In this document: piece after piece, positions 1 through 33,542 of the stretch | How positions within the stretch are numbered: the first letter of the stretch is position 1 | Layout of the letters: each line of letters begins with the position of its first letter | From: Methylacidiphilum sp. | GTDB lineage: Bacteria > Verrucomicrobiota > Verrucomicrobiia > CAIQCK01 | Direction: 5' to 3' | DNA: 33,542 bases | Assembly (NCBI GenBank): GCA_020718125.1 | Contig: DYDC01000003.1 | Span: forward strand, 1 to 33,542 | Program-made: the position numbers and the translations under genes | The notes under the pieces: generated by a model | What the model was told of the DNA's origin: nothing | The model's input: only the letters and a program-made list of their open reading frames with translations | Database searches by the model: none

Positions 1-35
1 CGTTCGGCGTAGGCGATGAGGGCTTGCAGCATCAT
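1..35 (-). CDS. cas8c: Type I-C Cas8c/Csd1, N-terminal 11 codons (runs off window edge)
   Basis: Minus strand reads ATG ATG CTG CAA GCC CTC ATC GCC TAC GCC GAA (MMLQALIAYAE), resembling Cas8c N-termini. The ATG overlaps the cas5 stop (ATGA), and the position fits the cas3-cas5-cas8c order. Confidence 0.75.
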   Translation of the reverse strand, partial: MMLQALIAYAE

Positions 36-745
36 GGGGCGCCTCCAAGTTGCTTTTTGACTTCGCTCCAGTCGGGCACTGTCAACACGCCGCCCTTGAG
101 CGCGGCGCGGAAGAAGGTGATGCGCGGGTCGGGCTTCTCGATCTTGCCGGGGTCATGCATCTGGTCGAGGTCGAACACGTCGTAGAGCATCAGGCCAAGC
201 TCAGTGTCGGGGTTCGGGTTTGGCTCGACCCGCATGGCGACCTCGTCGGCGAGTTCAAAGTGTGCGGGGAACTCGCGGCAACCGAAGCAGGGCTGGGTGA
301 AGCATTGGCCCTTCTCGGCGCGGCGCTGAAACATGGCGAGGTATTTCACGAGCGAGTCGGGACTGTCGTCCTCGTCGCCTGCGGGCGACTTGCGGCGCGG
401 TTGATTAGCCAGCGGCGTCAGTTCGAGGCCGGCCTCGATGACATACTCGACATCGCGCAACGCGAGTGTGTTCCGTTGAGTGCGATCCTCGTCTGCCAGC
501 AGCGGCTCCGGGTTGCGTGGCGACAGACGGGACTTGACCTCATTGCGCCGGAAGGCGAGGAAGCGGATCGGTTTCTTGACGGCGATGCGGCGGACGCGCC
601 AGCGGAACTGCGGCCGGTAGAGGATGGTTTCCAGCAGGCCGCGCGCGGCGCTGGGCGTGATGACCGGGTAGCTCACGCGCTCGACTTTCATTTCGGGGCG
701 GGTGAAGCAGGCGAGGTCGCCCCAGGTTCTCAGATGAACAATCAT
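32..745 (-). CDS. cas5c: Type I-C CRISPR-associated protein Cas5c (Cas5d)
   Basis: Motifs WGDLACFTRPEMKVERVSYPVITPSAARG, LRDVEYVIEA, GQCFTQPCFGCREFPAHF and LGLMLYD. Confidence 0.96.
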   Translation of the reverse strand: MIVHLRTWGDLACFTRPEMKVERVSYPVITPSAARGLLETILYRPQFRWRVRRIAVKKPIRFLAFRRNEVKSRLSPRNPEPLLADEDRTQRNTLALRDVEYVIEAGLELTPLANQPRRKSPAGDEDDSPDSLVKYLAMFQRRAEKGQCFTQPCFGCREFPAHFELADEVAMRVEPNPNPDTELGLMLYDVFDLDQMHDPGKIEKPDPRITFFRAALKGGVLTVPDWSEVKKQLGGAP

Positions 746-764
746 GGTTTCCTAAGGTTGGACA

Positions 765-2996
765 TCAGCATATCAACTCATCGGCGCCCGGATGGCAGGC
801 ACCGAGGTCGTTATCGTAGTTGGAGTTCCAGACGTAGAAGTTCCAGCCGTCGGCGGGCTGAAAGACCCAGGCTCTGGCCAGCGCGTCCAAGAACTCGCCT
901 TGGTAGAGGTTTACGGAGAACCGTTGAGCGCGGCGGCATTCGTCGGCGGTCAGGTGTTTCTCGCGGCGGAGTTTCTCGGCCAGTTCCGCGCCTTCGTCCC
1001 ATTTGACCAAGACGGCGCGCGTCTCGTCGCCAACCAGCCGGCATTCCTCAGCCGCCTTTGGAAAGTCGAACGCCTTGCTTGCGGCAAAAACTGGGTCAGC
1101 ATCGGCCGAGTCGCGACCAAGCAGCGAGTAAAGCTCGGCGAAATACTTGGCGTAGGTTTCCGGCTGATGCAACGGCGCGCCCGGATGCCGGGCCAGAAAC
1201 TCCTCGGTTTTCGCCGCGGCAACCTTGTAGGCACCGTGAGGCGTGCCGCCGTCGGCTGGGCGAAAAACAATGACCGGACGCGGTTCGGGATGGCGTCCTT
1301 CGCGGTTGCAGCGGCCCGCAGTCTGGACGATGGAATCGAGCGGACCAAGCGCCCGAAAGGCGGTCGGAAAGTCAACGTCCACACCGGCTTCGATGAGTTG
1401 AGTGGAGACGAGCCGCACGGGCAGGCCGCCAGCCAATCGCTCGCGAATGAGATTCAACTTCTCCTGACGATGCGCCGGACAAAGGCGGGCGGAGAGGTGG
1501 AAACGATTGTCTGGCGGCAACAGCCGAAACAATTCGCGCGCGTCCTTCGTGGTGTTGACGACACAGAGGGCTTGCGGATGCCCTGCAATCTTCGCCGCGA
1601 TTTCCGACCACGAGACGCGCTGGTCCGCGGCGGGCAACTCGATGCTTGTGCGGCGCATGGTTTCGGCCATCGCCGAGGGCGCGGATGAAATCTCGGTTGG
1701 TTCCCATCCGTAAGGCAACGCAGCCTTCGCAGCGGTAAAAGCCGGTTGCGTTGCGGTCATGAAGACCGCCGTGACGCCGCAGGGTTCCTGCGCCAGCAGC
1801 CGCACAGCCGACAGCAGCGACGGAACAAGCCGGGGTGGCAGCGTCTGGACTTCATCGAACAGAACCACTGAACGAGCGACGTTGTGCAGCTTGCGGCAGT
1901 CGGAGGGCCGGTTCGAAAAAAGGCTTTCAAAGAACTGGACGCTCGTGGTGACGACGAGTGGCGAGGCCCAGTTTTCGGCTGCCAACCGGGCGCGGCGCAG
2001 TCGTTCCTCCTCGGCGTCCTTGCCTTTGTCCTCCTTCCGCTCGCGCGGCGCGACGGCGCTGTGGTGTTCCAGGACGTAATCCGGCCCAAAGACCGGTTCG
2101 AACAGTTCACGGAACACACGAGCCGTCTGCTCGATGATGCTGGTGTATGGAATGACAATGATAACGCGGCGGAACCGGCGCGGATCATCGGCAGGCAGCG
2201 TCGCGTTGTGGCGGCTGATGTGTTTGAGCGCGAACGCAAGCGAACCGAGCGTCTTGCCGCTACCCGTGGGCGCGGTGAGCGTGAACAAGCCGGGCGGCTT
2301 CCCGGCAGCGGCAAGGCAGTCGGTCAAAAGTTGGCGGCGAAGTTGGTTGATGGGGCCGTCGCAGGGTTTTGCATCAAGAACGGCAAGAAGGCGATTCAAA
2401 GCCTTTGCCTCCTGCAATTGCGGCACCGAACGGGATGCAACTGCAGAAGCGTCGAAATGCCGCTCCGTGTCAAGAAAGTCAGCGTCCACAAGGCAACTGA
2501 AAAGCATCCGTGTGCGGAGTGCGTTGGCGAAATAATCTTTCGCCAATGGCGGTAACTGCGGTGGCAAAGACAGTCCGTCCGCAACAAGACGCGCGACAAG
2601 GCCGTCAATATCCTCCGCGCAGCCCGTGTGCTCCTGCCACCGGTCGGGTCGCACTGCGAGTTGCCTGGTTTGCGCAAAGTCCGTCGCCGCCGGCAGACCG
2701 GCATGATGTCCGTCCACACCATAGGCGACGAGCGCAGCCTTGAAATGTTCCATCGCGAGGACAGCGCCACTGACCCAATGGTTGATCCCGTGAATGGAAG
2801 GATTGTGAAGACGCTGCTGAAACCGCAACGCATACTTGCCGAGATCATGAAGCAGGCCCGCGACCTCGGCTTCGGCTTCCGCACCAAACACCGCGGCAAA
2901 ACCACGAGCGAGTGCGGCTACGGCGCGCAGATGCTCAGCCAGCGGCTGTGGCTCCCCGAGGTCGTTGGCGCTGTGTGCCAGATAGGTTGCAGACAC
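765..2996 (-). CDS. cas3: CRISPR-associated HD nuclease/helicase Cas3
   Basis: HD domain (LAEHL, HDLGK, GHH, LVDADFLD) followed by SF2 helicase motifs (APTGSGKT, DEVQ, MTATQP, STQLIEAGVDVDF, QTAGRCNR). GTG start is preceded by AAGGAGGT. Confidence 0.97.
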   Translation of the reverse strand: MSATYLAHSANDLGEPQPLAEHLRAVAALARGFAAVFGAEAEAEVAGLLHDLGKYALRFQQRLHNPSIHGINHWVSGAVLAMEHFKAALVAYGVDGHHAGLPAATDFAQTRQLAVRPDRWQEHTGCAEDIDGLVARLVADGLSLPPQLPPLAKDYFANALRTRMLFSCLVDADFLDTERHFDASAVASRSVPQLQEAKALNRLLAVLDAKPCDGPINQLRRQLLTDCLAAAGKPPGLFTLTAPTGSGKTLGSLAFALKHISRHNATLPADDPRRFRRVIIVIPYTSIIEQTARVFRELFEPVFGPDYVLEHHSAVAPRERKEDKGKDAEEERLRRARLAAENWASPLVVTTSVQFFESLFSNRPSDCRKLHNVARSVVLFDEVQTLPPRLVPSLLSAVRLLAQEPCGVTAVFMTATQPAFTAAKAALPYGWEPTEISSAPSAMAETMRRTSIELPAADQRVSWSEIAAKIAGHPQALCVVNTTKDARELFRLLPPDNRFHLSARLCPAHRQEKLNLIRERLAGGLPVRLVSTQLIEAGVDVDFPTAFRALGPLDSIVQTAGRCNREGRHPEPRPVIVFRPADGGTPHGAYKVAAAKTEEFLARHPGAPLHQPETYAKYFAELYSLLGRDSADADPVFAASKAFDFPKAAEECRLVGDETRAVLVKWDEGAELAEKLRREKHLTADECRRAQRFSVNLYQGEFLDALARAWVFQPADGWNFYVWNSNYDNDLGACHPGADELIC

Positions 2997-3033
2997 GACA
3001 CCTCCTTCGGTTCCCGTCTCTCGTTATGGGCGC

Positions 3034-3061
3034 ATCATACCCCGGCGAGCCTTGAAGACAA
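3034..3061 (-). promoter_or_regulatory. Putative sigma70 promoter for the cas operon
   Basis: Minus strand TTGTCT-N16-TATGAT, about 40 bp upstream of the cas3 start. Confidence 0.45.
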
Positions 3062-3165
3062 CCCTGTTGTTCGGAGTTGCCGCTGTCGTTTGACACGCCC
3101 CCTCGCGGCTGTCAAAACTCTTTAGGGCGCTGTCGGAACTCGGGCGCAACTTGACACCCGCGCCA

Positions 3166-3296
3166 AGTCCCGAAAGGGACGGTCGAGAATAGCCCGGCGT
3201 TTCAACGCTGGGTGGGCTGGCAACAAGGGACAAGACCCGTCAGGGGCGGCAGAATCCGACTCATGCAACGCGGCCTTCTGTCGTCCCTACGGGACT
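3166..3296. repeat. REP-like composite palindromic element
   Basis: AGTCCCGAAAGGGACGG (3166) and AGACCCGTCAGGGGCGGCAGA (3233) are imperfect inverted copies of TCTGTCGTCCCTACGGGACT (3277-3296). An internal hairpin, AGCCCGGCGTTTCAACGCTGGGT, lies at 3191-3213. Confidence 0.7.
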
Positions 3297-3480
3297 CTGC
3301 CATCACGGGCGGCTGTTTCTTGCTCAGCGTGCCGCTGACCGTCCGGCGGTCTGCGGTTCGCCGCGCCCTATGGCCGATGCGCGACGTTTGTATGTCCCCG
3401 GCGTAGAAAAGGCAAGCGGAACGAAGGGGATCCACAAACTCCTCGCCAAATTCGCGGCAGGGCGGTAATTTTCGCCCGTC

Positions 3481-3720
3481 ATGACAAAGCTGACGGCCCA
3501 TTTCGACGGACGAGTGTTGGTGCCGGAGCGTCCGGTGAGTTTGCCGACGGATTGCCTGCTCGAAGTGCGGGTAACACCGCTGCCACCGGATGCCCGCGCT
3601 GAATCTCCGCTGTCGAAACTGGCTGCGCTGGCGCGGCGGTTTCCTGCCAATCCCCAGTCGCCCGGCGACGCCGCTGCTCAACATGACCACTACCTCTACG
3701 GCACGTCCAAGAAGGCATGA
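3481..3720 (+). CDS. Putative antitoxin (DUF104/AF2212-like, VapB role)
   Basis: 79 aa with AHFDGRVLVPERPV at the N-terminus and QHDHYLYG at the C-terminus. Its stop overlaps (ATGA) the start of a PIN-domain gene. Confidence 0.8.
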   Translation: MTKLTAHFDGRVLVPERPVSLPTDCLLEVRVTPLPPDARAESPLSKLAALARRFPANPQSPGDAAAQHDHYLYGTSKKA

Positions 3721-4120
3721 TCCTGCTCGACACCGGCTACCTGATCGCCTTGTTCGATGCCAACGATGCGTTGCACGACCGGGCGATGGCTTGGTCAGAA
3801 CGGATTGACGAACCGTTGTTGGTAACCGAGCATGTGCTGTGGGAAACCGTGAACTATTTCTCCTCCCCCGCCGACCGTTCAAAGGCTCACGCGCTAATCG
3901 AGCACATCCGTTCCGAACCCGCTTGTGAAATCGTATGGCAAACGCCGGATTATTCGAGGCAGGACTGGCGCTGCATCGGGCGCGGCCGGACAAATTCTGG
4001 TCCCTGACCGACTGCATTTCGTTTGTGGTGATGCGGGAGCGCGGCATCCGCCGCGCGCTGGCGTTCGATCAGGATTTCGAGCAAGCAGGCTTTGAGGCGC
4101 TCCTGCGTCGCGACCCTTGA
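3717..4120 (+). pseudogene. vapC: VapC-family PIN-domain toxin, frameshifted
   Basis: The N-half (ILLDTGYLIAL, TEHVLWE) and C-half (DKFWSLTDCISFVVMRERGI..AFDQDFEQAGF) are in different frames. Adding one G at 3937-3938 (TGG GCA) joins them into a ~134 aa PIN protein. Confidence 0.88.
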
Positions 4121-4224
4121 AATCCCCGGCTGCGGTGAAGCCGTGTTTCGCCGCGCCTTCTGACTGAGGTGCGTCATGGATTTGGAGCTTCCCTCCGCGC
4201 GCGGGTTTGTGGCTTACTAGCGCC

Positions 4225-5397
4225 ATGAAAACTTCCAACTGGTTCCGCATCGCAGTCGGCATGTTGTTCCTGGTCGCGTCGTTCATCCACGGAGAATCCG
4301 CCATGGCTTCAGATTCCTACATCGTTTATTTCGGCACCTACACTCGCTCTGGCGCGAGCAAGGGCATTTACACCTGCCGGCTCGACGCCGACACGGGCAG
4401 GCTCAGCGCGCCCGAACTGGCCGCCGAGACAACCAACCCGTCGTTCGTCGCCATTCATCCCAATCGCCGCTTCCTCTATGCGGTTGGCGAGACGGGGACG
4501 TTCGCCGGCAAACAGACCGGCGCGGTGAGCGCGTTTGCCATTGATCGGGCGACGGCGAAGCTGACGCTGCTGAACAAACAGTCCACCGGCGGTCCCGGCC
4601 CGTGCCACGTGAGCGTGGATCACACGGGCAAGTGTGTGCTCGTGGCCAACTACGGCGGCGGCAGTTGCGCGTCGCTGCCGATCGAGGACGACGGCTCGCT
4701 TGGCGAGGCCGGGTCGGTCATTCAGCATGAAGGTTCCAGCATCAACCCGAAGCGCCAGGCCGGACCGCACGCGCACTCGACCAATGTCTCGCTCGACAAC
4801 CGTTTCGCTTTCGTCGCCGATCTGGGTCTCGACAAGGTGATGATCTACAAGCTCGATCCGGCGAAAGCGACGTTGACGCCGAACGATCCGCCGTTCGCGA
4901 CCGTGCCGCCCGGCTCCGGGCCGCGGCATTTCGCGTTTCATCCGAGCGGGAAGTTCGCCTGCGTCATCAACGAGATGCTCTGCACGGTCACCGCGTTCAG
5001 CTACGACGCGGATCGGGGCGCGCTGACGGCCATCGAGACCGTCTCGACGCTGCCGAAGGGCGAGAGTGTTCAGCCCGGTTACAGCACCGCCGAGGTGCAG
5101 GCGCATCGGAGCGGCAAGTTCCTCTACGGTTCCAACCGCGGCCACGACACGATCGCCGTGTTCACGATTGATCAGGGCAGCGGCAAACTCGCGCTCGTCC
5201 AGAACGAGCCGACGCGGGGCAAGATTCCCCGCAACTTCGGCATTGACCCGACTGGTAAATGGTTGCTGGCGGCGCACCAAAACAGCGACAACGTCGTCGC
5301 CTTCTCCATCGACCCGGAGACCGGCAAGCTCAAGCCGACCGGGCAGAGCATCCCGGTCGCCGCGTCGGTGTGCGTGAAGTTTATGAAGGCGGAGTGA
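4225..5397 (+). CDS. pgl: Lactonase family beta-propeller (6-phosphogluconolactonase-like)
   Basis: Motifs YFGTYT, NPSF, GPCHVSVD, VANYGGG, RQAGPHAH, ADLGLD, GSGPRH, SNRGHD, PRNF. A probable signal peptide follows ATG 4225; an alternative start at 4303 has a GGAGA RBS. Confidence 0.9.
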   Translation: MKTSNWFRIAVGMLFLVASFIHGESAMASDSYIVYFGTYTRSGASKGIYTCRLDADTGRLSAPELAAETTNPSFVAIHPNRRFLYAVGETGTFAGKQTGAVSAFAIDRATAKLTLLNKQSTGGPGPCHVSVDHTGKCVLVANYGGGSCASLPIEDDGSLGEAGSVIQHEGSSINPKRQAGPHAHSTNVSLDNRFAFVADLGLDKVMIYKLDPAKATLTPNDPPFATVPPGSGPRHFAFHPSGKFACVINEMLCTVTAFSYDADRGALTAIETVSTLPKGESVQPGYSTAEVQAHRSGKFLYGSNRGHDTIAVFTIDQGSGKLALVQNEPTRGKIPRNFGIDPTGKWLLAAHQNSDNVVAFSIDPETGKLKPTGQSIPVAASVCVKFMKAE

Positions 5398-5466
5398 CGG
5401 AGAGAACCCGGAAGGGCGTGGTCCGCAGAGCGCCGCCCGCTTCCTGACGGGTTTTCCTGATGCTGC

Positions 5467-5630
5467 ATGAGCGAGCCGGCTTTATTGCGAATCCACGCCT
5501 TCATCCCCCGCAGCCGGGCCAACGGGCCGGGGACGCGCGCGGTGGTTTGGACGCAGGGTTGCTCGCTGGGATGCCCCGGTTGTTTCAATCCCGCGACACA
5601 CCCGTTTGACGGCGGCGAATTGGTTTCCGG
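5467..5630 (+). pseudogene. Truncated NrdG-like radical SAM activase (4Fe-4S single cluster domain) remnant
   Basis: SRANGPGTRAVVWTQGCSLGCPGCFNPATH carries CxxxCxxC. Family-like sequence stops after ~54 aa with no GGEP motif. The ORF continues to 5832 as unrelated sequence. Confidence 0.75.
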
Positions 5631-5806
5631 GCGAGAGTCTGTTCTCCAAAGGATGCTGATTGTGATTCTGGGCCACCGAAGGCGATTCCGCAAGGTTTGG
5701 ACGGAAAACTCTCAACTGCCCGGGCATCCCGGCGAGTATCCAGCCGGTGTTCACCCCAAGGTCAACACCGGCGTCACGTCTCCGCACATCCGATGTGCTC
5801 GCGCTC

Positions 5807-7159
5807 TCAGAGTTTTACCTGCGCGATCTTGATGCCGCGGCGGAGGAACGTGGGCAGGTCAAGGTCTTCGCCGTCATAAACGGTCGGCTCGATCTTGTCG
5901 AACCGGCCCTTGATGTTGACATCGAGGCCGAGGGTCTGTTGCTTGGCGCGCTCGCGCTTGCCGGTGGCGGCCTTGCCGGCCACGCGATCGAGGAATCGCG
6001 CGACGGGACGAGGAGTCGAGCCTGCCGCCACTGGAGGAGCGGGAGCAGGGAGCGTGACAACAGGCTCGCTTGGGGATTTTTCAACGAAGGGGGATGCGGC
6101 CAGATCGCGCTCGGACGGCAGCGGACTGGTGACGGCGGCGCCCGGCGCGCCGCGCGAGGCGACGACCAGCATCGAGAGTCTTCCGGTAAAGTTCTCGTCA
6201 ATCGCCGCGCCCATGAAGATGTGCGGGTTCAGCGTGGCTTTCTTGCGGATGGCGGAGACGGCGCGCTGGACTTCCGCGAGGCCGAGATCGGGACCACCCA
6301 CGAGGCTGACGAGAATGGTCTCCGCCTCGGCGATGATCGCGCCGCCATCGAGCAGCGGGCTGTTGAGCGCCGCGAACGCCGCCGCGGACGCCTTGTCGTC
6401 GCCCTGCCCTTCCCCGATGCCAAACACGGTCCCGTCGTGCCGGCCTTCGAGGGCGCGGCGCAGGTCGTTGAAGTCGAGATTGATGAGGCCTGGCTTGGTC
6501 AGCATCCGCCAGATGCCGCGCACGCCGTCGGCCAGCAGGTCGTCGGCGACACGGAACGCGTCGAGCACGGTGGCGTGTTCTCCAGCCAGCCCAAACAGTT
6601 TGTCATTCGGCACGCACACGACCGCGTCGGCCACGCGCTTGAGTTCGTCGAGGCCGGCGGCGGCCTGGTCGCGGCGGCGGTCGCCCTCAAACTCGAACGG
6701 CAGCGTCACAAACCCCAGCGTGAGCGCGCCGGCCTGTTTCGCCATCTGGGCGATGAACGGGCTGGCGCCGGTGCCGGTGCCACCGCCGAGGCCGGCGGCG
6801 ATGAAAACGAGATCGGTGCTCTTGACCAGTTCCGCGACGCGGTCGCGGTCCTCCATCGCGGCCTTCCGGCCAACGCCGGGGTCGCCGCCCGCGCCGAGGC
6901 CGAAGGTGGTCTTGATGCCCAACTGGAATTTCTCCCCGCAGAGCGACATGGAGAGCGACTGCGAGTCGGTGTTGATGGCAACGAGATGCGGCACGCCGCC
7001 CCCGGATTGGTTCTCCGCGGCGTCGGCCGGGCGCAGTCCGTCCATGGCGATGCGATCCACGGCGTTGCAGCCCGCGCCGCCGACGCCCAGGACCAGAATC
7101 CGGACATTTTTCTCGCGCACGCTCATGGCACTTTCCTCCGATGGCTTGCTGTGGTTCAT
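5807..7159 (-). CDS. ftsZ: Cell division protein FtsZ
   Basis: GVGGAGCN, GLGAGG, GGGTGTG signature, T7 loop GLINLDFND and C-terminal LDLPTFLRR. The start could be ~10 codons later (MSVREK). Confidence 0.98.
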   Translation of the reverse strand: MNHSKPSEESAMSVREKNVRILVLGVGGAGCNAVDRIAMDGLRPADAAENQSGGGVPHLVAINTDSQSLSMSLCGEKFQLGIKTTFGLGAGGDPGVGRKAAMEDRDRVAELVKSTDLVFIAAGLGGGTGTGASPFIAQMAKQAGALTLGFVTLPFEFEGDRRRDQAAAGLDELKRVADAVVCVPNDKLFGLAGEHATVLDAFRVADDLLADGVRGIWRMLTKPGLINLDFNDLRRALEGRHDGTVFGIGEGQGDDKASAAAFAALNSPLLDGGAIIAEAETILVSLVGGPDLGLAEVQRAVSAIRKKATLNPHIFMGAAIDENFTGRLSMLVVASRGAPGAAVTSPLPSERDLAASPFVEKSPSEPVVTLPAPAPPVAAGSTPRPVARFLDRVAGKAATGKRERAKQQTLGLDVNIKGRFDKIEPTVYDGEDLDLPTFLRRGIKIAQVKL

Positions 7160-7172
7160 CTGGCTCCGTTGC

Positions 7173-8405
7173 TCAGAACATCCGCATCTTGCTGATCAAC
7201 CCGTAAATCGTGCGACTGATCAGGTTGCTGGCCGTTTCCCGCTTCTTCGGCGGCCCCATCTGGATCGCGCCGAACCGCGTGATGCCGATGGGGGCGGCGT
7301 ATTCGGGCCGGTCCAGCGTGGCGGTCAGTCCCATCACGGTCTGCGACGAGCCGATCTGCGCCTGCAGGCCGAACACGTCCGCCGCCAGGTCCTTGATGCC
7401 GCGCACGTGGGCGCAGCCGCCGACGAGGAACACGCCCGCGCCGAGCAGTTCGCCGACGCCCGACTTGTCCAATTCGCGCTTGACCAGTTCCAGCGTCTCT
7501 TCGACGCGCAGTTCCATGATCTGGCAGAGGTGGTCCTTGAAGATGACGTTGGAGCCGATGCTGATCTCGCCGGAGAGCGAGAGGACCTTGCCTTTCATCG
7601 TCTCATCGAGCGCGACGGTGCCGTGCTCCACCTTCAGGCGCTCGGCGCGGCTGCACGGGATTTTCAGGCCGAGCGAAATGTCGTTGGAAATGTGGTCGCC
7701 GCCGACGGCGATGACGCCGCTGTGCTTGATCGCGCCGCCGACGTAGATGACGAAGTCGGTCGTGCCGCCGCCCATGTCAATCACCAGCGCGCCCTGCTGG
7801 CGTTGCTCGTCGCCCAGCACCGCCAGCGCCGCCGCGAAGCCGTTGAACACGACCTCGTTGACCTCCAGAGGCGGGATGGAACGGATGCACTTGATAAGGT
7901 TCTGCGTGCGGTTGCGGCCGCCGTGGATGACGTGCACGTCCGCCGCAAGCCGCGCGCCGAGCATGCCGAGCGGGTTCACCACGCCTTCCTGCCCGTCCAC
8001 GTAGTAATGCTGGCAGAGCGAGTGGAGGATGGCGTTCTCCGGCGGGACGTTGATGGCGCGGGCGTTCCGGACGGCCGACTCGACATCCGCCTCGCCGATT
8101 TCCCCGCCCTCGCCCTGCACTGGCACGATGCCGCGGTTGTTGAAGCTGCGGATATGCGAACCGCTCACGCCGGCATAGACGGAGCGGATCTCGACACCGG
8201 CCGAGTTCTCGGCCGCGGCGACGGATTGGTGGACGCACTGCACGGCGGTCTCGAGGTCCACGACCTCGGCCTTGCGCACGCCGCGCGCGGGGCATTCGCC
8301 GATGCCGATGATGGCGAGCGCGCCGTCGTCGCGTTGTTCGCCAACGACGGCGCAGATTTTCGAGGTGCCGATTTCCAGACCGACGACGATGCGGGAGCGG
8401 CTCAT
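7173..8405 (-). CDS. ftsA: Cell division protein FtsA
   Basis: VGLEIGTSKI, IDMGGGTTD, VGGDHISNDI, AERLK. ATG 8405 overlaps the ftsQ stop (ATGA). Confidence 0.96.
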   Translation of the reverse strand: MSRSRIVVGLEIGTSKICAVVGEQRDDGALAIIGIGECPARGVRKAEVVDLETAVQCVHQSVAAAENSAGVEIRSVYAGVSGSHIRSFNNRGIVPVQGEGGEIGEADVESAVRNARAINVPPENAILHSLCQHYYVDGQEGVVNPLGMLGARLAADVHVIHGGRNRTQNLIKCIRSIPPLEVNEVVFNGFAAALAVLGDEQRQQGALVIDMGGGTTDFVIYVGGAIKHSGVIAVGGDHISNDISLGLKIPCSRAERLKVEHGTVALDETMKGKVLSLSGEISIGSNVIFKDHLCQIMELRVEETLELVKRELDKSGVGELLGAGVFLVGGCAHVRGIKDLAADVFGLQAQIGSSQTVMGLTATLDRPEYAAPIGITRFGAIQMGPPKKRETASNLISRTIYGLISKMRMF

Positions 8406-9412
8406 GGGTGTCTTCCTCCAGATGTGGTGTTGCGGACATTGATGATCTGCGGCCCGCTCATGGCGACCGACGCGGCGCCGGGCACGATTGAAGCAGGCGG
8501 AGCGAAATAGGTGACGGGGATGTTCAAGCCGACGGACAGGTCGCACGTGGCGATGATCCGGCCCGCGCGCGAGGGATGCGTGAGGACGATCTTCAGCCGC
8601 TTGAGTTGCGCGGCAAGGTTCTCCGCCGCGAAAGTGACCAGGCCACCCTGCCGCATGACCATCACCAGGAAGCCATCCACCGCCACGTCCACGCGGTCGA
8701 AGTCGAGCAACGGCGCGAACTCCGCACCCTCGCAAAGGTGGACCAGGTCGAGCGCTTTCTGCACCTGCTCGCTCTCGATGCGCCGGCCGGGCTTGATCAG
8801 CTTTGCGTCCACACCGGTCAACAGCGGCAGCCGCACTGCCGGCTTGCCGCCCTCGCCGGTCGCGCCAAACACGCCAACCGGCTTCATCACCACCGCCGTC
8901 GCGTCAATCAGGCAGGCCGTCGGCGGCGCCGTCACGCGCCCCGCCGCGTCGCGGACGGTCTTCGTATAGACCTGCGCGATGGGCACGCGCTCGGAGATGA
9001 TAATGTGAAGCTTGTCGGGCAGCAGTCGCCGGATTTCCGCGCGGCGGATGACGGGGTGCGACTCCAGCGCGGCGCGCACGCCGGGCAGGTCCACCGCGAA
9101 AAGGTTCTGGCCCTCGCGCACGCCGGCCAGATCGACAATCTGCGGGTGCGGCAGCGTGCCGTCGGTCTCGATCTTGATCTCGTTGATGTTGTAGGCCGCG
9201 TTCTCAGTGAGCGACTTCGAGACAAAGAAGGTGAACGCATGATAGAGGCCGAACACCACCAGCCCGGCGGCCATCAGCGTCGCCAGCCAGAGCATCCCGC
9301 GGCCGACCTGCGCCTGCACGCGCTGCGAGCAGCGGACCTTCACGTCGAGCTTGCAGGGGTCGCGCCGCTTGCGGCGGTTTTCACGCGAGTTCTCGTTGAT
9401 CCAGTTGAACAT
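8402..9412 (-). CDS. ftsQ: Cell division protein FtsQ/DivIB
   Basis: Basic N-tail, one TM segment, POTRA region (GQNLFAVDL..IRRLLPDKLHIIISERVPIA). Lies between ddl and ftsA; ATG 9412 overlaps the ddl stop. Confidence 0.92.
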   Translation of the reverse strand: MFNWINENSRENRRKRRDPCKLDVKVRCSQRVQAQVGRGMLWLATLMAAGLVVFGLYHAFTFFVSKSLTENAAYNINEIKIETDGTLPHPQIVDLAGVREGQNLFAVDLPGVRAALESHPVIRRAEIRRLLPDKLHIIISERVPIAQVYTKTVRDAAGRVTAPPTACLIDATAVVMKPVGVFGATGEGGKPAVRLPLLTGVDAKLIKPGRRIESEQVQKALDLVHLCEGAEFAPLLDFDRVDVAVDGFLVMVMRQGGLVTFAAENLAAQLKRLKIVLTHPSRAGRIIATCDLSVGLNIPVTYFAPPASIVPGAASVAMSGPQIINVRNTTSGGRHP

Positions 9413-10323
9413 CAGAGTTTCCCTCCGCGCCTTGCCAGCGCCATCGTCACGATCCGCGAGCACAATTCCTCCAACCCAATGCCGACGGCCGCCGCGGCCT
9501 TCGGCAGCAGGCTCGTCTCGGTCATGCCGGGCAGCGTGTTGTTCTCCAGCACGAACGGCCGGTTGTCGCTGCGCCGCAGCATCACGTCCACGCGCGAATA
9601 ATCCCGGCAGCCCGCCGCGCGGAACGCCGCCAGCGCAACGCGCTGGACCTCCGCCGCGACCGGATCCGGCAGGTTCGCCGGCACGTCATACTCGCTCGCG
9701 CCTTTCGTGTATTTGTTCTGGTAGTCGTAAAAGCCCGCCTTCACGCGGACCTCGACCACCGGGAGCGCCCGGTCGCCGAGAATGCCGACGGTCAGCTCGC
9801 GGCCATCTATGAATTCCTCGACCACCACATGGTCGTCATAGCGGAACGCCTCGTCGAGCGCCGCCGCCATCGCGCCGGCCTCGCGCACCAACGCCACGCC
9901 GACGCTGGAACCCTGCTTCGCAGGCTTCACCACGACCGGCGGGGGCAGCGTCACGCGCCGCGCGCCATTCGCCGTGACGACCTCGTAGCGCGCGCTCGGC
10001 ACGCCGGCCGCCGCGAAAATCTCCTTCGAACGGACCTTGTCGAAGCAATCATAGCTGGCCTGCGCGCCGCAGCCCGTGTAGGCCACGCCGCGTTGCTCCA
10101 GGATGCGCTGGAGCTGGCCGTCCTCGCCGAACGTGCCGTGCAGTGCCAGGAACGCCACCGCCGTGTCCGGCTCCAGCACAAAGCCAGGCCCTTGCACGCC
10201 CACGGCATAGACAATCCAGCCCGCGCGGCGCAGCACCGCCGAGCACGCCGCGCCGGTGCGCAGCGACACGTCGCGCTCCGCGCTCGGGCCGCCCGTCATG
10301 ACCGCTACTTTTTCCTTCTGCAT
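9412..10323 (-). CDS. ddl: D-alanine--D-alanine ligase
   Basis: GGPSAERDVSL, LHGTFGEDG, VKPAKQGSSVG, YDYQNKY, ENNTLPGMT. Confidence 0.97.
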   Translation of the reverse strand: MQKEKVAVMTGGPSAERDVSLRTGAACSAVLRRAGWIVYAVGVQGPGFVLEPDTAVAFLALHGTFGEDGQLQRILEQRGVAYTGCGAQASYDCFDKVRSKEIFAAAGVPSARYEVVTANGARRVTLPPPVVVKPAKQGSSVGVALVREAGAMAAALDEAFRYDDHVVVEEFIDGRELTVGILGDRALPVVEVRVKAGFYDYQNKYTKGASEYDVPANLPDPVAAEVQRVALAAFRAAGCRDYSRVDVMLRRSDNRPFVLENNTLPGMTETSLLPKAAAAVGIGLEELCSRIVTMALARRGGKL

Positions 10324-13300
10324 CAGTCTCCGAGGATGATGACTTCGGTTTCCAACTCGATCCCGCGTTCTTCGCGGGCGCGCTTCTTCACAAACTCGAT
10401 CAGCTTCAACACGTCCTCGGCGGTCGCGCCGCCGTCATTGACGATGAAATTGCCGTGGACCTCGCTGATGCGCGCCTTGCCGATGATCTTGCCCTTGAGG
10501 CCCAGTTCATCAATCAGCTTGCCCGCCGGAATCTCCTTCGGGTTCTTGAATACGCAACCCGCGCTCGATTCGTGTGGCTGGTTGTGCCAGCGCTTCTCCT
10601 GAAAAGTCTTCAGCCGGCTTTCGATGACTTCCGGCGCGGCGGGCGTCGCCTTGAACACCGCGCCCAGCGCGACGTGGTCGCGGAACAACGGGCAGCCGCG
10701 ATATTCAAAGCGGATCTCGCCCGCGGACTTCTCCTCGACGTTGCCCGCGTAGTCCATGAACCGCACGCGCTCGACGACCTCGAACGTCCACTGCCCCATC
10801 GCGCCCGCGTTCATCCGCAACGCGCCGCCAACCGAGCCGGGGATGCCCTCCAGAAACTCCAGCCCGGTAAGATGCGCCCGTTTCGCGGCCATCACCACAT
10901 CGCGCAGCTTCGCGCCCGCGCCGGCAGCAATGCGGTCGCCGCTGACCTCGATCTTCGACAGGAACGGCCGCGTGAGCCGGATGACGACGCCTTTGACGCC
11001 GTGGTCACGCGCCAGCAGGTTCGAGCCGCGGCCGATGATGAAGAACGGCAGTCGCTCGGCGTGGCAGTAGCGCAGCACGCGGCCGAGGTCGTCCTCGCCG
11101 GCCGGCTCGCACCAGAACTGCGCGGTGCCGCCCACTTGGAACGTCGTCTTTTTCGCCATCGGTTCGTTGCGCGACAGCGCCGTCTCCGGCGCGAGCATCG
11201 CGCGCAGTTCCGCGTGAATCTGATCTTCGGTCTTCATCGGCTGGCCCGCCTTGTCGCCGACCTGACCCGCGCGGACCCGCCGCGCGACTTCGTCGGCCAC
11301 CTTCGTAATGTCGCCCGCGCCGAGCACGGCAATGATGTCGCCCGGCTGCGCCGCCGCCAGCAGCCGCCCGGCAACACGGTCGAGGTCCGGCTCGAATTCC
11401 ACGCCGGCATGGCCGCTGGCTTTGACGGCCTCGAAAATAGTCCGCCCGCTGACGCCCTCGATGGCCGGCTCGCTCGCCGCATAGACCCCGGTCAACACCA
11501 GCTTGTCCGCGCCCGCGAACGCGCGGCCGAAGCCGGACGCGAGCAGCTTGGTCCGCGTGTAGCGGTGCGGTTGGAAGGCGGCGACAATCCGCTTGCGGCC
11601 GACGGCCCGCAGCGCCTCCAGCGTGGCGCGCAGCTCCGTCGGATGGTGCGCGTAGTCGTCCACGACGAGGTAGTTGGCGTCCTCGAACTTCACATCGAGC
11701 CGGCGGTCGGCCCCGCGGAACGTCGCGAGCGCCGCGGCGATCCGGTCGAACTTCAAACCGAGCGTCAACCCGACCGCGACGGCGGCTGTGGCGTCGGAGA
11801 CGTTGTGTTTGCCGGGAATCGCCAGCATGATGTCGCCGAGTTGCCTGCCGTTGTGGCGGACGGCGAAGCGAACGCCGAACTTCTCCGTCCGCACGTCCGT
11901 GGCGCGGCAGGACGCGTCCGGCGAGAAGCCGAACGAGACGGCGCGCGGATGCGCGGAGCAGAGCTTCGCGGCGTTGGCGTCGTCGGCGCAGTAGAAGACA
12001 TGGTCGTGCGTGTTCTCAATGAACTCGCCGAAGGCGTCGAGGATGGCCGGCAGGTCGCGGTAGTAGTCGAGGTGCTCCTCCTCGATGTTGAGCACGACAC
12101 CGTGGGTCGGGGCGTATTCCACCAACGTGCCGTCGCTCTCGTCGCACTCGGCAACGAAGAACTCGCCGGCGCCGTCGCCGGCATTGCCGCCGATGGAGGC
12201 GACGTAGCCGCCGACGCTGAACGACGGATCGTGGCCGCCCGCCTTGAGGACGCGGGCGATCATCGCGGTGGTGGTGGTCTTGCCGTGCGTGCCCGCGACA
12301 CAAATGGAGGCCGGCGCTTTCTTGCCGGGCAGGAACGGCGTCTGCATCACGGCGGAAAGCATCCGCGCGCGGCGCACGAGCGGCACGCCGGCCGCCTTGG
12401 CCGCGCGTAACTCAGGGTTGTCCTTCTGGATCGCGCTCGAATGGATGACGAGGTCCGGCTTCCCGATGTTGGCCGCGTCGTGGCCGGTGAAGACTGTGCC
12501 GCCGCGGGCGCGCAGCGCGTCGAGTTCCTTGCCGGCGCACAGGTCGGAGCCGGTGACGCGATGGCCGCGGGCGAGGAGCAGCCGGGCGATGCCGCTCATG
12601 CCGCAACCCGCGATGCCGACGAAGTGGACCGCGCAGGCGCTCTCGCCGAGCAGGCGGATGATGTCGGCGATTTCGATCTCGCGACGGGCGATGCCCGGCT
12701 CGGCCACGCCAGCGACCTGCGCAAGCAGCGTCGCGATGGCCGCCGCGGCATCGGGCCGGCGCAGGGCGGCCATCTTCTCGGCCATGTCGCGGCGCGTGGC
12801 GCTGACAAGCATTTCCTCCACGGCGCGGGCGAGCATCTCACCGGAGGTTTCGGCCTGCGGCATGACGCGGGCGCCGCCGTTGCGGGCGGCGAACTGGGCG
12901 TTGAAAAGCTGGTGATTGTCGGCAGCGTCCGGGAACGGGACGAGGATGGCCGGCAGGCCGAACCACGCCAGTTCGGCAAGGCTCGCCGCGCCGGCGCGAG
13001 CGACGGCCAGCGTCGCGGCGCTGTAGGCGAGTTCCATCTCCTTCTGGAAGGGACGGACGACGGCCTTGAAGCCGGTGGTTTCCCACGCGGCGCGAACTCG
13101 CTCGAAATCAGCCTCGCCGGTGAGGTGGATGAACTGAAGCTGGCGCGCCAGATGTTTCAAGTGCGGCAGCGCGGCCAGCATGAGGTCGTTGAGGCCGCGA
13201 GCGCCCTGGCTGCCGCCAACGACCAGCACGGTCTGGCGGCGCGTCTCAAGGCCAAGCTGCCAGCGGGCGTCGCCGGCGGGGCGTTTGCGGAGCGAGGCGC

Positions 13301-13790
13301 GGACGGGCGTGCCGGCATTGACGACGCAACGGCCGGGCAGACGGGCGGCGCATTCGTCCATGCCGACGGCGACGGCGGCGACCCAGCGCGCGAGAAGGCG
13401 CGTGGCGCGGCCGGGAATGGCGTTGGAGTCGTGCAGGACGACCGGGACGCGGCGACGGCGCGCGGCAATGACCGGCGGGGCGGAGGTGAAGCCGCCCATG
13501 CCGAGAACCACGTCTGGCTCGAAGTCGTCGAAGAGCTGCCCGCAGAGCCGTGTGGCGCGGAGTTGTTCGGCCAGAAACGTGATGATGCGTGGCGATGTCC
13601 ACGGCGGCAGGCCGATGCCGGGAATGGCGCGGACCTCGATGGCGGCGGCGAGTTGGAAGGCGTGGCGGTCAATCTCCTTTTCGGAGACGAGCAGCAGGAC
13701 GCGATGGCCGCGGAGACGCAGCGCCTCCGCCACCGCCAGCCCCGGGAAGAGGTGGCCGCCCGTGCCGCCGCATGCGATCGCGACGTTCAT
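10323..13790 (-). CDS. murG-murC-murB: Trifunctional fusion MurG-MurC-MurB (1155 aa)
   Basis: One uninterrupted ORF. MurG: GGTGGH, GMGGF, GGSQGA, RAGA, HQLFNA. MurC: HFVGIAGCGMSG, GTHGKTTT, ECDESDG, DDYAHHPTE, FQPHRYTRT. MurB: GRGSNLL, GIPGSVGGALRMNAGA, SAGCVFKNP, HGNFIVN, LETEV. Confidence 0.95.
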   Translation of the reverse strand: MNVAIACGGTGGHLFPGLAVAEALRLRGHRVLLLVSEKEIDRHAFQLAAAIEVRAIPGIGLPPWTSPRIITFLAEQLRATRLCGQLFDDFEPDVVLGMGGFTSAPPVIAARRRRVPVVLHDSNAIPGRATRLLARWVAAVAVGMDECAARLPGRCVVNAGTPVRASLRKRPAGDARWQLGLETRRQTVLVVGGSQGARGLNDLMLAALPHLKHLARQLQFIHLTGEADFERVRAAWETTGFKAVVRPFQKEMELAYSAATLAVARAGAASLAELAWFGLPAILVPFPDAADNHQLFNAQFAARNGGARVMPQAETSGEMLARAVEEMLVSATRRDMAEKMAALRRPDAAAAIATLLAQVAGVAEPGIARREIEIADIIRLLGESACAVHFVGIAGCGMSGIARLLLARGHRVTGSDLCAGKELDALRARGGTVFTGHDAANIGKPDLVIHSSAIQKDNPELRAAKAAGVPLVRRARMLSAVMQTPFLPGKKAPASICVAGTHGKTTTTAMIARVLKAGGHDPSFSVGGYVASIGGNAGDGAGEFFVAECDESDGTLVEYAPTHGVVLNIEEEHLDYYRDLPAILDAFGEFIENTHDHVFYCADDANAAKLCSAHPRAVSFGFSPDASCRATDVRTEKFGVRFAVRHNGRQLGDIMLAIPGKHNVSDATAAVAVGLTLGLKFDRIAAALATFRGADRRLDVKFEDANYLVVDDYAHHPTELRATLEALRAVGRKRIVAAFQPHRYTRTKLLASGFGRAFAGADKLVLTGVYAASEPAIEGVSGRTIFEAVKASGHAGVEFEPDLDRVAGRLLAAAQPGDIIAVLGAGDITKVADEVARRVRAGQVGDKAGQPMKTEDQIHAELRAMLAPETALSRNEPMAKKTTFQVGGTAQFWCEPAGEDDLGRVLRYCHAERLPFFIIGRGSNLLARDHGVKGVVIRLTRPFLSKIEVSGDRIAAGAGAKLRDVVMAAKRAHLTGLEFLEGIPGSVGGALRMNAGAMGQWTFEVVERVRFMDYAGNVEEKSAGEIRFEYRGCPLFRDHVALGAVFKATPAAPEVIESRLKTFQEKRWHNQPHESSAGCVFKNPKEIPAGKLIDELGLKGKIIGKARISEVHGNFIVNDGGATAEDVLKLIEFVKKRAREERGIELETEVIILGD

Positions 13791-13809
13791 CGTCAAAGTT
13801 TTCCTGTCA

Positions 13810-15000
13810 TCAAACCGCCGTGGCCCGCCGCGCGAATGGACCGGCCGGCACATGCTCCGGCGCGCCCGCGTGTCGGGCGACGCTGAGGAGCAGGCCGACG
13901 CAGGTCAGCATGACGCAGAGATTGGAGCCGCCGTAGCTGATGAACGGCAACGGCAAGCCCTTGTTGGGCATCATCGAGGTCACAACCGCCAGGTTGATCA
14001 AGGCTTGAAACCCGATGAGCGAGACGATGCCCATGCCGAGCAGACAACCGTAGAGTTCCCGCGCACGCGTGCTGACATACACGCCGACGGCAATCAAGAC
14101 GACGAACGCGACCAGCAGCGCGGCCATGCCGACGAGGCCCAGTTCCTCGCCAATGATCGGCGCAATGAAGTCACTGGAGGCATACGGCAGGTAATGCTCC
14201 TTGGTGCGGCTCTGGCCCAGGCCGAGGCCCCACAGGCCGCCGGTGCCGAAGGCGAGCTGGGCCTGCCATTGCTGGAGACCGGTGCCGAGCTTGTTGTGTT
14301 CGAGGTCGAGGAACTCGACGATGCGGCGATAGCGCACGGGGTCGTGGAAGAGATACCAGCCCAGCATCGCCGCGCCGCCCGTGAAGCTCGGGAACAACAC
14401 CCGCCATCGCACGCCACCGAGGAACATGACACAGAAGCCGGCCATCGCGATGAGCACCGAGGTGCCCACGTCGGTCTCGCACAGGACGGGGCCGACAATC
14501 GCGCCCACAAGGAACAGCGGCACGAGGATGCCGCGTTTCCATTCATCCCATTTCTGCCGGAACAGGAGGAGTTTCGTCAGCCGGACTTCCTGCACATCGC
14601 GCTGCCAGCGGTCCAAGTAGTGCGCCAGCATCAGGATGACGGCCAGCTTGCCCAGTTCGGAAGGTTGGAGCGTGATCGAGCCGAATTGGAGCCAGCGGCG
14701 CGAGCCATTGATCATCCTGCCAATGCCGGGCACCAGGACGACCAGACAGAGGGCAAACGCGGCGAGCCAGACCAGCCAGATGAGTTTCCGCCAGCGGTTG
14801 TAGTCCACCGCCGCGGTGACCAGCATCGCGACGAGGCCGATGCCGATCCATGCGAGTTGGCGGTTGAGGAACCAGAGTGGGTTGTGGTCGTATTGAGCGG
14901 AGCGGATGGCGTAGGGGTAACTGGCGCTGTAGAGCATCACCAGACCGAAGCTCAGCAGGAACAAGACACAGACAAGTATCGCGACGACGCTTTTCTTCAA
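13810..15000 (-). CDS. ftsW: Peptidoglycan polymerase FtsW (SEDS family)
   Basis: Multi-TM protein with NGSRRW, QPSELGK, LPYASSDFI, KGLPLPFISYGGS. TTG start. Confidence 0.96.
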   Translation of the reverse strand: MKKSVVAILVCVLFLLSFGLVMLYSASYPYAIRSAQYDHNPLWFLNRQLAWIGIGLVAMLVTAAVDYNRWRKLIWLVWLAAFALCLVVLVPGIGRMINGSRRWLQFGSITLQPSELGKLAVILMLAHYLDRWQRDVQEVRLTKLLLFRQKWDEWKRGILVPLFLVGAIVGPVLCETDVGTSVLIAMAGFCVMFLGGVRWRVLFPSFTGGAAMLGWYLFHDPVRYRRIVEFLDLEHNKLGTGLQQWQAQLAFGTGGLWGLGLGQSRTKEHYLPYASSDFIAPIIGEELGLVGMAALLVAFVVLIAVGVYVSTRARELYGCLLGMGIVSLIGFQALINLAVVTSMMPNKGLPLPFISYGGSNLCVMLTCVGLLLSVARHAGAPEHVPAGPFARRATAV

Positions 15001-15091
15001 CGGACCTCAGTTTGCATGTTGTCGGTGACCGCCCCAACCGCCGATCTGGTCTGGGGAAGCCCTCCGCGGTTCAATGTTCAAACATCAGGCT

Positions 15092-15907
15092 CTACGGATT
15101 GCCGGGCACGGGGCCAGGGGGCGGCGTGCTTGGCGCACTGGGCGGCGGCTGCAACGCCGGCGGCGTGGCCAGTCCCGGCGCGGCGCCTTCCGGAGCGCCG
15201 GATGTCGGGACGGTCGGCGCCGGAACAGCTTCCGGCATCGGGATGCCACCGGTCGCAGGAGCCGCACCTGCCGCGGCGGGCGCGGCAGCGCCACCGGGCA
15301 CGTTCAGCTTCTGGCCGATCTGCAATTTCTTCGGGTCAAGCCCCGGATTCGCATCCATCAGGGCTTGCGGCTTCACGCTGAGTTTCTTCGCGATCTTGTC
15401 CGGCGTGTCGCCGGTCGCGACGACATACTGGCCATCGGGGTTCATGGCGCCAGCTCCGGCTGGCGACGCGGCCGCCTTCTTCGGGGCCGTCTTTTTCTTC
15501 ACGGCGGGCTTCGGCGCGGCGAGGGCCTTCTGGCCGCTCTCCTGCGGCGTGGGAATCTTCAGCTTCTGGCCGACCCGGATGACGTCGCCGGAGAGGTGAT
15601 TGGCGTTTTTGATCGCGGTGACGGTGGTTCCGTATTTGTGCGCGATGCCTGAGAGCGTTTCGCCCTTGGCGACACCGTGGGTCGTTTCCTTCAGTGCCAC
15701 CGGCAACGCCGGCTTGGTCTCCACCGGCGGCAGGACGGGCGGAGGCGGGGGCGCCGTCTCCGGCAACGGGGCTATGGGCGTCGCGCCGGGTGGCGGGCCG
15801 GCAGCCACCTTGGACTTCGGTTTGCAGCTTTCAAACACCATGAAGCTGCCAATCACCGCCACGTGCAATCCGGCAATCAGGCCGATCTTCCACAACTTCG
15901 AGTTCAT
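15092..15907 (-). CDS. Membrane-anchored protein with two LysM domains and Pro/Ala-rich linkers
   Basis: N-terminal hydrophobic segment; LysM1 HGVAKGETLSGIA..GQKLKIP; LysM2 YVVATGDTPDKIA..GQKLNVP. GGAG RBS precedes ATG 15907. Confidence 0.92.
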   Translation of the reverse strand: MNSKLWKIGLIAGLHVAVIGSFMVFESCKPKSKVAAGPPPGATPIAPLPETAPPPPPVLPPVETKPALPVALKETTHGVAKGETLSGIAHKYGTTVTAIKNANHLSGDVIRVGQKLKIPTPQESGQKALAAPKPAVKKKTAPKKAAASPAGAGAMNPDGQYVVATGDTPDKIAKKLSVKPQALMDANPGLDPKKLQIGQKLNVPGGAAAPAAAGAAPATGGIPMPEAVPAPTVPTSGAPEGAAPGLATPPALQPPPSAPSTPPPGPVPGNP

Positions 15908-15971
15908 GTTCGTTCTCCGTTCGTCTGCGTCTTGTTCCTGGTTCCTGTCGATTGTTGACTCGCGAAATTTG

Positions 15972-17321
15972 TCAGCCGGACGCGAGCGCCCGGACGATCT
16001 GTTTGAACCGCTCTCCGCGGTCTTCATAGTCGCGAAACATATCAAAGCTAGAGCACGCTGGCGAGAGCAATACCACGTCACCAGGGGCCGCCGCCCGCCG
16101 GGCCTGCTCCACCGCGTCCTGCAACGAGCCGGCCTTCACGCAACGCACCGCCGACGACCACGCGGCGGCCAGCTTGTCGCGCGTTTCGCCGATCAACACC
16201 GCCAGCTTCACCTTCCGCCGCAGCGTGTCGTTCAGCTCCGCAAAATCAAAACCCTTGTCCTTGCCGCCGGCGATCAACACCACCGCCTCGCGGAAACCCG
16301 CCAGCGCTTTCTCGACCGCGTCCACGTTGGTGGCCTTCGAGTCGTTCACATAGCGCACGCCGCCGATCTCCGCCACCAGTTCACAGCGGTGCGGCAGCGG
16401 CCGGCAATCCGCAATCGCCGCCCGCGCCGACGCCAGCGGCACACCAAAGGCCATCGCGGTTGCCAGCGCGGCCATGATGTTCTCCGCGTTATGCGGCCCG
16501 CGCAACCGCGTCGCCGTCATGTCGAGCAACTCGCCTTCGCCTTCGCCTGCGATCTTCGTGCCGTCCAACCAAAACGCGCAGCCCGGCCGATGGCTCCGCG
16601 CGCTGAACCACACCTGCCGCGGCCCATCCGGCCCGCGCAGCGCGGCAAACCTTCCGCGGCAATCCTCGTTGACCACCGCCCAGTCGTCCGCCCGCTGGTT
16701 GGCGAAGATCCGCTCCTTCGCCGCCGCATACTCGCGCAGCGACGGATAACGGTCGAGATGGTCCGGCGTCACGTTGAGCATCACGCTCACCCGCGGCCGG
16801 AACTGTTCGATGCGTTCCAATTGGAAAGAACTGACTTCGAGCACCGCCACGTCGAGCGGCTCGCCACGCGCCAGCAACTCGCAAAACGCCAGCCCGATGT
16901 TGCCCGCCGCTGTCGTCCGCTTGCCGCCAGCCTGCAACACCCGCGCGCACAACCCGGTGGTCGTCGTCTTCCCGTTGGTGCCCGTGACGGCCACGACCGG
17001 GCAGGCGCAAAAGCGGAAACCGAGCTCCAACTCGCTGATGATCGGAACGCGGGCCGCCTCCAACTCGCGAACAAGCGTGTTTTCCGGTGGAATTCCCGGA
17101 CTTAACACCACCAAGTCCGCTGCCAGCGGGGCCGGTCTTGTCACGCCCAACCGCACATCCACGCCCCGCTCGCGTAGCGACGACGCCACCGTTTGTAGGG
17201 CATCGCCGTCCGCATTGTCAACGGCGATGACGCGCGCGCCGCGGGCCGCCAGCAGCCTTGCCGCCGCCGCGCCGCTCCGGCCCAGGCCAAGCACCAACGC
17301 CGTTTGACCGTTCATATTCAT
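15972..17321 (-). CDS. murD: UDP-MurNAc-L-Ala--D-glutamate ligase
   Basis: GLGRSG, TGTNGKTTT, EVSSFQLE, DHLDRY, NDSKATN, SPACSSFDMF. Confidence 0.98.
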   Translation of the reverse strand: MNMNGQTALVLGLGRSGAAAARLLAARGARVIAVDNADGDALQTVASSLRERGVDVRLGVTRPAPLAADLVVLSPGIPPENTLVRELEAARVPIISELELGFRFCACPVVAVTGTNGKTTTTGLCARVLQAGGKRTTAAGNIGLAFCELLARGEPLDVAVLEVSSFQLERIEQFRPRVSVMLNVTPDHLDRYPSLREYAAAKERIFANQRADDWAVVNEDCRGRFAALRGPDGPRQVWFSARSHRPGCAFWLDGTKIAGEGEGELLDMTATRLRGPHNAENIMAALATAMAFGVPLASARAAIADCRPLPHRCELVAEIGGVRYVNDSKATNVDAVEKALAGFREAVVLIAGGKDKGFDFAELNDTLRRKVKLAVLIGETRDKLAAAWSSAVRCVKAGSLQDAVEQARRAAAPGDVVLLSPACSSFDMFRDYEDRGERFKQIVRALASG

Positions 17322-17324
17322 CGC

Positions 17325-18443
17325 TTATCGCAACTTCAAAGTGCCGACACCAATCAGCGCGAACACCAACGACAGAATCCAGAACCGCACCACGATCTTC
17401 GTCTCGTCCCAACCCTTCAGTTGAAAATGATAATGCAGCGGCGTCATCAGGAACACGCGCCGCCCCTCGCCGTAACGGCTTCGGGTCCACTTGAACCAGC
17501 TCGTCTGGATGATGACACTCGCCGCCTCGACGACAAAGATGCCGCCGATGATCACAAGCGCCAGCGGTTGTTGGATCAGCAGCGCGACAATCCCGATCAC
17601 GCCGCCGAGCGCCAGGGCGCCCGTGTCACCCATGAACACCTGCGCCGGATGACAGTTGAACCACAAAAACCCCATCCCCGCGCCGAACAACGCCGCGCAG
17701 AACACGGCAAGCTCGCCCGCGTTCTTTTGGTGCGGGATATGCAGATACTTCGCCAGCGCCGGCTGGTCCGCCACGTAGGCCATCACCGCCAGCGCCGCCG
17801 CGCACGAGATCGTGCAGCCGATGGCCAGACCGTCGAGGCCGTCGGTCAGGTTCACCGCGTTCGCGCTCGCAATGATGACCAGCTCGACCAAGACAATCGC
17901 CCACAGTCCCATGTCGGGGACAAGCGGCTTCTTGAGAAACGGCACCCACAACTCGCGCACAATCCTGTTCGTGTCGCTGTCGAGCCACAGCCACCCGCCG
18001 ACGATGAGGCCCAGCACCACCTGGCCCATCAACTTCTCCCAACTGCCAAGACCCTGGCGCACCTTCTTCCGCACCTTCAGGTAATCGTCAATCCAGCCGA
18101 GCGCCGCCAGCCACAGCAGGCAGAACAGCGTCAGCCACACAAAGTGGATTTTCGGGTTGACCCACAACACCGTCGTGACCGTCAACGCGATCACGATCAG
18201 GATGCCGCCCATCGAGGGGGTGGCGCTCTTGCCCTTGCGCAACTCCGCCAGCGTCTTCAAGTCCGCGTGGTCGCCCACGTGCTCGCCGTATTTCAACCGG
18301 CGCAGCCAGCGGATGACCATCGGACCCAGCACGACGCTGATCAGCATCGCCGTCACCGCCGCCATCACCGCGCGGAAGTTGACATAGCGGAAGACGTTCA
18401 GCGGCCCCATCCAGTCGCTGAGTTGGTGCAGGTAGTAGAACAT
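17325..18443 (-). CDS. mraY: Phospho-MurNAc-pentapeptide transferase
   Basis: TPSMGG, DDYLK, NAVNLTDGLDGLA, FMGDTG, PLHYHF. Confidence 0.98.
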   Translation of the reverse strand: MFYYLHQLSDWMGPLNVFRYVNFRAVMAAVTAMLISVVLGPMVIRWLRRLKYGEHVGDHADLKTLAELRKGKSATPSMGGILIVIALTVTTVLWVNPKIHFVWLTLFCLLWLAALGWIDDYLKVRKKVRQGLGSWEKLMGQVVLGLIVGGWLWLDSDTNRIVRELWVPFLKKPLVPDMGLWAIVLVELVIIASANAVNLTDGLDGLAIGCTISCAAALAVMAYVADQPALAKYLHIPHQKNAGELAVFCAALFGAGMGFLWFNCHPAQVFMGDTGALALGGVIGIVALLIQQPLALVIIGGIFVVEAASVIIQTSWFKWTRSRYGEGRRVFLMTPLHYHFQLKGWDETKIVVRFWILSLVFALIGVGTLKLR

Positions 18444-18447
18444 GGCC

Positions 18448-19833
18448 CTATCGCGTCAGCGCCTCGATCAAAGGTTCCAGTGTCATCCCGCGCGACGCCT
18501 TCACCAGCACACAATCGCCCACCTTGAGCCGGCCGCCCAGCGCCGCCGCCGCGCCAGACACGTCCTCGCACTCGACTACCGCGCCGGTCGCCATGCCGCG
18601 CGCCCGCGCCGCCGACGCGATGAACCGCGCCTGCGGCCCGACCGTCACCAGCAACGCCAGGCCCGCAGCGGCGGCCTCGACGCCAATCTGCCGGTGCAAA
18701 GGCTCAACCTGCGCGCCCAACTCCAGCATGTCACCGAGCACCGCCACGCGCCGGCCCGCGCATGGCCACGCCGCCAGCGCGCGCAGCGCCGCGCGCATCG
18801 AGTCGGGGTTCGCGTTGTAGGCGTCGTCGATCCAGCGCACGCCGTTCACCGTCCTCACCTGCATCCGCATCGCTGGCAGCGCAATCCTCCCGAAGCCCGC
18901 CGCAATCTCGTCCGGCGCCAGGCCCATCTCGCGCGCCGCCGCCGCCGCCAGCAGCGCGTTGGAAATCCAATGGTCGCCGATGGCCGCCAGCTTCACCGGC
19001 ACGCGCGCGGCCACACCCGGCAACACCAGATCGAACGCGACGCCGTCCTCCCACCGCTGGATGTTCTCGGCGCGCACATCGGCCCCCGATGCCAGCCCGG
19101 CGGTGACAACGCGGGCCCGAGTCCGCCCTCGCAGGAACGGAGTCCATCGGTTGTCCGCATTGAGCACCGCCGCACCGTGGGCTGGCAAATTTTCGATCAC
19201 CGCCGCCTTCTCGCGCGCGACCGCGTCCTCGTCACCCATGCCTTCGAGGTGGGCCGGGCCGACGTTGGTGATGACGCCGACCTCCGCCGCGACCATCGCC
19301 GCCAGCGGCGCGAGTTCGCCGGGATGGTTCATGCCCATCTCGAACACGCCGGCCTGATGCGCCGGCTGGATGCGAAGAAGGCTCAGCGGCACGCCGATGT
19401 GGTTGTTCAGGTTGCCCTCGGTCTTGATCGTCTCGAACCGCCCGGCCAGCAGCGTCGCGATCATGTCCTTCGTGCTGGTCTTGCCGTTCGAGCCGGTGAC
19501 CGCGACGGTCCGGACCGGCATGCGTTGGCGGCAGGTCGCGGCGAACCGCTGGAGCGCCACCAGCGTGTCGTCCACTTCAATCAGCGGCAGCGCCAGCGAA
19601 CCGGGCGCTTTGCGCCGGTCGGAGACAATCGCCGCGACCGCGCCGCGCCGGGCGGCCGCTTCCAAACAGTCATGGCCGTCGAACCGCTCGCCGCGGAGCG
19701 CGACAAAGATCTCGCCGGGCCGGAGCTGCCGCGTGTCGCTGGAGACGCCGGTGAAGATCGCATCACTCATGGCGGTGCTCAGCTTTGCGCCGCAGGCGCG
19801 GATGGCGAAGGCGACGGTTCGGTTTTCTTGCAT
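18448..19833 (-). CDS. murF: UDP-MurNAc-tripeptide--D-Ala-D-Ala ligase
   Basis: DTRQL, GERFDGH, TGSNGKTSTKDM, NNHIGVP, EMGMNHPGE, DAYNANPDSM, VKASRG. Confidence 0.97.
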   Translation of the reverse strand: MQENRTVAFAIRACGAKLSTAMSDAIFTGVSSDTRQLRPGEIFVALRGERFDGHDCLEAAARRGAVAAIVSDRRKAPGSLALPLIEVDDTLVALQRFAATCRQRMPVRTVAVTGSNGKTSTKDMIATLLAGRFETIKTEGNLNNHIGVPLSLLRIQPAHQAGVFEMGMNHPGELAPLAAMVAAEVGVITNVGPAHLEGMGDEDAVAREKAAVIENLPAHGAAVLNADNRWTPFLRGRTRARVVTAGLASGADVRAENIQRWEDGVAFDLVLPGVAARVPVKLAAIGDHWISNALLAAAAAREMGLAPDEIAAGFGRIALPAMRMQVRTVNGVRWIDDAYNANPDSMRAALRALAAWPCAGRRVAVLGDMLELGAQVEPLHRQIGVEAAAAGLALLVTVGPQARFIASAARARGMATGAVVECEDVSGAAAALGGRLKVGDCVLVKASRGMTLEPLIEALTR

Positions 19834-21296
19834 TGTAGAAACTCACGCGCGACCTCGCGGTCGTCGAAGGAGATGACCGTGTCGGCAAATTCCTGGTAGG
19901 TTTCGTGGCCCTTGCCGGCGATGACCACGATGTCCTTAGGCTGGGCCAGGCTCAACGCGCGGCCAATGGCCTCGCGCCGGTCCACCAGCACCTCGTATTT
20001 CGACTGGCCGCCGGCCTGCGCGAGACCTTCCTCAATCTGCGAGATGATCGCGCGCGGCTCCTCCTTGCGCGGGTTGTCGGAGGTCACGACCGCGAAGTCG
20101 GCCAGTTCGCCCGCGACACGGCCCATGAGCGGGCGCTTCTTCGCGTCGCGGTTGCCGCCGCAACCGAAGCAGACCAGCAACCGCCCCTCCACCGTCTCGC
20201 GCAGCGTGGACAGCACGTTCTTCAGCGCGTCGTCGGTGTGCGCGTAGTCCACGAACACCTGGAACGGCTGGCCGCAGTCAATCCGTTCCAACCGGCCCGG
20301 CACCTGCGGCAGGCCGCGCAGCGCGCGGGCCATCACCGGCAGTTTCACACCGAGCGTGAGGCACGCGCCGACGGCGGCGAGCGTGTTGGAGACGTTGTAA
20401 CGGCCAAACAGGGGCAGCGTGATCTTCTCCGTGCCTTTCGGCGTCGCAACCTCAAACCGGAGACCGACGCAGTTGGTCTTGAGTTCCCGGACGCGAACCA
20501 TCGCGTCGCCGTGGGCGCCGTAGGTGAGCTTGGCGGCGCGCAACGGCATGGCGTCCAGTTCACGGCCCCGCGGGTCATCGAGGTTGATGACAGCCATGCC
20601 GATCTTGCCGTTGCTGGAGAGCGACTTGAAGAGGATCGTCTTCGCGTCGAAGTAGGCGTCCATCGTCTTGTGGTAATCGAGATGGTCCTGGGTGAGGTTG
20701 GTGAAGACGGCAACATCGAAATCAATGCCGAAGACGCGCTTCTGGACCAATGCGTGGCTGCTGACCTCCATGACGACCGCGCCGCAGTTCTGGCGCTGCA
20801 TCTGGAACATCATCTCGTTCAACTCGATCGCCTCGGGCGTGGTGCGCGCGGCGGGGATGACGCGCGAGCCGATCTCGTAGCGCACGGTGCCGATGAGGCC
20901 GGTCTTGATGCCGGCTTCTTCGAGGATGCGCTTGATCATGAAGGTGACCGTGGTCTTGCCGTTGGTGCCCGTGACGCCGATGACCTTCATCTTGCGATAC
21001 GGATAGGAGTAGAAATGGGCGGCGAGCCGCGCCATCGCCTCGCGCGCATCGGGCACGCAGATGACGGTGGCACGCTTGCTGGCGGGCGGCGCTTTCTCGA
21101 CGATGATCGCACCCGCGCCGCGTTGGACGGCCTGTTCGATGAACTGGTGGCCATTGCTGCGCGTGCCGGGCATCGCCACAAACACGCTGTCGGGCGTCAC
21201 ACGCCGCGAGTCGTAGTGGATCGCCAGGATTTCGCGGTCGAGCGGGCCGTCCACTTGAGCGCCGCTCAGGGCTTCCATAAGTTTATTGAGTCGCAT
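19779..21296 (-). CDS. murE: UDP-MurNAc-dipeptide--meso-diaminopimelate ligase
   Basis: TGTNGKTT, TTPE, MEVSSH, NLTQDHLDYH, DYAHT, GKGHE. The DNPR motif indicates mDAP specificity. Confidence 0.97.
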   Translation of the reverse strand: MRLNKLMEALSGAQVDGPLDREILAIHYDSRRVTPDSVFVAMPGTRSNGHQFIEQAVQRGAGAIIVEKAPPASKRATVICVPDAREAMARLAAHFYSYPYRKMKVIGVTGTNGKTTVTFMIKRILEEAGIKTGLIGTVRYEIGSRVIPAARTTPEAIELNEMMFQMQRQNCGAVVMEVSSHALVQKRVFGIDFDVAVFTNLTQDHLDYHKTMDAYFDAKTILFKSLSSNGKIGMAVINLDDPRGRELDAMPLRAAKLTYGAHGDAMVRVRELKTNCVGLRFEVATPKGTEKITLPLFGRYNVSNTLAAVGACLTLGVKLPVMARALRGLPQVPGRLERIDCGQPFQVFVDYAHTDDALKNVLSTLRETVEGRLLVCFGCGGNRDAKKRPLMGRVAGELADFAVVTSDNPRKEEPRAIISQIEEGLAQAGGQSKYEVLVDRREAIGRALSLAQPKDIVVIAGKGHETYQEFADTVISFDDREVAREFLQCKKTEPSPSPSAPAAQS

Positions 21297-23172
21297 GATG
21301 GGAGACCGCCAGCCGCGACGCGTTTGTATGGGCGCTCGCGGGCTGTCCGGCAATTTCGTTCACGGGATGGTCGGGCGGGATGCTCAGGTATTTCGCCGCT
21401 TTCTCCGCCACCGCCCGAAACACGGGCGCGGCGACTCTGCCGCCGTAGTAGGCGCCGTCCGGGTCGTTCGGGTTGTCCATGGAGATCAGGATGCACAGTT
21501 CCGGCTTGCGCGCCGGGAAGAAGCCGACGAAAGAGGAGTAGTATTTCTGAACATAGGCGCGGCCTTCGATCTTCTGCGCGGTGCCGGTCTTGCCGGCAAT
21601 CTCATAGCCCGGCACGGCCGCGTCGGTGCCCGTGCCACCCCGCTGCGTGACAGTGACCAGGGCGTCGGTCATCTGCGCGGCAGTCTCCGGCGTAATCACC
21701 TGGCGCACGATCATTGGCTGGAACCGTTCGACCGTCTGCCCCTCCTTGTTGAGCAGGGCGCTCACGATCATTGGTTTCATCAACCGGCCGCCGTTGGCGA
21801 TGGCGCACATCGAGGCGCACATCTGCAACGGGGTCACCGCGACTTCGTGGCCCATGGGGATGTGCGCGATGCTGATGGCCGACCATGCGTTGGGCTTGTA
21901 AACGATGCCATTGACTTCGCGCGGCAACTCGATGCCGGTCTTCTGACCGAAACCGAACGCGCGGATGTAGCGGTGCAGCCGATCCGCGCCGAGCCGGATG
22001 CCGACGCGGGCGGCCCCGACGTTGCTGGACTTGGTGATGATCATCATGACGCTGAGCACGCCGTAGCGGTGCGCGTCGTGGAGCGGGACTTTGCAATAGA
22101 CAAACGGCGAGGTGCAGTTGAAGGAATCCTCCAGCGTCACCGCGCGCTCGTTGATCGCGCCGGAGATGGTCACGATCTTGAAAGTCGAGCCAGGCTCGGC
22201 GACGTCCGCGACGCAGCGATTACGCAGGCGGTCCAGAACGGCCGTCTTCGATTCACCTGGAAGCAGTTTCCCGGGCGTGTTCGGATCGAATCCGGGCCGC
22301 ACCGCCATCGCGAGCACCTCGCCCGTGCGCGGACGCATGACAATACCGACGACCGAGTCGGGCCGGCGCAGCGCCATGGCCTTGTCCAACTCCTCCTCCA
22401 GCGCGCCCTGGATCAGTTGATTGACGGTGAGCTGCACATCGCAGCCGTCGTGCGGGAGGATGTTCTTGCGCTCGTATTGCGGCAACGGCCGGCCGCGCGC
22501 GTCCTTTTCCGTCATCAGCAGACCGTCGTAGCCGCGCAGGCGCTGCTCGAACTGCCGCTCGATGCCATCCACGCCGGCGTGGTCGTCCGTGACGCGGCCC
22601 AGCACGTGCGCGGCGAGCGACCCGTTGGGATAGACGCGCTGGAACTCGTCCTTGTAGTAGGCGTAGATCGCGTTGCGGCGCGCCTCGGAAAGCTTGGCGG
22701 TCTGCTTTCGCGGGAGTTTCTTCGGGTCAAGGCCGAAGTCGAGCCGCGCGATTTCGTTGGTGAGACGGTGATACACCGTCTCATCCACCTTGCGCGCCAG
22801 CACAACGTAATGGGTGTCGCGACTGAGCTTGCCCCAGATGGCACGCTCGTCCATGCCAAGCACCTCGGCAGTCTTGCGCACGATGGCCGGCGCGACGGGC
22901 GCCGGCAGATCGAGACTGCTGAGCAACAGCGGATCGGCAGCGACAATCTTTTTCGCCATGCTAATGGCCAGGATTTCTCCGCCCGCGCCGAGGATGCGGC
23001 CGCGGCGGCCCTCGACAACATAGGTGCGCAGGCGCTCCTTGACAGCCTCACTGGCCAGCCAGGAGCGTTTGGTGACCTGCAAATCCACGAGCCGCCAGCC
23101 AATGGCGCAGAAGCCCGCAAGCAGCACCACGGCCACCAGCGTGGCCTGCAAGCGATGTTTGGCCTGGATCAT
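21283..23172 (-). CDS. ftsI: Class B penicillin-binding protein FtsI/PBP3
   Basis: N-terminal TM, RGRI, RVYPNG, SxxK (GSTFK), SxN (SSN), KTG (KTGTAQK). Confidence 0.96.
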   Translation of the reverse strand: MIQAKHRLQATLVAVVLLAGFCAIGWRLVDLQVTKRSWLASEAVKERLRTYVVEGRRGRILGAGGEILAISMAKKIVAADPLLLSSLDLPAPVAPAIVRKTAEVLGMDERAIWGKLSRDTHYVVLARKVDETVYHRLTNEIARLDFGLDPKKLPRKQTAKLSEARRNAIYAYYKDEFQRVYPNGSLAAHVLGRVTDDHAGVDGIERQFEQRLRGYDGLLMTEKDARGRPLPQYERKNILPHDGCDVQLTVNQLIQGALEEELDKAMALRRPDSVVGIVMRPRTGEVLAMAVRPGFDPNTPGKLLPGESKTAVLDRLRNRCVADVAEPGSTFKIVTISGAINERAVTLEDSFNCTSPFVYCKVPLHDAHRYGVLSVMMIITKSSNVGAARVGIRLGADRLHRYIRAFGFGQKTGIELPREVNGIVYKPNAWSAISIAHIPMGHEVAVTPLQMCASMCAIANGGRLMKPMIVSALLNKEGQTVERFQPMIVRQVITPETAAQMTDALVTVTQRGGTGTDAAVPGYEIAGKTGTAQKIEGRAYVQKYYSSFVGFFPARKPELCILISMDNPNDPDGAYYGGRVAAPVFRAVAEKAAKYLSIPPDHPVNEIAGQPASAHTNASRLAVSHHATQ

Positions 23173-23579
23173 TGCGTGCGGAACTGCGGCGAGGCCGCGG
23201 TGCGGCGTGTGTGGACGGCGGCCGAAGCGGCGGCAGTGCGCGCCGGCACGGGTTGGTAGTGGGCGGGCACCCGGATGATCTGGCTCTCGTAGGGAGTCAC
23301 GAGGCCGAGTTGCCAGGCGCGGTTTTTCGTGTCGAGCACCCGCGGCAGCTCAAGCTGCGCAATCTGGAGCGCAAGCCGGTGATTGTTGTCGGAGACCTCC
23401 TGCAATCGCGAACGGGACTGGTCAATGTCGCGGGCGAGCATCGCGTTCTGCGTGTGCTGCCAGACGCACAGCATCGCCCCGGCGGCAATCATGCCGAAAC
23501 CGGTGATCAGCTTCATCATCGGCCACAGCCGGACAGCGCCGCTCTCGCGACGGCGGTTGGATCGGGTCCAGGTCGGCAT
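23169..23579 (-). CDS. ftsL: FtsL-like cell division protein
   Basis: Short basic tail, one TM, then a coiled coil. Lies between rsmH and ftsI with an AAGGAG RBS; its stop overlaps the ftsI start. Confidence 0.75.
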   Translation of the reverse strand: MPTWTRSNRRRESGAVRLWPMMKLITGFGMIAAGAMLCVWQHTQNAMLARDIDQSRSRLQEVSDNNHRLALQIAQLELPRVLDTKNRAWQLGLVTPYESQIIRVPAHYQPVPARTAAASAAVHTRRTAASPQFRTQ

Positions 23580-23592
23580 GACGGGTGGCTCC

Positions 23593-24543
23593 TTAGAGTT
23601 TCTCTGCAACGCGCAGCCGGGCGCTGCGCGCGCGGGGGTTGCGGGCAATCTCGTCGTCGGCAGCCATCATCGGCTTGCGCGTGACGAGGCTGAGTTGTCG
23701 GCGCTGGCCGCACCGGCATACCGGCAGTCCAGGCGGGCAGACGCAGTCGGCCGATTCGTGCCGCATGAAATCCTTCACGATGCGGTCTTCAAGCGAATGG
23801 AACGCGATGACGCCGATGCGCGCGCCAGACCTGCAGACCGTGAGCGCCGCCTCCAAACCGCAGTTCAGTTGCGCCAGCTCGTCATTGACCACGATCCGCA
23901 ACGCCTGAAACGCCTGCGTCGCGGGATGCAGACCGCGCCGGCCGCGGCCTTTCACACGCTCTATCAACTCCGCGAGCTGCCGCGTGCTCGTGATTGGCTG
24001 CCGCTCGCGCGCGCGCACAATCGCCGCCGCGAGTCGCTTGGCTGCCGGCTCCTCGCCATAGACTCGAAAAACGCGCGCCAACTCCTCATAGCTGGCCTCG
24101 CGCAGAATGTCCGCCGCCGTCCGTTCCAGCCGGCGATCCATCCGCATGTCGAGCAGGCCGTCCCGCTGGAAGCTGAACCCGCGCGCCGCCGCGTCGAACT
24201 GCCGCGACGACACGCCCAGATCAAGCAGCACGCCATCCACACCGCTGAGGTTTTCGCACGCCGTTTTCATTTCCGAAAAATTCGCCCTCACCAACCGCAC
24301 TCGCTCACCAAATCGCGCCAGCCGCTCCGCTGCCGCAGCCAGCGCTTCATCGTCAACGTCCATTCCGATCAACTTCCCGTCCGGCCCGGTCCGCTCCAAC
24401 AGCGCCTCGGCGTGGCCGCCACCACCGATCGTCCCGTCGAGGAATATCTTCCCCGGGGCCGGTTGCAGCGCCTCGACGACCTGGTCGAGCATCACCGGCG
24501 CGTGGTAGTGCGTCATGATCGCCGCGCACGCTGTTGTCTCCAT
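23593..24543 (-). CDS. rsmH: 16S rRNA m4C1402 methyltransferase RsmH (MraW)
   Basis: HAPVML, DGTIGGGGHA, DLGVSSRQ, RGFSF, LDMRMD, FQALRI, FHSLEDR, NPRARSARLR. Start is ambiguous (24564, 24543 or 24516). Confidence 0.96.
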   Translation of the reverse strand: METTACAAIMTHYHAPVMLDQVVEALQPAPGKIFLDGTIGGGGHAEALLERTGPDGKLIGMDVDDEALAAAAERLARFGERVRLVRANFSEMKTACENLSGVDGVLLDLGVSSRQFDAAARGFSFQRDGLLDMRMDRRLERTAADILREASYEELARVFRVYGEEPAAKRLAAAIVRARERQPITSTRQLAELIERVKGRGRRGLHPATQAFQALRIVVNDELAQLNCGLEAALTVCRSGARIGVIAFHSLEDRIVKDFMRHESADCVCPPGLPVCRCGQRRQLSLVTRKPMMAADDEIARNPRARSARLRVAEKL

Positions 24544-24580
24544 CAGTCGCCCGACACCGCGCACCCATGAAGCGGTATGT

Positions 24581-24922
24581 TCATGACTTCCGCGTCAGGC
24601 CCAAGAACCTGCCGGCCGCGGCCAGCCACGGATGTTTCAGCGACCGGCCACCGGCCGAGACGCGCTTGTGATGCTCCGCCGGAATGACATCCTCGTCGTC
24701 GAAGATGTCGCTCGATCCGGCGGCGCGGGAAAGAGACGCGCCCCGGTTCGGACCGCTCGCCACCGCCGGAGTTGGTGTGAGCGGCGCCACGAACCGAGGC
24801 GCGGATCGGCTAAATTGTGGGAACACAGGACCGTTCGGCAGCGCAAACCGCCGGCCGCGGTCGGTCATCTCGCGAACACTGTGGTTCGCACGCAAACAAC
24901 GCGCCAAGTTCAGAGCACTCAT
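24581..24922 (-). CDS. Hypothetical protein between mraZ and rsmH (113 aa; alternative start 24976)
   Basis: Open frame on the operon strand with a strong RBS (GGAGGAGCCAC-ATG) before MSALNLAR. No recognisable domain. Confidence 0.4.
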   Translation of the reverse strand: MSALNLARCLRANHSVREMTDRGRRFALPNGPVFPQFSRSAPRFVAPLTPTPAVASGPNRGASLSRAAGSSDIFDDEDVIPAEHHKRVSAGGRSLKHPWLAAAGRFLGLTRKS

Positions 24923-25035
24923 GTGGCTCCTCCAGATTCTTCGTCGCTGCGAAAACGTCAGCAACGTCATGTTCATCCTTCTTCCAACTGCCGCCCGCGC
25001 GTCGCCGGCCCTGTCCGGCCTGCCCGGGCACCGCG

Positions 25036-25485
25036 CTAAATCCCCAACTTCTGCATCATCGTGCCGACGGCCTCGCGCTTGTCCTGCACCGCCGCCACGT
25101 GCCGCGAAGGCGACCATATCTCGAACTGCGACCGGTGGCCGCTCGCGGTGAAAATGATCACGCTGTCAATCCCGGCGTGCTTGACTTCCTCCGCCGAGAG
25201 ACTCATCCGCCCCTGGCTGTCCATGGACACGCGACGCGCCATGTCATTCAGCACCAGGCCAAAATCGCGGTGCTGGTCCGGCTCGGGAAATTCCTGGACC
25301 AGATTGCTGTGAAGCTCGTCGAACTGCTCCTGCGTCATCACCGCGAGATACGACCGCGGATGCTGCACGATGATGAGTTCCTGGGCGCCCCTGGGCCGGA
25401 GCGATTGCGGCACGATGACGCGGTTCTTGTCATCCAGCGTGTGCCGGAAAACGCCGCGGACCTGAATTGTCTGTCGCACCGCCAT
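25036..25485 (-). CDS. mraZ: Division/cell wall cluster transcriptional repressor MraZ
   Basis: Two DxxxR motifs (HTLDDKNRVIVP, MDSQGRMSL) and FEIWS. First gene of the dcw cluster. Confidence 0.92.
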   Translation of the reverse strand: MAVRQTIQVRGVFRHTLDDKNRVIVPQSLRPRGAQELIIVQHPRSYLAVMTQEQFDELHSNLVQEFPEPDQHRDFGLVLNDMARRVSMDSQGRMSLSAEEVKHAGIDSVIIFTASGHRSQFEIWSPSRHVAAVQDKREAVGTMMQKLGI

Positions 25486-25519
25486 GTCTGTCCTATGCAC
25501 TCCTCCAAGCTCACCTTGG

Positions 25520-25561
25520 CTCCACTGAATGGGATGATACTCCACTTGCCACCACCGTCAA
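25520..25561 (-). promoter_or_regulatory. dcw promoter with MraZ-binding repeats
   Basis: Minus strand TTGACG-N16-TATCAT (25561-25534). GTGGTG (25555-50), GTGGAG (25545-40) and GTGGAG (25525-20) fall on a 10-bp register, matching the known GTGG-type MraZ repeat spacing. Confidence 0.75.
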
Positions 25562-25611
25562 CAACAAAGTGCATCTTTTTGTTGCTTGGTCGCGTTTACC
25601 GGACGACTAGT

Positions 25612-26700
25612 TCAGACCTTGTCACTCCCCAGCCGTGCGAAAAGTTCAAGGTAGGCGCCTGCCTGCCAATCCGGCGCGAAATGCGCGGCGGCATGCTCGC
25701 GGGCGCGGGCGCCCATTCGCGCGCGCAACGCCGCGTCGGCCAGCAACCGTTCCACTGCGCTGCGAAAGCCTGCGGCATCACCACGCGCAATGAGAATGCC
25801 GGATTCGTCTGGCACGAAACACTCCCCCACCCCGGTCGCGTCGGCAGCCACCACGGGCAACCCGTGCGCCTGCGCCTCGATGAGAAAATTCGACAGCGAT
25901 TCGTTTTGAGAGGCCAACACCGCCACATCCGCTGCGCGGTAAAGCGGGCGCGGATCTGGGTGGAAACCCATAAACTTCACACGCTCGGCGATGCTCAGAC
26001 CACTGGCGAGCGTCTTGCTGCCAGCAAGCGTCGGCCCATCGCCCGCGAGCCACAACTGCCAGTCGCACTCGCGCGGCAGTCGCGCCGCGATTTCGATCAG
26101 CATCCGCTGGCCCTTTTCGGAGCGAAACATCGCCACACAAAGCAGGACCACACATCCAGCTCCGGCCCCCTGCTGTGTGCGCAAAGTTTCGTTGCGCGAT
26201 TCACCGCCAGCATCGGGTGGGAAAGCGAGTGAGTTATGTATGACAGTGATTCTTTCCGCCAGCGCGCCATGCAGGGCAATGAGCCGCTTCTTCGCCTCGT
26301 GGCTGTTAGCCACCACGTGGCGGGCGCGGTGCAGCGAGCGTTGAACGCCCCACGGTTGCGGCTTGTCCGTGCGCACGGTGGCGATCACAGCGGCGCGAGG
26401 CAGACGGCGTTGGAGGGCGGCGGCGTGGCGGTTGGCCGCTCGCCCCATGCAGAGGACAATGTCGGGCGCGAGCCGTGCTGCCGTGGAAATCAGACCCGGC
26501 GCAAACCAGTCGAGCCCCATGTCGAACGGCTGCAAGGCGCGGTGTTCAATGCCGTCCAGTTTGCGCGCCAGTATGCCGCCGGGCCGGAAGGTCAACAGTA
26601 TCGCATCGTGGCCGGCCTTGCGGAACGCCTGCGTGAGCAGCACTGCTTGCCGTTCGGTGCCGCCGTTGCGCAGGTAGTCCTGGATGACGAGGATTCTCAT
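25612..26700 (-). CDS. Glycosyltransferase family 4 (GT-B)
   Basis: GGTERQ, EKG, LAGDGP, ESLSNFLIEAQAHGLPVVA (E-x7-E). Confidence 0.92.
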   Translation of the reverse strand: MRILVIQDYLRNGGTERQAVLLTQAFRKAGHDAILLTFRPGGILARKLDGIEHRALQPFDMGLDWFAPGLISTAARLAPDIVLCMGRAANRHAAALQRRLPRAAVIATVRTDKPQPWGVQRSLHRARHVVANSHEAKKRLIALHGALAERITVIHNSLAFPPDAGGESRNETLRTQQGAGAGCVVLLCVAMFRSEKGQRMLIEIAARLPRECDWQLWLAGDGPTLAGSKTLASGLSIAERVKFMGFHPDPRPLYRAADVAVLASQNESLSNFLIEAQAHGLPVVAADATGVGECFVPDESGILIARGDAAGFRSAVERLLADAALRARMGARAREHAAAHFAPDWQAGAYLELFARLGSDKV

Positions 26701-26891
26701 GATGGGTTCCGCGTGGGCACAGGATCAGTGAACTCGAACGGCGACTGCAAGCGAAAGATACGCTCGATTTTGCGGGTCGAGCCGGCATGATGGCATTGCC
26801 CGCGCAAGCGCGCGGAAGACAGGACGGGGACGTGCAGAGCGAGTTGTCACAATCAAACACACAACCGTCGTCCGGGAAACCGAACACGACA

Positions 26892-27453
26892 ATGGCTTTC
26901 CTCCGGCTGATGGACCAGGTGAAAGCGTTCCGGCCGACATTGTTTGTGACCGGGGGCGAGCCGACGCTGTATTGGGAGTTTGAGGGCTTCGTCAGAGAGG
27001 CGAAGCAACGGCGGCTGTTCATGCACCTGGCGACCAACGGCTTGTCGCTGGAGAAACACGCCGCCATGCTGGTCGAACAGGGCGTGGAGTTCGTCACAGT
27101 TTCGCTCGGCGGAAGACGTGGCGTTGATCGGCCGGAACCTCCGAACCGCTACGGAACAGGCGCGGGGCCGCATCCGGCTGACGTTTCTGCCTGATTTGTC
27201 GCCGGAGTTGCTGGCGCCGTATTACTTCGACCTGAACCATCCATTTGCCGGCCAGTGCAGCGCGCTCTGGAAAACGCTGCGCGTCATGCCGGATGGAACC
27301 GTCTCGCCATGCCTGCACGTCGTCGCCGGCAATATCGCCACTCAGACCATCGAGGAGATCTGGAACGGCCCCGCCATGCGGCCGTTTCGCGAGATGATCG
27401 CGCGCGGGCTGTTGCCGGGTTGCGCCCGGTGTTGTAACCGGAGTTTTTCCTGA
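26892..27453 (+). pseudogene. Radical SAM/SPASM protein remnant
   Basis: TGGEP, TNG and VTVSL in one frame jump near 27110 to a SPASM region in another frame (C..LWKTLRVMPDGTVSPC, GNI..IEEIWNG, CARCC). No CxxxCxxC upstream, and the central barrel is missing. Confidence 0.8.
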
Positions 27454-27460
27454 TCGCCGA

Positions 27461-28447
27461 TCACGGGGCCAAGCCGGATAGTTTCTCCGGCTTGAGCGCC
27501 GCTCCCAACGCACGCCAGTGTTTCTCCTCGCCGGCCCGCCGCGCGCGCGGCACGAGCAGATCTACTGCAATGAGGCTGCCCACAAGGCTGAGTGTGTGGA
27601 TACCGTGGATGGGCGTGCCCGGCGCAGGCTCAATCCGCGCGACATGGCTCTCCCGATACTCGCTCCCGTTCAGCGTTTCAACGCGATTGATGTTCAAGCC
27701 GCCGCCATACCGCCGCGAGCAATCCTGCGAGGGCCGAACAACGTGGCTGCCGTGCCGGTAAATCCCGCCCCCTGGCCGCGCGCGGCGCACGTCCGACATC
27801 ACCGGGTTGAGCGGATGGGGCCGCCAGCAGTCGCTCAACGGCTCGTCGGCGCTGAAGAGACACAACTCCTCGTGGCGCGAAGCGTCCTCCTTGCCGCCGA
27901 GGTTCGCGAACAGCCACCACGTCGCGCCGTCGCGAAACAGCGTTGCGTCCACCGCCGTGACGCCGCTCATCATCGTCTTGTGAAACTCCCATCGCAGCGG
28001 AAACTCAACGCACTTGTAAACCTCGATGGCCCGATTCTGCGCCGTCTCCGGGATCATGTAGTAGTCACCCTGCCACTCGAAGACGAACGGATAGGAGAGA
28101 TGATACGGCCGCTCCAGGACGCGCGCGGGCGGCTGACATGCCCCTCGCTCATCCATCACGACCAGCGCAATGCACCCGCATCGCCCGCCGGGGACAAGCT
28201 CCTCGAAGAACACGTAATACTTGTCTTCATGTTGGATCACACACGGGTCGGCCCAATCCCGGCCGTCAGGCGGAACGAGCGGGACCATCCTCGGCTCGGC
28301 CCGCCCCGCCTCCCACAGGAACGTCACCACGATCCATTGCTCGCGCCGCGTTAGTTCATGCAACCCCCGCCGTGCGCCGTGCAGCCAGCGTCGCGCCGTG
28401 TGATGGAGCGACCGGACAGTGGCGGTGGATGTTTTTCCTCGCTTCAC
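27461..28447 (-). CDS. GH43-like five-bladed propeller (glucosamine inositolphosphorylceramide transferase N-terminal-like domain)
   Basis: WADP, YVFFEE, HLSYPFVF, YMIPET, VDATL, HPLNP, RPSQDC..YG, HT. Its start overlaps the GT4 stop. Confidence 0.75.
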   Translation of the reverse strand: MKRGKTSTATVRSLHHTARRWLHGARRGLHELTRREQWIVVTFLWEAGRAEPRMVPLVPPDGRDWADPCVIQHEDKYYVFFEELVPGGRCGCIALVVMDERGACQPPARVLERPYHLSYPFVFEWQGDYYMIPETAQNRAIEVYKCVEFPLRWEFHKTMMSGVTAVDATLFRDGATWWLFANLGGKEDASRHEELCLFSADEPLSDCWRPHPLNPVMSDVRRARPGGGIYRHGSHVVRPSQDCSRRYGGGLNINRVETLNGSEYRESHVARIEPAPGTPIHGIHTLSLVGSLIAVDLLVPRARRAGEEKHWRALGAALKPEKLSGLAP

Positions 28448-29592
28448 GGTTTGGTCACTTGTGATTTCTCGACCAGTTCACGATACACCGCGTCGTAGGC
28501 GGCGATCATCTTTTCCGGTGTGAACTCGGTCGCGATGCGCCGCGCCGCCGCCACACCGAGTCGCGCGCCCCGTTCTGGATTGTGCAACGCGAAGTCCATC
28601 TTCTGCGCCAACTCCTCCGGTGCCGACGGCAGCACCAGCCAGCCATGCTCGCCATCCACGATCAAGTCCAGCACGCCATCCACGCCACTCGCGATCACCG
28701 GCAGGCCCGCCGCCATCGCCTCCATGACGGCGTGCGGCATTCCTTCCGACAACGTCGGGTGAACGAAGAGATCCATCCCGGCCAGCAGGTCCGACACATC
28801 ATTGCGGTCGCCTAAGAAGATCACCCGCTCCGAAAGCTGCAACTGCGCCACCTGCTTCTCCAATCGCCGCCTCAACGGTCCGTCGCCAATCAGCGCCAGC
28901 ACTGTATCAGGATGTGCGGTTGCGATTCGCGCATAGGCCGCCAGCAGGTCGCAATGCGCCTTCTTCGGCGAGAGCCGGCCGACCATGCCGATGACCTTCG
29001 TCGTGTCGGGAATGTCCAGTTGCAGCCGCCAGGCCCGCGCGGCTGTTTTCCGGTCGCGTTTGTCCACGGGAATGCTGTTGGCAATGTAGATGGCCCGCTC
29101 CGGCAGCACCCCCTCATGCTCGACGGCAAACGGGATCACCTGACGGCCCACAGCAATGACCTTGTCGGCCAGCCATGCCGAGAGCCGGATCAGTGGAAAC
29201 TGCCAGCGCGGCAGGTGCGCATTGCGGGATTGGAGGGAAGAGACAATGACCTTCGCGCCCGCCAGCCGCGCCAGCGGCCGGCCGAGCATGTCGCTGAACG
29301 GCAGAATCGTCTGCACGATGTCGGGCTGCCAACTCTTGATCGCCCGGAGAAGTTTGATGAAGCCAACCAACGCAAACAACGCCGGCCGGCCGATGATAGT
29401 CACGGACACGTCGGCGCGCTCCAAATCCGCGACCACCTCCGCGTGGACAGCTTCGTTGAGGCAGCACACCCGTTGCTCATAACCTCGACGCGCCAGCCCC
29501 TCGACCAGAATCGTCAGCCACCGCTGCATGCCGCCGCGGCCGAGGTCGTCCACGACGTGGAGCAAGCGAATCGGTTTGGCGGCCTGGAGCAT
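28444..29592 (-). CDS. Glycosyltransferase family 4 (GT-B)
   Basis: LLHVVDDLGRGG, VGRLSPKK, IGDGP, EGMPHAVMEAMAAGLPVIA. Start placed at ATG 29592. Confidence 0.92.
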   Translation of the reverse strand: MLQAAKPIRLLHVVDDLGRGGMQRWLTILVEGLARRGYEQRVCCLNEAVHAEVVADLERADVSVTIIGRPALFALVGFIKLLRAIKSWQPDIVQTILPFSDMLGRPLARLAGAKVIVSSLQSRNAHLPRWQFPLIRLSAWLADKVIAVGRQVIPFAVEHEGVLPERAIYIANSIPVDKRDRKTAARAWRLQLDIPDTTKVIGMVGRLSPKKAHCDLLAAYARIATAHPDTVLALIGDGPLRRRLEKQVAQLQLSERVIFLGDRNDVSDLLAGMDLFVHPTLSEGMPHAVMEAMAAGLPVIASGVDGVLDLIVDGEHGWLVLPSAPEELAQKMDFALHNPERGARLGVAAARRIATEFTPEKMIAAYDAVYRELVEKSQVTKP

Positions 29593-29615
29593 CTGTGGCA
29601 AGCACTCGGCCGCCG

Positions 29616-30557
29616 CTACGCCGCGGGGCGGAAGTGTTTCTTGATCCAGAACAGGTAGCCGAGCATCAGCAGGAACGACGTGATCGTCCAGACCGACATC
29701 GTCTGACTGGAGATGAAGCCCATCTGCTTGATCTGTTGCTCCGGGTAACCCATTTGGCGATACAGATCCATGATGTCCACGCGCAGGAACGTGACCGCCG
29801 TCGAGAGACCAAACAGGACAAGCACCACGACGCAAGTCAGCCAGGCCGACGCCTTCAAGCGGTAAAGGCCCAGCGCCAGCCAGATCCAAACCACACCCAT
29901 CGCCACGAAGAAGATGGATGCAGCCGGCCCGGAGACCAGCAGGCCAAAGAATGGCATTACACTCTTGAAGCTCAGCGGCATGGCGAACAGCGACAGCGAG
30001 CCAACGGCAAGCCACAGCGATGCCGCGAGCACGGGCAGCGGGCACGCATCGGTCCAGCGCGCGACCGGATCGCGCGCCTCGCACGTCGCCCGCACGTGCC
30101 TGCTGCCGTAGAACAGCGCCAACGTGGCGGGAACAAACAGAAAGACAATGACCAGGATGACGCCGGCGATGGCCATCCCGATCCAGATCGTCGGCGCGTC
30201 AGGCTGGCTGGCCATCATCCGCGGCATGATGAACGCGCACGCCACCATCGAGATGATGCCGACCACCAACCAACTCCACGCAAAGACCAGCATCAACGCC
30301 CGCGCCCAGCGGCGGCACCGGATGGAACCGATGCCGAGCCAGACGAACGCCACGGCGATGGCGGCATAGAACACCGCCCCCGGGATGATCATCTGGTAAT
30401 TCGCCGGCGTGCCGCTCATCTGCGCCTGCATTGTCTGGCCGAAGAACATGGCGGGCGCCAGCAGCGCGCACAGGCAGCCGAGCAGGACCTCCAGCACCCC
30501 AAAGAGGATCAAACCGGCGCGACGGTCTTTGAATGATGTCATTGCGGACTGGCTCAT
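29616..30557 (-). CDS. Hypothetical polytopic membrane protein (~8 TM)
   Basis: Repeated hydrophobic segments in two halves joined by CEARDP..WTDACP. AAAGGAG RBS upstream. Confidence 0.85.
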   Translation of the reverse strand: MSQSAMTSFKDRRAGLILFGVLEVLLGCLCALLAPAMFFGQTMQAQMSGTPANYQMIIPGAVFYAAIAVAFVWLGIGSIRCRRWARALMLVFAWSWLVVGIISMVACAFIMPRMMASQPDAPTIWIGMAIAGVILVIVFLFVPATLALFYGSRHVRATCEARDPVARWTDACPLPVLAASLWLAVGSLSLFAMPLSFKSVMPFFGLLVSGPAASIFFVAMGVVWIWLALGLYRLKASAWLTCVVVLVLFGLSTAVTFLRVDIMDLYRQMGYPEQQIKQMGFISSQTMSVWTITSFLLMLGYLFWIKKHFRPAA

Positions 30558-30658
30558 GATGGACTCCTTTCCAAAGCAGCGACGCGAAGACTAGGCAACA
30601 TGGCCGGTCGAGGCAACGCAAATCACGGCGGAAAACCAGACTCATCCAAACCACAGCT

Positions 30659-31990
30659 AAGGTCAGCCGCATCCCGCAGAAGAAAACGCTCACCATCAAG
30701 CCGATCCGCAACCGCCAGACGCCCGCGCTGGAATACCGCGAGCCGTTCACGTTCGACAGCTACGACGCCGACTGGGCCGTCCGTAACAAGTCCAACGGTC
30801 ACGCCACACGGCTCGATGAGAAGCGCGGCGGCAAGATCATCTGCAAGGGCTTTGTCCACACGTTCTATCCGCTGGTGCCGCCGGAGAAGTATTTCGCGGC
30901 GCACCCGGAGTATTTCTCCGAGATCACAGGCAAGCGGACGCACGACCACGCGCAGCTCCGCCTGACCTATCCCGACGTGGTGGACATCGTCACGCAGCGC
31001 GTGCTGGAGCAACTCAAGGGCGCACCGCCGCGGACCATCGTCTCCGCGTCGCAGAACGACTGGCACGGCCAGTGCCCGTGCGCAAAATGCAAGGCCATCG
31101 AGGACGAGGAGGGCAGCCCGTCGGCGCCGCTGCTGCGGTTCGTCAACCATGTCGCCGATCGCGTCGAGCGCGCGCGGCCGGACGCGGCGATTGACACGAC
31201 GGCCCGCCAATACACGCGCAAGCCGCCGCGCCTCGTGAAGCCGCGGCCGAACGTCATCGTGCGGCTGTGCAGCATCGAGTGTTCGTTCTCGCATCCGCTC
31301 GGCGGCGCTGGGCAGAACCGCAAGTTCTGTCGAGGACATCGAGGGCTGGTCGAAGATATGCCAGCGGCTTTACACCTGGGACTACGTCACCGACTTCGCG
31401 CATTACGTCCAGCCGCACCCAAACCCGCGGGTGCTCCAGCCCAACATCCAGTGTTTCATCGCCAACGGCGTGAAGGGCATCTTCGAGCAGGGCAGTTACC
31501 AGTCGCCCGGCGGCGAACTGCGGGAACTGCGCTCGTGGCCGCTCGCGAAACCGCTCTGGAACCCGCGCGCCAACGTCAACGCGTTGATGAACGCCTTTCT
31601 CGCCGGCTACCACGGCCCGGCCGCGCCGTTCATCCGCCGCTACATGGACCTAATGCACGACGAGGTCACGAGGACGAAGCACGAGCTGAAATACTACCCG
31701 CCGACGACCGCGCCGTTCCTGTCGCAACCGGTCATCGCGAAGGCCGACGCGCTGTTTGCCTCGGCGGAGAAGACTGTCGCGAAAGACGCCGCGCTGCTGC
31801 ATCGCGTGAAGGCGGCCCGGCTGCCGGTCCATTACGTGATGATGCAGCGCGAGAAGGCGTGGAAGCGCAGCGGCGCAAAGTGGCAGCCGTCGCTGTCGGG
31901 CCACGCGCTGCGCGAACGGTTCTTCGAGATCGCCGCAGCGGAGAAGATGACGACAATCAACGAAGGCCGCTCAATGGACGACTTCCGCAC
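30659..31990 (+). pseudogene. DUF4838-family (glycoside hydrolase-like) protein, 5'-truncated and frameshifted
   Basis: VSRIP..PALEYRE, VHTF..VPPEKYFAAHPEYF, SQNDW..CPC..C, VRLCSIECSFSHP, WDY, GIFEQG. No start codon or N-terminal domain; an extra T at ~31328 shifts the frame. Confidence 0.8.
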
Positions 31991-32024
31991 CGCCACGCGG
32001 CTCCCTGACCGGCGCGCGCCGTTG

Positions 32025-33373
32025 CCGCCGTCGCGCAAGCTCCGCATCGGCTGTGTCGGCATTGGCGGCCAGGGCGACGGCGTGACCGCCGAACTCGCCA
32101 CGTTCGAGAATGTCGAGATCGCCGCGCTCTGCGACGTGGACGACAAATACGCCGCGCGCAACATCAAGAAGTATCCCGGCCGGCCGCTCTACAAGGATTA
32201 CCGCGTGATGCTCGATAAGGAGAAGGGCCTCGATGCGGTGATGGTTGGCACGCCGGACCATTGGCACGCGCCGATCTCGATCGCGGCGATGCAGCTCGGC
32301 AAGCACGTCTATTGTGAGAAGCCGCTGGCGCACTCTGTCGAGGAGGCGCGGTTGATGGCGCGCGTGGCGCGCGAGACGGGCGTGGTGACGCAGATGGGCA
32401 ACCAAGGCCACGCCGGCGAGGGCCTCCGGCTGACGAAGGAGTGGATTGACGCGGGCGCAATCGGCAGGATCAGCGAGGTCCACGTCTGGTCGGACCGGCC
32501 GGGCAAGTTCTGGCAGACGCAGGGCCGCCTCCGGCCGACCGACACGCCGCCGGTGCCGGCGGGCCTCGACTGGAACCTCTGGCTCGGCCCGGCGAAGGAG
32601 CGCCCGTATCATCCCGATTACTGTCCCCGCCAGTGGCGCGGGTGGATTGACTTCGGCTGCGGCGCGCTCGGCGACATAGGTGCAGGGATGGCTGGCTGGT
32701 TACGCGGCCAGGGTGGATTGACTTCGGCTGCGGCGCGCTCGGCGACATGGCGGTGCACAATGCCGACCCGGCGTTCTACGCGCTCGACCTCGGCGCGCCG
32801 GACTGGGCCGAGGCGGAGTCCTCGCCGACGAATCCCGATTCATTCCCGCTCTGGAGCATCATCACCTGCCATTTCCCCGCCAAGGGCAACCGCGGCCCGG
32901 TGAAGATGGTGTGGCATGACGGCGGCAAGCAGCCGCCACGCCCGCCGGGACTTGAAGCCGATGCCAACCTCGAAAGCAATGGCATCTACTTTGTCGGCGA
33001 CAAGGGCGCCCTCATGGCCGGCGGTTGGTCGGGCACGCCTCGCATCGTTCCGGAGACGAAGATGCAAGCGTTCAAGCGCCCGGAGAAGACCATCCCCCGC
33101 AGCGTCGGCCATCGCCGCGAATGGGTCGAAGCCTGCCTCGCGGGAAAGCCGCGGGACGCGAAGTCCGGCTTCTGGTATTCCGCGCCGTTCACCGAGGCAT
33201 TGCTGGTCGGCCTGCTGCCGGTGCTGACCGGCAAACGCATCCAGCGGGACGCCGCCGCGATGAAAGCAGTCAACGCGCCCGAAGCCGAGCCGTTCATCCG
33301 CAAAGCCTACCGCCGCGGCTTCGAACTGCCCGCCGTGGCGACTCGGCGGCGCATCCGCTGGTTCGGAAGCTGA
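32025..33373 (+). pseudogene. Gfo/Idh/MocA oxidoreductase disrupted by a 71-bp insertion
   Basis: PPSRKLRIGCVGIGGQG, TPDHWH, HVYCEKPL, TQMGNQ, WNLWLGP, WRGWIDFGCGALGD|MAVH. Removing 71 bp rejoins ORFs 31431-32903 and 32747-33373 in frame. The gene has no start of its own. Confidence 0.88.
32640..32748. repeat. Exact 38-bp direct repeat flanking a 33-bp unique insert
   Basis: GGGTGGATTGACTTCGGCTGCGGCGCGCTCGGCGACAT at 32640-32677 and 32711-32748. Insert AGGTGCAGGGATGGCTGGCTGGTTACGCGGCCA at 32678-32710. Confidence 0.97.
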
Positions 33374-33492
33374 GGGGCGCACGAACGACCGATATCTTCG
33401 GCGACAACGACGCGCACAAGAGATCAGCGATTCGATTTGGATCACAAAGAATAGGGAACCTCCGGTAACTATTCGCCAGATGAAATTCGTTG

Positions 33493-33542
33493 ATAGGGGT
33501 AGGGATGAAGGATTGAACTTCACCCCTCCCTCCGAACCGGAC
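33493..33542 (-). mobile_element. Group II intron 3' end (distal domain V and domain VI), continues beyond window
   Basis: Minus strand reads GTCCGGTTCGGAGGGAGGGG-TGAAG..CTTCA-TCCCTACCCCTAT: 3' half of domain V, a domain VI stem with candidate bulged A, and terminal AY. Confidence 0.8.

Follow-up and report, generated by a model that had tools for sequence, protein, structure and literature searches.

A predicted MurG-MurC-MurB triple fusion in the dcw cluster of a Verrucomicrobiia lineage

The window analyzed here, a stretch of 33,542 nt, carries murG, murC and murB in one open frame of 1155 codons on the minus strand (13790..10326). The ORF list counts this frame from its first ATG (10323..13853, minus strand; 1176 aa); we took the ATG at 13790 as the start, as in database homologues, with the TGA at 10323-10325 as the stop. 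The fused CDS (10323..13790, minus strand) has an identical database protein, P0002 (1155 aa). The original prediction had given these coordinates and 1155 stop-free codons without a strand, and the ORF list agrees with it. The frame lies in the longest open run of the window (1193 codons from stop to stop; the next longest has 876). From the base composition of the region, 1155 stop-free codons have a probability of about 9e-11, and the longest open run in 1000 shuffles had a mean of 186 codons and a maximum of at most 484. GC3 is even over the modules of the fusion (0.86-0.91). The gene sits within a complete dcw cell-division cluster. Upstream, ftsW (13810..15000, minus strand; Pfam FTSW_RODA_SPOVE, E 1.4e-89) ends in a TGA at 13810-13812, read on the DNA as 19 nt ahead of the murG ATG. 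Downstream, the ATG of ddl (9412..10323, minus strand; Pfam Dala_Dala_lig_C/N) shares one base with the fusion stop (TGATG); a GGAG lies a short way ahead of it, and its Shine-Dalgarno (SD)-like score is -6.6. No second murG, murC or murB was found within the 33.5-kb window, which is the only visible part of the genome. Estimated from its length, the predicted product would be one polypeptide of about 120-125 kDa.

The Pfam domains follow the order GT28_N, GT28_C, three Mur-ligase domains, FAD_binding_4 and MurB_C (E 1e-18 to 2e-37), and all three modules pass the NCBIfam equivalog cut-offs (murG, 273.1 against 250.25 bits; murC, 456.1 against 335.1; MurB, 316.9 against 259). The MurG module, the lipid II glycosyltransferase with GT28 N and C domains (residues 1-357; 12720..13790, minus strand), is covered by TIGR01133 over residues 1-355 of the fusion. 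Its residues 2-360 align with 4-355 of the solved MurG chain 3s2u (365 residues), and it is identical to E. coli MurG at the positions of the G-loop, GGSQG, E268, Q288 and N291. The MurC module, the UDP-MurNAc:L-alanine ligase (residues 372-850; 11241..12677, minus strand; three Mur-ligase Pfam domains, TIGR01082), matches E. coli MurC at the P-loop including K130, at E174, H199 and R326/R327, and at the DDYxHHP positions; positions 10-458 of the MurC piece (P0002 377-851, 475 residues) align with 11-456 of the solved MurC chain 9ir5 (460 residues). Just before the P-loop lies an 8-residue insert (residues 484-491; 12318..12341, minus strand) that is absent from E. coli MurC and chain 9ir5 in our alignments. 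It is specific to the fused clade described below: in alignment A2 it occurs in 7 of 131 rows, exactly those of the clade, while 114 rows have the short form.

The MurB module (residues 873-1155; 10326..11174, minus strand; FAD_binding_4 and MurB_C, NF010480) is a short UDP-N-acetylenolpyruvoylglucosamine reductase of the S. aureus/Listeria-like type, and positions 16-303 of the MurB piece (P0002 853-1155, 303 residues) align with 33-320 of the solved MurB chain 3tx1 (322 residues). It keeps E. coli E325 and has a Cys at the position of E. coli S229. Together, the domains, equivalog scores and active-site positions bear out the full motif sets predicted for the three enzymes. The Cys could indicate that one module, such as MurB, has lost its catalytic activity and acts purely as an anchor or a regulator, and the MurB activity of the MurC-MurB ('MurB/C') fusion enzyme of Verrucomicrobium spinosum was not measurable in vitro (Naqvi et al. 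2016, PMC4803751). However, Cys is the usual state at this position in the lineage, where it is found in 160 of 193 stored proteins and 26 of 34 loci that bear the motif, the locus labelled V. spinosum among them, and the V. spinosum fusion complemented an E. coli murB mutant (PMC4803751). Moreover, MurB is the best conserved module of the clade besides passing its cut-off, with a mean identity over 15 pairs of 0.85, compared to 0.79 for MurC and 0.72 for MurG. A dead module is thus very unlikely, and purifying selection acts on all modules in the clade.

Junction 1, between MurG and MurC (residues 358-371; 12678..12719, minus strand), is formed by the MurG C-terminal tail as linker. The tail of an unfused MurG (P0482) aligns along it, and the N terminus of a MurC-MurB protein (P0014) abuts it there. 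It contains no Met, its sole start-like codon being a GTG at codon 362 (12705-12707). Codon 372, which follows, was read on the DNA as ATC (12675..12677, minus strand) and occupies the position of the ancestral MurC start codon: in alignments, Ile372 falls opposite residue 1 of unfused MurC-MurB proteins as well as Met1 of E. coli MurC. Judged from these alignments, the linker is MurG's natural C-terminal tail, running straight into the native first residue of MurC with Met changed to Ile. Junction 1 has the same length in all seven aligned clade rows and, at 50% identity, is the least conserved part. Junction 2, the MurC-MurB linker (residues 851-872; 11175..11240, minus strand), carries an ATG at codon 852 (11235-11237). 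The two linkers, one without and one with a Met, were as first described, and so was the lack of an obvious start for MurC, since ATC replaces Met1 and the SD-like score of GTG 362 is average (-3.3, against a mean of -2.86 over 56 internal start-like codons).

One frame may still give several proteins, with internal starts or proteolysis freeing MurC-MurB or MurB and the enzymes working separately as in other bacteria. Among the 56 internal start-like codons, ATG 852 ranks first by SD-like score (-7.2), so that some MurB may also be produced in free form; a Met is found there in 8 of the 9 clade clusters. True starts in the gene cluster score from +0.8 to -9.3, many of them weakly, and a missing SD therefore leaves room for initiation at GTG 362. 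We nevertheless consider separate enzymes unlikely, given the ATC at the ancestral MurC start and the average score of GTG 362, the sole candidate start in junction 1. Between 9300 and 15200, no promoter-like sites were found (0.2 expected) and terminator-like sites were at chance level (5 against 4.2 expected). Across the family, a Met in the MurC-MurB linker is no general feature (present in 80 of 239 proteins, with a chance expectation of 27%), and V. spinosum MurB/C was judged by its authors, from complementation and a cleavage assay, to probably act in fused form (PMC4803751).

All three domain sets were present in 10 of 120 homologues among the matches listed. The clade of the window consists of nine of these ten, clusters at 90% identity (P0002-P0010) with 36 member sequences from NCBI, JGI, ENA and Logan, which share the fusion at 71-100% identity to the window (71-74% for the clusters other than its own). 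Among 24 related loci, the end of murG and the beginning of murC share 4 nt in 8 and overlap differently in 10, and a gap of 0-155 nt separates them in 6; in one locus with a 0-nt gap, both genes are in the same frame. Where genes overlap in this way (18 of 24 loci), a single-base assembly or sequencing error, through loss of the murG stop or a shift of frame, could mimic a fusion. Indels or pseudogenes do occur on this contig, as seen in its DUF4838 gene, whose reading frame breaks at some point from about 31330 to 31431. We regard such an artefact as extremely unlikely. The nine clusters come from several sources and have equal linker length, the window's own cluster occurs on 4 contigs, and P0123, a 91% identical protein named 'partial' in NCBI, extends 15 residues beyond the junction. 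Moreover, the MurC start codon itself has been replaced, whereas a frameshift error would have left it in place, and no unfused MurG with more than 54% identity to the window (55-100%) was present among the 120 matches listed. A scan of species genomes found murG in frame with murC in 0 of 80 loci listed, the best of which had 59% identity, the window's clade not being among them.

As far as the sequences tell, the fusion is no assembly accident. It is probably a genuine, inherited fusion, in which murG was joined in frame to the phylum-typical murC-murB in a single clade of Verrucomicrobiia, of genus or family rank. Counted against this reading, in the fused clade MurG outpaces MurC in divergence somewhat more (ratio of 1.33) than in 8 unfused pairs of comparable divergence (1.03-1.30).

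The binary Mur fusions that the original prediction had mentioned for PVC bacteria are documented for Verrucomicrobia (MurC-MurB) and Chlamydiae (MurC-Ddl) in PMC10214165, PMC4803751 and PMC6420597. With V. spinosum MurB/C, the window shares the order MurC then MurB, the Cys at the S229 position and, as described for that enzyme, the neighbourhood ftsW-murG-murB/C-ddl-ftsQ. In both trees, the MurC-MurB part of the fused clade (support 100) is nested among the Verrucomicrobiota MurC-MurB proteins. In contrast to these, the window has MurG joined in frame at the N terminus and has lost the MurC start codon, and the 8-residue insert separates its clade from binary MurC-MurB fusions. MurG-MurC chimeras, reported mainly from Actinobacteria (Shirakawa et al. 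2023, PMC10214165), likewise join the MurG C terminus to the MurC N terminus and so also link enzymes of non-consecutive steps. The origin of the fusion described here is independent, as its MurC groups with Verrucomicrobiota MurC-MurB proteins in the tree, apart from the 11 MurG-MurC proteins included. Chlamydial MurC-Ddl, as cited in PMC4803751 and PMC10214165, is also a fusion of MurC to the next cluster gene within the PVC superphylum; unlike the window, it is binary and has another partner, whereas the window's ddl is separate and coupled by the one-base overlap. The MurE-MurF chimera of Bordetella pertussis, presented as evidence for a Mur complex binding MurG (PMC10214165, PMC6420597), is another natural fusion, again of adjacent dcw genes, with linker-less head-to-tail forms. 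It unites two soluble ligases of consecutive steps, in contrast to the three modules of the window, one of which is a membrane-associated transferase.

The triple was seen in about 30 clusters (90% identity) that represent four or more lineages, with some of the clusters in NCBI and JGI; an actinobacteria-like lineage accounts for 17 of 120 among the matches listed. On the tree, this architecture needs at least three changes within Verrucomicrobiota, and a single Verrucomicrobiota clade of it was rejected by the AU test (p 2.4e-90). The triple thus arose three or more times within Verrucomicrobiota and once more in the actinobacteria-like lineage, which by its sequences is one that added MurB to MurG-MurC. 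MurG-MurB, MurG-MurC and MurC-MurB-Ddl fusions (the last being P0144) also exist. As the two genes overlap or abut in relatives, one lost stop or a small indel suffices for fusion, which would explain its repeated origin.

MurB and MurC catalyze consecutive steps (2 and 3), and four steps (MurD, MurE, MurF and MraY) separate MurC from MurG. These four are separately encoded in the window, as identified by Pfam. MurG has been proposed as a scaffold, with MurB and MurC co-localizing with it in Caulobacter (PMC6420597). In the fusion, the membrane-binding N-domain of MurG may hold MurB and MurC at the inner membrane face, where lipid II is made; the three enzymes would be fixed at 1:1:1, and some of the proposed Mur complex would come pre-assembled. 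MurB could hand UDP-MurNAc on to MurC locally, while the MurC product would leave to MurD, MurE, MurF and MraY and return to MurG as lipid I. With four separately encoded steps in between, the gain of such a membrane-tethered covalent 'metabolon' would lie in co-localization and dosage and not in a MurC-to-MurG channel. Since the steps of MurG and MurC are not consecutive, a point made also in PMC10214165, joining them has no evident catalytic benefit. The fusion is possibly, though less probably, neutral, a harmless by-product of overlapping stops and starts in a packed operon that brings no tethering benefit and is tolerated because the MurG tail is flexible. The overlap or abutment that is the rule in relatives, the recurrence of like fusions, the poor conservation of the linker and its length, which varies widely from lineage to lineage (domain envelopes lie about 13 to 70 residues apart), are consistent with this notion. 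Nevertheless, the whole clade carries the fusion while its MurG identities have fallen to 64-68%, with no reverted form among 120 shorter matches listed, an invariant linker length and a MurC insert coinciding exactly with the fused clade; none of these points proves an advantage. As to rarity, which the original prediction could not confirm, the triple is uncommon but not unique, and our literature search found no paper describing this architecture. The inherited MurG-MurC-MurB fusion thus extends the known two-enzyme Mur fusions to a triple that is rare and already represented in databases.

The MurG-MurC-MurB gene proved to be a real, conserved fusion: one frame with one start and one stop encodes three intact modules, as the original prediction of a single-polypeptide fusion had proposed. 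The ORF lies at 10323..13853 on the minus strand and corresponds to 1176 aa when counted from its first ATG. The database copy of the window protein and its relatives begin at a later ATG, that at 13790, which shortens the frame by 21 codons to 1155; an AGGA-like stretch precedes this ATG, which lies 19 nt past the ftsW stop. At the other end, the TGA stop (10323-10325) shares one base with the ddl ATG. The gene belongs to a complete division and cell wall (dcw) cluster on the minus strand, which runs from mraZ (25036-25545) through mraW, an unassigned small ORF, ftsI, murE, murF, mraY and murD to a LysM-domain gene, ftsW and the fusion ORF, and then to ddl, ftsQ, ftsA and ftsZ (5807-7159). 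We found no additional murG, murC or murB among the window's 32 other ORFs. The window is GC-rich (0.61-0.70), and its longest open run is that of the fusion frame (1193 codons, the runner-up reaching 876). The chance of 1155 stop-free codons given the regional composition was about 9e-11, and open runs never exceeded 484 codons in 1000 shuffles of the sequence. Pfam gave no match for any of the seven ORFs (139-733 aa) that overlap the gene or lie antisense to it.

Some other elements of the window were recorded. The gene between murD and ftsW (15092-16081, minus strand) encodes a two-LysM protein with a long Pro/Ala-rich tail; 13 related Verrucomicrobiota loci have a LysM match in this position, so that it seems to be a dcw member typical of the lineage. 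Genes for a Cas5d-family protein and Cas3 (HD plus helicase) occupy positions 32-2996 (minus strand) at the left edge, and thus a CRISPR-Cas locus probably extends past it. The sole Rfam match of the window was an Acido-Lenti-1 small RNA at 3166-3212 on the minus strand (46.2 bits, gathering score 37, E 1.5e-7), and no tRNA genes were found in the window.

The Pfam domains of the fusion follow the order GT28_N, GT28_C, Mur_ligase, Mur_ligase_M, Mur_ligase_C, FAD_binding_4 and MurB_C, and the NCBI equivalog models for murG, murC and MurB all scored above their curated cutoffs. GC3 was even over the modules (0.86-0.91). The MurG module (PF03033 and PF04101; TIGR01133 273.1 bits, cutoff 250.25, residues 1-355) aligned over residues 2-360 with residues 4-355 of the solved 365-residue chain 3s2u. 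It is identical to MurG of E. coli K-12 (RefSeq numbering) at G13-H18 (G-loop GGTGGH), S191 and Q192 (GGSQG), E268, Q288 and N291. The N-terminal G-loop, the GGSQG loop and the Glu, Gln and Asn of the C domain are what we take to be the UDP-GlcNAc-binding elements of the E. coli enzyme. Judged by its sequence, the module is predicted to convert lipid I to lipid II as a transferase and to associate peripherally with the membrane. The MurC module (PF01225, PF08245 and PF02875; TIGR01082 456.1 bits, cutoff 335.1) gave a near end-to-end alignment with its closest solved structure, MurC chain 9ir5 (E 4.7e-90). Identities to E. coli MurC comprise G126-T134 (P-loop, with K130), E174, D176-D179, H199, R326, R327, D350, D351, Y352, H354 and H355, presumably the ATP-binding P-loop together with the acidic, His and Arg residues that Mur ligases conserve, and the active-site columns matching E. 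coli were invariant in alignment A1. The MurB module (PF01565 and PF02873; NF010480 316.9 bits, cutoff 259; TIGR00179 208.9 bits, cutoff 144.5) aligned near end to end with the solved structures 3tx1 (E 2.2e-58) and 1hsk (E 4.2e-53), and is thus of the short, Gram-positive-like kind.

In the MurB module, residue 1079 (10554-10556, minus strand), which aligns with E. coli S229, is a Cys; E325 is kept, and the R159 region aligned uncleanly. We take S229 of E. coli MurB to be the proton donor (general acid) and E325 to be the catalytic Glu. Cys was found at the S229 position in 160 of the 193 motif-bearing stored Verrucomicrobiota-type MurB proteins (Ser in the other 33) and in 26/34 motif-bearing loci, including the one labelled V. 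spinosum; actinobacteria-like triple fusions keep Ser. In the accessible text of Naqvi et al. 2016, the V. spinosum MurC-MurB fusion rescues an E. coli murB mutant (PMC4803751). Since Cys is the usual state of the lineage and a fusion of this lineage complements E. coli murB, we read the MurB module, by analogy, as probably active. The same text reports that the MurB activity of the V. spinosum fusion was not measurable in vitro (PMC4803751), and one might speculate that an oxidation-prone Cys explains this failure.

We then analyzed the joins between the modules. Along the MurG-MurC linker (junction 1, residues 358-371), the C terminus of the unfused MurG relative P0482 could be aligned, and the following Ile372 (ATC, 12675-12677) aligned both with the first residue of the unfused MurC-MurB proteins P0012-P0016 and with Met1 of E. 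coli MurC. Thus, nothing has been inserted and the MurG tail runs directly into the MurC N terminus, the MurC start codon having been lost (ATC stands at the ancestral position). The sole start-like codon of junction 1, GTG 362, had an SD-like score of -3.3, which is ordinary beside the mean of -2.86 (sd 1.96) of the 56 internal in-frame start-like codons; this agrees with the predicted lack of an obvious MurC start, only a GTG without a clear RBS having been noticed. The MurC-MurB linker (junction 2, residues 851-872) was found to keep a Met, also as predicted: ATG 852 (11235-11237, minus strand) had the strongest SD-like score of the 56 codons (-7.2), a measure that is a weak guide, since the true starts of the dcw cluster span +0.8 to -9.3. 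Codon 852 is Met in 8/9 clusters of the window's clade, and free MurB may once have been started, or may still be started, from it. Across the whole family, a conserved internal Met left over from a MurB start is not supported, Met being present in 80/239 linkers versus 27% by chance. No internal promoter-like sites were detected (0.2 expected), terminator-like sites showed no excess over chance (5 versus 4.2 expected), and RNA structure at the junction was nothing unusual (z-score 0.02). Tandem repeats were absent from 10000-14000, and the direct or inverted repeats around the junction were all GC-rich and short (10-30 nt).

The reality of the fusion was further assessed through its relatives. 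When 5.8 billion cluster representatives were searched by word index, 10 of the 120 listed matches had all three domain sets and 110 had MurC-MurB. One of the ten triples was the window's own protein, present on 4 contigs. Eight others were 71-74% identical and 1138-1156 aa long and came from NCBI, JGI, ENA and Logan (NCBI names two as Verrucomicrobiia MAG proteins); the tenth, P0011, was 46% identical and had a long Gly/Ala/Pro-rich linker. A 91%-identical protein of 386 aa, named "partial" at NCBI, reads through the junction and ends 15 residues beyond it. After this fragment, the closest unfused MurG was at most 54% identical in a search limited to shorter proteins (120 listed), and all relatives closer than 54% among the matches listed were fused. 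All three modules are conserved within the clade, mean identities over 15 pairs being 0.72 for MurG, 0.79 for MurC and 0.85 for MurB. Relative to MurC, MurG diverges slightly faster there (ratio 1.33) than in 8 unfused pairs of like divergence (1.03-1.30). An assembly error that joined separate genes is thus very unlikely, given a clade-wide fusion, a fragment reading through and no close unfused MurG, despite a frame-changing DUF4838 gene on the contig. The fusion is therefore a natural Mur chimera in the sense of at least two precursor enzymes in one frame, conserved among relatives, and such proteins are already public under single-enzyme or two-enzyme names.

The DUF4838 gene itself (30875-32903, plus strand) consists of two overlapping frames with a break between about 31330 and 31431: the first covers profile positions 69-219 and the other 253-325, and the latter frame continues stop-free into a GFO/IDH/MocA oxidoreductase. 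No homopolymer runs of at least 6 bases occur in 30001-33000, and the break reflects either a pseudogene or an indel error.

To trace how the fusion may have arisen, we compared 24 related loci from species genomes, taking as start codon the one nearest to expectation. The stop of murG overlapped the start of murC-murB by 4 nt in 8 loci and in another manner in 10, and the two lay 0-155 nt apart in 6; in one locus, L017, murG and murC-murB share a frame without a gap. Since the genes overlap or abut in relatives, fusion would require no more than the loss of one stop codon or a small indel. In a species-genome scan (top identity 59%), murG was in the open frame of murC in none of the best 80 of at least 600 stretches, the window's clade not being among the 80, and murC-murB was in one frame in 31 of these best 80. 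Loci L038, L041 and L074 were rejected as fusions: each has a long open murC-murB frame (1157-1188 codons), and the best MurG match lies in another frame.

We also searched 1.84 billion 50%-identity representatives exhaustively with HMMER and assigned architectures by a domain test; the 150 listed matches contained 5 MurG-MurC-MurB proteins (P0004, P0122, P0159, P0174 and P0219), 11 MurG-MurC, 3 MurG-MurB, 1 MurC-MurB-Ddl and 1 RNase III-MurC-MurB. The MurG-MurB proteins (P0130, P0180 and P0207; 690-701 aa) have GT28_N, GT28_C, FAD_binding_4 and MurB_C with no Mur ligase part, and in five counterpart loci (L009, L018, L020, L036 and L056) murB comes right after murG, murC being elsewhere or unseen. 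In the literature found, "MurG-MurB" occurs as a gene order only and not as a protein pairing. The MurC-MurB-Ddl triple (P0144) is 1071 aa long; P0258 (1102 aa), in which an RNase III plus dsRBD module is joined to MurC-MurB, may owe this join to gene calling or to assembly.

A MurC domain tree of 143 rows was built from 43 of the 236 stored MurC-MurB proteins, 14 MurG-MurC-MurB, 11 MurG-MurC, 2 MurC-only and 73 loci, and so takes in all stored non-MurC-MurB proteins with a full-length MurC domain. The window's clade (9 rows, support 100) fell inside the Verrucomicrobiota MurC-MurB proteins, within a set of 30 rows (21 MurC-MurB and 9 triples; support 98). The triple label required 5 changes on this tree, at least 4 of them forced by well-supported branches. 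For the MurC-MurB region, a 34-row tree built with IQ-TREE gave 3 changes within Verrucomicrobiota and again placed the window's clade among MurC-MurB proteins. The AU test rejected a grouping of all 9 triple rows in one clade (lnL difference, 221.5; p 2.4e-90); the test is formally weakened by the group having been named after the first tree. A search seeded with P0159 retrieved 17 more triple clusters among 120 listed, nested among MurG-MurC fusions, and source names of this lineage include Ilumatobacteraceae and "Acidobacteria bacterium" MAGs; here, MurB was evidently added onto a MurG-MurC fusion.

The accessible text of Shirakawa et al. 2023 (PMC10214165) describes five major binary chimera types, MurE-MurF, MurC-Ddl, MurC-MurB, MurG-MurC and MurD-FtsW, with MraY-MurG also mentioned, and assigns MurC-MurB to Verrucomicrobia and MurG-MurC to Actinobacteria. 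The MurC-MurB fusion of Verrucomicrobium is reported as characterized and essential in the portions available of PMC4803751 and PMC12283558. The window's fusion resembles this verrucomicrobial family, as far as Naqvi et al. 2016 present it, in order, in its ftsW-murG-murB/C-ddl-ftsQ neighbourhood and in tree grouping. In contrast, the window's clade did not group with any of the 11 MurG-MurC proteins of the MurC tree; common descent with the actinobacterial MurG-MurC chimeras is thus not indicated, and the resemblance is convergent. The original prediction had left the rarity of the triple open. The architecture amounts to about 30 clusters at 90% identity among the matches listed and is already in databases, and a full-text literature search, to the extent that the texts were accessible and with the supplement of PMC10214165 (where minor types may appear) outside it, retrieved no description of a MurG-MurC-MurB protein. 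The triple is a further variant beyond the documented binary Mur chimeras.

MurB and MurC catalyze consecutive steps of the pathway, whereas MurC and MurG do not. In the sections available of PMC6420597 and PMC10214165, MurG is a peripheral membrane enzyme and a proposed scaffold, and MurB and MurC are reported to localize like MurG in Caulobacter. Beyond three enzymes in one chain, we infer from this background that the covalent join would bring both MurB and MurC to the membrane, in the same dosage as MurG; plausible gains would be colocalization, cofolding and a fixed stoichiometry. The original prediction of a covalent metabolon is borne out in that the three enzymes are encoded as one conserved chain; the metabolon itself is a putative role. 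Since MurD, MurE, MurF and MraY are encoded by separate genes of the cluster, no channelling from MurC to MurG is to be expected.

A serious rival is that the fusion arose neutrally and is merely tolerated. Against this, the length of the junction 1 linker was equal in 7/7 aligned close-clade rows and no reverted forms were found among the matches listed. Moreover, an eight-residue insert (residues 484-491; 12318-12341, minus strand), directly before the MurC P-loop, was present in 7 of 131 aligned rows (alignment A2), all of the fused clade, the short form being seen in 114 rows; E. coli MurC, PDB chain 9ir5 and the other triple-fusion lineages lack the insert. Each of these three features leans mildly towards constraint but is no proof of benefit. 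It is conceivable, though improbable, that the chimera is a rigid membrane-bound Mur subassembly rather than beads on a string, with the MurG tail docking MurC-MurB in a fixed pose through contact with the insert. Were this so, the chimera would be a ready-made, stabilized sample for how MurG scaffolds soluble Mur enzymes, and the conserved MurB Cys would make the first committed reductive step redox sensitive at the membrane.

The limits of the finding are plain: it is well established that dcw neighbours fuse, the component enzymes are ordinary and a benefit is unproven. One standing question is whether the cytoplasmic Mur enzymes form a physical complex at the membrane, organized by MurG; natural chimeras (MurE-MurF, MurC-Ddl, MurC-MurB and MurG-MurC) have so far been the main genomic argument for such a complex and the main structural handle on it. 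The main interest of the fusion is thus as a natural sample for a MurG-centred Mur assembly: a conserved three-enzyme chimera that includes MurG would supply a naturally covalent MurG-ligase-reductase sample for studies of structure, stoichiometry and inhibitors. Its repeated independent origin indicates that the MurG C terminus and the MurC N terminus can be joined with almost no spacer while the essential pathway survives, and so near-spacerless a tie constrains models of how these enzymes are arranged at the membrane.

Follow-up and report, generated by a model that had tools for sequence, protein, structure and literature searches.

How a short piece of DNA with no recognizable source came to interrupt an otherwise intact bacterial gene, duplicating part of that gene on either side of itself, is the question raised by the locus described here. 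The window that we analysed is the entire 33,542-nt contig C68 of a MAG comprising 2.84 Mb in 378 contigs (85% complete, 64% G+C). Near its end, on the plus strand at 32022..33373, lies a gene for an oxidoreductase of the Gfo/Idh/MocA family (Pfam matches PF01408 and PF19051), which is split by an insertion of 71 nt. The gene contains two identical 38-mers on the plus strand, at 32640-32677 (copy 1) and 32711-32748 (copy 2), with a start-to-start distance of 71 nt; between them, at 32678..32710 and with no strand assigned, are 33 nt of inserted sequence. The original prediction, made from the letters of the window, was that this arrangement is a fossil of off-target CRISPR adaptation that acted as an insertional mutagen. 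Reads, the integrases of the genome, a period of 71-72 nt in related arrays and an empty site in relatives all support that view, and we consider it likely that the 71-nt unit was left behind by a single off-target (ectopic) spacer integration by Cas1-Cas2.

The predicted structure proved accurate in its details. Both copies are exact over 38 nt, and the 33-nt candidate spacer, which had been noted as having no second occurrence in the window, occurs only once in the whole 2.84-Mb MAG, where its best other match is a 14-mer. Sequence comparison revealed no relation of the insert to either flank. Because 71 is not divisible by three, the reading frame is lost after GALGD and the shifted frame terminates at 32903, while the original frame is picked up again in copy 2 and continues to the stop codon at 33371-33373. 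Excision of the 71 bp had been expected to restore the gene, and this is borne out by the frame as well as by alignment with homologues, in that both halves are colinear with intact proteins of 453-460 aa and overlap only in the duplicated 12 residues, GWIDFGCGALGD, that are encoded by the target. Neither half has an additional stop or frame shift, and this undecayed state fits a recent single event. The start of the oxidoreductase is not fixed in position, as the gene lacks the signal-like N-terminal segment seen in its homologues; no stop separates its frame from the upstream DUF4838 gene, and DNA homology to G001, a genome of the same genus, starts near 32021. The DUF4838 gene (window 30875-31650) is itself read in two frames, with Pfam positions 69-219 in 30875-31400 and positions 253-325 in 31431-31650, and the split of its Pfam match therefore places a frameshift near 31330-31430. 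The second of these frames continues stop-free into the oxidoreductase.

An exact repeat in a fragmented MAG could have been created by assembly or scaffolding, and given that clear scaffolding artefacts occur in this MAG, such a reading had to be excluded for the unit. Exact overlaps of 29-47 nt flank 14 of its 23 N runs, exact tandem duplications are numerous, and the unit lies ~800 nt from the contig end. We aligned Logan contigs and unitigs (k=31) of four runs to positions 31500-33542. Run X1, which holds 0.93 of the words and is the likely source run, provides one flanking unitig up to 32669 and the other from 32719 onwards, because a k=31 graph must break at a repeat of 38 nt. In the same run, a 93-nt unitig (32648-32740, 0 mismatches) consists of the insert with 30 nt of the repeat on each side, and its depth is 238.8, the flanks being at 251 and 252.9. 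Run X3, which belongs to another study and has low cover, contains a 101-nt unitig (32648-32748, depth 5.0, 0 mismatches) whose length equals 71+30, i.e., a closed cycle of 71 words. Spanning sequence, with the insert and both junctions, is thus present in read-derived unitigs of two studies. In run X4, which contains a ~92%-identical relative, a 1361-nt contig skips exactly 71 nt; run X2 is without cover at 32604-32879 and is hence uninformative on the unit.

With a repeat of 38 nt against a k-1 of 30, the insert cannot be joined to its flanks by the unitigs alone; the connection is instead provided by the equal depth, the original assembly and other public contigs with the broken ORF. This ORF of 490 aa, which includes the insert and the shifted tail, is found on at least four public contigs, including those of 33,549 and 33,810 nt, and exists there in two variants that are one residue apart. 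With read unitigs (k=31) that contain both junctions, in X1 at the depth of the genome as a whole and also in X3, and with two sequence variants of the broken ORF in public contigs, we regard an artefact as very improbable. For the unit at 32640-32748 that reading is largely refuted, and the insertion is real, inherited DNA. Read-level support covers this unit alone among the ~nine units described below.

The relatives show the state of the gene before the insertion. In G001 (88-93% identity) and the matching family members, BLAST homology to the locus falls into two pieces with an overlap of exactly 38 nt; in the nucleotide alignment of relatives the target is single copy and without insert; and all other oxidoreductase homologues, at ≤85% identity, are intact. 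The empty site in G001 and other relatives identifies the 71-nt event as an insertion in the lineage of the MAG, and the insertion appears to be near fixation in the population; the depth ratio of 238.8/252 in X1 hints at a proportion of empty-site cells of up to ~5%.

Several other features of the assembly were recorded on the way. Across the 14 N runs with flanking overlaps (on C25, C26, C51, C60, C79, C169, C196, C268, C277, C304, C312, and C370), the sum of N and overlap takes the constant values 65 (5 cases), 155 (8) and 47 (1). As the contig ends truly overlap, these N runs look like closable scaffolder gaps. The exact tandem duplications, with periods of 65, 101, 143-147, and 226-228, may be assembly artefacts. 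At window positions 33432-33542 the word depth in X1 reaches ~9,000-17,000, as compared with ~250 elsewhere, with many loose ends, and these last 110 nt are probably a very high-copy repeat that ended contig C68.

The MAG contains the enzymes that an ectopic integration would call for. Contig C164 encodes Csd1/Cas8c, Cas7, Cas4, Cas1, and the start of Cas2, which together represent type I-C, and contig C156 encodes a C2c1/Cas12b-like protein, a Cas4-Cas1 fusion, and Cas2, which represent type V-B. Of the cas1 gene presupposed by the original prediction there are therefore two (on C164, and on C156 as the Cas4-Cas1 fusion), together with two clear cas2 matches (C164, C156); a third cas2 match, on C372, is weak and under the family cut-off (19.5 bits, E 0.003). 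Contig C5 (L051:1-804, minus strand) carries codons 1-268 of a Cas9-like gene that is cut by the contig start, and homologues in the class are frames of 1054-1154 aa. Types I-C and V-B and the Cas9-like gene amount to three CRISPR types in one small genome with no assembled array; k-mer periodicity, known I-C motifs and likeness to the type II repeat of relatives all failed to reveal a CRISPR array in the MAG.

As the MAG is without an assembled array, we turned to other genomes of the class and measured the arrays that adjoin the closest homologues there, and the repeat and spacer lengths given here are consequently proxies from genomes whose Cas1 is 54-78% identical, not values from arrays of the MAG itself. 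All four loci beside the closest Cas4-Cas1 homologues (54-69% identity) bear V-B arrays with 36-nt repeats, and the period is 71-72 in 84 of 126 units. Beside the closest Cas1 homologues of type I-C (70-78% identity), the repeats are 37 nt long and 74 of 122 units have a period of 71-72. The spacers of both types are mostly 34-36 nt. The 71 bp of the C68 unit, which the original prediction had proposed to set beside the native repeat-plus-spacer length, therefore agrees with the period next to the closest Cas1 homologues. The arrays of Cas9 homologues (65% identity over the fragment) have a different period, combining 36-nt repeats with 30-nt spacers to give 66 nt in 114 of 115 units. A scan of genome contigs for closer I-C relatives returned none above 81% identity, and the contig at that value has no array.

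How the 71 nt are divided between target and insert depends on what is counted as duplication, in that the observed 38+33 equals 37+34 or 36+35. The target is exact over 38 nt, as compared with the 36-nt (V-B) and 37-nt (I-C) repeats of relatives. In the arrays of these relatives one extra base matches in 75 of 338 adjacent repeat pairs and two extra bases match in 38, so that an excess identity of 1-2 nt is seen in 113/338 pairs, and an excess of ≥2 nt in 56/338. The true target duplication is probably 36-37 nt, to which 1-2 nt of chance identity were added, and the insert would then be 34-35 nt. On the minus strand the target begins AT-GTCGCC. The I-C repeats of the four closest array-bearing homologues all begin GTCGCC or ATCGCC and end GGATTGAAAC, and the earlier remark that GTCGC resembles the start of a type I-C repeat is thus correct for these relatives ((G/A)TCGCC in 4/4). 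The GTCGCC register implies a 36-nt duplication, as against the 37-nt I-C repeat, and over its whole length the target matches the I-C or V-B repeats of relatives at best at 16 of 37 positions (p = 0.14).

Based on these lengths, we propose the following course of events. The acting integrase, which would have been that of the I-C module (C164) or of the V-B module with Cas4-Cas1/Cas2 (C156), was loaded, on this view, with a prespacer of ~34-35 nt that was presumably of foreign origin. Rather than attacking a leader-repeat junction, it would have made two staggered strand transfers ~36-37 nt apart within coding sequence, and gap filling would have duplicated the 36-37 nt between the points of attack, leaving a target-spacer-target unit at the native repeat+spacer period. 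The insertion would thereby have shifted the frame of the oxidoreductase and then have risen to near fixation. The pseudo-repeats give no reason to expect crRNA processing, and we therefore view the unit as a mutational scar and not as a working array. The original prediction had also seen in it a potential array seed. That suggestion found no support, since every unit in the genome has a single insert and behaviour of this kind is not visible.

The source of the insert was sought in several collections. The 33 nt have no exact match, and thus no protospacer, in metagenome or viral contig collections, and BLAST searches against phages and plasmids returned chance-level matches only (best E 0.4). 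The protospacer with adjacent PAM that had been anticipated from such searches was therefore not recovered from metagenome, viral, phage, or plasmid collections. BLAST against ~0.9 Mb of fetched loci, including the arrays of relatives, gave chance matches only, and the inserts of four sister units (see below) had no exact match in viral contigs. Derivation from nearby sequence by template switching had been named as an alternative source; neither a local nor a genomic origin of the insert was found, and a search across the whole MAG revealed no genomic template for any of the inserts.

The genome was scanned for exact direct repeats of ≥26 nt at a spacing of 30-200, with tandem repeats and N gaps excluded. 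The scan yielded 28 entries in 2.84 Mb, 12 of which have a spacing of 66-73 (66 three times, 68 twice, 71 once, 72 four times, and 73 twice), and the remaining entries are mostly low-complexity or multi-copy repeats. The idea that further duplications of 30-40 bp around short inserts might be present was well founded: nine to ten units like that at 32640-32748 exist in the MAG, with periods of 66 (3), 68 (1-2), 71 (1), and 72 (4). Those with a period of 66 are on C103 (L015:1994-2095, 36+30), C180 (L013:1541-1646, 40+26), and C268 (L014:1103-1208, 40+26), the last of which lengthens a sulfatase by 22 residues without a change of frame. The period of 68 is represented by a unit on C188 (L020:1514-1613, 32+36) in the C-terminus of a Flp-type pilin gene, and the period of 71 by the C68 unit (38+33). 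Four units have a period of 72, namely those on C1 (L019:1593-1700, 36+36), which is an in-frame insertion of 24 residues, C218 (L018:34-143, 38+34), C60 (L017:1891-2001, 39+33), and C273 (L016:1024-1137, 42+30). The sister units are mostly in frame, and the inserts, which range from 26 to 36 nt, show no relation to one another, to other sequence of the genome, or to the DNA that flanks them. With their periods on 66 and 71-72, the units track the native periods of the CRISPR types that the genome carries. A second entry with a period of 68, on C166, is a diverged tandem repeat and was rejected as a unit. A scan for decayed units (30/34 matches) produced one extra candidate only, at C131:4249 with a period of 66. 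A comparison of background rates in other genomes was discarded, the fetched loci being cas neighbourhoods full of real arrays.

For some of the sister units, relatives also inform on the state without insertion. G001 has an empty site for the C268 and C103 units; no homologue of the C1 or C273 sites was found among the relatives searched, and the test for C180 is ambiguous because the region has diverged. The 24-residue insertion of C1 is also present in P0122, a 99%-identical protein on a contig of another public assembly, and is missing from the next relatives (≤88% identity). Similarly, the 22-residue insertion of C268 is present in P0242, which is on a contig of another assembly, and is missing from P0243, P0245, and P0247. 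The 36-nt target of C103 (minus strand) matches the type II repeat of relatives in register at 19 of 36 positions, including 8 of the first 10, a degree of likeness with p = 0.001 among 3,000 random genome windows, or ~0.03 when corrected for 30 tests.

The same structures might have arisen independently of CRISPR, by duplication with filler. A staggered double-strand break, with its overhangs filled in and its ends joined with filler DNA, would leave a direct repeat around an insert, as would a template switch in which ~33 nt were copied from elsewhere before synthesis was re-primed at the start of the 38-mer. Taken jointly, these two routes seem to us unlikely, although the edges of the units speak for them. 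The exact blocks exceed 36 nt by 0, 0, 2, 2, 3, 4, 4, and 6 nt while the period (66 or 72) is kept, and at up to 42 nt they extend beyond a plausible repeat, with identity at the junctions above chance. An excess of ≥4 nt is found in 2/338 adjacent pairs of real arrays, which is so rare that integration plus chance alone fails for three units. In addition, three of nine inserts (C68, C180, C268) start with a 5-6-mer that is shared with the native downstream start at an offset of 2-3 nt. Overlong blocks and short matches at the insert start are typical of microhomology-using repair, and the negative protospacer searches are also in keeping with it. However, break repair and template switching are without a ruler, yet the periods are 66 and 71-72, which are native to the three CRISPR types present, and no further process with a period ruler of this kind is known to us. 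Moreover, the genome offers no template for any insert, the inserts have no overall likeness to their flanks, and the C103 target is in register with the type II repeat. When the inserts were compared with the flanks as possible noisy copies of them, none of 18 comparisons reached p < 0.05, and that notion was rejected.

A function for the intervening DNA is far less probable still. The unit would then be a translational-bypass cassette, with take-off in copy 1 and landing in copy 2, and a full-length protein would be made. It is true that skipping the 71 nt between the identical copies restores the frame, and that both gene halves are undecayed, but no stop codon lies right behind copy 1, and the sister units, with their unrelated inserts, are mostly in frame. 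Such a cassette is, in our estimation, extremely improbable. Two established classes of element were considered and rejected. A canonical CRISPR array does not match a unit with two copies only, in coding sequence that is single copy in orthologues. Nor does an IS, transposon, or MITE match a unique insert with a 38-nt duplication and sister inserts that are mutually unrelated.

Ectopic integration by Cas1-Cas2 is thus our preferred reading of the C68 unit, which would be a natural example of a process already known. A more comprehensive proposal, which we offer tentatively and with rather more doubt than confidence, is that ~nine ectopic integrations have been fixed in this genome by two or three co-resident adaptation modules, with the period of 66 attributable to type II and that of 71-72 to types I-C and V-B. 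Several would have become in-frame protein insertions of 22 or 24 residues, and the second strand transfer at non-repeat targets would have been aided by a small number of matching bases shared by prespacer end and target. Identity of this sort would account for duplications that are 3-6 nt overlong at a constant period. One may speculate that these bases help to finish integration at a non-repeat site, or that a repair step is involved. If the proposal is true, CRISPR adaptation would act in nature as an insertional mutagen whose effect can be measured, and proteins would gain insertions from it.

A counterpart of such events is found in the "neo-CRISPR" units of E. coli, which were reportedly obtained in a laboratory setting with over-expressed type I-E Cas1-Cas2. 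Their formation by off-target integration (Nivala, Shipman, and Church, 2018) is cited in PMC7054753, PMC6698737, PMC11788318, and bioRxiv 10.1101/148544, and the last of these speaks of "circumstantial evidence" for natural cases in two other species. Like the E. coli units, that of C68 has a spacer-length insert between duplicated, repeat-length, non-CRISPR DNA, away from arrays. Unlike them, it appears near-fixed in a wild Verrucomicrobia-like population, is gene-internal, and is accompanied by sister events; the genome would involve type I-C or V-B, and apparently type II at other loci, instead of I-E. Ectopic spacer acquisition has been described inside the arrays of Streptococcus thermophilus and S. 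mutans (PMC7999890, PMC5338259, and PMC8265633). It resembles the C68 event in that integration occurs away from the leader-proximal repeat, but it uses genuine array repeats, whereas the C68 target is coding sequence without an array.

Off-target sites of Pyrococcus furiosus Cas1-Cas2 (type I/III) have been mapped in vitro on plasmids (PMC6698737). The features that invite comparison with that work are the GTCGCC start in C68 and the in-register target of C103, and whereas the P. furiosus evidence given there is from in vitro work, that for C68 is from an inherited event in vivo. Off-target acquisition is also one proposed origin of isolated arrays (PMC13142298, citing Shmakov et al., 2020). 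By that account, isolated or orphan arrays share their proposed origin with the C68 unit, but they are multi-unit with repeat-like repeats, whereas the units of the MAG are single and their "repeats" are gene sequence. Transposons and casposons duplicate their target by staggered strand transfer and gap repair too; their target duplications are much shorter, and the element carries its own ends and genes. The MAG units differ from them in having a duplication of 36-38 nt and mutually unrelated inserts of 26-36 nt.

The literature that we searched, which omits most subscription papers, contained no account of repeated natural events inside genes with links to several CRISPR types. Off-target integration has been invoked as a cost of CRISPR adaptation and as one source of isolated arrays. 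To this, the C68 locus adds a read-supported and apparently near-fixed gene disruption in an uncultured bacterium, with sister periods that track the CRISPR types carried. A search of genomes for exact repeat-length duplications around spacer-length inserts at the native period makes it possible to measure how much mutation adaptation costs and which site rules the three types of integrase follow.

Two loci from the scan have peculiarities of their own. The entries with a period of 73, at C16:149-260 and C173:5070-5168, are an exact 39-nt pair and represent one locus on two contigs; the sequence around the pair bears a hairpin, and segments of that sequence are found on seven or more further contigs. 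The pair may be a small array or one more ectopic unit within a dispersed repeat, and given its place in a dispersed hairpin-bearing repeat, it was not taken as a native array. The C268 unit is near the active-site motif of the sulfatase. This sulfatase (L014:600-1370) is without 93 residues that are present in all close homologues, a deletion that is shared by P0242, and its DNA is 94-96% identical to that of another genus of the family, as compared with ~70-74% for the oxidoreductase.
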